Part shown: piece after piece, positions 1 through 35,155 of the stretch
How positions within the stretch are numbered: position 1 is the stretch's first letter
Layout of the letters: every line of letters starts with the position of its first letter
Source: Candidatus Fimenecus sp.
GTDB taxonomy: Bacteria > Bacillota > Clostridia > Oscillospirales > Acutalibacteraceae
Assembly (NCBI GenBank): GCA_045659165.1
Contig: JAZOWH010000105.1
Location: 1 to 35,155, forward strand
Length of the DNA stretch: 35,155 nucleotides
Direction: 5' to 3'
Made by a program: the position numbers and the translations under genes
Notes under the pieces: model-generated
What the model was told of the DNA's origin: nothing
What the model saw: only the letters and a program-made list of their open reading frames with translations
The model's database searches: none

Positions 1-1
1 A

Positions 2-511
2 CTACCCGAAAAAATTCAGACTACACTTGAATGTGACACTATCACAAAGAAACTTGCAGAAAAGATAAGTCAAAAACAGAATGTATTCTTTATTGGTCGT
101 GGAATCGACTATCCACTATGCCTTGAAGGTGCTTTGAAATTGAAAGAGATTTCATACATTCACTGTGAGGGTTATGGTGCAGGTGAATTAAAGCACGGAA
201 CAATCTCACTTATTGAAGAAGATACGATTGTAGTGGCTATTGCAACGGATGATACACTTTACAACAAAATGATTTCCAATATAAAGGAAGTACGTTCAAG
301 AGGCGCTTATGTTATTGCCGTTGCAAAGACAGGTGCCAAAAATATAATGGAAGTTGCAGATGAAGTAATCTTTATTCCCGACACGATAAAAAATCTTTCA
401 CCATCACTTACAGTTATTCCATTGCAGTTACTTGCATATCACACAACTGTCAAAAAAGGTCTTGATGTTGACAAACCACGAAACCTTGCCAAAAGTGTTA
501 CTGTCGAATGA
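2..511 (+). CDS. glmS: Glutamine--fructose-6-phosphate aminotransferase, C-terminal part (5' end lies outside the window)
   Basis: The frame is open from the window edge. SIS-domain sequence EISYIHCEGYGAGELKHGTISLI and the canonical GlmS C-terminus DKPRNLAKSVTVE are present. The M at 134 in the ORF track is an internal TTG (Leu). Confidence 0.9.
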   Translation, partial: LPEKIQTTLECDTITKKLAEKISQKQNVFFIGRGIDYPLCLEGALKLKEISYIHCEGYGAGELKHGTISLIEEDTIVVAIATDDTLYNKMISNIKEVRSRGAYVIAVAKTGAKNIMEVADEVIFIPDTIKNLSPSLTVIPLQLLAYHTTVKKGLDVDKPRNLAKSVTVE

Positions 512-529
512 AAATTTTATAAAAATTAC

Positions 530-562
530 AACTCCTGTTCATAATATGAATGGGAGTTTTTT
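530..562 (+). terminator. Probable intrinsic terminator after glmS
   Basis: Hairpin aactcc...ttcat-aat-atgaa...ggagtt followed by a T-run (557-562), 19 nt after the glmS stop. Confidence 0.5.
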
Positions 563-593
563 GATTGATGAATTGTACATAAAAAAGTAAAGG

Positions 594-1373
594 ATGATTT
601 TTGTGCAGTTCAGTAGAGTTGAAATATGTGGCGTTGACACATCAAAAATAAAGGTTTTAAAAGAGGCTGAAAAGATAGAATTACTCAAGAAAATCAGAGA
701 AAATGATGATAAAAGAGCCAGACAAAAGCTCATTGAAGGCAATCTTCGTCTTGTACTTTCTGTGGTACAAAGATTTTCAAACAGAGGCGAAAATCCTGAC
801 GACTTGTTTCAAGTAGGATGCATTGGTCTTATCAAAGCAATTGATAATTTTGATATTTCACACGAGGTGCGTTTTTCAACCTATGCTGTGCCTATGATTA
901 TTGGTGAGATAAGACGATATTTAAGGGATTACAATCCTATTCGTGTCAGTCGTTCATTAAGGGATACGGCATATCACGCTATGCAGATAAAGGAAAGAAT
1001 TCAAAACGAGTTTGGTCGTGATGCCACTATTGAAGAAATTGCAAAGGAAATGGAAATTGAGCCTGCAAATGTAATTATTGCTCTTGAATCAATTGTTGAA
1101 CCTATTTCACTTTATGAGCCTGTTTATTCCGATGGCGGTGACACTATTTATGTTATGGACCAGGTTGGAAGTTCAGAAAGTGACAATGACTGGCTTTATG
1201 AAATTGCTATAAAAGAAGCAATAAACAAATTAGGTGACCGTGAAAAACAGATATTGAATCTTCGATTTATGCAAGGTAAGACACAAATGGAAGTTGCAAA
1301 AGAAGTAGGCATAAGTCAAGCTCAGGTCAGCCGTCTTGAAAAAGGTGCTATTAAAAAGGTGAAAGAATTTTAA
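594..1373 (+). CDS. sigG: Sporulation sigma factor SigG (forespore late sigma-70 family)
   Basis: VEICGVDTSK...VLK near the N-terminus, GNLRLVLSVVQRFSNRGE, DDLFQVGCIGLIKAIDNFD, FSTYAVPMIIGEIRRYLRDYNPIRVSRSLRD and GISQAQVSRLEK closely follow B. subtilis SigG rather than SigF. The GTG at 603 has better spacing from the AAAGGA site than the ATG at 594. Confidence 0.85.
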   Translation: MIFVQFSRVEICGVDTSKIKVLKEAEKIELLKKIRENDDKRARQKLIEGNLRLVLSVVQRFSNRGENPDDLFQVGCIGLIKAIDNFDISHEVRFSTYAVPMIIGEIRRYLRDYNPIRVSRSLRDTAYHAMQIKERIQNEFGRDATIEEIAKEMEIEPANVIIALESIVEPISLYEPVYSDGGDTIYVMDQVGSSESDNDWLYEIAIKEAINKLGDREKQILNLRFMQGKTQMEVAKEVGISQAQVSRLEKGAIKKVKEF

Positions 1374-1408
1374 ACTTCTTTGTTGCATATTATATATAGG
1401 GTGTTTTT

Positions 1409-1708
1409 ATGAACTGTTGCATAACTGATATGCGTGAAAAAGAAGTGATAAATTTAAAAGATGGTTGCAGACTTGGTAATGTCTGTGATGTGGAATTTGA
1501 TACTTGTTCGGGAAACATTGTAGCAATTATCATTTTTGGCAGAGGAAAGGCTTTTGGACTTTTAGGCAGAGGTGACGACATAAAAATTTGTTGGAATGAC
1601 ATCAAAGTAATCGGTGATGACACCATTCTTGTTGATGCTGTAATTCCTGAAAACTGCATGTGTAACACGAAAGAAAGTCTGTTTGATTCCTTATTCCGAC
1701 ACAAGTAA
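1409..1708 (+). CDS. YlmC/YmxH-family PRC-barrel sporulation protein
   Basis: The pattern EVINLKDGCRLGNVCDVEFDTCSGNIVAIII...I.W.DI..IGDD.ILVD is typical of YlmC/YmxH. AGGGTG RBS lies 7 nt upstream of the ATG. Confidence 0.8.
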   Translation: MNCCITDMREKEVINLKDGCRLGNVCDVEFDTCSGNIVAIIIFGRGKAFGLLGRGDDIKICWNDIKVIGDDTILVDAVIPENCMCNTKESLFDSLFRHK

Positions 1709-1715
1709 CCTACTC

Positions 1716-1744
1716 TTGAAATGAAAAAGCATATGTGATACAAT
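1716..1744 (+). promoter_or_regulatory. Sigma-A type promoter upstream of zapA
   Basis: TTGAAA (1716-1721), 17-nt spacer, TACAAT (1739-1744), with TG two nt upstream of the -10. Confidence 0.45.
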
Positions 1745-1784
1745 AGAAAAAAGTGTACATTTATTGTATCGGGGTGTAAAATCA

Positions 1785-2159
1785 ATGGATAATAAAGTTA
1801 AACTTACTATTCGCGGCACAAATTTCTTTATCAATACTGATGAAAGTGTTAATTACACAAAAGCACTTGGTAAGGTAATTGACAACAGACTTTCTGAACT
1901 TCTTGAAAGCCACTATCATCTTTCAGTAAGTCAGGCAACTATCCTTGTTGCTCTTGAGATGGCAGATGCAAAGGCTAAGGCTGAAAAGGAAATCAAAGAA
2001 TTACGCGAACAGATGAAGGAATATCTTGAAGATTCTGCAAAGGCAAAGAGTGAACGTGACTATTACAAACGTGAAATTGACAGAATCAAGACTGAATCAA
2101 AATTCAAAAACGACCAGATTAACCTTTTTGCAAACAGTAAGAATGACGATGATGAATAA
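1785..2159 (+). CDS. zapA: Cell division protein ZapA
   Basis: Small protein with V.LTI.G..F.I.....E.Y...A...V...L.EL followed by a coiled-coil KAKAEKEIKELREQMKEY tail. GGGGTG RBS precedes the ATG at 1785; the track start at 1764 lacks an RBS. Confidence 0.7.
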   Translation: MDNKVKLTIRGTNFFINTDESVNYTKALGKVIDNRLSELLESHYHLSVSQATILVALEMADAKAKAEKEIKELREQMKEYLEDSAKAKSERDYYKREIDRIKTESKFKNDQINLFANSKNDDDE

Positions 2160-4179
2160 TATTGAAATATTAGCTCCCGTTGGGAATGCCGAAAATCTTA
2201 AGGCTGCTGTGCTTTCAGGTGCTGATGCAGTTTATTTTGGATTGGGCAATTTTAACGCTCGTAGAAATGCACAGAATTTTACCGAAGAAACAGCAAAAGA
2301 AGCAATAGAATACTGCCACAGTAGGGGTGTTAAGGTACATATTACGCTTAACACCCTTATTAAGGATACCGAAATCAAGGATGCAATTGAGACAGTTAAA
2401 ACCATCTGCAAAATTGGTGCCGATGCAATTATTGTTCAGGATTTAGGTCTTGCAAAGATTATCAAAACCATCTGTCCTGATATAGAAATTCATGCATCGA
2501 CCCAAATGACTGTTGGTACTTTGGAAGGACTTTATGAACTTAAAAAACTTGGGTTTAGCAGAGCCGTTTTACCAAGAGAATTAAGTTATGAGGAAATAAA
2601 ATATCTTTGTGAACATTCCCCTCTTGACCTTGAGGTGTTTATTCATGGTGCATTATGCATGTGTGTATCAGGACAATGCCTTATGAGTGCAGTATTAGGC
2701 TCTCGTAGTGGCAATCGTGGACTTTGCGCACAACCTTGTCGATTACCATTCAAGGTACATAAGGGTACAGGACACGATTTGAGTCTTAAAGACTTATCAC
2801 TTATTGAACATATACCTGAGCTTGCCCAAATGGGTGTCTGTTCATTTAAGATTGAAGGCAGAATGAAACGACCTGAATATGTTAGTGCTGTTGTTTCTGC
2901 TTGTAAAAAATCCATAGATGACAATTACACAACACTTGTAAAAAAAGATTTGGCTGATTTATTCTCCCGTTCAGGTTTTACTGACGGATATTATGAAAAT
3001 ACACTTGGCAGAGATATGTTTGGGTATCGCGAAAAGGAAAATGTGCAATCTGCAACAAAAGAACTTTTCGCAAAATACTCATCAATTTATGAAAAAGAAC
3101 AGTCCAGATTCAATGTAAACTTCACATTCTCGGGCAAAATTGGTGAAAATGCTACTCTTACAGCAGAGTGTAACGAACACACTGTTTCCGTACAGAGTGA
3201 AATGCTTTGTGAAGCACCTATCAACAGACCTATTGCACCTGAAAGAATTCATGATGCTCTTTCAAAATGTGGTGGCACTCAATTCAATGCTCAAAGTATT
3301 GAGATTATTGGAGAGGTTGATTATTCACTTCCTGTTTCTGCACTTAATTCCATGAGAAGAAGTGTACTTGAATTATTACAGAATAAAATTATGGGCAAAA
3401 TCGAAAGAAAACTTTGTTCTCCGCCTATTTCAACAAACATAATTTCACGAAACGAAAGAAAATACTATTGTCGATTTGATAATATCAATCAGATTCCTTC
3501 AAAAATTGATGCTGATTTAATTTTTGTTCCATTAGGCAGCGACGATAACATTATAAAAGACCGAAAATATGGTGTTGAGTTGCCACATGGTATGTTTGGC
3601 AATGGTGAAAAAGTTGAAAAGATGCTCAATGAATCTTCTGCAACCGTTTGTCTTTGTCACACTCTTGATGCTGTTTCTGTTGCTAAAAAAAGCAACAAAA
3701 CAGTCGTTGCTTCACCATCACTCAATGTGTTCAATTCTCTTTCAATGGATATGACTAAGGATTTGAGAATAAACGAAGTAATAGTTTCAAATGAATGTAC
3801 TGTTGAGAATTTCAGAAAGATTTCTGCACCTATTCCAAAGGGAATTACAGTTTATGGTAAAATTCCACTTATGCTCACACGAAACTGTCCAGTAAAAAAC
3901 GGAAAAACCTGTGCAGAGTGTGGTCGACAGAGTGAAATCACCGATAGAATGGGAATAAAATTCCCTGTCAGATGCTTTATGGGATATTCAGAAATTCTTA
4001 ACTCACGACCAATTTATATGGCTGACAGATTAGGTGAAATTCCCGAATGTGACATTCTTTTCTTTAACTTTACAACTGAAACTAAAGAAGATGTTGCGGA
4101 TATTATTTCTGCTTATAATGAAGAAAAAAGGCCTGAAGGCGAATTTACCCGTGGTCTTTTATACAGAGGTGTTGAATGA
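2143..4179 (+). CDS. U32-family protein (collagenase-like peptidase / prephenate-dependent hydroxylase family), long form
   Basis: EVFIHGALCMCVSGQCLMS fits the U32 signature E-x-F-x2-G-[SA]-[LIVM]-C-x4-G-x-C-x-[LIVM]-S, followed by CAQPCR. Family-typical N-terminus IEILAPVGN...AAV..GADAVYFG. Start set at the MTMMNN methionines; the 2026 start would overlap zapA out of frame. Confidence 0.85.
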   Translation: MTMMNNIEILAPVGNAENLKAAVLSGADAVYFGLGNFNARRNAQNFTEETAKEAIEYCHSRGVKVHITLNTLIKDTEIKDAIETVKTICKIGADAIIVQDLGLAKIIKTICPDIEIHASTQMTVGTLEGLYELKKLGFSRAVLPRELSYEEIKYLCEHSPLDLEVFIHGALCMCVSGQCLMSAVLGSRSGNRGLCAQPCRLPFKVHKGTGHDLSLKDLSLIEHIPELAQMGVCSFKIEGRMKRPEYVSAVVSACKKSIDDNYTTLVKKDLADLFSRSGFTDGYYENTLGRDMFGYREKENVQSATKELFAKYSSIYEKEQSRFNVNFTFSGKIGENATLTAECNEHTVSVQSEMLCEAPINRPIAPERIHDALSKCGGTQFNAQSIEIIGEVDYSLPVSALNSMRRSVLELLQNKIMGKIERKLCSPPISTNIISRNERKYYCRFDNINQIPSKIDADLIFVPLGSDDNIIKDRKYGVELPHGMFGNGEKVEKMLNESSATVCLCHTLDAVSVAKKSNKTVVASPSLNVFNSLSMDMTKDLRINEVIVSNECTVENFRKISAPIPKGITVYGKIPLMLTRNCPVKNGKTCAECGRQSEITDRMGIKFPVRCFMGYSEILNSRPIYMADRLGEIPECDILFFNFTTETKEDVADIISAYNEEKRPEGEFTRGLLYRGVE

Positions 4180-4622
4180 TGAAAACTTTGAAGATAAAGA
4201 AAGTCAGAGAAAATGCAAAGTTACCTACCAGAGGTACTGTGGGCAGCGCTGGTATGGACCTTTATGCTTGCATTGACGAGCCTATTACATTAAAAAAGGG
4301 TGACAAGGCTGTGATTCCAACAGGTATTGCAATTGGTCTTGATGACCCTCATTATGCTGCTTTTGTATATGCAAGAAGTGGGCTTGCTATCAAGCACGGA
4401 ATCGGACTTCTCAATTCTGTTGGTGTTATTGATAGCGATTATCGTGGTGAAATCTGTGTGGGTGTTATCAAACAAACAGACCCTGAATATACAATTGAAC
4501 CATTTGAAAGAATTGCACAGATGGTTATTCAGCCAGTTGAGTTGCCTGAAATAGTTGAGGTTAATGACCTAGATGAAACAGACAGAGGTGCAGGCGGTTT
4601 CGGTTCTACAGGAACAAAATAA
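4176..4622 (+). CDS. dut: dUTP diphosphatase
   Basis: AKLPTRGTVGSAGMDL, ARSGLAIKHGI, GVIDSDYRGEI and C-terminal DRGAGGFGSTG dUTPase motifs. The start overlaps the upstream stop (ATGATG). Confidence 0.9.
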   Translation: MMKTLKIKKVRENAKLPTRGTVGSAGMDLYACIDEPITLKKGDKAVIPTGIAIGLDDPHYAAFVYARSGLAIKHGIGLLNSVGVIDSDYRGEICVGVIKQTDPEYTIEPFERIAQMVIQPVELPEIVEVNDLDETDRGAGGFGSTGTK

Positions 4623-4647
4623 AAAAGGCTCGTAAGAGCCTTTTTTT
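4621..4647. terminator. Bidirectional intrinsic terminator between convergent dut and rqcP
   Basis: aaggctc-gtaa-gagcctt hairpin (4625-4642) flanked by A6 and T7 runs. Confidence 0.7.
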
Positions 4648-4673
4648 AATGCAAAATACAGAGTGCAAAATGA
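4648..4673 (+). repeat. Terminator-adjacent TGCAAA motif, copy A
   Basis: aatgcaaaaTAcagagtgcaaaatga lies directly after the T7 tract. The same string recurs on the minus strand at 30548-30587, again directly after a T7 tract. Confidence 0.6.
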
Positions 4674-4674
4674 T

Positions 4675-4696
4675 TAACGGAAAAAGAAACTATTTT
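4675..4696 (+). repeat. 22-nt perfect direct repeat, copy 1
   Basis: taacggaaaaagaaactatttt, identical to 4781-4802. Confidence 0.9.
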
Positions 4697-4780
4697 TCTA
4701 AAATAGATTTATTTTTTCGTTAGGCAATCTTGCCGAAATGAAGCTGTATGAATATACCGCGAATTGAGAGCAAGGCAGCA

Positions 4781-4802
4781 TAACGGAAAAAGAAACTATT
4801 TT
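4781..4802 (+). repeat. 22-nt perfect direct repeat, copy 2 (covers the stop codon and last codon of rqcP)
   Basis: taacggaaaaagaaactatttt, 106 nt start-to-start from copy 1. Confidence 0.9.
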
Positions 4803-5038
4803 ACTATTTCATACATTTCACTTGCTGTCCGCTTTGTTGCGTGTTCTGTGACGTTGAGTACTTTGTATTTTGTAACTTTTTCACCGAACTGAATTTCCAA
4901 GATATCCCCTTCTTTTACATCGTAAGATGCTTTTACAACTCTACCACTAACAACCACATGACCTGCATCACATACTTCGTTTGCAACAGTTCTTCTTTTA
5001 ATTATTCTTGATACTTTTAAATATTTATCTAATCTCAT
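4796..5038 (-). CDS. rqcP: S4-domain RNA-binding protein, YabO/RqcP (Hsp15-like) family
   Basis: 80-aa protein starting MRLDKYLKVSRIIKRRTVA..........V.V.G...K.S..V..GD, an S4 domain. It sits beside mazG (yabN) and a yabM-like flippase, as in the Bacillus yabM-yabN-yabO neighbourhood. Confidence 0.65.
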   Translation of the reverse strand: MRLDKYLKVSRIIKRRTVANEVCDAGHVVVSGRVVKASYDVKEGDILEIQFGEKVTKYKVLNVTEHATKRTASEMYEIVK

Positions 5039-5065
5039 AATGTTTCACTCATTTTTCAGGTTATG

Positions 5066-5095
5066 ATAAAAAACAAGGGAGTCAGAACGACTCCC
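5066..5095 (-). terminator. Intrinsic terminator of hup
   Basis: On the minus strand, gggagtc-gttct-gactccc is followed by ttgttttttat, 21 nt after the hup stop. Confidence 0.7.
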
Positions 5096-5116
5096 CGATT
5101 TTTTACAAAAGTTTAA

Positions 5117-5389
5117 TTATTTAACAGCTGCTTTAAGTGCTGCGCCTGCTTTGAATGCAGGAACCTTTGTTGCAGGAACTGTCATTGTTTCGCCTGTTCT
5201 TGGGTTACGAGCTGTCTTTTCTGCTCTTTCACGAACTTCAAATGTACCAAAGCCGATAAGCTGAACTTTGTCACCATTTACAAGTGCGTCTGTAACTGAT
5301 GCGAAAACTGCTGCTACTGCTGCGTCAGCGTCCTTCTTTGAAATGCCTGCTTTAGCTGCTACTGCTGCTACGAGTTCTGTCTTGTTCAT
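5117..5389 (-). CDS. hup: DNA-binding protein HU
   Basis: MNKTELV...A......K.DA...V.A.F..V...L..GDKVQLIGFGTFEVRERAE...RNPRTGE....PA..VP.FK.G..LK. GGAGGA RBS present. Confidence 0.92.
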   Translation of the reverse strand: MNKTELVAAVAAKAGISKKDADAAVAAVFASVTDALVNGDKVQLIGFGTFEVRERAEKTARNPRTGETMTVPATKVPAFKAGAALKAAVK

Positions 5390-5440
5390 TTTTGTATTCC
5401 TCCAAAAAATTTTTTTATCGTTTTTATTTTAAAAAGAATC

Positions 5441-6238
5441 TTAGTTCTTTTTAGCCAAATCCCATAACTTGTCCAATGTAGCCAAGTCTGTATTTTTCAT
5501 ATCCAAGCCCTGTTCATCTGCCATTTTTTCAACCTTGCTAAATCGGTCAATGAACTTATCCGTTGAGTTTGTAAGTGCTTCTTCACTATCGACCTTAACA
5601 AATCGTGATACATTAACAACAGAGAAGAGCAAATCACCAAGTTCCTCTTGGATATTTTCCTGATTCCCCTCAGCATATGCTTGTTTGAGTTCTGCAAGTT
5701 CTTCGCTGATTTTGTCAAATGCGCCTTCAGCGTTATCCCAGTCAAATCCAACCTTTGATGCTTTTTTCTGAACTTTATCAGCACGCATCAGAGCCGGAAA
5801 TTCACGAGGGATTGAAAGCATTGATTCTGTTTGACTTTTCTGTTTTTTTGTGCGCTTTTTGATAACATCCCAATTTTCAAGCACTTGTTCACTTGTTTCG
5901 GCATTAACATCACCGAAAACATGTGGATGGCGCTCAATCATCTTTTTGCAGACATCATCGGCAACATTACCCAAATCGAATGTTCCCTTTTCACGCTCAA
6001 TCTGTGTATGGAAAACAACCTGTAACAAAACGTCACCAAGTTCTTCCAACAGCATATCCTTGTCTTCCTTATTGATTGCTTCAATAACCTCATAAGTTTC
6101 TTCAAGGAAATCACGACGAATTGACTTGTGGTCCTGTTCCCTATCCCAAGGACACCCCTCAGGAGAACGAAGAATCTCAACAATATCAATCAAATCGTTT
6201 ATATCGTAGTGTTCTTTGAATTGAAAATTTTCAATCAT
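5441..6238 (-). CDS. mazG: Nucleoside triphosphate pyrophosphohydrolase MazG (tandem MazG domains)
   Basis: LR.PEGCPWDREQDH.S......EE.YEV.EAI and a second EELGDLLFSVVN.SRF repeat. Confidence 0.85.
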   Translation of the reverse strand: MIENFQFKEHYDINDLIDIVEILRSPEGCPWDREQDHKSIRRDFLEETYEVIEAINKEDKDMLLEELGDVLLQVVFHTQIEREKGTFDLGNVADDVCKKMIERHPHVFGDVNAETSEQVLENWDVIKKRTKKQKSQTESMLSIPREFPALMRADKVQKKASKVGFDWDNAEGAFDKISEELAELKQAYAEGNQENIQEELGDLLFSVVNVSRFVKVDSEEALTNSTDKFIDRFSKVEKMADEQGLDMKNTDLATLDKLWDLAKKN

Positions 6239-6255
6239 ATTGCTACCCTCTCATT

Positions 6256-8028
6256 TTACTCTATAAAACCAAATTTTGCAAGTATTTTTGCAATTTTTTC
6301 CCCTTTTGGAAGCATAATTACATCATCTTTTGCAATTCCTTTAGTCAAAAGTATAGAAATAACATATACAATACCACCAAAACCGATTGAAACGGCAAGG
6401 CAGAAAAGATTTTTAATTGAGAATTCAGGCAAGAATCTGTTGCAAATTCCGTAAGATGTGTATGCTGCAATACCACAAAGGATACCGCTGAATATTGGTT
6501 TTAAGAAAACAGAAAGAAGGTTAATTCTTACTCTTGCTGTTCTTATAAGTGCGATATAGTTAATAGTAACAACAATTACATAACAGAGCACAGTACCAAC
6601 AACAGCGCCATTAACATTAAGCTTTGGAATTGAAACAAAGATAAAGTTTGCAATAAGTTTTGCAAATGCACCTGCTGAAAGTGAAATAAGCGGTACTTTT
6701 GTTTTATCAAGAGCCTGAAGCATATTTGTCATTGGCTGTGAAAGTGCCATAAGGAAAATTGTAAAACCATAGGCAGTAAGTACAGGTGCTGCGATTGAAA
6801 CACCACTTGCAGCGTCACCGCTTCCGTAGAACGCAGCAAGAATTGGCTGAGCTAATACGCCCATACCGATACCACAAGGCATTGCAATAAGCATTGTCAC
6901 ACGAAGCACTGATTCGATTGAAACTCTGATTGCTCTTTTATTCTTAACAGCCCATGCTGCTGAAAGTGCTGGAATAGCACTGATACCAAGAGTCATTGTA
7001 ATTGATGGAATCAAGTTTCTGAAGTCAATTGACAATGAATACGCACCATAAAGGAAATTCTTAATATCTCCATCAAGAACACCTATAAGCTCTGTGCTAT
7101 AAAGATTTCTAATATAATCAAGGTTATTGAGAATCACATATTCAAGACGATTCTGGATTGTGATTGAGTCAATAAGGTTTGTAATGCTGAAAACAAGTGA
7201 ACTGATTGCAACAGGTATTGCAAACCTTAAAAGTTTATTTGCAACCACATTTGCTTTTTCAGGTTTTGGTGCAGAAATAAGTTCTGCTTTTGTAATTCTG
7301 TCACCTTTTACTTTATGAAGAATTATAAGGTAAACAACACCAATTACAGTACCGATAGTAACACCCGCTGCGGCACCTGCTGCGGCATATGGATAAATGG
7401 CACTTAATGCTTCACTTTCGTTTGTAACAGTTCTTCCAAAAACAGTAAGTCCTTGTTCAAATCGTGAATAGCCATAGCTGATTACACCCTTTGCACAGAT
7501 AAGACCAAATACAAGTTTACCTGCTGCTTCAAAAACTTCTGACACAGCAGTTGGTGTCATATTTGAAAGACCATTATAATAACCACGATAGCTTGACATT
7601 ATACAACAGAAGAATATGGATGGAGTTATTATGAAAACTGCAGGTAGAACATCCATATTTTTTGCTGACATAGCATAAGGGAATGCAAGAATGAACATTG
7701 CAACAGTACCGATTATACCGACTATCAGAAAAAGTCGTTGTGATACTTTTCTGATAATCTTCACATCACGATAATTTCCCATAGCCATAGCCTTTGAAAT
7801 CATATTAGAAATTGCAACAGGAAGACCAGCCATTGAAACTGTATAAATCGGAACATAAAGATTATATGCTGAGTCAAAATATCCTCTGCCCACAGTACCA
7901 ATCATATTGGAAAGAGGAATTTTATAAATAACGCCAATCACCTTAACAACAAGCGATGCAAGGCTTAATATCAACGCACCATTAAGAAGCGTCTGATTGG
8001 TTCTTTTTTTCTCTGCCAAAGTTATCAC
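6256..8028 (-). CDS. MOP-superfamily flippase (SpoVB / YabM / MurJ-like polysaccharide biosynthesis protein)
   Basis: 590-aa polytopic membrane protein with N-terminal LLNGALILSLASLVVKVIGVIYKIPL..MIG..G.GYF..AY..Y, typical of SpoVB-type Wzx/MurJ-like proteins. The start is uncertain: GTG at 8028 or TTG at 8019. Confidence 0.7.
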   Translation of the reverse strand: MITLAEKKRTNQTLLNGALILSLASLVVKVIGVIYKIPLSNMIGTVGRGYFDSAYNLYVPIYTVSMAGLPVAISNMISKAMAMGNYRDVKIIRKVSQRLFLIVGIIGTVAMFILAFPYAMSAKNMDVLPAVFIITPSIFFCCIMSSYRGYYNGLSNMTPTAVSEVFEAAGKLVFGLICAKGVISYGYSRFEQGLTVFGRTVTNESEALSAIYPYAAAGAAAGVTIGTVIGVVYLIILHKVKGDRITKAELISAPKPEKANVVANKLLRFAIPVAISSLVFSITNLIDSITIQNRLEYVILNNLDYIRNLYSTELIGVLDGDIKNFLYGAYSLSIDFRNLIPSITMTLGISAIPALSAAWAVKNKRAIRVSIESVLRVTMLIAMPCGIGMGVLAQPILAAFYGSGDAASGVSIAAPVLTAYGFTIFLMALSQPMTNMLQALDKTKVPLISLSAGAFAKLIANFIFVSIPKLNVNGAVVGTVLCYVIVVTINYIALIRTARVRINLLSVFLKPIFSGILCGIAAYTSYGICNRFLPEFSIKNLFCLAVSIGFGGIVYVISILLTKGIAKDDVIMLPKGEKIAKILAKFGFIE

Positions 8029-8033
8029 ACCTT

Positions 8034-8954
8034 TTAAAAACCTAAAAACTCACGAAGTAATGAGTCATCAGGAACTAAATTTTCGTCTATATCTTCAAAC
8101 TTTTCAAGAGCACTTGTAAGTTTTTGAATATCTTTTTTAAACTCATCTGACACCTGACTGTTACGAAGAAGCTGTAACGCCTGATGTTTCAAAACACAAG
8201 GTTCATACAGATGAATTGTATTTGCCTTTATATCGGCATTATCACGATATGGGAAAAGATATTTTTCCTCACCCATTGTGACATTCTTCCAAAGCTTGCA
8301 AGTGTTTTCCACACTGCTTGCGCGATATTTGTAGTCACGAATCATTCTGCGAATAAAACGAAGATTTCGTTTACTGAGAATTACATTTTCGTCATAAATT
8401 CTGGAAGATACATTTATATAAATTTTAAGAAGCTTACCACGGACTTTTTCCGTAATCACAGGATTAAGTGCATGAAGTCCTTCGATAATTACAACATCTT
8501 CATCACCTAATGTGATTTCGTTGAAATCTGTGTCACTTCTTTTACCTGTTGTGAAATCGAACACCGGAGTTCTAACTGTTTTGCCACGGATTAAAGCATT
8601 CAAATCCTTTTCAAGTTGTTTCAAATCAAGGGCATCAACAGTTTCATAGTCCTGTGTACCATCGGAAAGATATGGAATATCATCACGATTAAGATAAAAA
8701 TCATCAAGGCTTAAAACATAGGTTTTTATACCTTTTCCAGAAAGTCCTTCTTTTAGTTTTCGTGCAGTTGTTGTTTTTCCTGCCGAAGAAGGTCCCGCAA
8801 GCATCACAATTTCTCTGCCATCTTCTGTAATGATTCTATCCACAATGGAGTCAATGATTTCTTGGTATCTTTTTTCACATTCATTGATAAAATCCCTAGG
8901 GCATGACACTGCTCTGTCATTGATATATTCAAGTTTACTATTCAAATTCACCAT
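8034..8954 (-). CDS. Uridine kinase / phosphoribulokinase-family nucleoside kinase-like protein
   Basis: P-loop LAGPSSAGKTTTARKL, then SLDDFY, then PVFDF..G.R and VVIIEGLHALN, the Udk layout. There is an extra N-terminal region of about 45 aa. Confidence 0.55.
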   Translation of the reverse strand: MVNLNSKLEYINDRAVSCPRDFINECEKRYQEIIDSIVDRIITEDGREIVMLAGPSSAGKTTTARKLKEGLSGKGIKTYVLSLDDFYLNRDDIPYLSDGTQDYETVDALDLKQLEKDLNALIRGKTVRTPVFDFTTGKRSDTDFNEITLGDEDVVIIEGLHALNPVITEKVRGKLLKIYINVSSRIYDENVILSKRNLRFIRRMIRDYKYRASSVENTCKLWKNVTMGEEKYLFPYRDNADIKANTIHLYEPCVLKHQALQLLRNSQVSDEFKKDIQKLTSALEKFEDIDENLVPDDSLLREFLGF

Positions 8955-8980
8955 TTATAATACCTCACAAAAATATTCAA

Positions 8981-10417
8981 TTATTTGTATGTATCATAAA
9001 ATTCAGATATTCTTTTCTTTCTCTCTATGAGTTCATTGAAACCTGAAATATATTCAAAAGGATATTTGAAATTGAAAATTCGTTCAATTTCGTCACCTTT
9101 AGGTGCTTTAAGCTTTGTGACAGCACCGCCACCACAAGAAAGAATTGTATGACATTCTTCCATCATAAAAATATTATAGATACATTCCGTATTATCCTTT
9201 GCCCAGCCAACATTTTCAAGTGCACCTGCTGACTTTGACTGACGATACATGTAATACGGATGATATTTTTCATACAACTTATCATAAGTGTATCGTAACA
9301 TCTGTGAAGCTGTATTTGCATTTTCCACAGCAAGTTTTGGATTATTTTGTCCAATTGTTGATGAACGCTTAACAGCAAGAGTATGAACTGTAATATTTTC
9401 GGGGTCAAGAGAAAATGCAGTATCAAGAGAATGACGGAAACCATCAACCGTATCAGTTGGGAGTCCTGCAATCAAATCCATATTGATATTATTGAAGCCC
9501 ATTTTCCTTGCCATATTGAATATATTAATTGTGTCTTCTGCACTATGTCGTCTGCCAACAGCTTGTAAAACAGAATCGTTAAAAGTCTGTGGATTGATAC
9601 TGATTCTATCGACAGGACTATTTTTAAGAACTGACAGTTTTTCTTCTGTTATAGTATCAGGACGACCTGCCTCAACGGTGAATTCACGACAAGAATTCAA
9701 ATCAAAGTTGTTTTTAATTGAATTTATTACAATTTCTAACTGTTCAGCAGAAAGAGTTGTTGGTGTACCACCACCGATATAAATACTTTCAAGGTTTACA
9801 CCAATTTTTCTTGCAATTTCACCTGTCAGTTTCAGTTCCTCTGCCAAAAGTTCAACATATTGTGGCAAAAGACTTTTTGCCTTGTCATTTTCAACTGAAT
9901 GAGAAACAAATGAACAGTAACTGCATCTTGAAGGACAGAAAGGAATTGAAACATAAAGGCTGAAAGAATCGGGTTTATTTGTACTTATGATTTTTTCTTC
10001 CCAATCTGCAACTTCTCTTGCAAGTTGGAATTTTTCAGGAGAAACAAGCAAATCATTTCTAAAATATTCTTCAGTTTTTTCTCTGCCCAGCTGTTTTTCA
10101 GTATTTATAAGGAGTTTTGATGGGCGAACACCAGTAAGAACTCCCCACTTGGGATAAAATCCCGTATATTCACCCATAAGTGCATACACCATTCTGCCCA
10201 TCTGCATTTCGTTATCGTCACAGAGTGGAGCAGTAATAGTTTTATTAAAACCTTCAAAATTTATTATGACTTTTATTTCATCTGTTACAGATGTGTATAG
10301 ATGAAAATCATCACATTCTTCATATACAACCTGAATTTTGACATCAGGTATAAAAATTCGAAGAAGTTTTTCCATTTCGTAATGGAACTTATGATTGATT
10401 ACAAGTAACTTTATCAT
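8981..10417 (-). CDS. hemZ: HemZ-type radical SAM protein (annotated family: coproporphyrinogen dehydrogenase HemZ)
   Basis: KWGVLTGVRPSKLL and the radical SAM CxxxCxxC motif (IPFCPSRCSYCSF) match the B. subtilis HemZ layout, including the long N-terminal extension. ATGA start/stop overlap with the upstream MBL gene. Confidence 0.7.
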   Translation of the reverse strand: MIKLLVINHKFHYEMEKLLRIFIPDVKIQVVYEECDDFHLYTSVTDEIKVIINFEGFNKTITAPLCDDNEMQMGRMVYALMGEYTGFYPKWGVLTGVRPSKLLINTEKQLGREKTEEYFRNDLLVSPEKFQLAREVADWEEKIISTNKPDSFSLYVSIPFCPSRCSYCSFVSHSVENDKAKSLLPQYVELLAEELKLTGEIARKIGVNLESIYIGGGTPTTLSAEQLEIVINSIKNNFDLNSCREFTVEAGRPDTITEEKLSVLKNSPVDRISINPQTFNDSVLQAVGRRHSAEDTINIFNMARKMGFNNINMDLIAGLPTDTVDGFRHSLDTAFSLDPENITVHTLAVKRSSTIGQNNPKLAVENANTASQMLRYTYDKLYEKYHPYYMYRQSKSAGALENVGWAKDNTECIYNIFMMEECHTILSCGGGAVTKLKAPKGDEIERIFNFKYPFEYISGFNELIERKKRISEFYDTYK

Positions 10418-11067
10418 TTTCTTCTAAATCGTGTTCTCATATAACGGTTGTTTTCACGTTCATAATCAAGAGTTGTGTCACCTTCGTGACCAGGATAAAC
10501 CTTATAGTCACCTTCTAATGCACCGATTTTTGCAAGTGAACGAAGTTCCTCACGACCGTTACCACCGTAAAGGTCAGCTCTGCCTGCACAAAGTCGGAAA
10601 AGTGTGTCGCCTGAGAACATAACTCTATCTTCTTTAAAAAGATAGCAAACACCACCCTTTGAATGACCAGGTGTATGCATAACTGTAATTACTGTATTAC
10701 CAAGCACAAGCTCTGTGCCATCTTCTGTAAGAATATCTGCATTAACCTCAGGGAATTCGTGACCCATACAGTTCATTTCAAATTCATTCTTACTTATATC
10801 GTGAAGCATTTCATCGTCTTCCTTATGGATAACAACCTTTGCCCCTGTATTCTCCTTAACCATTTTCGCACCACAGAAGTGGTCAAAATGCCCGTGAGTA
10901 AGAAGAATGTATTTTACATTCTTACCATTCAGTTTTTCAAGTAACTTTTCTTCAGGAAGTGATGGGTCAACAACAGCTGTGTCGCCAGTTTCTTTATCTG
11001 TTACGATATATGTGTTTGTTGTAAAACCATCATCCATTATTGCCAAATGCTTTTCTACTGTAATCAT
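10414..11067 (-). CDS. MBL-fold metallo-hydrolase (glyoxalase II-like)
   Basis: The HxHxDH motif appears as LLTHGHFDHFCGA. Downstream TPGHS and SGDTLF elements are present. Confidence 0.8.
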   Translation of the reverse strand: MITVEKHLAIMDDGFTTNTYIVTDKETGDTAVVDPSLPEEKLLEKLNGKNVKYILLTHGHFDHFCGAKMVKENTGAKVVIHKEDDEMLHDISKNEFEMNCMGHEFPEVNADILTEDGTELVLGNTVITVMHTPGHSKGGVCYLFKEDRVMFSGDTLFRLCAGRADLYGGNGREELRSLAKIGALEGDYKVYPGHEGDTTLDYERENNRYMRTRFRRK

Positions 11068-11090
11068 ATCTTTCTACTTCTTTCTCCAGT

Positions 11091-11549
11091 TTACTTTTTT
11101 CTCCAGATTTCTGAATCATAAAGGATTGTTACGGGACCATCATTGAGAAGCTCTACTTTCATATCCGCGCCAAAAACACCCTTTTGTACATTCTTTACGC
11201 CATTTTCAATGAGCTTGTCACAGAAATATTCATACAACTCATTTGCTCTGTCAGGATGAGCAGAACGGATAAATGATGGTCTGTTGCCCTTTTTCACATC
11301 AGCACAAAGTGTGAACTGTGAAACAGCAAGTATTTCACCTTGGACATTCTGTATATCAAGGTTCATTTTACCCTCTTCATCCTCAAAAACACGCAAAGTT
11401 GATGTTTTTCTTGCCAATACTTCTGCATCAGCTTCTGTATCATCATCCATAACTCCAAGGAGAATAAGATACCCTTTTCCAATATTGGATACAAGTTCAC
11501 CATCAACGGTTACACTTGCCTTTGATACTCTTTGAATTACTGCTTTCAT
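11091..11549 (-). CDS. dtd: D-aminoacyl-tRNA deacylase
   Basis: [15 protein letters not shown]....IGKG.LILLGV...D, SQFTL.AD..KG.RPSF and a NDGPVT C-terminus. Confidence 0.9.
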
Positions 11550-11563
11550 AGTTTATATTTCCT

Positions 11564-12769
11564 TTAACGTTCTACACTTAATATACCATCAACTTTTTCA
11601 ATACGAGAAATGAGGTTCTTCAAGTGGTCAATACCACTGACATTAACGGTAAGCTCAATAATTGTTCTTCCGTCTTTCATATCGTGGGTACTGATGCTTG
11701 TAATATTAACACGCATATTTGCAACCTGCATTGCAACTTCTGCCATAAGACCAACTCGTGAAAGACAAGTGAGCTGAAGTGTTGCTTTGTATTCTTCCTT
11801 CACATTCTGATTCCAATGTGCATTTACCCAACGAGCAGGCTCGGCACAGTTGATAACATCCTTTGGCACATTTGTACAATCTCTCTTATGAATTGAAACA
11901 CCGTGACCACGAGTGATAAATCCGATAATGTTGTCACCTGGCAATGGATTACAGCATTGTGAGAATTTGATAAGACAGTTATCAATTCCCTCAACAGTAA
12001 CACCATCTTTGTTTTTCTTTGAATTATCCTTAACAGTAACAACCTTGATTTCCTGACGGCTCTTATCATAATTTTTCTGATATTCTTCTTTGATATATGG
12101 CATCATACGGTTGATGGAAAGTCCACCATAACCGATTGCCGCATAGAAATCATCAACATTTTCAAGACGCTGACGCTCAGCAAGTTTCTTGATAAACTTT
12201 TGATAATCCTCGTCAGAAAGACGGATATAATTTCGTCTGAACTCGCGTTCAATTTCAGCTTTACCTTCAATAATATTTTCTTCTCGTTTTTCCTTTTTAA
12301 ACCAAGAACGAATTTTGCTCTTTGCTTGGCTTGTCTTTACAATATTGAGCCAGTCACGACTTGGACCTTTACCCTGTTGAGAAGACGTAAGAATTTCGAC
12401 AATTTCACCTGTTTTGATTACATAATCAATAGGCACAATTCGTCCGTCAACCTTTGCACCTGTCATCTTGTTACCAACAGCAGAGTGAATAGCATATGCA
12501 AAGTCAATTACGGTTGAGCCAACAGGCACATTGATAACGTCACCCTTTGGAGTATAGACAAATACTTCATCAGTAATAAGGTCGGTTTTAATTGTGGAAA
12601 CAAGTTCTCTTGCGTCCCCTGTCTCCTGCTGTGTTTCAAGCATTTCACGAATCCACTGCAAACGTTGGTCGAAGCTCTGTTTTCCACCTGAAACACCAAG
12701 CTTGTATTTCCAATGGGCTGCGATACCGAACTCGGCAGTACGGTGCATTTCCCAAGTTCTGATTTGCAC
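11564..12769 (-). CDS. Alternative reading: Rel C-terminal fragment (end of synthetase domain, TGS, helical and ACT regions)
   Basis: The ORF could only start at an internal GTG (12769) or the ATG of EMH. No RBS was noticed, so independent translation is doubtful. Confidence 0.3.
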   Translation of the reverse strand: [401 protein letters not shown]

Positions 12770-12817
12770 TTCAAAAGGTGTTCCCTCTTTACCGATTACA
12801 GTTGTATGAAGTGACTG

Positions 12818-13768
12818 TTACATATTTGGTTTTGGTGTTGAAATATAGTCTTTGAATCTGCCTGGAAGCGGATTATACATATCATGAATAATACCAAGGC
12901 AGTTATAACAGTCGATTACACTATCAACAATAATACGGACAGCATAAATATCGTAAATTTCGTCAAACTGTTTACCTTGCATATACATTTTACGATAAAT
13001 ACCATGAACAGACTTGATTCGTCCACTGATTTGAGCCTTTGGTACAGTTTCGTGAACTCTGTCACCTATTTTCTGTTTTATACTTTCAAGGAAATCGATT
13101 CCTGAATCATTTGATTTCTTTAAACTATCCTCGATTCCTTCATAAGCCACAGGGTCAAGAAATCGGATTGCTTTATCTTCAAGTTCTTCCTTTACGGAAC
13201 GGATACCGAGACGATGAGAAATAGGAGCAAAAATCTCAAGTGTTTCAAGAGCTTTATCACGCTGTTTCTGTGCTGGCATAAACTGTAAGGTTCTCATATT
13301 ATGCACACGGTCAGCAAGTTTAACGATAATAACACGAATATCCTTTGACATAGCAAGAAGCATTTTACGGATATTTTCTGCCTGTTGCTCTTCTTTTGCT
13401 TCACTTGAATTAATCTGAACCTGACCAAGTTTTGTAACACCGTCAACAAGTACTGCTACTTCTTCACCAAAGTCTTCAACAAGTTGTTCGATTGTGTATG
13501 GAGTATCTTCCACAACGTCGTGAAGAAGTGCTGCAACCAAGGATTGCCAATCCATACCCAAATCAACAAGTATGTCACACACAGCAATTGGATGAATAAT
13601 ATATGGCTCACCGGACCTGCGTTTTTGGTCACCATGATACTGATTTGCAATTGAAAATGCCTTATCAATAACCTTTAATTCTTCTTCATTGTGAATTGCC
13701 TTTATTCTGTTTCGTAAGTTCTCAAAAAGTTCATTCACATCTACATTTACATTAACAACCTCTGCCAT
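12818..13768 (-). CDS. Alternative reading: Rel N-terminal fragment (HD hydrolase domain plus first part of the synthetase domain)
   Basis: 316-aa ORF ending at the TAA at 12818-12820. Contains RRSGEPYIIHPIAV, LLHDVVEDT and ADRVHNMRT hydrolase motifs. Confidence 0.5.
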   Translation of the reverse strand: MAEVVNVNVDVNELFENLRNRIKAIHNEEELKVIDKAFSIANQYHGDQKRRSGEPYIIHPIAVCDILVDLGMDWQSLVAALLHDVVEDTPYTIEQLVEDFGEEVAVLVDGVTKLGQVQINSSEAKEEQQAENIRKMLLAMSKDIRVIIVKLADRVHNMRTLQFMPAQKQRDKALETLEIFAPISHRLGIRSVKEELEDKAIRFLDPVAYEGIEDSLKKSNDSGIDFLESIKQKIGDRVHETVPKAQISGRIKSVHGIYRKMYMQGKQFDEIYDIYAVRIIVDSVIDCYNCLGIIHDMYNPLPGRFKDYISTPKPNM

Positions 13769-13770
13769 TA

Positions 13771-15810
13771 TTATTCACCGCCTTTCATTTTATTTAACTC
13801 GTTAAGTATTTCTGATTGTGATAAATCGGCTTTTTTACCGTCACCATCAAAGAAGATATGCTCATTTTCACAATATATAAGTTTCAATTCACTAAGCACA
13901 TCAAGGGAAACAAGCATTGTGCAATATCTCTCAACAGGACAATTTGCCCTGTATGTAAGTGTTTCCACATCATAAGTCCACTGTTTGTTATGTTTAAGGA
14001 AATTGAAAACGCCAAGAAGAAATTCCCTTGTTGGCATTAAAAATCTTGCCTCGTGAGAACTGAGAGTTTCACCACGTTTATATTTTTCATAAAGTGAACG
14101 GGACTTAAAGAAGGTTTCGTCATCTATACCTGAAAAACGAATTTCACGAATCTGAACTGCCGCTTTAACTTCCCCTCTAAATTCATTTTTTTCAATTCTT
14201 ACTGCAAGGTCAACTATATCATTCTCGCAGAATGGAAATTCGGCAGTTGTAGTTGAAAATTTCATTGCCACAAACTGTGTGTTACCCTTTGTGAATGTAA
14301 GTCGTAAATGCTTACCCTCACCAACAGGTTTAATCCCATCAAGTCTTACACCAAAAATACCAAAAACAGGTTGTGGGTTACCTGCACCAAAAGGTTCAAG
14401 CTTTTCAAGAGATTCCACCAATGCCGTATCGATATATGCAGGATTAAGTTTACAGTCAAGAAGTAATTCTGGAACTACATTAGGAAGTGTGTTTGCATAT
14501 TCATTTATGCGATTGAAAAACTCCCCAATATTTTCACGTTTTATTCCAAGACCTGCAGCAAGAGTATGACCACCGAAATGGGTAAGCAAATCTTCACAAG
14601 ATTTAATTGCATCATATACTGAAAATCCATTGATACTTCGTGCTGAACCCGTACCCTCATCACCGTCAAAGGTAATTACAATTGTGGGTTTACCATATTT
14701 TTCTGTAATTCTTGCAGCCACAATTCCAATAACTCCATGGTGCCAATTTTCACCGCAAACGACAATTACACGAGAGTATTTGAGTTTTTCGTTGCTTTCA
14801 ATATGATTGATTGCTGACTGCATAATTTCTGCTTCTAACTGATGACGCTCACGATTGCACAAATCAACCTGTTCACCAATTTGTAATGCTTTAATCAAAT
14901 CATCACTCAAAAGAAGCTTCAATGCTGTTGTTGCAGATTCAATTCTACCTGCCGCATTGATTCGAGGCGCTAATGAATATGTGACACCAACTGCATTAAG
15001 TTGTCTTTCACTGACACTTGCAATTTGACGAAGTGCATTTATACCGTTACAAGGATTTGAATTAATTTTCGCAACACCATATTTTACAATTGCTCTGTTT
15101 TCATCCTTTAAGTCAACAACGTCAGCAATAGTACCAACTGCAATAATATCTGCATATCTGTTTAAAATTTCTGAATAGTCACCTTTTTCCAAAGCACATA
15201 CAACTTTAAAGGCAACACCTACACCTGCCCAATCCTTGAAATGGAGATTACAATCCTCACGATGTGGGTCAATAACAGCAACTGCTTGAGGTAAAACTTC
15301 ACCAACCTGATGGTGGTCAGTAACAACAGTATCCATACCGAGGCTGTTACCATATGCAATTTCCTCAACAGCTGAAATACCGTTATCCACAGTAACGATG
15401 AGTTTGACACCTTTTTCATGAAGATATGTTACGGCATTTTTATTCATTCCGTAACCTTCGCTGATTCTGTCAGGAATATAATAGATTACATCAGCACCAC
15501 GAGAAGAAAGATATGAGTACATAAGTGCTGTTGCAGTAACACCATCTGCATCATAGTCACCAAAGACGCAGATTTTTTCTTTATTCTCAATAGCTTTTTC
15601 TATTCTTATAACTGCTTGTTCCATATCAGCAATAAGATATGGGTCACAGAAACTGAAATCACTATCAAAAAATTCCTCAACATCCTCATATTCTGTAATT
15701 CCACGGGATACTAATATAAGGGCAGTAAAAGGGTCAAGACTATGAGTTTCAGCTACTTGTGCAGCTAATTCTTTATCAATATGTGCAGTCAGCCATTTTT
15801 TTCTACTCAT
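13771..15810 (-). CDS. recJ: Single-stranded-DNA-specific exonuclease RecJ
   Basis: DHH motifs (VFGDYDADGVT, TVDNG, VTDHH) and DHHA1 (GGH..AAG). AAAGGGGGT RBS precedes the ATG at 15810; the 15834 track start contains that RBS within it. Confidence 0.9.
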   Translation of the reverse strand: MSRKKWLTAHIDKELAAQVAETHSLDPFTALILVSRGITEYEDVEEFFDSDFSFCDPYLIADMEQAVIRIEKAIENKEKICVFGDYDADGVTATALMYSYLSSRGADVIYYIPDRISEGYGMNKNAVTYLHEKGVKLIVTVDNGISAVEEIAYGNSLGMDTVVTDHHQVGEVLPQAVAVIDPHREDCNLHFKDWAGVGVAFKVVCALEKGDYSEILNRYADIIAVGTIADVVDLKDENRAIVKYGVAKINSNPCNGINALRQIASVSERQLNAVGVTYSLAPRINAAGRIESATTALKLLLSDDLIKALQIGEQVDLCNRERHQLEAEIMQSAINHIESNEKLKYSRVIVVCGENWHHGVIGIVAARITEKYGKPTIVITFDGDEGTGSARSINGFSVYDAIKSCEDLLTHFGGHTLAAGLGIKRENIGEFFNRINEYANTLPNVVPELLLDCKLNPAYIDTALVESLEKLEPFGAGNPQPVFGIFGVRLDGIKPVGEGKHLRLTFTKGNTQFVAMKFSTTTAEFPFCENDIVDLAVRIEKNEFRGEVKAAVQIREIRFSGIDDETFFKSRSLYEKYKRGETLSSHEARFLMPTREFLLGVFNFLKHNKQWTYDVETLTYRANCPVERYCTMLVSLDVLSELKLIYCENEHIFFDGDGKKADLSQSEILNELNKMKGGE

Positions 15811-15850
15811 CGGTCTTACCCCCTTTAAAAACATAATTTACTAATTTATC

Positions 15851-15879
15851 ATTATATCATTTACTCCTTGATTTTTCAA
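15851..15879 (-). promoter_or_regulatory. Sigma-A type promoter of the recJ-rel-dtd operon
   Basis: On the minus strand: TTGAAA (15879-15874), 17 nt, TATAAT (15856-15851), with TG two nt upstream of the -10. Confidence 0.5.
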
Positions 15880-15912
15880 GGTTTTTATGGTAAAAACAGG
15901 GCTATTTTACTG

Positions 15913-15941
15913 TTGAAAAACATCATATTATATGATAAAAT
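15913..15941 (+). promoter_or_regulatory. Sigma-A type promoter of the glmU'-pth-mfd array
   Basis: TTGAAA (15913-15918), 17 nt, TAAAAT (15936-15941), with TGn directly upstream. The spacer holds a 7-bp-arm palindrome atcatat-t-atatgat (15921-15935). Confidence 0.5.
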
Positions 15942-15970
15942 TATTTAGTGACGAAAACTGAGGTGTCGTT

Positions 15971-16651
15971 ATGACAGAAAAAGATATTCAGAACCTTAAA
16001 AACATAGAAATTCACGAAAAAAACGGCGTGGAAATTCCCTATCATCAAAGTGTTGTGATTGAAGAAAATGTTACAATCGGTAAGGGTACAGTAATTATGC
16101 CTAATACTATGATTTTTTCAGGTGTTGTCATCGGTGAAAATTGTGTTATTGGTCCTAACACCCTCATTAAGGAAAGCATTATCGGAAACGATGTCAAGCT
16201 CAACTCTGTTCAATGCTATCAGTCAAAAGTGTTGAATGGTGCTGATATCGGACCTTTTGTTCACATCAGACCTAATTCGGTTATTGGTGATAAAGTGCAT
16301 CTTGGTAATTTTGTGGAGGTTAAGAATTCTAACATTGACGAGGGCACAAAGGTTTCTCATCTCACCTATGTTGGTGACTCTGACGTTGGTAAAAGAGTCA
16401 ACTTCGGTTGTGGTACAGTTACGGTAAACTACGATGGTAAAAACAAACACAGAACAACTATCGGTAATGACTGCTTTATCGGGTGCAATACAAATCTTGT
16501 TGCCCCTGTAACACTTTGTAACGGTGCTTATACAGCAGCGGGTTCAACAATTACAGAAAATGTCCCTGCCGATTCACTTGGTATTGCAAGAGCAAGACAA
16601 GTGAACATTGAGGGTTGGAGAGAAATCAATAAAGAAAGATTTAAAAAGTAA
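15971..16651 (+). CDS. GlmU-like left-handed beta-helix acetyltransferase domain only (no uridyltransferase half)
   Basis: The 226-aa protein aligns by eye with the C-terminal half of GlmU: IGP..HIRP.S.IG..V..GNFVE.K.S, SHL.YVGD..VG..VN.GCG..TVNYDGKNK..T.IG...FIGCN.NLVAPV, GAY.AAGSTIT..VP...L.IARARQ. It has its own GAGGTG RBS and ATG. Only 136 nt of promoter DNA lie upstream. Confidence 0.8.
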   Translation: MTEKDIQNLKNIEIHEKNGVEIPYHQSVVIEENVTIGKGTVIMPNTMIFSGVVIGENCVIGPNTLIKESIIGNDVKLNSVQCYQSKVLNGADIGPFVHIRPNSVIGDKVHLGNFVEVKNSNIDEGTKVSHLTYVGDSDVGKRVNFGCGTVTVNYDGKNKHRTTIGNDCFIGCNTNLVAPVTLCNGAYTAAGSTITENVPADSLGIARARQVNIEGWREINKERFKK

Positions 16652-16661
16652 AGGATAAATT

Positions 16662-17276
16662 ATGTTCAACAAATTCAGAAAACAGACAAACACGGGTGCT
16701 ACCGGCACACATGAATTTCTCATAGTAGGGCTTGGAAATCCCGGTAATAAATATACACTAACAAGACATAATGCAGGATTTTTATGTCTTGATATGTTAG
16801 CCGACAAACTCGGTTTTAGAATTGACAGACTTAAATATAAATCTCTTATGGCTGACACTAACATCAATGGTCACCGTTGTATTGTTATGAAACCACAGAC
16901 ATTTATGAACAATAGCGGTGAGGCAGTAAGAGAATGTGCATCATTCTATAAAATTCCACCTGAAAAGGTTATTGTAATTTATGATGATATTTCTCTTGAT
17001 GTTGGTAAACTCCGTATCAGAAGAAAAGGTACTGACGGTGGTCACAACGGTATAAAGAGTATTATTTATCACTTGAATTCAGACCAATTTCCAAGAATCA
17101 AGGTTGGTTGTGGTAAAAAGCCACATCCTGACTACGACCTTGCTGACTGGGTGCTTTCAGAATTCAAGAAAGACGAGCAAAAAGCACTCCTGCCTGCACT
17201 TGAAAACGCTTGCAAAGCTCTTGAACTTTTGCTCGATAACAACATAGATAAGGCAATGAACTTATATAATAGTTGA
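16662..17276 (+). CDS. pth: Peptidyl-tRNA hydrolase
   Basis: LIVGLGNPG.KY..TRHN.GF, QTFMN.SGE.V and GHNG.KSI motifs. It carries an N-terminal extension of about 17 aa compared with typical Pth. Confidence 0.9.
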   Translation: MFNKFRKQTNTGATGTHEFLIVGLGNPGNKYTLTRHNAGFLCLDMLADKLGFRIDRLKYKSLMADTNINGHRCIVMKPQTFMNNSGEAVRECASFYKIPPEKVIVIYDDISLDVGKLRIRRKGTDGGHNGIKSIIYHLNSDQFPRIKVGCGKKPHPDYDLADWVLSEFKKDEQKALLPALENACKALELLLDNNIDKAMNLYNS

Positions 17277-17292
17277 GGCGGAGGCAAAAACT

Positions 17293-20200
17293 ATGTCCGC
17301 ATTTACTGAAGTTATTAAAAATTCAGCAGAATACAAAGGTGTTGAAAACAGCATAAAAAAAGGTTTTCTGCCACAAGGTGTTTTAGGGTTAATTCCCGTC
17401 ATGAAAGCACACTTAATTTCTGCGTTAACCGGGGGTCTTGAAAAAAAGGCCCTTGTTGTCGTGCCCGATGACGCTACTGCTGTGCGACTTTGTGAAGATT
17501 TAAACACATTTGGTGTTTTAGCACTTCATTACCCTGCACGAAGTCTTTCATTTTACACAACGGATTCACAAAGCTATGAATATGAACAAAAGCGAATCAA
17601 GGTACTTCGAAGAATGCTTGATAATCGTTGTGATGTTGTTGTTGCAAGTGCAGAAGGTGCTCTTTTATACACTGTTCCACCTGAAATCTTAAGACAAAAG
17701 AGTGTTCTTCTTAAAAAAGAGGAAGAAACATCACTTGAAAAGATTATTCTTTCACTTAACTGTGCAGGCTACACAAGAGTTGACGCAGTTGAGGGTGTTG
17801 GTCAGTTCTCTGTCCGTGGTGGTATTGTGGACTTTTTCTCACCTGATGATGAAGAGCCAGTACGAATTGAACTTTGGGGCGACACTGTTGATACAATGTG
17901 TCATTTTGATGTTTCAACACAAAGACGAACAGTTAATATTGATGAAATCTTAATTACTCCGTCAAAAGAAATTATAATTGATGATAATGATGAACTCATT
18001 GACAAAATCGATAAATTAGCATCTTCAATTCGTGGCAAAAGAACGGATATTATCCGCGAAAAACTTTATAGTGACATTGACAGACTTAAAGGTGGTCTGT
18101 CTGTTGGTTCTGCTGATAAATATCTGCCACTTATATATTCCCCTGCTACAATTTTTGACTATGCAGAAAACTATCTTCTTTTTGCTGTTGAAACAGCAGG
18201 AATTAAAGAAAAAGTGTCTTCTTCACAAAAACTTTTACTTGAAGACATAAAGGCTTGTGTTGACGAGGGTATGCTTTGTAAGGGACTTGACAAATTCAGC
18301 CTTACTTTTAATGAGTTAGTTGAAAAATATGAGAATTTCGGTGCAACATACATTGACAATTTCGCAAGAGGAAGTTTTGACACACCTGTCAAGAGTCTTA
18401 CCACATTTAACGGTAATACTTTGCCAGTATGGAACGGAAAACTTGATGTCCTTATGGAAGACTTAAAGCCTGTCAACACAAATGACAGCACAGTTGTGGT
18501 GTTTGCAGGAACTGAAAAAAGTGCAAAAAATCTTGCAGAAGCACTCAATGACGAGAATTTTGTTTCAGTTTACTTTTCACACATTCCTGCACAGTTTCCA
18601 AAGGGTGCAGTCTGTGTTCTTGCAGGGTCACTTTCTTCAGGTTTCTCATACAGAAACGAAAAGCTTTATGTTTTCACATATTCCAAGATTTATCAGTCAA
18701 CATCTCGCAAGAGAAAAACAGGCTTTAAGGCAAGAGATACTATACACTCTCTTGATGAAATTAAAAAGGGAGATTACATCGTTCACGCTGTTCATGGTAT
18801 CGGTATTTTTGATGGTGTTACACAACTTGAAGCCAATAAAATTATAAAAGACTATATCAAAATCAAGTATGCAAAAAGTGATGTGCTTTATGTACCTGTT
18901 ACTCAGCTTGATTTGGTATCCAAATATATTGGTCCACACGAAGATGACGGAAAAGCACTTAAGCTCAACCGTCTTGGTGGTGGTGAATGGGAAAAGACAA
19001 GAAGCAAGGTTCGTACCGCCGTTAAAGATATGGCTGACCAGCTTATTAAGCTTTATTCACAACGACTTCATAGCGAAGGTTATGCTTTTTCACCTGACAT
19101 CGATATGCAGAGAGACTTTGAACGCAGATTCCCATTTGAAGAAACTGGTGACCAGTTACGAAGCATTGATGAAATCAAAAACGATATGGAAAAGCCATAT
19201 CCCATGGACAGACTTCTCTGTGGTGACGTTGGTTTCGGTAAAACAGAAGTTGCTTTGCGTGCAGTTTTTAAGTGTATTGCAGATGGAAAACAATGTGCAA
19301 TTCTTGTTCCTACCACAATTCTTGCGTTACAACATTACCAGACAATCCTCAAACGATTTGATGGTTTTCCTATTGAAGCAGAAATGTTATCCCGTTTCCG
19401 CACTCCAACACAGCGAGATAAAATTATCAAACGAGTAAACGCTGGATTTGTGGATATTATAGTGGGAACACATTCACTTATATCTAAAAAAGTAAAATTC
19501 AAAGATTTAGGTCTTTTGATTGTTGACGAAGAACAACGTTTCGGTGTTGCTCAAAAAGAAAAACTTAAAGAGTTATTCCCAGGCGTTGATGTACTTACTC
19601 TTTCTGCCACACCTATTCCACGAACACTCAATATGGCAATGTCAGGAATTCGTGATATGTCTGTTATTGAGGAAGCACCGTCTGACCGTTCACCTGTTCA
19701 GACTTATGTTGTAGAACACAATATGCCACTTCTTTGTGAGGCTATGGAAAAAGAGCTTCGTCGTGGTGGTCAGGTATATTTCCTTCACAATAGAGTTGAT
19801 ACTATTGACGGTGTTGCAAATTCAATTCAGGAGCAACTTCCTGATGCGAGAATTGCCGTTGCTCATGGTAAAATGAACGAGGAACAATTAAGCGACATCT
19901 GGCGTGACCTTATGGATGGTGAAATTGACATTCTTGTATGCACAACGATTATTGAAACAGGTGTTGACGTACCAAATGCCAATACACTTATTATTGAGGA
20001 TGCTGATAAATTGGGACTTGCTCAGCTTCATCAGTTGCGTGGTCGAGTTGGTCGAAGTGCAAGACGAGCAAATGCATATCTCACATACAAACGTGACAAA
20101 AATCTTTCTGAAATTGCATATAAACGTCTTCAGGCAATTCGTGAATACACAGAGTTTGGTTCAGGTTTTAAAATCGCTATGTGTGACCTTGAAATTCGTG

Positions 20201-20766
20201 GCGCAGGTAATCTGTTAGGTTCACAACAGCATGGACATCTTGCTGCAGTCGGCTATGATATGTATATGAAACTTCTTGGTGAAGCAATAAGTCAACAAAA
20301 AGGTGAAAAACCAAAAGAAAAAGAATGTCTTATTGACCTGCAGATTAATACTCATATTCCTAATAAATATATTTCTGCACTTCAACAAAGGCTCTCAATT
20401 TACCGACGAATTGCTGATATCCGTTCATTTCAGGATGCGGAAGATGTACGCGATGAACTTCGCGACCGTTATGGTGATATTCCACCATCAGTTGAGGGAC
20501 TTATTGAGGTTTCCCTTTGTAGAAATACTGCGGCATCACTTGGAATTTACGAAATTGGTCAGCGTGGTGACACACTTGCACTTTATTGTGAAGAAATCAA
20601 CACATCACTGGTACTTGAAATCTCCTCTGTGCTTCGTGGTCGTGTTGGACTTACAAAAACAGGTAAAAAGAGTATAAATGTTAAAAAGAAGGCTGACCAG
20701 GATTCTCTTGATGCACTCAAAGAGATTTTTGCAGCCGTTGAAAGTACGAGGCTTAACACAAAATGA
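17293..20766 (+). CDS. mfd: Transcription-repair coupling factor Mfd
   Basis: 1157 aa. CarD/TRCF RNAP-interacting domain (GDYIVHAVHGIG.F.G), helicase motifs (CGDVGFGKTEVA, DEEQRFGV, SATPIPRT, QLHQLRGRVGR) and a TRCF C-terminal domain. Confidence 0.95.
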   Translation: MSAFTEVIKNSAEYKGVENSIKKGFLPQGVLGLIPVMKAHLISALTGGLEKKALVVVPDDATAVRLCEDLNTFGVLALHYPARSLSFYTTDSQSYEYEQKRIKVLRRMLDNRCDVVVASAEGALLYTVPPEILRQKSVLLKKEEETSLEKIILSLNCAGYTRVDAVEGVGQFSVRGGIVDFFSPDDEEPVRIELWGDTVDTMCHFDVSTQRRTVNIDEILITPSKEIIIDDNDELIDKIDKLASSIRGKRTDIIREKLYSDIDRLKGGLSVGSADKYLPLIYSPATIFDYAENYLLFAVETAGIKEKVSSSQKLLLEDIKACVDEGMLCKGLDKFSLTFNELVEKYENFGATYIDNFARGSFDTPVKSLTTFNGNTLPVWNGKLDVLMEDLKPVNTNDSTVVVFAGTEKSAKNLAEALNDENFVSVYFSHIPAQFPKGAVCVLAGSLSSGFSYRNEKLYVFTYSKIYQSTSRKRKTGFKARDTIHSLDEIKKGDYIVHAVHGIGIFDGVTQLEANKIIKDYIKIKYAKSDVLYVPVTQLDLVSKYIGPHEDDGKALKLNRLGGGEWEKTRSKVRTAVKDMADQLIKLYSQRLHSEGYAFSPDIDMQRDFERRFPFEETGDQLRSIDEIKNDMEKPYPMDRLLCGDVGFGKTEVALRAVFKCIADGKQCAILVPTTILALQHYQTILKRFDGFPIEAEMLSRFRTPTQRDKIIKRVNAGFVDIIVGTHSLISKKVKFKDLGLLIVDEEQRFGVAQKEKLKELFPGVDVLTLSATPIPRTLNMAMSGIRDMSVIEEAPSDRSPVQTYVVEHNMPLLCEAMEKELRRGGQVYFLHNRVDTIDGVANSIQEQLPDARIAVAHGKMNEEQLSDIWRDLMDGEIDILVCTTIIETGVDVPNANTLIIEDADKLGLAQLHQLRGRVGRSARRANAYLTYKRDKNLSEIAYKRLQAIREYTEFGSGFKIAMCDLEIRGAGNLLGSQQHGHLAAVGYDMYMKLLGEAISQQKGEKPKEKECLIDLQINTHIPNKYISALQQRLSIYRRIADIRSFQDAEDVRDELRDRYGDIPPSVEGLIEVSLCRNTAASLGIYEIGQRGDTLALYCEEINTSLVLEISSVLRGRVGLTKTGKKSINVKKKADQDSLDALKEIFAAVESTRLNTK

Positions 20767-21449
20767 TTGGAACAATAGTTAATACTGCCACAATTCTAAC
20801 AGGAAGTGTTATCGGCAGTTTACTCAAAAAAGGTATTAAAGAAAAATACACAAAATGCCTTATGAATGCAATGGGACTTGCTGCAACAGGTATAGGTATA
20901 AATTCCGTTGTGCAGAATATGCCAAAAAGTCAGTATCCTGTGCTTTTTATTGTAAGTCTTGCATTGGGTTCTCTTTTTGGCAATATGATTGATTTAGACA
21001 AGCGTTTTAATTCACTTGTTGAGAAAAAGGGTAAAAGCGAGTTGGGAAAAGGACTCTCAACAGCAATCCTCCTTTTCTGTATCGGTAGTTTGTCAATTTT
21101 AGGACCTATAAATTCTGCTCTGAATAATGACCATACATATCTTTTTACAAATGCCACACTTGACTTCGTGACAAGTATGGTTTTAGCATCAACTTATGGA
21201 ATAGGAATTGCACTTGCTGCTCCTGTACTGTTTTTATGGCAAGGCTCGATTTATTTACTTGCAACATTTTTAGGTGAGTTTATGAGTCCTGAGCTTATGT
21301 GTGAAATCAGCGTTGTTGGTGGTTTCCTTATCGCATCATCGGGACTTGCAATCCTTGAAATAAAAAATCTTAAAACACTTAATATGCTACCTGCTCTTAT
21401 AATTCCACCATTGTGGTTTGTAATTATGTGGGTAATCTCGTTATTTTAG
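20763..21449 (+). CDS. DUF554-family membrane protein (YdfK/YqgA-like)
   Basis: MIGTIVNTATILTGSVIGSLLKKGI N-terminus and a polytopic profile typical of DUF554. ATGA overlap with the mfd stop. Confidence 0.7.
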   Translation: MIGTIVNTATILTGSVIGSLLKKGIKEKYTKCLMNAMGLAATGIGINSVVQNMPKSQYPVLFIVSLALGSLFGNMIDLDKRFNSLVEKKGKSELGKGLSTAILLFCIGSLSILGPINSALNNDHTYLFTNATLDFVTSMVLASTYGIGIALAAPVLFLWQGSIYLLATFLGEFMSPELMCEISVVGGFLIASSGLAILEIKNLKTLNMLPALIIPPLWFVIMWVISLF

Positions 21450-21458
21450 TTATAGCTT

Positions 21459-22304
21459 ATGAAAAAACAACTTTCACCTGCACTTGTGATTGCAGGAATT
21501 ATAAATCTTATCTTATTCTTTACAAAATATTATATTGGTGTTCATACAAACAGTCTTTGCATTTATACTGACAGTATCAATAACCTTATGGATACCTTGT
21601 CCCTTTGTCTGGCACTTGTGGGAATTTCATTTATCAACAAGCCGACAACAGACCGTTTCAAATTCGGTTTCGGCAGAATGGAACATATCACAACATTTAT
21701 TATGTCACTTATTATGACTGTGGCAGGTTGTTCGTTTGCGTATAATTCATTGAGCCGACTTATGACACCTGTGCCTGTGTGGTACTTCACAAAATATGCA
21801 GTGATTATTGCATTTACCTGCCTTGTGAAATTGTTATTAGGCGTAATTTTTACAGTAAGATACAAGAAAACCAAGTCAGCCGTTATTAAAACAGTTATGC
21901 TTGACTCATATCTTGACTGTGCAATTACATTGATGACACTCGTTTCATTTACACTTTCAAATACTGTTGGATTTGCATTTGACTCAATTTTAGGTCTTGC
22001 AATCAGCATTATCATTGCTGTCCTTGGAATTCGTCTTATAATTTCATCAATATGTGAGCTTATTGGACAACGAAATGAAGAATTGGAAAATAAGATTTCA
22101 CTTCTTATAAACAAAATCAATGAAAACATTCGCATAAATGATATTACAATTCATTCTTATGGTGATGAAAAAGTTTATGTGACACTTAATTTGTCTTTGA
22201 CTGATAAGGAAATTGACCTTTTATCAGTTCAAGATATAATAAAAAATCAGTTGAAAACAGAGCTTAACTGCAATTCAACTGTGGAATGGGAGGCGTTATC
22301 ATGA
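21459..22304 (+). CDS. Cation diffusion facilitator (CDF) family transporter
   Basis: Six-TM N-terminal domain plus a C-terminal cytoplasmic alpha/beta domain (ITIHSYGDEKVYVTLNLSL). The TM2 motif is N41-x3-D45 and the TM5 motif is D149-x3-D153. Confidence 0.65.
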   Translation: MKKQLSPALVIAGIINLILFFTKYYIGVHTNSLCIYTDSINNLMDTLSLCLALVGISFINKPTTDRFKFGFGRMEHITTFIMSLIMTVAGCSFAYNSLSRLMTPVPVWYFTKYAVIIAFTCLVKLLLGVIFTVRYKKTKSAVIKTVMLDSYLDCAITLMTLVSFTLSNTVGFAFDSILGLAISIIIAVLGIRLIISSICELIGQRNEELENKISLLINKINENIRINDITIHSYGDEKVYVTLNLSLTDKEIDLLSVQDIIKNQLKTELNCNSTVEWEALS

Positions 22305-23587
22305 AAAAGAAAAATCGTGGTAAAAAGTTTTTAAAGGTAATGAGCATTATTCTTGCTGTAATTATCATTTTAGGTGTGGCAGGTACTGTTGTAAATGCAG
22401 TAGGTTGCAAGGCACAGCTTAAAAATGTTGATAATTTTGATACAGTAAAATATAACAAACAGCTTATACCTGAACAAGACGATGACAATGTATGGACTTT
22501 CACAACTGATGAAGATTTCAGAATTATGCAGTTGACCGACGTACATATCGGCGCAGGTTGGATGTCAACAAACAAGGACACAATGGCACTTAACGCCGTT
22601 GCATCTATGATTACCGCTGAAAAGCCTGACCTTGTTATTGTTACAGGTGACATTGTTTATCCTGTACCATTTCAGGCAGGTACATTCAACAATATGAAGT
22701 CTGCTGAAATCTTTGCAACTCTTATGGAGCAATTAGGTGTATACTGGGTGCCTGTTTTTGGTAATCACGACACAGAAAGTTATTCAAAATACACACGTGC
22801 AGATATTTCAGAGTTTTATAGCGACGATAAATGGTCATATTGCCTTTTCAATGACAACTTTGAAGACAATGTTGACGGATATTGCAACACAGTTGTAAAT
22901 GTAAAAAATACTGACGGCATCATCACACAGTCTCTTTATACATTTGACACTCATTCTTATGTTGACGGCGACTATCTTGGACTTTTCTGGAAATACGACA
23001 ACATTCACGACAGTCAGGTTGAATGGTATAAGAACAATGTAAAAAAATACAATGAATACAACGTTGAGCTTATTAACACAGGTGATTTTGAAAACAAGGA
23101 AGAATTGCTGGAGAAATACTCAACAGTTAAATCACTTGCATTCTGGCACGTGCCTAACACAGAATACCTTGACGCTTGGAATGAATATGTTGAAGCAGGC
23201 TACAAGGACACAGAAAATGTGAAATATCATTATGGTGTTGTTGGTGAGACAGGTAAAATGGTTTATTCAGGCCTTTATCCTGACGAAATTTTTGAAACAA
23301 TGCTTTCACTTGATAGCACAAAGGGTATTTTCGTTGGTCACGACCATCTTAACAACTTCTCTATTGAATATAAAGGCATTCGTCTTACTTATGGTTTCAG
23401 TATCGACTACCTTGCATATTCAGGCATTTCAAAGCTCGGTTCACAGCGTGGTTGTACAATGATTACAGTTAAACCTGACGGAAGCTTTGACTGTATCGCT
23501 GAAAACTATTATCAGGATAAATACACATCTGTTACTTCAAATGTGAAAGAAGAAGTTACAATGCAAAAATTGAACGAAGCGTTTTAA
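22301..23587 (+). CDS. Membrane-anchored calcineurin-like metallophosphoesterase
   Basis: N-terminal signal anchor KKFLKVMSIILAVIIILGVAG. Motifs QLTDVHIG, VIVTGDIVYP, VFGNHD and VGHDH. GGGAGG RBS precedes the ATG at 22301, which forms an ATGA overlap with the CDF stop. Confidence 0.75.
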   Translation: MKKKNRGKKFLKVMSIILAVIIILGVAGTVVNAVGCKAQLKNVDNFDTVKYNKQLIPEQDDDNVWTFTTDEDFRIMQLTDVHIGAGWMSTNKDTMALNAVASMITAEKPDLVIVTGDIVYPVPFQAGTFNNMKSAEIFATLMEQLGVYWVPVFGNHDTESYSKYTRADISEFYSDDKWSYCLFNDNFEDNVDGYCNTVVNVKNTDGIITQSLYTFDTHSYVDGDYLGLFWKYDNIHDSQVEWYKNNVKKYNEYNVELINTGDFENKEELLEKYSTVKSLAFWHVPNTEYLDAWNEYVEAGYKDTENVKYHYGVVGETGKMVYSGLYPDEIFETMLSLDSTKGIFVGHDHLNNFSIEYKGIRLTYGFSIDYLAYSGISKLGSQRGCTMITVKPDGSFDCIAENYYQDKYTSVTSNVKEEVTMQKLNEAF

Positions 23588-23602
23588 AAAACAAATAAAA
23601 AA

Positions 23603-23630
23603 GACCTCCCGAGTGGGAGGTTCTTTTTTT
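23603..23630. terminator. Intrinsic terminator between the convergent phosphoesterase and MFS genes
   Basis: gacctccc-gagt-gggaggtt(c) hairpin followed by T7, preceded by an A-rich run. Confidence 0.7.
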
Positions 23631-23670
23631 GCTAAATGCGGAATGTTGGTTAATAATTTCGAATTGCGAT

Positions 23671-25065
23671 TCAGTTTATCTCATCAAGATTTGCGCCTTT
23701 TGTTTCTTTGACACCTTTTGTGAACATAATTGCGGCAACTCCTACTGCCACAACGGAAATTGCAAGACATACCCACCAGATTGGGAATTTAATCATACCT
23801 ACGATTGCAAGGAGATAGCCTACAGCAAGGCCTATAATCACTAAAAGTCCTTCTGCACCAACTACTGATGCACGGATATCTGTCGGTACTTTTTCTGTCA
23901 TCATAACATTCATATAATCTCTGCCAATCCAATATGAACCCTGATAAAGTCCTGCGAAGAAACCGATAAGATATGGATTCCAACCACAGAGAATACCTGC
24001 TACAAAGAGAGAATATCCAATGATACAGGTAATTGAAAAGCCTGTCACAGTCACCTTTCTTCCAAGTTTATCTGCAATAAAACCTGAAAGGAATGTAATT
24101 GTTGCATAGACCACAGGAACCATAAAAAGAGCCTTAGTAATATCACTTGTACTCATACCTACTTTGTGCATTGAAGATTCAAAATAGAGGGCAATTGCAG
24201 GCATTGCAGAGTCGAATATAATGTGTGAAATAATAAGATTTTTTGTATCAGAATTTGAGAAGATGTATTTCACGCCATTAAAAACACCTGACTGATTTCG
24301 TTGTGCTTCCTTCTGTTGCTTTTTGAGTTCTTTTTCTGCTTGTCTTTCTTCGATTGGTCGTGAAAGATATTCAATTCTTTCATTTATAAACACCTTTGTA
24401 TCCTTTGCAAAGATTACAACGAGTAAAACTGCAATAAAGCCGATGACAGCAGGTACTAAAAAGATTTCACGCCATTTTGTAGCATCGTCACCCATAAGTG
24501 CATCACGAAGTGCAGGAATAAGAATAACACCTAAGATTCCGAAACTCTTTAAAAAGCTGTAAATTTTTGCACGATGTTTGTCCGGTGCTTCTTCAAGGAT
24601 ATAAATAATCTGGATATCGTGTCCCATAAAGAAGCTGATGATTGCAAAGCCAACAAGGAACATTATGTAGCTTGATGAAAGGTGTATTACAAGAAGACCC
24701 AAAGCCATACCAAGCGTTGAAATGGCAAAGAGCGGTTTTCGTCCCCATTTGTCGGCAAGTGCCTTATAAAACGGTGTAAAAATTCCTAAAACATAGGTGA
24801 AAACACCCACACCTGAATGAAGCGCAAGGCCTTCCTGAAATGTGTAATATTTACCCATAAAAGGATTATTCACAAAAAACTCTGTAACGAATGACGACTG
24901 CACTGTAACAGTAAGGTTACTTGTTACCTCGTCAAGAATATTTACGATTGCAATAAGAGCGAGTAACACAAAAAAGTATTTGCTACTAGTCCCCCTGCTT
25001 TGCATCTTTTTTAATCTTTTAATTTCTCTTTGTTCAGCTTGTGAGATTTTATCTGCTGTTTTCAT
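23671..25065 (-). CDS. MFS transporter
   Basis: About 12 predicted TM segments. MFS motif A-like ALADKWGRKP between TM2 and TM3, and a long basic central loop. AAAGGGGA RBS lies 7 nt before the ATG at 25065; the track start at 25071 is TTG. Confidence 0.8.
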   Translation of the reverse strand: MKTADKISQAEQREIKRLKKMQSRGTSSKYFFVLLALIAIVNILDEVTSNLTVTVQSSFVTEFFVNNPFMGKYYTFQEGLALHSGVGVFTYVLGIFTPFYKALADKWGRKPLFAISTLGMALGLLVIHLSSSYIMFLVGFAIISFFMGHDIQIIYILEEAPDKHRAKIYSFLKSFGILGVILIPALRDALMGDDATKWREIFLVPAVIGFIAVLLVVIFAKDTKVFINERIEYLSRPIEERQAEKELKKQQKEAQRNQSGVFNGVKYIFSNSDTKNLIISHIIFDSAMPAIALYFESSMHKVGMSTSDITKALFMVPVVYATITFLSGFIADKLGRKVTVTGFSITCIIGYSLFVAGILCGWNPYLIGFFAGLYQGSYWIGRDYMNVMMTEKVPTDIRASVVGAEGLLVIIGLAVGYLLAIVGMIKFPIWWVCLAISVVAVGVAAIMFTKGVKETKGANLDEIN

Positions 25066-25093
25066 TACCAAATCCCCTTTCAGTTATATCTCA

Positions 25094-25122
25094 ATTATAA
25101 GAAATAAAATAAGACCTGTCAA
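25094..25122 (-). promoter_or_regulatory. Perfect-consensus sigma-A promoter for the MFS gene
   Basis: On the minus strand: TTGACA (25122-25117), 17 nt, TATAAT (25099-25094). The -35 lies inside the descending arm of the upstream terminator hairpin. Confidence 0.55.
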
Positions 25123-25136
25123 CAAAGACAGGTCTT
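25111..25136 (-). terminator. Intrinsic terminator after paralog P1
   Basis: On the minus strand, aagacctgtc-tttgtt-gacaggtctt is followed by a U-rich attttattt, 24 nt after the P1 stop. Confidence 0.6.
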
Positions 25137-25159
25137 TCAATTTGCATTATTTTGATTTA

Positions 25160-26164
25160 TTAGCCCTTAAAACCACCGTTGAGTGTAACAACAAAGTCAA
25201 CAATTGCAGTTGCCTGCTGAACAGGTACTGTCATACCCAAACCTGAAATTGTCATATTGTTAAGAGTGATATTTACATAATAACTCCAAGTACCGTTGAT
25301 AATTCTGCCGTTACTGTCAATAGCAACCTTAAGTCTTGGGTTTTTGTATTGAAGTGTACAATCCTGGTCAGCAATTTCTGCAGTCATACCAAGTGCTGAG
25401 AATTGACCAACAACTGAATCAATATCACCAACAACTGAAATAGCATGGCCAACTGAACCACTGTACATATTTCCGTTACCCTTATCAACCTGTTCCTTCA
25501 TAACCATTTCGATTATGATGTTGTTGCCGTTCTTGTATGCTCTTGCAGCCTGAACATCAGAAACAGAAAGATTCTGATGACCACCTGTAATACCTTTAAT
25601 ATTCATTGAGTTATTACTGAGTGCTTTTGCCATAACGCCTTCTGCAAAGCTGAGCAATGGAGCAGCTATACCAGGTGCATTAAGTGAATTAGCACGAAGC
25701 TTCATATCCTGATATGAAGTTACTGAGTTATGAGTTCTTCCTGCCGCATGTCTATATGTTTCAACAATTTCTGCAGTTGACCACTTTGTAGGGTCAACAG
25801 TTGCCTGTTGATTATTATTCTGCTGATTGTTGTTCTGCTGAATATCCTGCTGACTATCCTGCTGGTTATAATTTGGTACAAAATCATTATACTGACCAGC
25901 ACCTTCAACATCCTTCAATTCAATCTGGCCTGATTCAATAAGGTAATTATAATATTCGAACATCTGACTACAATATTCACATTCGCAAGTAGGAACACCA
26001 TTCTTGTTCTTATTTGATGAAATTGCAAAAGAAATTGAGAAAACTGCTACAAAAAGAACTACAACTGCTAAAACAATAGCAATGATTTTCTTTGTTTTAT
26101 TTGACTTTTTAGGTGATGCAGGTTCTGTTGGCTGAACAGGCTGCATTGGTTCCATATGTTCCAT
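25160..26164 (-). CDS. Surface-anchored protein P1 with unassigned conserved C-terminal domain (paralog 1 of 3)
   Basis: GGGAGGA RBS. Pro-rich cytoplasmic tail, one TM (IIAIVLAVVVLFVAVFSISFAI), a CxCxxC motif and a Q/N-rich linker. The domain shared with 29485-30456 and 30615-31532 has these blocks: W(S/T)..EIV..Y, GITGG, SDV..A.AYK.G, VE(M/L).M.EQ.D, G(S/T).GH.I.V.G.I, Y.(N/D)P..KV.I...G.I..G.WSY and GGF at the end. Confidence 0.75.
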   Translation of the reverse strand: MEHMEPMQPVQPTEPASPKKSNKTKKIIAIVLAVVVLFVAVFSISFAISSNKNKNGVPTCECEYCSQMFEYYNYLIESGQIELKDVEGAGQYNDFVPNYNQQDSQQDIQQNNNQQNNNQQATVDPTKWSTAEIVETYRHAAGRTHNSVTSYQDMKLRANSLNAPGIAAPLLSFAEGVMAKALSNNSMNIKGITGGHQNLSVSDVQAARAYKNGNNIIIEMVMKEQVDKGNGNMYSGSVGHAISVVGDIDSVVGQFSALGMTAEIADQDCTLQYKNPRLKVAIDSNGRIINGTWSYYVNITLNNMTISGLGMTVPVQQATAIVDFVVTLNGGFKG

Positions 26165-26196
26165 AGTTATATCCTCCCGACTACATATATGAATTT

Positions 26197-26225
26197 ATTT
26201 TACTATATTTACACTTCTTTGTCAA
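26197..26225 (-). promoter_or_regulatory. Sigma-A type promoter in front of P1
   Basis: On the minus strand: TTGACA (26225-26220), 17 nt, TAAAAT (26202-26197). Confidence 0.5.
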
Positions 26226-26320
26226 TGAAAATGCTAAATACTCCATCAAGGCAAACAAAAACACCCACTTCATATAATCACCACAGAATTATGGCAATCT
26301 CAAAAAGTGAGTGTTATTTT

Positions 26321-27745
26321 TTATTTTCCTATTTCAATAATCGCTTTTTCAAATTCATTATAGAATTCTGTTACAATTTCCTTGTCTTTTTCAGTACCAA
26401 AGAAACTGATTGAAATATGCAAATCGCCATTGAAACTACCTATTGTTGCAACTGCACAAGGCTTACGCTTTGCAGCACCTGATGCATACATATCCAAAGG
26501 CTCATTTCCTTCCATTGAGAGCAGCTGTGTCTTTACAACACCAAGGTTGCTGACTGACAATGACGGATTACTGTAGCACATTTTAATAATCGGTTCAGCC
26601 TGTGCATAAACCATTGATTTATATGCAAAATCCAACAATGGTACACCATAAAGCCCCATAAACTCGTCATTCTTATAATTAAGACCGGCTTTTTTTACTG
26701 CTTCAAGTGTCTGAAGAGGAGTTTCACCCACCTTATCAACTGTACAGTTAATAAATGAAACCTCGTTTGTATAACCAAGTTTTGCTGGATTTTTGATATA
26801 TCTTCTCAAATCCACAGCAGTTGTCACATTAACAGCACTATCCCCTCTCAATGAAGCAAGTTTTCTATAAGCAGACATATATGCAGTTATCAGCAAATCA
26901 TTTCCGCTACATCCTGCTTTTTTAGCAACATTCAATGCAGGTTTAAAGACTTCACCACTAATCTTTTTGCGTGTCAGAATGGGTTTATCATCTTTATTTT
27001 CAGGTGTATAAGGGAAAATATTTTTCACCTTTGATGCAGGGTTTGTAAAAAGAGCTTTTGCCTTTTTACGTTTCTCTTTCTCAAAATCACCATACACCTG
27101 GTCAAAATCTCTTGGTCCCTGACTGTAATCAATAGGACTTATACCTTTTTGAACAAGGTTTGTATAGTTACGGCATATATCAGCAACAAAAGTGAAGAAG
27201 CCTGTACCGTCAACGCACATATGATTCACAAGATAACATACAGTTGTTTTACCGGAATCATAAAAAAGATGAACCTTAAGCTGGATATTACTATCTGTTG
27301 GAATTTCCTGTGTAAAGAAAGCATCTCTTTTTGAAATAGTTGGTTCTTCCTCAGATGATGTTACAACCTCATCAATATGATATGGCATTGGCTTCCAATA
27401 TGGTGAAATCGGACTATAAACCACTTTAGAACGGAATATATGTGCCTTTTCCAACAATCCCATAACCGCAGTTTTATAATTTCTTTCATCAACTATATAG
27501 TCATAGACAAGCTCTAGTCTTTCCATTCTATCCATGTATTTACGACACATATAATTGATTTTATCAAGCAATTCGCAGGATATTTTTTTAGGACGTTTAC
27601 ATAATTTTCCGTTTTTAATTTCACTTTCAATAAGGTCAACACAGAATTTTTCGTTGTCTGCACCACTTTCAACAAGTTCTGAAAGTCTTGCATTTACTGC
27701 TGAATTATTTACTGAAAGTTGTTTTAAAACTTTATCACAATTCAT
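26321..27745 (-). CDS. HxxxD acyltransferase of the condensation / CAT-like superfamily (stand-alone C-domain-like or alcohol acyltransferase-like)
   Basis: VNHMCVDGTGF (His codon at 27221-27223) matches the (H)HxxxDG catalytic motif at about the expected distance from the N-terminus. Size of about 474 aa fits. AAGGGG RBS lies 9 nt before the ATG at 27745, and only 13 nt separate it from the GH3 stop. Confidence 0.55.
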   Translation of the reverse strand: MNCDKVLKQLSVNNSAVNARLSELVESGADNEKFCVDLIESEIKNGKLCKRPKKISCELLDKINYMCRKYMDRMERLELVYDYIVDERNYKTAVMGLLEKAHIFRSKVVYSPISPYWKPMPYHIDEVVTSSEEEPTISKRDAFFTQEIPTDSNIQLKVHLFYDSGKTTVCYLVNHMCVDGTGFFTFVADICRNYTNLVQKGISPIDYSQGPRDFDQVYGDFEKEKRKKAKALFTNPASKVKNIFPYTPENKDDKPILTRKKISGEVFKPALNVAKKAGCSGNDLLITAYMSAYRKLASLRGDSAVNVTTAVDLRRYIKNPAKLGYTNEVSFINCTVDKVGETPLQTLEAVKKAGLNYKNDEFMGLYGVPLLDFAYKSMVYAQAEPIIKMCYSNPSLSVSNLGVVKTQLLSMEGNEPLDMYASGAAKRKPCAVATIGSFNGDLHISISFFGTEKDKEIVTEFYNEFEKAIIEIGK

Positions 27746-27758
27746 TATGATTTGCCCC

Positions 27759-29453
27759 TTAGTCAATTACATGAGACAAGAAGAATTCTCTTCTTTCATC
27801 ACTATCAATAACCTTGATTGGCTTAACCTGATTAAGGTTTGCACCACGAGCTCTGAGTACCTCACGATAATCGTCATATGTGCCGTGACGAAGGAATTTA
27901 ACTTCACATTTTCCGAGAGCACCACTATCGATAAGTGGTTTAACAGAAACATTACCCTCGCAGAGTTTTTCTTCAAATACTTTTGTATATCTTTCCCATT
28001 CACTCTTTGACACAGGCTTTGCAGTTTCAACAAGAAGTGCATAGTGTCCTGGTGAAGTTGTACGGTCAGGATAAATGCTATAACCGATAAATGTTTCATT
28101 AAGTTCTTCACACATATTTGCTACGATTTCGTCAAATGCCATTGAACTGATTTTTTCACCACTGATATTTGCAATCTGGTTAAGTCTGTAACAGAATGTA
28201 ATTTTTGGTGATTCGTGGTAGAAACCTGTTACACGAATTACGTCTTCAATTCTGTAACGATAGAAACCACTTGTATTTGTAAGAATGATTTCATATTCCT
28301 TGCCAACTTCAAGGTCCTTGATTGTAAGAAGGTTATCATAATCATCTGAATCAATAGGACGGAATTCGTAGAAACCATTCTGTGGAAGCATTACATATTC
28401 AAATGAATTGAGTTCAATTGGAACTGCCATCATTGCTTCTGTTGCAGCATATCCAAGATAGTGAATAGCCAAGTCATCACCAAGATATCTCTTGAGTTTC
28501 TTTTCATAGAAAGCAAGAGCACCTGTACCCATACCATACATCCATGAAACGTTTGGCCAGATTCTTGGCACGATTGGTGATACGTCAAAGCCTTTACGGA
28601 ATTCTGCACGAAGTTCTTCAGCTCGTTTTGGATTTGGTTTGAGTGACTTCTGAAGTTTTACTCGCATTTCATCAGGACATCTTATACTGCTGTTGATAAC
28701 ACCTTTTTCAATATCGTCACAAATCATTTCCCAATTTTCTTCTAAATAGAAGAACATAGATTCAAGTGTTGTGATGAAAATTGTACCAAGATAACTTACA
28801 TTTCTGTGCTGTAAAGCAAAGAGTAATTTAAGGTAATGTGAATCATAATCAAGGTTTCCATCAGCAAACTGTAATTCTTTAGGTGATGTTCCAATGAATG
28901 GAACAACAGGCTTAATATTAAGAAGTGGAATTGAAGAAAGACAACTTACTGTTTTTCCACTATCAAGTTTACGACAGTTTACTTCCGCAGTGAGCAAGCC
29001 CTTCTGTGGTGGCATTTTTTTGCCCTGTGATTTGAAATACTTATAAGCACAACCAACAGGTGCACTGAAACTGAAACACTGACAAACCCATTCAGCCCAT
29101 GCTGAAAGTGGTACAAGTTTTGACTTACCTGTACTACCTGATGACTCTGTAAATCTACGTACAAAAGCTGCTGTGTTAAGGTTCTTTTCACCATTTGCCA
29201 TTCTTTGTACATACTCGTCATAATCATAGTAGTTTGTAAGTGGAACAAGTTTTTTGTAATCTTCGTAACTATGTACATCAGCAAAATTGTTCTTTTTGCC
29301 GTAAACTGTATTCTTGTTCTTTTTCATCAATGATTTCAACACAGTTTCCTGAACTTTGTTTGCATTCTTGGCATAGATTTCCAATTTAGCAAGTTCCATT
29401 CGTCCAAGCATAATACCAAAATTGGTGTTCATTCTAGCTAATATAGGATTCAT
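27759..29453 (-). CDS. GH3-family adenylate-forming acyl-acid amido synthetase-like protein
   Basis: Three GH3 core motifs seen: FTESSGSTGKSKLVP (the P-loop-like SSGTTxGxxK motif), YLGYAATEAMMAV (the YASSE-like motif), and FYRYRIEDVIRVTGFYHESPKITFCYR (plant GH3 has YRYR.GDV..V.GF.N..P...F..R). Start set at the ATG at 29453, after GGGGTG. Confidence 0.75.
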   Translation of the reverse strand: MNPILARMNTNFGIMLGRMELAKLEIYAKNANKVQETVLKSLMKKNKNTVYGKKNNFADVHSYEDYKKLVPLTNYYDYDEYVQRMANGEKNLNTAAFVRRFTESSGSTGKSKLVPLSAWAEWVCQCFSFSAPVGCAYKYFKSQGKKMPPQKGLLTAEVNCRKLDSGKTVSCLSSIPLLNIKPVVPFIGTSPKELQFADGNLDYDSHYLKLLFALQHRNVSYLGTIFITTLESMFFYLEENWEMICDDIEKGVINSSIRCPDEMRVKLQKSLKPNPKRAEELRAEFRKGFDVSPIVPRIWPNVSWMYGMGTGALAFYEKKLKRYLGDDLAIHYLGYAATEAMMAVPIELNSFEYVMLPQNGFYEFRPIDSDDYDNLLTIKDLEVGKEYEIILTNTSGFYRYRIEDVIRVTGFYHESPKITFCYRLNQIANISGEKISSMAFDEIVANMCEELNETFIGYSIYPDRTTSPGHYALLVETAKPVSKSEWERYTKVFEEKLCEGNVSVKPLIDSGALGKCEVKFLRHGTYDDYREVLRARGANLNQVKPIKVIDSDERREFFLSHVID

Positions 29454-29484
29454 ATTAATCACCCCGAAAAATTATATCTTAATT

Positions 29485-30456
29485 TTAAAAACCGCCACCA
29501 GTTGTTACAACATAGTCAATATCACCTGATGCATCCTCAACGAGAACTTTTTCAATCTGAAGACCTCTTACAGTAACACTGACAACATAACTCCAAGTAC
29601 CTTTTTCAATAACACCCTTTTCATTAATCTTAACCTTCACCACAGGGTTCACATAATGAAGTTCAACAAACGCATCTTTAAAGTTGATTGTCCATGAAGG
29701 GAAATTATCAGCAACAACCGCAATGTTACCAACAACAGAAATTCCGTGACCTGTTGTACCCTTGAATGTATCACCATATGCGTCATCTTTCTGCTCAACC
29801 ATTGTCATTTCGACAATTGTATATTTACCCTCTTTATATGCCTTTGCTGTCTTTACATCAGATGGAACAAGGTCATTATAGCCACCTGTGATACCATCAA
29901 ACTCAATTGAATTTGCTTTAAGTGCAGCTTTCATAATAGGCATTGCGAGTTCAATAAGGAATTCCAAAGCACTATTACTGAGTTTAACCTTTATTCCCTC
30001 ATCCATTGTCATTTTCTGAATTGACTTAACACCTGTTGAGTTGTTAGCTGCTTTTTTGTAGTAATTTACGATTTCAGCCTTTGTCCATTCAGCAGGATTC
30101 TTTGGAAGTTCACGTTCAGGTTCTTTTGTATCTTCCTGATTTTCGCTATCCTGCACCGCATCATCTGTTTCAACACCAGTCTCTGTGTTCTCATCAACCA
30201 TTTCGTCTGATACGCCATCATTTGACACAAACCCATCATCGTCTGTACCAGGTGCATCATCTGCAATAATAAAATCTGAACCAGTCTGCTCAAGTTGTTT
30301 CTGAGCTGTTGATTTACCTATAACAAGGACTCCCATTGCAATAGCAACAGCAAGGACAACAGCAAGAAAACTTGTAAAACCTGAAGCTGCCTTTTCCTTC
30401 TTCATTTTATTAATTTCCACCTGTTCCGGAGTTAAAGGTGTTTTTGATTTTGCCAT
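29485..30456 (-). CDS. Surface-anchored protein P2 with the same unassigned C-terminal domain (paralog 2 of 3)
   Basis: AAAGGGGAA RBS. Basic cytoplasmic tail, one TM (FTSFLAVVLAVAIAMGVLVIG), an acidic D/E-rich linker, then the shared domain ending TTGGGF. Roughly half the domain residues are identical to P3 in my by-eye alignment. Confidence 0.75.
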   Translation of the reverse strand: MAKSKTPLTPEQVEINKMKKEKAASGFTSFLAVVLAVAIAMGVLVIGKSTAQKQLEQTGSDFIIADDAPGTDDDGFVSNDGVSDEMVDENTETGVETDDAVQDSENQEDTKEPERELPKNPAEWTKAEIVNYYKKAANNSTGVKSIQKMTMDEGIKVKLSNSALEFLIELAMPIMKAALKANSIEFDGITGGYNDLVPSDVKTAKAYKEGKYTIVEMTMVEQKDDAYGDTFKGTTGHGISVVGNIAVVADNFPSWTINFKDAFVELHYVNPVVKVKINEKGVIEKGTWSYVVSVTVRGLQIEKVLVEDASGDIDYVVTTGGGF

Positions 30457-30495
30457 AACAAAATTCCCCTTTTAAATACAACTTTATATTTAATC

Positions 30496-30524
30496 ATTTT
30501 ACCCCTTTTGTGTTCATTTGTCAA
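30496..30524 (-). promoter_or_regulatory. Sigma-A type promoter of the P2-GH3-acyltransferase(-P1) unit
   Basis: On the minus strand: TTGACA (30524-30519), 17 nt, TAAAAT (30501-30496). The -35 flank atttgtcaacgaaaa is 14/15 identical to the one in front of P3. Confidence 0.5.
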
Positions 30525-30547
30525 CGAAAAACATTGTTGTATACCCT

Positions 30548-30587
30548 TCATTTTGCACTTTGCGCTTTGCACTCTGCCTTTTGCATT
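30548..30587 (-). repeat. Terminator-adjacent TGCAAA motif, copy B (expanded)
   Basis: The minus strand reads aatgcaaaaGGcagagtgcaaaGCGCAAAGTGCAAAatga directly after the T7 tract of the P3 terminator. It contains four (T)GCAAA units. Confidence 0.6.
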
Positions 30588-30610
30588 AAAAAAACTCCCT
30601 TTCGGGAGTT
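30586..30610 (-). terminator. Intrinsic terminator after P3
   Basis: On the minus strand, aactccc-gaaa-gggagtt is followed by T7. The hairpin starts 4 nt after the stop codon. Confidence 0.75.
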
Positions 30611-30614
30611 TTTC

Positions 30615-31532
30615 TTAGAATCCGCCACCTACGACGATTACATATTTCATTATTGCATCTGCTTTATTAACCATAATTCCGCTGATTTCAAGATGTCTGA
30701 TTTTGATGTCAGCATTATAACTCCATACGCCTTTTTCAATGATACCCTTATCATTGATTTTAACCTTAACTGTTGGGTCGGCATAACGGATTTTAATATC
30801 TGCTTCCTTGTATTTAATATCAAACTGTGGGAACTGGTCAACTGCTGTTGCGATATTGCCAAGAACATTGATTGCGTGACCAACTGAACCTGACTGAGCA
30901 TCACCATACATACCGTCTACTTGTTCAACCATATACAACTCAACGACTGTATAGTTACCCTGCTTATATGCCTTTGCAGACTTTACATCAGATGCCTGAA
31001 GCTTTGTAAAGCCACCTGTAAGTCCGTTATAAGTCATAGCGTTATTCTTAATAACTGTGCTGATAGCAGGCTTAATCATATTAAGGAAGAAGTTAAGAGC
31101 TCCATCACCATCGTTGACAACGAGTTTTGCAAGTTCCATTGTCTGTGATGATTTTACAGTAGGATGAGTTTTGATTGCAGACTGTTTATAATACTCAACA
31201 ATCTGCTCCTTTGACCACTTTGCAGGGTCATCAGGAAGTTCTTCTTTTACTGTTGTTGATTCGACTTCCTTATCTTCTGTATCTTCTTTGTCATTTTTAT
31301 CATCAACCTTGTCAGTTGAAGGTTCTTCTTCACCTTCTTCAGTTGAAGGTTCTTCTGTCACAGATTCATCAGTTGAAGGTTCAACCTGAACATCGTCTGA
31401 ATTTACAGCTTTATCCTCTGTTGTGCTTTCTGTATTCACATCAGTTGTAGGGGTCTCATCATTGTTACCACCACAAGCCACAAAAACAAACATCATTGAC
31501 AATACTAAAAGAATAGCAATTATTTTTTTCAC
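30615..31532 (-). CDS. Lipoprotein P3 with the same unassigned C-terminal domain (paralog 3 of 3)
   Basis: AGGGAGG RBS lies 8 nt before the GTG at 31532. Signal peptide VKKIIAILLVLSMMFVFVAC with a lipobox-like FVAC (Cys codon at 31473-31475). Acidic linker with EPST repeats, then the shared domain ending VVGGGF. Confidence 0.75.
   Translation of the reverse strand: MKKIIAILLVLSMMFVFVACGGNNDETPTTDVNTESTTEDKAVNSDDVQVEPSTDESVTEEPSTEEGEEEPSTDKVDDKNDKEDTEDKEVESTTVKEELPDDPAKWSKEQIVEYYKQSAIKTHPTVKSSQTMELAKLVVNDGDGALNFFLNMIKPAISTVIKNNAMTYNGLTGGFTKLQASDVKSAKAYKQGNYTVVELYMVEQVDGMYGDAQSGSVGHAINVLGNIATAVDQFPQFDIKYKEADIKIRYADPTVKVKINDKGIIEKGVWSYNADIKIRHLEISGIMVNKADAIMKYVIVVGGGF
31312..31382 (-). repeat. 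In-frame coding repeat in the P3 linker
   Basis: The 14-nt unit tcagttgaaggttc occurs three times (31312, 31339, 31369) at 27- and 30-nt spacing, encoding EPST(D/E). Confidence 0.8.
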
Positions 31533-31564
31533 AATATCAGCCTCCCTAAATATTGTATACAATC

Positions 31565-31593
31565 ATACTACAATAATTCATAATATTTGTCAA
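31565..31593 (-). promoter_or_regulatory. Sigma-A type promoter in front of P3
   Basis: On the minus strand: TTGACA (31593-31588), 17 nt, TAGTAT (31570-31565). It begins 6 nt after the upstream stop codon. Confidence 0.45.
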
Positions 31594-31599
31594 CGAGAA

Positions 31600-33192
31600 T
31601 TACTGAACAGATTCTATCATTTCCACAAATGATTTCACAAAAACTGAACCCGCAGTTCTGCTAACGATATTTACTTCCTCATTTTCACCGATTAATGAGT
31701 GGTATTCATTGTCACGAAGAACATATCCTGCCTGGTCATTACAAAGACCATAAACCATTACATTTGGAACATCTATAGCATCTGTCAATGGCGCATAATC
31801 CCATGATTCACCTGTCCATGCTGCATCTCCTGATTCAGGTCCACCAAAGATAAGCATAGGGTCAAACTCACCTGGACACATAAAGACACCGACTTTGTTG
31901 CCGAGTTCCATATATCCGATTTCAGTAACCATTATCTTCTTCAAGCCATCTTTCACAATTACTGGTGTAAGAATATCCTGACGAGCAGCAAGAGTGAGTA
32001 TTCCGTTATCAACATTCAAATAAACTTCTTTGTGTGCCACATTGAGTACAGGCTCAAGCTTAATATCATTGTTGATTTTAATTATCTTATCTGCAAGTGC
32101 ATAACCGTAGCTTGTGATATTTTCAATATCAGTTGCACCATCTTTGTTTGTCAATTCTTTTTCTTGTCGGATTGCAAGTTCAGCACCGATTACATAAACT
32201 ACATTTGCACCAGCTTTTTCATTAATTGCCTTTTCAATATAGTAAGGATAGTCGGCAGTAAGTTCATCAGGTCCTGCACCCATACCTGTACAATGCATTG
32301 AGCCCTGAAGAATCCATGTTTCTTTTGAACCATCTGCAGGTACGAAACGAAGTCTGTGCATATTTGAGTCAAATGACCAAGGGTCACGTGCATCACGCAT
32401 ATATTCACTTACATCTGTGTAGCCATAATAAAGGTTACCTTTTTTCATATCCTTGATTGCACTTTCAACACAATCAACTGTTTTTTGGAAAAGGTTATCC
32501 ATAAACTTTTGATTCTTTACAACCTTATACTTATTAAAGATACCACCTAATGCAGCGTTTGATGTATTGATAATAAGACCTGATAAAAGTGGAATATTCA
32601 TACCAAGAGTATCAATACATGAATGCTGATGTAAAACAGAAACATTTAAACTGATTATATTATTGTTAGCAACAGCCTGTTCAACCTTGTTACGGATTGT
32701 CTGGACATCCCCTCGTGAAAGTCCAAAACCATCAATAACTGCATGAACCACAATACCGCTTACACCATCACTTACAGCGTAAACTCTTACTCGTTGGTCA
32801 TCATTGATTTTTTTAGGCACTCTACCTTCAAACACCTCAAGTGACCCTGCAAGGAAATATTCCCCATTCATAATGTCAAGGCCCTCAAGGAGTGATGCTC
32901 CTGCATAACCCATATACCATGCTGAATCCTTCTGTGTGTTTTTGTCAAACTTCTTTTCGCCTTCATAAAAATTATTAGCTTCGTAATCTTTAAGTTTTTC
33001 CCAATCCCCGTCATACCCAGGCCAGAATACATTAAGCACAGTAAGAATTCTGTGGATAAGCACATCAAGGCAAAGATTAAGAGAGTTTTCAATATTGATA
33101 GTTTCTGTCTTTACAAAAGCAGAAACAGGCACACTGAAAACTGAAAACATCATAACGAGAGAAAGGACTATTGCGAGAATCTTTTTTGTCAT
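31600..33192 (-). CDS. Secreted hydrolase, tentatively neutral/alkaline ceramidase-like (N-terminal domain family)
   Basis: Signal peptide MTKKILAIVLSLVMMFSVFSVPVSA after an AAGGGG RBS; the ATG at 33192 is used and the 34-codon upstream extension is rejected. The layout LAG....R....I.D...VR.YAV.DG....VVHAVIDGFG, then LHQHSCIDT (compare THTHSGP), then PGEF and N.QAGYV resembles bacterial ceramidase-domain proteins. Recognised by eye only. Confidence 0.4.
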   Translation of the reverse strand: MTKKILAIVLSLVMMFSVFSVPVSAFVKTETINIENSLNLCLDVLIHRILTVLNVFWPGYDGDWEKLKDYEANNFYEGEKKFDKNTQKDSAWYMGYAGASLLEGLDIMNGEYFLAGSLEVFEGRVPKKINDDQRVRVYAVSDGVSGIVVHAVIDGFGLSRGDVQTIRNKVEQAVANNNIISLNVSVLHQHSCIDTLGMNIPLLSGLIINTSNAALGGIFNKYKVVKNQKFMDNLFQKTVDCVESAIKDMKKGNLYYGYTDVSEYMRDARDPWSFDSNMHRLRFVPADGSKETWILQGSMHCTGMGAGPDELTADYPYYIEKAINEKAGANVVYVIGAELAIRQEKELTNKDGATDIENITSYGYALADKIIKINNDIKLEPVLNVAHKEVYLNVDNGILTLAARQDILTPVIVKDGLKKIMVTEIGYMELGNKVGVFMCPGEFDPMLIFGGPESGDAAWTGESWDYAPLTDAIDVPNVMVYGLCNDQAGYVLRDNEYHSLIGENEEVNIVSRTAGSVFVKSFVEMIESVQ

Positions 33193-33222
33193 AAAAACTA
33201 CCCCTTTTAATTTATGTTTTCT

Positions 33223-33251
33223 ATTATACATCCTTTTATAAAATTCTTCAA
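33223..33251 (-). promoter_or_regulatory. Sigma-A type promoter of the ceramidase-like gene
   Basis: On the minus strand: TTGAAG (33251-33246), 17 nt, TATAAT (33228-33223). Confidence 0.45.
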
Positions 33252-33281
33252 TAAGAAAGTGACAAATTTCCTTAAATGTAA

Positions 33282-33314
33282 AACTTTTACACAATTTTTC
33301 AATGTGTAAAAGTT
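33282..33314. promoter_or_regulatory. Perfect 11-bp inverted repeat in the divergent control region
   Basis: aacttttacac (33282-33292), 11-nt spacer, gtgtaaaagtt (33304-33314). It lies upstream of the -35 elements of both divergent promoters. Confidence 0.4.
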
Positions 33315-33326
33315 AATTCGATTTCC

Positions 33327-33355
33327 TTGACAACTGTCAATGAATATAGTAAAAT
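33327..33355 (+). promoter_or_regulatory. Sigma-A type promoter of the ANL ligase operon
   Basis: TTGACA (33327-33332), 17 nt, TAAAAT (33350-33355). Confidence 0.5.
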
Positions 33356-33374
33356 TTGCATTGACATGTGTCAA
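33327..33374. promoter_or_regulatory. Twin 14-bp palindromes TTGACAnnTGTCAA (candidate operator pair)
   Basis: ttgacaACtgtcaa at 33327-33340 overlaps the -35. ttgacaTGtgtcaa at 33361-33374 lies just downstream of the -10. Centres are 34 bp apart. Confidence 0.5.
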
Positions 33375-33452
33375 AAGAATTTTTTTTCGACACTATCTGA
33401 GATAAATGTTAATTATTTTTAATAAAAATCAAAGAAAGGTTTAATTGAGGAT

Positions 33453-35009
33453 ATGAGTAAACCACAGCTTTTAACAGTAAAAGATATCGTTAATTTTGCT
33501 GCTGAAAAATACGGTGAGAAAGACTTTTGTAAGTTTTTCCGTGACAGCGAAATCGAAATCAAAAATTTCAGCGAATTCCGTGAAGATTGTCTTGCTGTTA
33601 GCAGATACATAAAAACTATTGAAAAAGAAAAAATGCACATTGCATTTATCGGCAAAACAAGTTACGAATATATTGCTTGTCTTACAGGTATGATTTGTAG
33701 CGGTAATGTTGTTGTACCATTTGACCCTAATATTTCTGTGGAAGAAGCTTGTCAGCTTTTTGACGACGCTGACATCCAGATGCTTTTCTGTGAAGAAGAA
33801 TTTTTAGGTAAAGCAGAAGAAATCCAGAAAACATATAAGGGCATCCGTCAGGTTGTATCTCTTGGTGACTGGCACTGGTTTGACAACATTTTCAAAACAT
33901 ATTCTGCTGATTCAGAATATGCTCACCTTTCAGATATCGAGATTGACCCATATGAATGTGCATTGATTATCTACACATCAGGTACAACAGGTGAAAGAAA
34001 GGGCGTTATGCTCACTAACCACAACCTTGCATCTAACTCATGTTACGATACATACAAGGCTGCTGATGGTGAGGTTTGTCTTTCAGTTTTACCTATGCAC
34101 CATGTTTTCTGTTATGCATGTGACGTGCTTAAGGTACTTTATGACGGTTCTGCAATTTGTCTTAACGGTGCACTCACAAACATTTACAGAAACTTCCTTA
34201 TATTTGAACCAACAAACACAAGAATCGTTCCACTTCTTTGTAAAGCAATTATTACAAAAATCAAAATTCAGGAAAAGAAACATCCTGAACTTTCTCCTCG
34301 TGAAGCTGCTGAGCTTGTTGTTGGTAAGCGTCTTACAAGATTCATTGCTGGTAGTGCTTTCTTAAGTGGTGCTTTAATTGATGAATTTGCAAAGTACGGA
34401 ATTACTGCTCGTCAGGGTTACGGTATGAGTGAATGTAGTCCTCGTATCACAACATCTGACTTTTCAGAAGATAATAAATATTCAAATGGTGTTCTCACAG
34501 GTGTTGACGATGTAAGAGTTGTTGACGGTGAAATTCAGGTTAAGGGTCCTTCAGTTATGAAAGGATACTACAAAAAGCCTGAAAGAACTGCTGAGGCATT
34601 CACAGAAGACGGATATTTACATACAGGTGACTTAGGTTATATTGAAAATAACCACATCTACCTCGTTGGTAGAAAGAAAAACCTTATCATCCTTTCAAAC
34701 GGTGAAAACATCTCTCCTGAAGAACTTGAAAACAAGTTTGTTGACGACGGAATCGTGAAAGAAATCGTTGTACGTGGTGAAAAGGATACAATCATTGCAG
34801 AAATTTTCCCTGATAATGACCTTGCTAACACATTGGGAATTACAGATATTCCTGCTGAAATCAGCAAGATTGTTGACAGAGTAAATACAACTCTTAACAC
34901 AGACAGACAGATTCATTCGTTTGTTATAAGAGAAACTCCATTCGAGAGAACTTCAACAGGCAAAATCAAACGTGCACAATTTAACTTTGCGGAGGATGAA
35001 GCAAAATGA
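33453..35009 (+). CDS. ANL-superfamily adenylate-forming enzyme (long-chain fatty acyl-CoA/AMP ligase-like)
   Basis: IIYTSGTTGERKGVMLTNHNL (A3/P-loop), GYGMSEC (A5), GDLGY...YLVGRKKNLIILSNGENISPEELE (A7-A8) and TSTGKIKR (A10). Confidence 0.8.
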   Translation: MSKPQLLTVKDIVNFAAEKYGEKDFCKFFRDSEIEIKNFSEFREDCLAVSRYIKTIEKEKMHIAFIGKTSYEYIACLTGMICSGNVVVPFDPNISVEEACQLFDDADIQMLFCEEEFLGKAEEIQKTYKGIRQVVSLGDWHWFDNIFKTYSADSEYAHLSDIEIDPYECALIIYTSGTTGERKGVMLTNHNLASNSCYDTYKAADGEVCLSVLPMHHVFCYACDVLKVLYDGSAICLNGALTNIYRNFLIFEPTNTRIVPLLCKAIITKIKIQEKKHPELSPREAAELVVGKRLTRFIAGSAFLSGALIDEFAKYGITARQGYGMSECSPRITTSDFSEDNKYSNGVLTGVDDVRVVDGEIQVKGPSVMKGYYKKPERTAEAFTEDGYLHTGDLGYIENNHIYLVGRKKNLIILSNGENISPEELENKFVDDGIVKEIVVRGEKDTIIAEIFPDNDLANTLGITDIPAEISKIVDRVNTTLNTDRQIHSFVIRETPFERTSTGKIKRAQFNFAEDEAK

Positions 35010-35155
35010 TAGAAAAAACATTACCAGATGGCAAAGTTGTCAAAGCGTATCCTATCTCAAACTCACAGAAAATGATGTTCTTAATGTCACTCAAATACGG
35101 TTCAGGATATCCTGTTAACAACATCGGTTGCGGTTACTACTGGCAGGGTGAAATG
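35006..35155 (+). CDS. Partial ORF (first 50 codons), possibly a condensation-domain-like protein
   Basis: ATGA overlap with the ligase stop. YPISNSQKMMFLMS resembles the N-terminal C1-type motif of condensation domains (S..Q..m....). Too short to be sure. Confidence 0.3.
   Translation, partial: MIEKTLPDGKVVKAYPISNSQKMMFLMSLKYGSGYPVNNIGCGYYWQGEM

Follow-up and report, generated by a model that had tools for sequence, protein, structure and literature searches.

Does region 23671-35155 of the window (the whole 35,155-nucleotide stretch of DNA that was analysed), from an uncultured, Candidatus Fimenecus-like gut Clostridia lineage, encode one new machine for an acylated envelope compound, as an earlier note had proposed, or separable gene sets? 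Gene calling confirmed all eight ORFs and a truncated ninth at the positions claimed, and we refined the starts using ribosome-binding sites and homolog lengths. The gene order, gaps, terminators and ATGA overlap were likewise all found as described. The features are as follows.

23671-25065, minus strand: MFS transporter, 464 aa from ATG (the ORF extends to 25071); Pfam MFS_1, 5e-31
25111-25136, minus strand: intrinsic terminator after P1; 10-bp stem with 5 GC pairs, then a T-run
25160-26164, minus strand: P1, membrane-anchored paralog; translation and alignment
26321-27745, minus strand: stand-alone condensation-superfamily HxxxD acyltransferase, 474 aa as in homologs; motifs and weak profiles
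27759-29453, minus strand: GH3-family acyl acid amido synthetase, an ATP-dependent, carrier-independent amide ligase, 564 aa; Pfam
29485-30456, minus strand: P2, membrane-anchored paralog, first gene of the P2-GH3-HxxxD operon; translation and alignment
~30589-30611, minus strand: intrinsic terminator after P3, CTCCCGAAAGGGAG then T7; AAAACTCCCGAAAGGGAGTTTTTTT; read directly
30615-31532, minus strand: P3, lipoprotein paralog, lipobox FVAC, 305 aa; GTG start after AGGGAGG
31600-33192, minus strand: secreted protein of predicted neutral-ceramidase fold, 530 aa (P0121), signal peptide; AF2 model and Foldseek
33193-33452, no strand assigned: shared divergent control region with two palindrome copies and consensus promoters on both strands; read from the sequence
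33453-35009, plus strand: ANL, OaaA-type fatty-acid adenylating enzyme, 518 aa; Pfam AMP-binding 1.9e-44 and BLASTP against OaaA
35006-35155, plus strand: OaaC-type stand-alone condensation enzyme, first 50 codons, cut by the contig end; ATGA overlap and L001 ortholog

We give about an even chance to the reading that the region combines three chromosomal gene sets that can be separated, and is not one new machine. Unit A would then be an A-C-ACP fatty-acid-amide (FAA) synthetase (OaaA/OaaC/OaaACP type) together with the lipoprotein P3 and the divergent hydrolase of ceramidase fold; unit B would be the P2-GH3-HxxxD operon, and unit C P1 with the MFS transporter. Judged by its terminators and separate consensus promoters, the region comprises at least four transcription units; a 12/12 consensus promoter for the MFS gene lies at 25122-25094, and promoter-like TTGACA-17-TAAAAT elements were found for P1 (26225-26197) and P2 (30524-30496). 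The enzymology of the earlier note was right: Pfam GH3 and AMP-binding domains confirmed two carboxylate-adenylating enzymes (GH3 and ANL), which are accompanied by two condensation-superfamily enzymes, a secreted hydrolase of predicted neutral-ceramidase fold and an MFS transporter. An N-acyl amide or ester, the product that it had suggested, is the natural reading of this enzyme set.

The plus-strand half resembles a known system closely. We found that ANL was 38% identical to OaaA over 466 aa (BLASTP, E = 3e-91), compared with an E-value of only 5e-27 for the best PDB ANL. Its stop overlaps the start of the condensation (C) ORF at 35006 in ATGA, and the two genes are translationally coupled. 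In the related locus L001, the ortholog of the C protein is full-length (499 aa), has the same N-terminus as the fragment on this contig and matched the OaaC crystal structure 12KH over its full length (E = 3.5e-67), with the next best NRPS C domain at 2.6e-10; the C enzyme motif HHLAMDA conforms to the (D/H)HxxxD(S/A) of the family. The earlier note had suggested looking for a carrier protein to the right of the window, and one was found there in orthologous loci: in more than 15 of them a 76-aa ACP with its Ser site kept follows the C gene, at a position corresponding to just past the end of this contig. To judge from these sequence matches, the ANL and the condensation ORF coupled to it are members of a Clostridial FAA NRPS-like family that has already been described, OaaA/OaaC/OaaACP, so the earlier statement that no such system had been described does not apply to the plus-strand half.

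FAA chemistry has been demonstrated for this family (PMC13310621). Clusters of this kind have been described as OaaA/OaaC/OaaACP in Coprococcus eutactus and as ecf/ebf in Enterocloster (Chang et al. 2021, cited in PMC13310621; PMC10871352); there, as here, the hosts are gut Clostridia and the genes for free-standing A, C and ACP proteins adjoin one another. The known clusters also encode a hydrolase and a lipid-handling accessory protein, described as a lipid-transport protein (PMC10871352). However, the gene order here is A-C-ACP, whereas consecutive accession numbers for OaaC/OaaACP/OaaA in C. eutactus suggest C-ACP-A, and the PPTase and SCP2-like gene are not present here. The accessory genes are instead those of the putative ceramidase-fold secreted protein and the P-domain lipoprotein, neither of which was found described with FAA clusters in the literature searched.

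We then consider how these accessory genes are tied to the synthetase. Related genomes split the region into block A (ACP-C-ANL | ceramidase-like-P3) and block B (P2-cassette-P1-MFS), and the terminator after P3 marks the junction between them. ANL was divergent from the neighbouring P-containing operon in all 18 distinct related loci, the ceramidase-like gene being the first gene of that operon in 17 (the exception is L035), and in block A P3 invariably comes after the ceramidase-like gene. When relocated, the ANL-C-ACP | ceramidase-like-P3 block stays intact (L028, L033, L042 and L059). The palindrome TTGACANNTGTCAA occurs twice in the control region (33327-33340 and 33361-33374) and in 23 related loci, amid otherwise divergent sequence; in every locus whose coordinates were checked (e.g. 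L001, L033, L035 and L059), the palindrome is located between ANL and X564 (or between ANL and P3). The ANL-C-ACP operon and the ceramidase-like-P3 operon have a common control region.

The label "ceramidase-like" given to the 530-aa protein found support at the level of fold, but sequence searches did not detect it. No match to Pfam (E = 0.15) or, in a profile search, to the PDB was obtained, and hhalign against a human ceramidase fragment gave no link. In an AF2 model of low confidence (pLDDT 56, pTM 0.67), whose C-terminal third is unreliable, the top four Foldseek matches were neutral ceramidases (2ZXC, 2ZWS and 4WGK; E = 1e-12 to 1e-11, probability 1.0), followed by a match at 5e-3. This model supports a neutral-ceramidase fold, the predicted structure matching only the neutral/alkaline non-lysosomal ceramidases (PF04734; E~1e-12 for the best). 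Like the bacterial enzyme of that family, the protein is either secreted or anchored by a lipid, and its invariant H-x-H-S and another invariant His ~110 residues later resemble the THTHSGP Zn-site region. However, it shows no significant sequence similarity to these enzymes and is 100-150 residues shorter. Its homologs number more than 1,248, all unnamed, and those at 55-59% identity are found among housekeeping genes, with no A-C-ACP genes nearby.

The domains and motifs of the GH3 enzyme of unit B are intact (Pfam GH3 N, M and C domains at 1.8e-76, 7e-25 and 3e-17; plant GH3 structures at up to 1e-53; SSGSTGKSK, YAATE and YRYRIED in the translation). For its HxxxD partner, PapA_C and WS/DGAT matches were weak and below threshold; many homologs carry PF00668, and NHMxxDGxG, VDLRR and SVSN(V/L)G are invariant in the family. 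The reported gaps of 31 nt (P2-GH3) and 13 nt (GH3-HxxxD) hold when ATG starts are used. The HxxxD gene lies directly downstream of the GH3 gene in this window and in L021, L031, L035, L084, L086 and L087, and in the same order within an inverted cassette in L014, L018 and L020. The tight GH3-then-HxxxD order also occurs in three unrelated contexts without P, ceramidase-like or A-C-ACP genes; one distant pair adjoins a teichoic-acid glycerophosphotransferase gene and another a lipase gene. In sister genomes the cassette is absent, inverted or replaced in the same slot by GH3 with an MfnA-like amino-acid decarboxylase (amine supplier), an alternative cassette that also encodes a GtrA-like membrane protein. 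GH3 and HxxxD form an autonomous, swappable two-gene cassette.

A partial precedent is OlsH/OlsI of Singulisphaera acidiphila, in which a GH3 enzyme makes N-acyl ornithine and a second enzyme O-acylates it (PMC12493201). There, as here, the operon of a bacterial GH3 also encodes a second enzyme that transfers acyl groups, and the expected first step is a carrier-independent, ATP-dependent N-acylation. However, the GH3 protein here scored 68.6 bits against the OlsH model, for which the cut-off is 620, the host is Gram-positive and of the Clostridium class, and the partner is a condensation-superfamily HxxxD enzyme whereas OlsI is an alpha/beta hydrolase. That partner shares the HxxxDG motif, a length of ~470 aa and weak PapA_C and WS/DGAT profile matches with the mycobacterial PapA5/PapA family and the WS/DGAT wax-ester synthases. 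It is also paired with an adenylating enzyme, an arrangement that recalls the pairing of FAAL with PapA enzymes, but the matches are below curated thresholds, the adenylating enzyme is GH3 and not FAAL/PKS, and the operon contains no carrier protein gene.

The three surface proteins are indeed paralogous (BLASTP, P1 versus P2, E = 3e-43; P3 versus P2, E = 2e-68; 37-44% identity over ~235 aa). Each begins with an anchor or lipobox and ends in a domain of ~200 aa, the two being joined by a low-complexity linker; P1 combines a TM helix at its N-terminus with a Cys-rich CECEYC segment, a linker rich in Q and N, and the P domain. The P domain, which has no counterpart in Pfam and matched no fold significantly, is a small orphan extracellular family. 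It occurs alone in most genomes that carry it, and most homologs are solitary genes in housekeeping surroundings; homologs sharing 40-50% identity are likewise solitary. More distant members of the family occur as fusions with GH16, GH85_C, dockerin and choline-binding repeats, a pattern that points towards glycans or the cell wall and away from lipids. These observations give no direct support to the lipid- or acyl-related role proposed for the paralogs, and the GH3+HxxxD cassette is found elsewhere without P.

The MFS transporter matched no specific NCBIfam subfamily. P+MFS adjoins Metallophos-DUF554-Mfd in L008-L010, L036, L061, L068 and L071, and is the minimal arrangement at the Mfd locus; MFS is the conserved partner of the P gene at this chromosomal site. 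IS or TnpV genes lie near the site in relatives.

How tightly the units are coupled is where the alternatives diverge. We consider it very improbable that all nine or ten genes serve a single envelope acyl-conjugate, which they would build, export, present and re-hydrolyse, the P paralogs acting as dedicated components outside the cytoplasm, even though the genes are contiguous, the gaps short and the chemistry matching, and P genes in the genus accompany three amide-forming sets (A-C-ACP, GH3+HxxxD and GH3+decarboxylase). The closest relatives, L001-L003 (neighbours 74-95% identical), are without GH3+HxxxD, the cassette occurs elsewhere without the other genes, in four MAGs blocks A and B are not on the same contig, and transcription is divided as described above; these differences do not support a single fixed module. 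At the other extreme, the site beside Mfd may be a plastic hot spot that accumulates cassettes, and P, the ceramidase-fold protein and MFS may serve general surface or glycan functions unrelated to the acyl-amide enzymes. Such a history would accord with the variable slot and its inverted cassette, the nearby IS/TnpV genes in relatives, the solitary P and ceramidase-like homologs and the P-domain fusions. However, the ceramidase-like-P3 pair moves with A-C-ACP on relocation, the conserved palindromic control region is common to both operons, and amide synthetases beside an amidase-fold enzyme make coherent chemistry, and we regard this alternative as unlikely. All of the synteny evidence comes from one narrow MAG lineage, so the linkage may partly reflect shared descent.

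A further alternative concerns the product of unit B: GH3+HxxxD might build an aminolipid of the membrane (an acyloxyacyl amino acid resembling ornithine lipid) or acylate an envelope polymer precursor, with no diffusible amide, and P2 and P1 might act on that component. The OlsH/OlsI precedent of N-acylation followed by O-acylation, the resemblance of the HxxxD enzyme to WS/DGAT and PapA5 O-acyltransferases, the distant pairs beside teichoic-acid and lipase genes, and the GtrA-like protein of the alternative cassette all favour it. It is nevertheless quite improbable in our view: the GH3 is far from OlsH, the partner is not of OlsI type, literature searches centred on GH3 gave no account of a pathway that joins GH3 to a condensation enzyme in gut bacteria or Clostridia, and MFS and the decarboxylase suit small molecules better.

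For the composite of three units, the analysis showed gene identities, homologies, separability and the shared control region; from these we infer what the substrates and products are, which way transport runs and what the P proteins might do, as follows. In the cytoplasm, carboxylic acids, probably fatty acids, would be activated with ATP by two routes. By analogy with the chemistry shown for the family, ANL would load the acyl group on ACP, and the C enzyme would join that group to a small free amine, yielding an N-acyl amide. GH3 would form an acyl-adenylate and amidate an amine or amino acid without a carrier, and the HxxxD enzyme might transfer a further acyl group onto the GH3 product, following the two-step logic of OlsH/OlsI. 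GPCR-active N-acyl amides are the products of the hm-NAS genes of gut Bacteroidetes (Cohen et al. 2017, as cited in PMC10871352); the shared feature is the proposed product class from gut commensals, but the hm-NAS enzymes are acyl-ACP-dependent N-acyltransferases of unrelated enzymology. MFS would move the product or a substrate across the membrane, and the P proteins, displayed on flexible stalks outside it, might conceivably bind a ligand at a conserved polar site. The secreted enzyme, if its modelled fold is correct, may cleave N-acyl amides outside the cell, which would release fatty acid and amine for re-use or turn over the product. The most likely overall picture is that N-acyl amides would be synthesized, exported and hydrolysed extracellularly by loosely coupled units.

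The gene order that the earlier note had proposed for this locus was borne out by the ORF map, as were its identifications of the transporter, the GH3 enzyme and the plus-strand adenylating (ANL) enzyme, for which Pfam returned MFS_1, all three GH3 domains and AMP-binding, respectively.

Genes of the locus (coordinates, strand, identity and evidence)
31600-33192, minus strand: ceramidase-like secreted protein, 530 aa (ORF map)
30615-31532, minus strand: surface protein P3 (ORF map)
29485-30456, minus strand: surface protein P2 (ORF map)
27759-29453, minus strand: GH3 enzyme (ORF map; Pfam)
26321-27745, minus strand: HxxxD protein (ORF map)
25160-26164, minus strand: surface protein P1 (ORF map)
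23671-25065, minus strand: MFS transporter (ORF map; Pfam MFS_1)
33453-35009, plus strand: ANL enzyme (ORF map; Pfam AMP-binding)
Start overlapping the ANL stop codon in ATGA, plus strand: condensation (C) ORF, running off the contig end (sequence)

The gaps of 31 nt (P2 to GH3) and 13 nt (GH3 to HxxxD) are correct with ATG starts, and two terminators are present, one after P1 and a clear one after P3, where CTCCCGAAAGGGAG leads into a run of T (read from the sequence itself). The paralogy of P1, P2 and P3 is genuine (E=3e-43 and 2e-68). The remainder of the window is ordinary chromosome, with genes for a sigma factor, dUTPase, MazG, RecJ, RelA, Pth, Mfd and others. An origin from a mobile element or phage was rejected, as base composition is flat across the window, the flanks are housekeeping genes and no mobility genes were found within the window. 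The window is probably a complete MAG contig, in which case the truncation of the C gene reflects the assembly end. Elsewhere in the window, the RelA/SpoT homolog (11564-13768, minus strand) is interrupted by one TAA at 12818-12820, leaving two ORFs in the same frame; the TAA takes the place of the Tyr of the conserved synthetase motif (PKPNM*QSLHTTV versus the expected YQSLHT); this stop could be a true nonsense mutation, marking a pseudogene, or an assembly error.

We found that the plus-strand half of the locus is a system of a known type, that of the fatty-acid-amide (FAA) NRPS-like proteins OaaA/OaaC/OaaACP of the Clostridial species Coprococcus eutactus. Over 466 aa, the ANL enzyme and OaaA share 38% identity (E=3e-91; OaaA sequence from supplementary Table S5 of PMC13142362, a bioRxiv supplement), and the best solved ANL structure reaches only about 5e-27. 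The window's copy of C comprises only 50 aa, with an N-terminus common to its ortholog in the related locus L001; this ortholog matched OaaC (PDB 12KH), the free-standing condensation enzyme of the C. eutactus pathway (PMC13310621), over its full length (E=3.5e-67, versus 2.6e-10 for the best canonical NRPS C domain). Its motif FHHLAMDAYS fits (D/H)HxxxD(S/A), the pattern defined for FAA C domains (PMC13310621), with S or A rather than G after the D. Judged by sequence, the C protein is a member of the FAA C-domain group, outside the canonical NRPS C classes. The A, C and carrier genes are adjacent and free-standing, as in the Oaa system: the window contains A and the coupled start of C, and at least 15 orthologous loci carry genes for ANL (518 aa), Condensation (499 aa) and a PP-binding ACP (76 aa) consecutively. 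The carrier protein that the earlier note had suggested seeking to the right is this ACP, which lies just past the contig end in related contigs and keeps its Ser site. In the FAA family, the A enzyme puts a fatty acid on the ACP and C joins it to a free small amine (PMC13310621). Given this chemistry and the matches to OaaA and OaaC, the earlier statement that no described system has this composition is therefore wrong for the plus-strand half. The core synthetase is, on homology, a further member of the described FAA family, and by analogy its product would be a fatty acid amide formed with a small amine.

The name given to the divergently encoded secreted protein, ceramidase-like, held for its fold and failed for its sequence. 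Pfam, NCBIfam and phmmer searches against PDB returned nothing for the window's protein; a family-wide Pfam scan brought up PF04734 (Ceramidase_alk) below threshold in 2 of the 17 family members (11.1 bits versus 32.1, E=0.15), and the family profile had no match among PDB sequences. In contrast, when a weak AlphaFold model (17 homologs, pLDDT 56, pTM 0.67; C-terminal part unreliable) was submitted to Foldseek, exactly four significant matches were obtained, all of them neutral ceramidases (2ZXC, 2ZWS and 4WGK; E=1e-12 to 1e-11, probability 1.0, TM 0.37-0.42 over 424-480 columns), and the next match stood at 5e-3. The predicted structure thus supports a neutral-ceramidase catalytic-domain fold. 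H188-Q-H190-S191 and, about 110 residues on, H300 are invariant in the family; H-Q-H-S resembles the ceramidase Zn-site region THTHSGP by eye only, as hhalign against 64 aa of a human ceramidase surrounding the Zn site did not align these regions and paired the wrong one (E=0.19). More than 1,248 matches belong to this family, none of them named, and homologs at 55-59% identity are encoded among housekeeping genes, with no A-C-ACP genes beside them. In four orthologs (L002, L012, L014 and L019), the signal peptide ends in a lipobox Cys (ASAC, VSAC, FGC and FAC). The window copy (33100-33192) has VSAF in place of this Cys and is therefore probably released or differently anchored, its relatives being predicted lipoproteins.

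The ANL and ceramidase-like genes have a common control region. The divergent intergenic region between them carries two copies of a 14-bp palindrome, TTGACANNTGTCAA, at 33327-33340 and 33361-33374, 34 bp apart. One or two copies were found in the same intergenic region of 23 loci (at 6742-6755 in L001), amid poorly conserved sequence. Because each half of the palindrome doubles as a -35 hexamer, the sites could be operators or back-to-back promoters; no regulator gene was found within the locus. Near-perfect sigma-70 promoters (TTGACA-17-TATAAT or TAAAAT, 11-12 of 12 positions) are distributed along the region.

Sigma-70-type promoters (consensus match)
25122-25094: ahead of MFS
26225-26197: ahead of P1
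30524-30496: ahead of P2
33327-33355: ahead of ANL

As these consensus promoters are separate, the region comprises several strongly promoted units and is not one operon.

Comparison of 83 related loci revealed how separable these units are. The P family was found solely in MAGs that bear the label Candidatus Fimenecus, Acutalibacteraceae, Oscillospiraceae or Clostridia, and the Fimenecus-like backbone reads Mfd-DUF554-(CDF or sulfatase)-Metallophos, MFS-P1-[slot]-P2-P3-ceramidase-like, ANL-C-ACP. The slot is empty in the closest relatives (L001-L003), holds GH3+HxxxD in the window and in L021, L031, L035 and L039, and holds an alternative cassette in L004 (10971-15809), L011, L012, L015, L029 and L070; in L014, L018 and L020, a diverged GH3+HxxxD pair is inverted and lies between P1 and MFS. 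At its simplest, the Mfd site carries one P gene together with MFS. The region splits into block A (ACP-C-ANL / ceramidase-like-P3) and block B (P2-slot-P1-MFS), whose junction in the window is the position of the P3 terminator. In four cases, the two blocks were on separate contigs of the same MAG, and a flank of approximately 10 kb without the other block was available for L033 and L059 (block A) and for L008 and L015 (block B); for the remaining partner loci of the split MAGs, flanks were limited by contig ends.

The alternative cassette, which takes the place of window positions 26321-29453, encodes a GtrA-like small membrane protein, one or two GH3 enzymes, a DUF819 membrane protein and an MfnA-like decarboxylase of the PLP-dependent amino-acid type. 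This composition suggests a GH3 fed by a biogenic amine, and because of the decarboxylase we take amines to be the probable acceptors of the GH3-HxxxD pair as well. Mobility genes were observed beside the cluster or the GH3+HxxxD pair in L001 (2043-3029, rve integrase), L004 (7977-8342, TnpV) and L087 (718-2487, Mob_Pre with resolvase), consistent with cassette mobility. In L001 (12417-13271) and several sister loci, a 284-aa multi-pass membrane protein is encoded between P1 and MFS; the window lacks it and has 88 nt between these two genes. It had no match in Pfam or PDB, its sole NCBIfam match was TIGR00297, far under the cut-off (15.6 bits versus 205.85), and its motifs SVGMH and HSTWH (SxxxH, HxxxH) recall, as sequence patterns, alkaline-ceramidase/PAQR-type membrane hydrolases.

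The GH3 enzyme of the window scored 257.8, 87.3 and 63.6 bits for the N-terminal, middle and C-terminal domains (Pfam cut-off 23.6) and matched plant GH3 structures with E values down to 1e-53. Its translation contains SSGSTGKSK, YAATE and YRYRIED, which we take to be the three nucleotide-binding motifs of plant GH3 enzymes. These motifs are conserved in bacterial GH3 proteins, according to the OlsH paper (PMC12493201). Assignment to the lyso-ornithine-lipid synthetase OlsH (NF052613) was rejected at 68.6 bits versus an equivalog cut-off of 620, and an OlsI partner was likewise rejected, the neighbour being a probable condensation-superfamily protein and not an alpha/beta-hydrolase. That neighbour, the HxxxD protein, scored below the thresholds of PapA_C (21.5 bits versus 30) and WS/DGAT (23.9 versus 310); many of its homologs carry recorded PF00668 matches, and NHMxxDGxG (in 10 diverse members), VDLRR and SVSN(V/L)G are invariant in its family. 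The genes of three distant homologs (39-50% identity) each follow directly after a GH3 gene, in three unrelated settings, namely beside a teichoic-acid polymerase gene, among MFS genes with a second GH3, and in a mobile-element-like stretch with a lipase; no P, ceramidase-like or A-C-ACP genes were found at these three sites. GH3 and HxxxD thus form an autonomous cassette. When the literature was searched for a bacterial pair of GH3 and condensation enzymes already described, the OlsH work alone came up.

Each P protein starts with a membrane anchor or a lipobox, from which a low-complexity stalk leads to a conserved domain of approximately 200 aa. This P domain matched no Pfam or NCBIfam family (in Pfam, none even at E=5), and a profile search run exhaustively over 1.84 billion representative proteins yielded only about 355 clusters. 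Foldseek with a reasonable model (pLDDT 78) returned nothing from PDB at E<=1e-3 and no significant structural neighbour from BFVD. A lipid-binding fold of the LolA/LppX/LprG type was dismissed, as the recurrent matches to LolA, LolB, LppX and LprG reached at best E=0.1-0.55, with probability 0.14 or less and TM of about 0.2; weak BFVD matches to levivirus maturation proteins were also rejected, and an antisense ORF ('c1') conserved inside the P genes is a shadow ORF and no gene. Distant P domains are fused to dockerin+DUF6273, GH85_C, GH16, choline-binding repeats, or an N-terminal zinc ribbon with a TM segment (P0402, P0405, P0400, P0500, P0423 and others). Given these fusions, the P domain is a portable, generic extracellular module, whose partners, if anything, may be glycans or the cell wall. 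Numerous polar positions in it are invariant (S, D, E, E, Q, D, H and K), which points to a defined site for binding or catalysis. The P homolog of Acutalibacteraceae genomes is solitary and occurs in varied housekeeping contexts; neighbours of distant homologs, identified from translations, have unrelated housekeeping functions and comprise a GH51-like protein, ComEC, SIS isomerase, XRE regulator, DnaC-like protein and serine hydrolase. In P1-type proteins, the membrane anchor is followed by a further conserved segment, CECEYCSQMFEYYNYLIESGQ (P1 residues about 52-85, window 25900-26010); it is missing from P2 and P3, and its Cys residues are substituted in the L004 ortholog.

Our leading interpretation, to which we assign about even confidence, is that the region combines three units for N-acyl amide metabolism that are only loosely coupled. 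The evidence consists of MAG sequence; it shows the gene identities, the separability of the units and the common control region, and from it we infer substrates, products, the direction of transport and any role of the P proteins. One unit would be the FAA synthetase, probably co-regulated with the secreted amidase-fold enzyme and P3; the ceramidase-fold enzyme may cleave N-acyl lipids outside the cell to yield fatty acids and amines, or may serve in turnover of the product. The P2-GH3-HxxxD unit would act through carrier-independent amide ligation by GH3 followed by acyl transfer, with OlsH/OlsI as the closest precedent, and the MFS transporter with P1 would serve transport. The main competing explanation, that the genes are neighbours at a plastic site with no functional coupling beyond the synthetase unit, is unlikely; the interchangeable slot contents fit it, and the palindrome-bearing control region common to the divergent operons speaks against it. 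A single integrated module appears the least probable of all: the genes are contiguous, and yet the promoters are separate and the two blocks occur apart. Scarcely more credible is an envelope-aminolipid role for the GH3 pair, for which OlsH/OlsI is a precedent and one distant pair lies beside a teichoic-acid polymerase gene, but here the GH3 is distant from OlsH and the partner is not of the OlsI type.

A more far-reaching proposal, which we consider improbable, is that the ceramidase-fold enzyme and the P proteins together constitute a previously unknown extracytoplasmic arm of FAA metabolism. Ceramides and other N-acyl lipids from the host or its diet would be captured and cleaved at the cell surface, and the released fatty acid and amine would be rejoined by the co-regulated OaaA/C/ACP synthetase. 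GH3+HxxxD would make di-acylated amino lipids by another route, one that needs no carrier, and the P domain would represent a new class of Gram-positive surface lipid-handling protein. We found no description in the literature of the accessory set (ceramidase-fold enzyme and P proteins), the conserved TTGACANNTGTCAA site or the recurrent GH3-plus-condensation-like pair.

Fatty-acid amides of gut Clostridia act on human GPCRs and are linked to IBD, and we know of no account of the substrate supply and extracellular handling of FAA lipids by these bacteria. The combination of a ceramidase-fold enzyme and an FAA synthetase with a common conserved site offers a testable link between host-lipid hydrolysis and amide synthesis. 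The tightly spaced GH3-plus-condensation-like pair recurs in Acutalibacteraceae-type genomes with no described function and, after the OlsH work of 2025, is a clear candidate for a new N-acyl/aminolipid pathway in Gram-positive gut bacteria.

Follow-up and report, generated by a model that had tools for sequence, protein, structure and literature searches.

Three tethered paralogs of an unassigned extracytoplasmic domain in a Candidatus Fimenecus gene array

In Gram-positive bacteria, surface proteins and cellulosomal proteins carry carbohydrate-binding modules (CBMs) and 'X' modules, which are autonomous, non-catalytic binding modules of ~200 amino acids, placed outside the cell on long low-complexity linkers. 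Modules borne by dockerins or choline-binding repeats are often enzymes. In mycobacteria, LprG works with the MFS pump Rv1410 (P55). The layout of zinc-ribbon, transmembrane (TM) helix and extracellular domain recalls RsgI-type and zinc-binding anti-sigma factors. The locus considered here lies in a 35,155-nucleotide stretch of Candidatus Fimenecus DNA (the window, analysed as a whole) and encodes three proteins that share the module size, the long linkers and the extracellular placement of the CBMs and 'X' modules.

Three paralogs on different tethers

The open reading frames and their translations place P3 at 30615..31532 (305 amino acids from a GTG at 31532), P2 at 29485..30456 (323 amino acids) and P1 at 25160..26164 (334 amino acids), all on the minus strand and at the coordinates given by the first-pass annotation. 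That annotation took them for three copies of one domain, and they are confirmed as true paralogs: BLASTP with composition-based statistics finds 44% identity over 233 amino acids between P2 and P3 (E = 2e-68), 37% between P1 and P2 (E = 3e-43) and 40% between P1 and P3 (E = 2e-47). In Smith-Waterman comparisons the globular segments of the three pairs stand at z = 86, 55 and 65 over 300 shuffles, whereas the linkers (z = -0.5 to 2.7) are unrelated; the similarity therefore sits in the domain and is not compositional, which was one way in which the proposal might have failed. The seven motif blocks listed for the domain are all present and collinear, but P1 does not follow them throughout: its block 1 reads PTKWSTAEIVETY, with T where the pattern has K, its block 4 is IIEM rather than (I/V)VEM, and it ends in GGFKG, so that GGF is not final. 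The paralogs are anciently diverged and belong to conserved orthologous lineages. None looks degenerate: all family-wide conserved residues are kept except V121, which is T in P2.

The domain, ~205 amino acids long, is C-terminal in each protein, at 30618-31244 in P3 (limits from alignment and HMM), 29488-30114 in P2 and 25163-25807 in P1. What precedes it differs from copy to copy, much as had been described. P3 starts with a signal peptide and an FVAC lipobox (~31473-31532, context MKKIIAILLVLSMMFVFVAC) whose Cys20 (31473-31475) is kept in orthologs, and continues into a D/E- and P/S/T-rich linker with three EPST repeats (31245-31472). A GGGAGG Shine-Dalgarno sequence 8 nt before the GTG supports that start for P3; the mechanical start of the reading frame would be the TTG at 31562. 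P1 and P2 have K/R-rich cytoplasmic tails of 26 amino acids (residues 1-26), followed by hydrophobic segments of 22 residues in P1 (27-48, ~26021-26086) and 21 in P2 (27-47, ~30316-30378), after which signal peptidase I may cleave; in P2-like homologs the tail motif M(A/S)K..LT.EQ.EI.(A/K)MKK is conserved. The linker of P2 (30115-30315) is D/E-rich; that of P1 (25808-26020) combines a juxtamembrane CECEYC motif with a Q/N-rich tract.

An isolated predicted fold and its family

Neither in the window proteins nor in 50 and 130 diverse relatives does the domain match anything in Pfam-A, NCBIfam, PHROGs, PADLOC or the PDB sequences. An AlphaFold model of the P3 domain, built on a 50-sequence alignment, reaches a pLDDT of 94.4 and a pTM of 0.89, and Foldseek finds it no significant neighbour in the PDB or BFVD. 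The best match, the START domain of CERT (2e3o), is non-significant (E = 0.019, probability 0.15, TM 0.17, rmsd ~17 Å), and every match has a TM below 0.25. The leading non-significant matches are mostly lipid binders: CERT-START, MTP, an FABP-like allergen, CoxG, PYL, PRELID and LolB, the last at rank 49 (E = 0.31). This is, solidly, a new domain of unassigned function, a foldable unit outside every family and solved structure searched, and it stays as unplaced as the first-pass annotation had left it.

The predicted fold is a two-layer α+β arrangement that finishes in three long β-strands and has no C-terminal gripping helix. Its content of hydrophobic positions is ordinary (54 of 205); pLDDT is at its lowest in helix α2, one broad face of which is hydrophobic. 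With domain residue 1 set at P3 residue 97, conservation over 122 sequences drawn from 50%-identity clusters is strongest, outside the core, at D86 (98%), G119 (97%), Q108 (94%), G77 (93%) and D110 (80%), and D86, Q108 and D110 form a near-invariant polar cluster in loops. H123 is conserved within the close subfamily, and distant members have lost it as well as S85. No Ser, Cys or His that could serve as a nucleophile is conserved across the whole family, and neither a catalytic motif nor an enzyme family can be detected.

The family comprises ~740 clusters at 90% identity and 205 at 50%, seen only in uncultured gut Clostridia (Ca. Fimenecus, Acutalibacteraceae). The domain is nearly always at the extreme C-terminus, and the linker measures 42-78 amino acids in all locus ORFs bar one truncated ORF. 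The tether is interchangeable, so that what had been noted for the three window copies, an extracytoplasmic domain with an anchor and linker of its own each time, holds across the family: lipobox, TM helix, zinc-ribbon plus TM, choline-binding repeats and dockerin all occur, and lipobox and TM helix replace one another even inside the P1 orthologous clade. Among 130 representatives, eight have the zinc-ribbon plus TM, five a dockerin and one choline-binding repeats, while ~110 contain no other domain. The domain occurs twice in tandem in one dockerin protein (P0147), follows a GH16 catalytic domain in a single cluster of the 130 (P0244) and is also appended to Ig-like repeats. That these reading frames might be compositional or annotation artefacts rather than genes can be dismissed, given shuffle scores confined to the globular part, hundreds of homologs under evident purifying selection, a confident structure prediction, the Shine-Dalgarno sequence of P3 and the promoter-like sites before all three genes.

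Gene context

The sole tight and conserved partner of the domain genes is U564 (31600..33192, minus strand), an unannotated secreted or anchored protein of 530 amino acids encoded directly upstream of P3, and it is so in the Ca. Fimenecus clade only. It occupies this position, on the same strand, in 24 loci. As its start, the ATG at 33192 is favoured and not the mechanical TTG at 33294. Homologs are 530-532 amino acids long at 100% coverage. U564 matches nothing in Pfam, NCBIfam or the PDB, and its distant homologs have no domain gene nearby.

The remaining context is split between glycoside hydrolases with sugar-type transporters in some clades and acyl-CoA ligases with acyltransferases in others. 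In the window, a GH3-family ligase (27759-29462) and an HxxxDG-type acyltransferase (26321-27766), overlapping by 8 nt, make up a minus-strand insert between P2 and P1 (26321..29462). The pair lies in or beside the array at nine other loci as well; many orthologous arrays lack it, and the place between the P2 and P1 homologs is taken in L002 and L034 by a GH43-type gene. This points to a hot spot of insertion rather than to a functional unit. Divergent from U564, on the plus strand, are an acyl-CoA-ligase-like gene (33453-35009) and, translationally coupled to it by an ATGA overlap, a condensation-domain gene, which begins at 35006 and runs off the end of the window (35155). Of 85 loci, 27 have a ligase gene of this cluster (c1) in the vicinity of domain genes, and its placement takes at least four distinct forms. 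In Fimenecus it diverges from U564-P3; in L072 and L084 it lies on the same strand, ~20 nt downstream; in L070 the distance is ~3 kb upstream, and in L023-type loci ~4 kb downstream. In 13 loci the next gene after the ligase encodes a condensation domain, with a carrier-protein gene following in L005, and a lipase and an acyltransferase homolog are further genes of L084. In other clades a GH130-like gene lies ~15-20 nt upstream (L070, L072, L074), or GH36-like, GH51-like, NAGLU-like or GH43-type genes are neighbours; transporters of the GPH/MFS_2 and Sugar_tr types also occur near domain genes. Neither ABC transporter genes nor a sigma factor or regulator is consistently adjacent.

Downstream of P1 lies an MFS transporter gene (23671..25071, minus strand), whose L002 homolog also matches Sugar_tr. 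This MFS gene is near domain genes in 15 loci at 83-93% identity, far above the conservation of the domain genes; the transporter is a context gene and at most a candidate partner. It appears to have its own promoter, a perfect TTGACA-17-TATAAT (25094-25122, minus), after a terminator-like hairpin (10 bp stem, then a T-run; 25111..25136, minus) that lies just 3' of the P1 stop and is overlapped by that promoter. A consensus scan also returns, on the minus strand, TTGACA-17-TAAAAT before P1 (26197..26225) and P2 (30496..30524), each 11/12, and TTGACA-17-TAGTAT before P3 (31565..31593), 10/12, as consensus matches only.

Possible functions and known systems

The explanation put forward, at a probability of roughly 0.3, takes the domain for a non-catalytic binding head at the cell surface, its likeliest ligand being a glycan; binding, ligand class and location of the site are what we infer. 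The proteins are built like a ball on a string, attached at the N-terminus by a lipid-modified Cys (P3) or a single N-in/C-out hydrophobic helix (P1 and P2) and extended by a presumably disordered spacer of 66-76 residues, long enough for crossing the Gram-positive wall. Outside the cell, the compact α+β head, whose two long helices are predicted to lie against a long antiparallel sheet with the aromatic residues Y19, Y154, W174 and Y176 as the core between them, would capture an extracellular molecule and keep it at the surface, within reach of neighbouring hydrolases or transporters. A carbohydrate would be the likeliest ligand, whether a glycan of the diet or the wall or an oligosaccharide, held at a Gly-rich loop cluster with G77, D86, Q108, D110 and G119, and the three paralogs may differ in specificity or reach. 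The lean towards binding over catalysis comes from the tandem copies in P0147 and from the head being found on several kinds of tether; the place C-terminal to GH16 in P0244 is, by analogy, where a CBM would sit. The lean towards a glycan comes from the dockerin, GH16 and choline-binding fusions, from the hydrolase and sugar-type transporter neighbours and from the near-invariant non-core Asp, Gln, Asp and Gly. Counting against a glycan are the predicted α+β fold, CBMs typically being β-sandwiches, the confinement of the GH16 fusion to one cluster, the acyl-handling genes around the window locus and two distant loci, and the lipid binders that predominate among the weak structural matches to the model; glycoside hydrolase genes abound in the genomes of gut Clostridia, and having them as neighbours is therefore of low specificity.

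It is those acyl-handling genes, the MFS gene adjoining P1 and that structural list that would instead favour a head for a fatty acid, an N-acyl amino acid or another amphiphile, held between helices and sheet with α2 as a possible lid, which together with the MFS transporter and the acyl enzymes could scavenge exogenous lipid or handle an exported acyl-amide lipid. This is a live rival, though of low probability: the structural matches are all non-significant, the topology has no counterpart of the helix that ends START and Bet v 1 domains, hydrophobic content is ordinary, the insert is variable, the MFS protein resembles sugar porters, co-occurrence with the ligase is mostly synteny inside one genus, and a lipid binder fused to GH16 or dockerins would be odd.

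Equally, the invariant Asp and the Gln and Asp that accompany it in Gly-rich loops could make up a catalytic or metal-binding site, and the domain could be a small extracytoplasmic hydrolase, lyase or transferase of new fold that acts on wall or dietary polymers. The ~110 representatives in which it must supply the whole function, the dockerin and choline-binding versions and the H123 of the close subfamily agree with an enzyme. This too is a live rival of low probability; against it stand the nucleophile candidates lost in distant members, the absence of a detectable catalytic motif and the tandem and GH16-following positions, which are more typical of binding modules. A role in the envelope, as partner, chaperone, inhibitor or docking site for U564, or as a sensor coupled to the tail or zinc-ribbon, accords with the U564 pairing, the conserved P2-type tails and the eight zinc-ribbon representatives. 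It is quite improbable: the pairing is restricted to one clade and most family members have no U564, and signalling cannot be the core function because lipoprotein and dockerin versions have no cytoplasmic part.

Set beside known systems, the glycan-binding head proposed here resembles several in part. RsgI-type and zinc-binding anti-sigma factors share the order of cytoplasmic zinc-ribbon, one TM helix, linker and extracellular domain, and the P2-type tails are likewise conserved, but the family shows neither an anti-sigma domain nor an adjacent sigma factor, and most of its members are lipoproteins or short-tailed. The solute-binding lipoproteins of ABC importers have in common the lipobox or TM tether and the proposed extracytoplasmic ligand capture; they differ in their ABC genes, in their two-lobe periplasmic-binding-protein fold and in usually lacking a long disordered linker. 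START/Bet v 1 (SRPBCC) helix-grip domains, the source of the best structural match, are similar in size and in their general composition of helices on a long antiparallel sheet, yet that match is non-significant and the model ends in β-strands. LprG/LppX with Rv1410 also pair a tethered extracytoplasmic domain of ~200 amino acids with a neighbouring MFS gene, and in a lipid-related context a lipid hand-off would be possible; LolB is the only match of that sort, LprG, LppX and LolA types being absent, and the MFS protein here looks sugar-porter-like and its gene apparently has a promoter of its own. From the CBMs and 'X' modules the domain differs in matching no Pfam family, CBM families included, and in its predicted two-layer α+β fold in place of a β-sandwich, carbohydrate binding being here only proposed; as they do, it occurs alone on an anchor or with dockerins, choline-binding repeats, Ig-like repeats or GH16, and sometimes in tandem.

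Three paralogs of one domain

P1 (25160-26164, minus strand; an ORF of 334 aa), P2 (29485-30456, minus strand; 323 aa) and P3 (30615-31532, minus strand; 305 aa) share a C-terminal extracytoplasmic domain of ~205 aa, which occupies 25163-25807, 29488-30114 and 30618-31244, respectively; the three ORFs lie exactly where the first-pass annotation had placed them. The GTG start of P3 at 31532 is preferred over the mechanically chosen TTG at 31562 because GGGAGG lies upstream of it, separated by an 8-nt spacer. In BLASTP with composition-adjusted statistics, P2 and P3 are 44% identical (E 2e-68), P1 and P2 37% (E 3e-43) and P1 and P3 40% (E 2e-47), with all three pairwise alignments confined to the C-terminal ~205-230 residues. 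Local-alignment shuffle tests of the globular segments alone yield z = 86, 55 and 65, whereas the three linkers score between -0.5 and 2.7. The likeness of P1-P3 thus reflects homology of a domain and not composition, as the claim of three paralogs required. The seven motif blocks by which that domain was originally delineated are all present and collinear, although P1 deviates from the written patterns at two positions; the C-terminal GG(G)F is not quite terminal in P1, whose end reads GGFKG.

The further claim, that the domain belongs to no known family, is upheld across the libraries searched, by sequence and by structure. Pfam-A (24,736 models) does not match the domain region of the three window proteins at gathering threshold, nor, with E allowed up to 0.1, the domain in 50 diverse members, nor that in 130 representatives, where matches fell only on tether or fusion domains. 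The domain of the window proteins is likewise without a significant match among the profiles of NCBIfam, PHROGs and PADLOC, whose weak matches touch only the N-terminal lipoprotein signal or TM region. With membership among PDB sequences set at a phmmer or hmmsearch E <= 0.001, a single-sequence query finds 0 matches at E up to 10 and a 50-sequence profile matches only in signal-peptide and linker columns (best E 0.031). Rfam and tRNA scans returned nothing relevant.

An AlphaFold model built on a 13-sequence alignment reaches a pLDDT of 80.7; with 50 diverse sequences the pLDDT is 94.4 and the pTM 0.89. The predicted domain is compact alpha+beta (numbered with P3 residue 97 as residue 1): helix 12-29, strand 31-44 and helix 48-67 are followed by strands 70-73, 87-95, 98-105 and 108-110, by two short helices and by the long strands 149-163, 169-187 and 190-205. 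Foldseek, for which membership was set at E <= 0.001 and a TM of about 0.5 or more, finds no significant neighbour of this model in the PDB (best E 0.019, probability 0.15, TM 0.17) or in BFVD (best E 0.0066, TM 0.21). A START/SRPBCC helix-grip was considered and set aside: the model lacks the long C-terminal helix that grips the sheet in such folds, ending instead in strands 149-205, and the CERT START domain gives a TM of 0.17. The lipoprotein lipid carriers LppX, LprG and LolA, with their fold of an unclosed beta-barrel plus helices, are likewise absent from the top 50 Foldseek hits, save for LolB at rank 49 (E 0.31). The domain is new, well delimited and without detectable relative, and its predicted fold is possibly new.

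A conservation profile of 122 sequences drawn from clusters at 50% identity singles out a near-invariant aromatic set, Y19 in helix 1 together with Y154, W174 and Y176 on neighbouring strands, which from its periodicity would face inward as part of the core. Equally near-invariant are G77, D86, Q108, D110 and G119, a polar set in Gly-rich loops and the best candidate for a functional site. As a sequence proxy for a hydrophobic cavity, the positions with a hydrophobic residue in 80% or more of the sequences were counted; they number 54 of 205, an ordinary share.

The new family is well supported. With E up to 0.001, a word-indexed search collects about 740 clusters at 90% identity; they are free of Pfam domains, and the few named ones are all 'hypothetical protein'. 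A profile run exhaustively over 1.84 billion representatives collects 205 clusters at 50% identity. A profile built on the most divergent members retrieved only 3 proteins in the word-indexed search and did not widen the family. As found, the family is confined to uncultured gut Clostridia: every organism name retrieved is that of an uncultured gut MAG, mostly ruminant, labelled Candidatus Fimenecus, Acutalibacteraceae or 'Clostridia bacterium', and the window domain is 94% identical to that of a Ca. Fimenecus MAG.

Anchors, linkers and tethers

The most informative result is the architecture: the domain lies almost always at the extreme C-terminus, and the means by which it is held vary. The different N-termini and linkers ascribed to the three window proteins are confirmed. 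P1 and P2 open with K/R-rich tails of 26 residues (KKSNKTKK and KMKKEK precede the membrane segments) and continue with hydrophobic segments of 22 and 21 residues (mean Kyte-Doolittle hydropathy 3.2 and 2.7); both are candidate type II signal anchors, a class defined by one uncleaved ~20-aa hydrophobic segment after a positively charged cytoplasmic tail, and possible signal-peptidase I sites, at which the proteins may instead be cleaved, lie at SFA/I in P1 and STA/Q in P2. P3 has the N-terminus MKK-IIAILLVLSMMFV-FVAC-GG in a pattern-based test; its start reads MKKIIAILLVLSMMFVFVAC-GG, a lipobox with F at position -3, where F is rarer than L, V or I. Not only P3 orthologs but many further members of the family retain the lipobox Cys; with its positively charged n-region, hydrophobic h-region and conserved Cys, P3 is by pattern a predicted bacterial lipoprotein. 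As for the linkers, that of P1 is rich in Q/N, that of P2 in D/E, and that of P3 has EPST repeats.

Two local features of these N-termini deserve mention. Directly after its TM segment P1 carries an extracytoplasmic Cys cluster, CECEYC (residues 60-66, about 25967-25987, minus strand), which is missing from P2 and P3; the region weakly matches the Pfam entry for FeoB-associated Cys-rich membrane proteins (E 0.031). The P2-type cytoplasmic tail (P2 residues 1-26, 30379-30456, minus strand) is kept across species as M(A/S)K..LT.EQ.EI.(A/K)MKK, a motif taken from homologs P0092-P0117; a tail that did no more than set the topology would not be expected to be so conserved, which hints at an interaction in the cytoplasm.

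In a neighbour-joining tree of 116 domain sequences, the P1-, P2- and P3-type genes form separate lineages conserved across Fimenecus species, so the triplication is old. Each lineage keeps its linker flavour, the linkers of the P1 clade being rich in Q/N and those of the P3 clade in D/E plus P/S/T; anchor type, unlike linker flavour, is not conserved. Orthologs of P1 are TM-anchored in the window and in loci L007 and L030 and are lipoproteins in L002, L027, L028, L032, L035 and L040, and another sub-lineage has a TM anchor on the gene at the P3 position. Apart from one truncated ORF, all locus ORFs have linkers of 42-78 aa. A locus holds 1-3 copies (113 genes in 85 loci, from a genome scan that covered close relatives), and two assemblies have two separate loci.

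The wider family adds other tethers: among 130 representatives, 8 use a cytoplasmic zinc-ribbon plus TM helix, 5 a type I dockerin and 1 choline-binding repeats. Repeats of the Ig-like or Listeria-Bacteroides kind also occur, and about 110 of the 130 contain no other Pfam domain. Fusions of the domain with a GH16 catalytic domain or with a chagasin-type inhibitor are seen in single clusters, and one homolog, P0147, has it in two tandem copies. The picture is of a self-sufficient extracellular head that needs only to be retained at the surface, by any means.

Neighbouring genes

The order on the minus strand of the window is U564, P3, P2, GH3-family ligase, acyltransferase, P1 and an MFS transporter gene, with a promoter-like site before each paralog and a terminator-like hairpin after P1 (25111-25136, minus strand, from a sequence scan). 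The hairpin overlaps a perfect promoter-like site ahead of the MFS gene (TTGACA-17-TATAAT, 25094-25122, minus strand), whose -35 hexamer lies inside it.

U564 (31600-33192, minus strand), a secreted or anchored protein of 530 aa with about 1,200 homologs, is the sole tight partner: in 24 of the 85 loci, all from the Fimenecus clade, it is encoded directly upstream on the same strand. It has no match in Pfam, NCBIfam or the PDB and constitutes a second unassigned family in the same operon-like unit. Its invariant polar motifs are DDQRVR, HQHS-IDTLGMN, DYPYYIE, PGEF and N-DQAGY-L-DNEYHS. By eye, HQHS, PGEF and GLxN...Y...EY run collinear with a neutral-ceramidase-like amidase, a likeness that is only a lead: the neutral/alkaline ceramidase model PF04734 scores 11 bits (E 0.15) against a threshold of 32.1 bits, its matches to 4 of 68 U564 homologs (best E 0.11) are noise, and a PDB profile search was empty. 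Nor is U564 a partner of the whole family; its distant homologs (L086-L088) adjoin no domain gene, and the pairing is therefore clade-specific. In L087 (8825-10321) and L088 (8902-10389), the gene after the distant homolog encodes an unannotated but conserved protein of ~495 aa without a Pfam hit and without the P1-P3 domain.

The GH3-family ligase (27759-29462, minus strand) has the N-terminal, middle and C-terminal domains of a GH3 acyl-acid amido synthetase, all above threshold (PF03321, E 1.8e-76; PF23571, 7.1e-25; PF23572, 3.4e-17); it does not qualify as an OlsH equivalog, scoring 68.6 bits where the cutoff is 620. Overlapping it by 8 nt is an HxxxDG-type acyltransferase gene (26321-27766, minus strand) with the motif NHMCVDG; assignment to the WS/DGAT, PapA5 or condensation-type acyltransferases calls for HHxxxDG and a profile score above threshold, and PapA_C, Condensation, WS_DGAT_C and TIGR02946 all fall under theirs. 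In planctomycetes, the GH3-like OlsH and a separate O-acyltransferase, OlsI, make ornithine lipid (PMC12493201). By that precedent, the product of the window pair could be an N-acyl amino-acid-type lipid, here formed in a Clostridium. As a fixed part of a system with the domain the pair was rejected, being a variable insert that many arrays lack. The P2-P1 interval holds, according to species, a GH43-type gene (L002, 12088-13101; L034, 5879-6889), the GH3 and acyltransferase genes (window 26321-29462) or nothing, and behaves like an insertion hot spot within the paralog array.

On the plus strand, an acyl-CoA-ligase-like gene starting at 33453 is joined by an ATGA overlap to a condensation-domain gene (35006 to the window end at 35155, which cuts it). 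Genes for a carrier protein (PP-binding) and a CBAH/AAT-family hydrolase come after this pair in L005, an order that suggests a stand-alone, NRPS-like acyl-amide module.

The remaining context among the 85 loci points two ways, to lipid and to glycan. At least four different arrangements contain the acyl-CoA-ligase-like gene, which lies about 20 nt downstream of a domain gene in L072 and L084, the latter additionally with a lipase and an acyltransferase homolog. On the glycan side, the domain gene of L070, L072 and L074 has a GH130-like gene about 15-20 nt upstream, transporters of the GPH and Sugar_tr types are close to domain genes, and other clades are flanked by GH36-like, GH51-like and NAGLU-like genes. 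A metallophosphoesterase was rejected as a recurrent partner, since the apparent association dissolves into groups c6 (membrane-anchored, as in the window) and c11 (cytoplasmic), which have no significant mutual similarity; a PDB relative was found for neither. In one Acutalibacteraceae clade (L049, L052, L053, L062, L066), three tandem paralogs that by eye look like the endonuclease/exonuclease/phosphatase family stand upstream of the domain gene, with a GH36-like gene, divergent from the domain gene, in between.

Elsewhere in the window, an in-frame TAA (12818-12820) within the synthetase motif (...PKPNM-stop-QSLHTTV...) breaks a RelA/SpoT homolog (11564-13768, minus strand) into two ORFs, at a position presumably occupied by Tyr in other RelA/SpoT proteins; nonsense mutation, pseudogene and assembly error are all conceivable explanations.

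Proposed ligand, significance and known counterparts

The observation of the three paralogs is real, and the cautious interpretation first put on it is supported. What the analysis demonstrates is the architecture, paralogy, novelty and distribution of the domain; ligand class and site we infer from architecture, context and conservation. The favoured reading (probability about 0.3) is of a non-catalytic, surface-tethered binding head whose ligand would most likely be carbohydrate. Fusions to dockerin, GH16 and choline-binding repeats, like tandem copies, are typical of binding modules of polysaccharide-degrading Firmicutes, and the conserved residues outside the core are Asp, Gln and Asp in Gly-rich loops; in these GH-rich genomes, moreover, fusions outweigh neighbourhood as evidence. 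From the indirect evidence of these fusions and the GH neighbours, the domain may belong to the carbohydrate-binding modules, a class defined by demonstrated binding of a carbohydrate. The main rival, binding of a lipid or amphiphile in an LprG-Rv1410-like arrangement, draws on the acyl-handling neighbours at the window locus and seems unlikely. That conserved Asp and Gln residues should instead belong to a new small enzyme is improbable, and a role with a protein partner or as a sensor is highly unlikely.

A binding head that captures substrate would, if real, show how ligands are presented in these organisms to transporters that have no binding proteins of their own. The domain alone is one more domain of unknown function, with no sign so far of an unusual mechanism; Pfam curators and structural genomics would find it easy to take up, and it is a good candidate for structural or biochemical follow-up. 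We know of almost no characterised surface proteins from Acutalibacteraceae or Ca. Fimenecus, and the latter reportedly features in gut-microbiome association studies, in one by title.

Distinctly improbable is the most far-reaching proposal, that a genuinely new fold founds a class of wall-spanning, tether-agnostic capture proteins of Gram-positive gut anaerobes and supplies the extracytoplasmic arm of a Fimenecus acyl-amide lipid system. The lipid would be N-acyl amino acid or lipopeptide-like, and the system would draw together the genes for acyl-ligase, condensation and carrier proteins, the GH3 ligase plus acyltransferase, the MFS transporter and U564; LprG-Rv1410 would be a functional analogue of such a system and not a homolog. 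The arrangement of anchor, linker and extracellular head is a known kind of architecture; it is the domain itself that is new.

Follow-up and report, generated by a model that had tools for sequence, protein, structure and literature searches.

A gene for a GH3 acyl-acid amido synthetase and a gene for a free-standing acyltransferase form a strict cassette, with a linkage that is far above chance and persists through genome rearrangement. We analyzed the pair in a 35,155-nucleotide contig (the window) of Candidatus Fimenecus sp., an uncultured gut Clostridia bacterium. The pair is probably a self-contained cassette for the synthesis of an acylated amide, most likely a lipid built on an amino acid or amine. 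GH3 (27759..29453; 564 amino acids) and the acyltransferase (26321..27745; 474 amino acids) are both encoded on the minus strand, and these positions were already correct in a preliminary description of the sequence. The GH3 gene begins with an ATG at 29453 and ends with TAA (27759-27761). Read directly from the sequence, this stop codon is followed by a spacer of exactly 13 nt with a Shine-Dalgarno-like AAGGGG (27746..27758, minus strand) and then by the acyltransferase ATG at 27745.

We compared the best 80 of 394 acyltransferase-family loci in GTDB species genomes. GH3 adjoined the acyltransferase gene in all 80 of them, which come from uncultured gut and digester Clostridia. The gap between the genes had a median of 4 nt in 75 related loci, of which 72 had a gap ranging from -4 to 16 nt. 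Searches begun from the GH3 protein likewise gave the acyltransferase as the next gene. Furthermore, a GH3 orthologue was present in 3 of 301 sampled genomes of the bacterial family, with the acyltransferase adjacent in all three. The close operonic coupling seen in the window is therefore a property of the relatives too, and the two genes are conserved as neighbors, which was the co-occurrence check that the preliminary description had set.

The genes have also stayed together where their surroundings differ. Their order is reversed in one locus (L057). In another (L099), the pair is inverted and occupies a different slot of the same island, where the flanks are 69-91% identical to those of the window and the cassette itself is 67% and 40% identical. 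In three more (L069, L097, and G375), it forms the tail of an operon that begins with ligase, condensation, and carrier genes, and only 6 nt separate the carrier stop from the GH3 start.

The GH3 protein and its relatives

The 564-amino-acid protein is a full-length GH3 acyl-acid amido synthetase, with an adenylating and amide-forming function predicted from its sequence. It matched all three Pfam GH3 models, which cover the N-terminal, central, and C-terminal domains (PF03321, 257.8 bits; PF23571, 87.4 bits; PF23572, 63.6 bits), above their cut-offs of 23.6 bits each, and solved plant GH3 structures aligned with it over its full length (E = 1e-53 to 1e-43). The first nucleotide-binding motif, SSGSTGKSKLVP (residues 104-115; 29109..29144, minus strand), aligned with plant SSGTSAGERKLMP. 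The second, YAATEA (residues 335-340; 28434..28451, minus strand), aligned with YASSEC, and the third, YRYRIEDVIRVTGF (residues 398-411; 28221..28262, minus strand), with YRYRVGDILRVTGF. YRYRIEDV and NLNQVK were also among the plant-aligned motifs, the latter within the C-terminal NLNQVKP (residues 539-545), which holds the C-terminal lysine. Orthologues from the best 80 of 394 loci were 67-93% identical to the protein. All 78 orthologues listed had a motif 1 that fit SSGS[TV]Gxx[KR]xxP. For motif 2, 67 of 80 had a sequence of the YxA[TS]EA type (the search pattern missed 13), and the Asp of motif 3 was invariant in 80. The GH3 identity that had been proposed from the motifs is thus borne out. 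The same genome encodes a second GH3 (contig C186), which is followed by a weakly alpha/beta-hydrolase-like 518-amino-acid protein.

The plant GH3s (JAR1, GH3.5/3.6/3.8, and GH3.12) share with this protein a three-domain architecture, the nucleotide-binding motifs, and the C-terminal NQxK lysine. However, they act alone on hormones, whereas the bacterial gene is obligately paired with the acyltransferase. The preliminary description regarded bacterial GH3s as largely uncharacterized, which is outdated. OlsH of Singulisphaera acidiphila has been characterized; it converts free fatty acid, ATP, and ornithine to N-acyl ornithine and has a distinct O-acyltransferase, OlsI, as its partner (PMC12493201). 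Within the literature that we searched, OlsH (2025) is the only characterized bacterial GH3, and none is from Bacillota. Against the OlsH equivalog model (NCBIfam NF052613), the cassette GH3 scored 68.5 bits, compared with a cut-off of 620, and matched over residues 295-537 only. Therefore, we rejected OlsH orthology.

Plant auxin, jasmonate, and benzoate GH3s scored 152-186 bits over the full length, versus the C-terminal half only for the OlsH model. Because the cassette GH3 is closer to these plant enzymes than to the OlsH model, a fatty-acid substrate is not established. The pair might instead make a non-lipid conjugate. GH3, like its plant counterparts, would couple an amino acid to a small aromatic or other carboxylic acid (e.g., indole-3-acetate, phenylacetate, a benzoate, or a bile acid), and the acyltransferase would esterify or amidate the conjugate. 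That would yield a soluble signal or a detoxification product. Some neighboring genes are in keeping with this. An aldehyde dehydrogenase with benzaldehyde dehydrogenase MdlD as its best match is directly upstream in one shallow subclade, and an M20 amidohydrolase-family peptidase is convergently downstream in 48 of 83 loci. However, both are limited to closely related loci, so shared ancestry explains them equally well, and the neighbors that recur independently of rearrangement are fatty-acyl enzymes. The similarity to plant GH3s is also spread evenly over all of their substrate classes and therefore carries no information on specificity. We consider a non-lipid product unlikely.

The free-standing acyltransferase

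The partner had been assigned to the HxxxD condensation superfamily. By itself, the window's protein fell below every curated HMM cut-off. Its only Pfam match was PapA_C (21.5 bits; cut-off, 30), and the PF00668 profile did not match it. Scores against the WS/DGAT model TIGR02946 (24 bits; cut-off, 309.95) and the PapA5 model NF006787 (16.9 bits; cut-off, 396) were far under the NCBIfam cut-offs, and we therefore rejected membership in both of those families. The superfamily assignment itself stood, although not by the protein's own HMM score. It was carried by three other kinds of evidence. First, 19 of 22 members of the acyltransferase family matched PF00668 (E <= 0.01), and a paralogue in the same genome reached 30.8 bits, with a cut-off of 30.6. 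Second, an AlphaFold model of the protein (pLDDT 91.9, pTM 0.91) has the two-lobe, CAT-like V-shaped fold. Foldseek returned 251 PDB matches to this model at E <= 0.001, led by AzeD, the NRPS domains LgrA C and TycB E, and PapA5 (probability 1.0, TM 0.6-0.7); the target-normalized TM for PapA5 (1q9j) was 0.70.

The third kind of evidence is the catalytic motif, NHMCVDG (residues 174-180; 27206..27226, minus strand). Its N, H, M, D, and G were invariant in a 22-sequence alignment, with H175, D179, and G180 all kept, and NHMxxDG was present in 79 of 79 orthologues. Asn in place of the first His of HHxxxDG, which the preliminary description had pointed out in this protein, is thus invariant in the clade. 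The catalytic pair that it called His182 and Asp186, counted from an upstream TTG, corresponds to H175 and D179 and is likewise present in the orthologues. Therefore, the partner is a free-standing protein of the condensation/PapA5-type fold, with a predicted acyltransferase activity.

The PapA5 and WS/DGAT families esterify lipids from thioester donors. The actinobacterial enzymes resemble the cassette acyltransferase in their free-standing two-lobe condensation/CAT-type fold and catalytic HxxxD. They differ from it in that the cassette enzyme has Asn for the first His and an extra N-terminal helical extension. This clade-specific extension is about 50 amino acids long, and among the 150 best representatives of the wider family, it was carried only by the few whose match began at the profile start.

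A genomic island with fatty-acid-amide genes

The cassette is part of a minus-strand gene array. At the head of the array is a secreted protein (31600..33192), which shares 69% identity with the corresponding protein of the L099 island and for which the sole Pfam trace, Ceramidase_alk, was non-significant (E = 0.15). At its end is an MFS transporter (23671..25071; PF07690, 108 bits; 91% identical to the L099 counterpart). The array also encodes three paralogues of one extracytoplasmic domain. Paralogue C (30615..31562) is followed by the membrane-anchored paralogue B (29485..30456), which is directly upstream of GH3 with a 31-nt gap and had no Pfam match and no significant PDB fold match. Paralogue A (25160..26164) is downstream of the acyltransferase and has its own promoter-like site; both L099 and the Ca. 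Fimenecus loci have kept this paralogue. Upstream of paralogue B is the best promoter-like site, TTGACA-17-TAAAAT at 30524-30496, and we found none of similar strength between paralogue B and GH3. Paralogue B is probably co-transcribed with GH3 in this genome.

The island also encodes a fatty-acid-amide "CTA" trio, consisting of a fatty-acyl ligase, a second condensation enzyme, and a 76-amino-acid carrier protein. The gene for the fatty-acyl AMP/CoA ligase (33453..35009, plus strand; PF00501 and PF23562) is divergent from the array, and its best NCBIfam match was long-chain-fatty-acid--CoA ligase. The ligase stop overlaps the ATG of the condensation gene (ATGA). The latter gene (35006..35155, plus strand) is cut by the contig end but continues on contig C223 of the same assembly, where it is followed by the carrier gene, whose product has the sequence LEMSSFD. 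The motif of this second condensation enzyme, HHLAxDxYS, fits the (D/H)HxxxD(S/A/G) motif of the fatty-acid-amide clade (PMC13310621).

In PMC13310621, which cites Chang et al. 2021, CTA cassettes of gut Clostridia are described as OaaA/OaaACP/OaaC. They are like the GH3 cassette in having free-standing condensation-fold enzymes, which in their case make fatty-acid amides. The condensation enzymes of both types deviate from HHxxxDG, but the motif is NHMxxDG in the GH3 cassette and (D/H)HxxxD(S/A/G) in the CTA type. The adenylating partners also differ, being GH3 in one and an ANL ligase with a carrier protein in the other. The cassette acyltransferase had no detectable similarity to the CTA-type condensation enzyme of its own island (BLAST E = 0.14). 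With this result, the different motif, and a ligase and carrier that belong to the other condensation gene, we rejected membership in the OaaC-type clade.

Even so, the trio adjoins the GH3 cassette here, and three further arrangements also bring the two together. The CTA ligase is conserved next to the cassette in L003, L004, and L099; in L069 and L097, it is fused to the upstream side of the cassette. Across the 301 genomes of the family, the presence of GH3 was associated with that of a CTA-type condensation gene (19/27 versus 14/274; odds ratio of 44, with phylogeny ignored). Two of three main subclades of the GH3 tree, plus the deep-branching L057, consist of loci that have the trio either close by or at another place in the genome. 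All of this would suit a reverse order of events. A condensation enzyme, either the cassette's own or that of the trio, would make an N-acyl (omega-)amino acid, and GH3 would then couple its carboxylate to a second amine. The product would be lipo-dipeptide-like, and the cassette would be a tailoring module for gut fatty-acid-amide signals. The trio genes directly precede the cassette in one operon in L069, L097, and G375 and are beside it in the window, L003, L004, and L099, and one of the known trio products, oleoyl aminovaleric acid, retains a free carboxylate (PMC13310621). However, the largest GH3 clade, which makes up 67 of the 77 orthologues in the tree, has no CTA trio within 10 kb. 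The fatty-acid-amide condensation enzyme also had no match in 14 of 24 cassette genomes searched and only weak partial matches in 2. The cassette must work without the trio in such genomes, and therefore its link to the fatty-acid-amide pathway is not universal. The reverse order seems improbable to us.

A proposed two-step acylation

For the substrates, the order of steps, the acyl donor, and the product, we infer the following. GH3 would join a free, probably fatty, acid to an amine, and the acyltransferase would then add a second, thioester-derived acyl group; in our judgment, this scheme has about an even chance of being right. The lipid setting of the cassette speaks for it, given the long-chain match of the ligase, the clade motif of the second condensation enzyme, the carrier gene in the same assembly, and the association of GH3 with CTA-type condensation genes across genomes, as do the strict linkage of the pair and its persistence through rearrangement. 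By analogy with the biochemistry of its family, GH3 would adenylate the free carboxylic acid with ATP/Mg2+, and an amino acid or amine would then be acylated on its amino group in the same active site, forming an amide with no CoA or carrier. A fatty acid, or a fatty-acid amide with a free carboxylate, is the probable acid. In the second step, the fold and the invariant residues suggest that His175 of the acyltransferase, held by Asp179, would be the general base. A second acyl group would move from a thioester donor to a hydroxyl or amino group of the same molecule. This donor would be acyl-ACP or acyl-CoA, and in this island it could be the carrier protein loaded by the neighboring ligase. 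The cassette probably co-operates with the rest of the island (the CTA trio, the MFS exporter, the secreted protein, and the three surface-anchored paralogues), and the product may be exported or displayed at the cell surface.

The logic of these two steps would be that of the OlsH/OlsI ornithine-lipid pathway, with a second enzyme of unrelated fold. There, too, a bacterial GH3 shares its operon with a second enzyme dedicated to acyl transfer; GH3 makes an N-acyl amide from free acid, ATP, and amino acid without CoA or ACP, and the partner adds a second acyl chain (PMC12493201). However, OlsI is an alpha/beta-hydrolase, whereas the cassette partner has the condensation/PapA5 fold. The host, a Gram-positive gut Clostridia bacterium, is also not among the OlsH-bearing orders of a 2026 review (PMC12971839). 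Because the partner is not an alpha/beta-hydrolase and GH3 is under the OlsH cut-off, we rejected membership in the OlsH/OlsI pathway.

The preliminary description suggested a pathway independent of carriers, with the role of GH3 limited to activation of the acid and its transfer left to the HxxxD enzyme. In such a pathway, the condensation-fold enzyme would take the acyl-AMP or a GH3-bound intermediate, perhaps docking through its N-terminal extension, and pass the acyl group to an alcohol or amine without carrier or CoA. Gram-positive anaerobes make little acyl-CoA, which is consistent with this idea, as are the conserved tight coupling of the genes and the clade-specific extension, a possible docking element. 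Among the best 80 of 394 loci, the great majority also have no carrier gene within 10 kb. However, housekeeping acyl-ACP is present in every cell, so a missing nearby carrier gene proves little. A dedicated carrier adjoins the cassette in this island and in three other lineages, and in relatives the cassette is directly behind the ligase-condensation-carrier genes in one operon. Characterized condensation-superfamily enzymes use thioester donors, and we know of none with an adenylate donor. Finally, the characterized GH3s all complete the amide-forming half-reaction themselves (PMC12493201; plant structures). We think such a transfer from the adenylate very unlikely; if it did occur, it would be a donor chemistry not, to our knowledge, described for the superfamily. 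Since most cassette genomes lack a dedicated carrier gene in the vicinity, the cassette may still function without such a carrier in them.

Many uncultured Clostridia of guts and digesters have the cassette, and it recurs beside the genes for fatty-acid amides, compounds that act on human G-protein-coupled receptors. If the two-step acylation that we propose is true, GH3 enzymes would provide a second route to acylated amino-acid lipids, one that differs in structure from the first. The cassette would then hint at gut-microbial lipids or signals of a class not yet discovered. Its coupling of an ATP-driven amide formation, free of carriers, to a further acylation might also be useful in biocatalysis.

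Identity of the two proteins

The GH3 gene lies on the minus strand, with its ATG at 29453 and its stop codon at 27759-27761. As read from the sequence, the ORF encodes 564 aa, a GGGGTGA ribosome-binding site precedes its start, and 31 nt separate it from the stop of the upstream gene. The acyltransferase gene follows on the same strand (ATG at 27745, end at 26321) and encodes 474 aa. Between the GH3 TAA and this ATG there are 13 nt, which include AAGGGG. These checks bore out the gene lengths, spacing, and motifs given in a preliminary description made from the sequence alone. The residues that it numbered His182 and Asp186 become His175 and Asp179 if numbering starts at the ATG.

All three Pfam GH3 domain models matched the 564-aa protein far above their cut-offs (257.8, 87.4, and 63.6 bits). 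It could also be aligned from end to end with plant GH3 proteins of solved structure (grapevine GH3-1, rice GH3.8, JAR1, GH3.5, GH3.6, GH3.12, and GH3.15; E = 1e-53 to 1e-43). The three nucleotide-binding motifs and a C-terminal NQxK lysine are present in the protein and kept across 80 GH3 orthologues. There is an NCBIfam model for one characterised bacterial GH3, the lyso-ornithine-lipid synthetase OlsH, with a cut-off of 620 bits. The window protein scored 68.5 bits against it, over the C-terminal half only, which ruled out OlsH orthology. The protein is thus a true GH3 enzyme, though no orthologue of OlsH.

The acyltransferase was harder to place. Its matches to curated HMMs (PapA_C, WS/DGAT, and PapA5) were all sub-threshold, so direct assignment failed, and a sequence search of the PDB returned no match. 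Therefore, fold and family-wide scans were needed. Precomputed PF00668 matches were found on many of its relatives, and a direct scan of 22 aligned family members matched PF00668 in 19, PapA_C in 9, and AATase in 6. Thus, the family assignments proposed in the preliminary description held in HMM searches for the GH3 protein itself, and for the acyltransferase at the level of its family. An AlphaFold model built on the family alignment (pLDDT 91.9, pTM 0.91) matched 251 PDB chains at E <= 0.001 in a structure search. The top 50 were all condensation-superfamily proteins (probability 1.0, TM 0.6-0.7), and the matches include AzeD, LgrA and tyrocidine C/E domains, surfactin C, and PapA5. N174, H175, M176, D179, G180, and G182 do not vary across the alignment, and NHMxxDG occurs in 79/79 orthologues. 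Together, the family PF00668 matches, the modelled fold, and the invariant motif place the acyltransferase in the condensation/CAT-like superfamily, as a free-standing protein whose catalytic His-Asp is intact. The replacement of the first His by Asn is a constant trait of the clade.

In a profile search of 1.84 billion representatives, 213 relatives of the acyltransferase reached E <= 1e-30. The best 150 of 1845 representatives are nearly all stand-alone proteins of ~425 aa, and no Rosetta-stone fusions to other domains were found among them. The window protein has an N-terminal helical extension of ~50 aa that is modelled confidently; among the best 150, it is confined to the few whose match begins where the profile begins. 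We considered this extension as a hidden carrier domain. That reading was rejected because the site expected to hold the phosphopantetheine Ser is unconserved and has Thr or Asp instead, and because the region is absent from one family member.

Linkage of the GH3 and acyltransferase genes

Scanning one genome per GTDB species, we found 394 loci encoding acyltransferase relatives. The pair is conserved as neighbours: in the best 80 of these loci, a GH3 gene adjoins the acyltransferase every time. In 79 loci, the GH3 gene immediately precedes the acyltransferase gene on the same strand; in the other (L057), it follows immediately, 7 nt downstream. All 80 loci belong to uncultured Clostridia from animal guts and digesters, with labels such as Acutalibacteraceae and Oscillospiraceae. 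The median distance from GH3 stop to acyltransferase start is 4 nt (-4 to 16 nt in 72/75 loci), and in related loci the ribosome-binding site of the acyltransferase lies inside the end of the GH3 gene. A GH3 orthologue (at least 73% identical) was found in 3 of 301 sampled family genomes, adjoined by the acyltransferase in all three, and in two look-ups from the GH3 protein side the next gene was the acyltransferase both times. GH3 is conserved at ~70% identity, well above the ~43% of its partner. The genomes examined are all metagenome-assembled, and the source assembly is 69% complete.

This linkage is specific to the clade. A broader rule, in which every acyltransferase relative is GH3 linked, was ruled out by distant relatives, by other GH3 paralogues, and by an acyltransferase paralogue that the same genome carries on contig C18. 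Relatives at 22-26% identity had no GH3 gene alongside, and further GH3 paralogues in the 301 sampled genomes of the bacterial family never adjoined acyltransferase-family genes. The C18 paralogue (8322-9599, plus strand; locus L084) is 425 aa long, 38% identical, without the N-terminal extension, and barely at the PF00668 cut-off. Its start overlaps the stop of a gene for a 266-aa multi-pass membrane protein (7522-8322, plus strand), and no GH3 gene is beside it. Within the bacterial family, acyltransferases of this type are more common than the GH3-linked type. In its cytoplasmic N terminus, the 266-aa protein is similar to the extension that the GH3-linked enzymes carry (hhalign E = 4.5e-4, probability 33%).

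Two other GH3 pairs were seen. Contig C186 of the same genome (locus L083, minus strand) encodes a GH3 protein 44% identical to that of the window (5403-7136), followed 20 nt downstream by a gene for a 518-aa protein with only a weak alpha/beta-hydrolase signal (3826-5382). The arrangement recalls that of OlsH and OlsI, the ornithine-lipid enzymes of Singulisphaera acidiphila. An ABC exporter gene is upstream. At six other loci with this GH3 paralogue, no gene for the 518-aa protein was seen next to it. In another genome (G273, contig C12:186523-189643), a further GH3 paralogue is followed immediately, on the same strand, by a condensation gene of the fatty-acid-amide (CTA) type, a pairing that differs from the one in the window.

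The island and its fatty-acid-amide enzymes

Promoter-like sites with 11-12 out of 12 matches lie upstream of paralogue B (30524-30496), of paralogue A (26225-26197), and of the MFS gene (25122-25094). As no comparably strong site was seen from paralogue B to GH3, paralogue B, GH3, and the acyltransferase probably form the local transcription unit. Three membrane-anchored paralogues, A (25160-26164), B (29485-30456), and C (30615-31562), share a C-terminal domain of ~200 aa that has no Pfam match and 383 relatives in Clostridia metagenomes. A model of this domain (pLDDT 72-94) matched no PDB fold significantly (best E = 0.057, TM < 0.2). A 530-aa secreted protein heads the array (31600-33192). 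Its identity as a ceramidase was rejected, since PF04734 matched only at a non-significant E = 0.15 and there was no PDB sequence match. Elsewhere in the window, a RelA/SpoT homologue is split into two adjacent minus-strand ORFs (11564-12769 and 12818-13768), with its synthetase domain model broken between them and ~48 nt unaccounted for. The split could stem from a frameshift, from pseudogene formation, or from misassembly of this metagenome-assembled genome.

Divergent from the array is a ligase gene (33453-35009), for which long-chain-fatty-acid--CoA ligase was the top NCBIfam match. A condensation gene, whose start overlaps the ligase stop, comes next; the contig end (35155) truncates it, and it resumes on contig C223, where a 76-aa carrier protein with LEMSSFD follows. 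Orthologues of this condensation enzyme carry HHLAxDxYS, which fits (D/H)HxxxD(S/A/G), the motif of a clade of fatty-acid-amide condensation enzymes that has OaaC of Coprococcus eutactus as its type member (PMC13310621). Thus, the island holds a complete ligase/condensation/carrier trio, a kind shown to produce fatty-acid amides in gut Clostridia. The cassette acyltransferase and this condensation enzyme are unrelated in sequence (BLAST E = 0.14).

The GH3 and acyltransferase pair behaves as a cassette, as seen in the reversed order in L057 and in two further observations. A close relative (L099) has the same island amid the same housekeeping genes (Mfd, DUF554, and metallophosphoesterase). 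Compared with positions 23671-33294 of the window, its flanks are 69-91% identical (MFS, 91%; ligase, 79%; paralogue A, 76%; secreted protein, 69%), whereas its cassette is more divergent (GH3, 67%; acyltransferase, 40%). Furthermore, that cassette is in a different slot, between paralogue A and the MFS gene, and in the opposite orientation. This suggests cassette replacement or independent insertion. In L069, L097/L098, and G375, the pair ends a five-gene operon of AMP-binding ligase, condensation enzyme, 70-aa carrier protein, GH3, and acyltransferase, with 6 nt between the carrier stop and the GH3 start.

Across the 301 family genomes, a CTA-type condensation gene was present in 19 of 27 GH3-positive genomes versus 14 of 274 GH3-negative ones (any GH3 versus any CTA-type condensation gene: odds ratio, 44; Fisher p = 2e-15, a statistic that ignores shared ancestry). 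Therefore, with the joint operons, the family's GH3 ligases share genomes, and sometimes operons, with fatty-acid-amide enzymes. In the GH3 tree, the loci whose genomes have the trio, whether close by or at another site, account for two of the three main subclades and for the deep-branching L057. The cassette can also exist without these enzymes. The large subclade of 67 has no trio within 10 kb and is flanked by the housekeeping genes polC, ispG, rseP, dxr, and cdsA. When 24 cassette genomes were searched for the CTA-type condensation enzyme, five had a close orthologue, three a more distant one, and two a weak partial match; the other 14 had no match.

Other neighbours were not counted in the system because they track close relatedness, as do the housekeeping flanks. 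An aldehyde dehydrogenase gene lies upstream of the cassette in one shallow subclade. A gene for a membrane-anchored M20 family peptidase is convergent with, and just downstream of, the main-clade cassette in 48/83 loci (L009-L077; e.g., L038:11656-13140). Both were rejected as cassette components, being restricted to closely related loci. Since N-acyl amino acid amidohydrolases are among the M20 enzymes, the peptidase could conceivably hydrolyse the cassette product.

A proposed two-step acylation pathway

To our knowledge, characterised condensation-fold enzymes (PapA5, WS/DGAT, and NRPS C domains) use thioester donors. The donor for OaaC is acyl-ACP (PMC13310621). The GH3 enzymes characterised so far, from plants and bacteria alike, catalyse adenylation as well as amide formation, and OlsH requires only fatty acid, ATP, Mg2+, and ornithine, after which a separate enzyme O-acylates the product (PMC12493201). 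This known biochemistry of the two families constrains the model. The preliminary description had proposed a carrier-independent two-enzyme acylation pathway; with GH3 enzymes that form the amide themselves and condensation-fold enzymes that draw on thioesters, we regard a hand-off of an adenylate from GH3 to the acyltransferase as quite improbable. The best-supported reading, to which we give roughly even chances, is a two-step pathway. GH3 would first join a free acid and an amine to form an amide, and the acyltransferase would then add a second acyl group from acyl-ACP or acyl-CoA.

The recurrent fatty-acyl neighbours suggest that the product is a lipid. A non-lipid aromatic or other acid as the substrate seems unlikely. 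The operons in which the trio precedes GH3 also bear on the order of the steps. GH3 might instead act last, extending a carboxylate-bearing fatty-acid amide, and we think this reversal improbable to a similar degree.

The two-step pathway proposed here resembles that of OlsH and OlsI in being a GH3-dependent acylation by two enzymes; it differs in its second enzyme, which is unrelated, and in phylum. Clostridia do not figure among the OlsH-bearing orders given in a 2026 review of ornithine-lipid synthases (PMC12971839). In the literature searched, we found no description of this GH3-acyltransferase gene pair and, beyond the OlsH papers, nothing on a bacterial GH3 paired with a condensation enzyme. 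The GH3 cassette also has a recurrent tie to the fatty-acid-amide cassettes of gut Clostridia.
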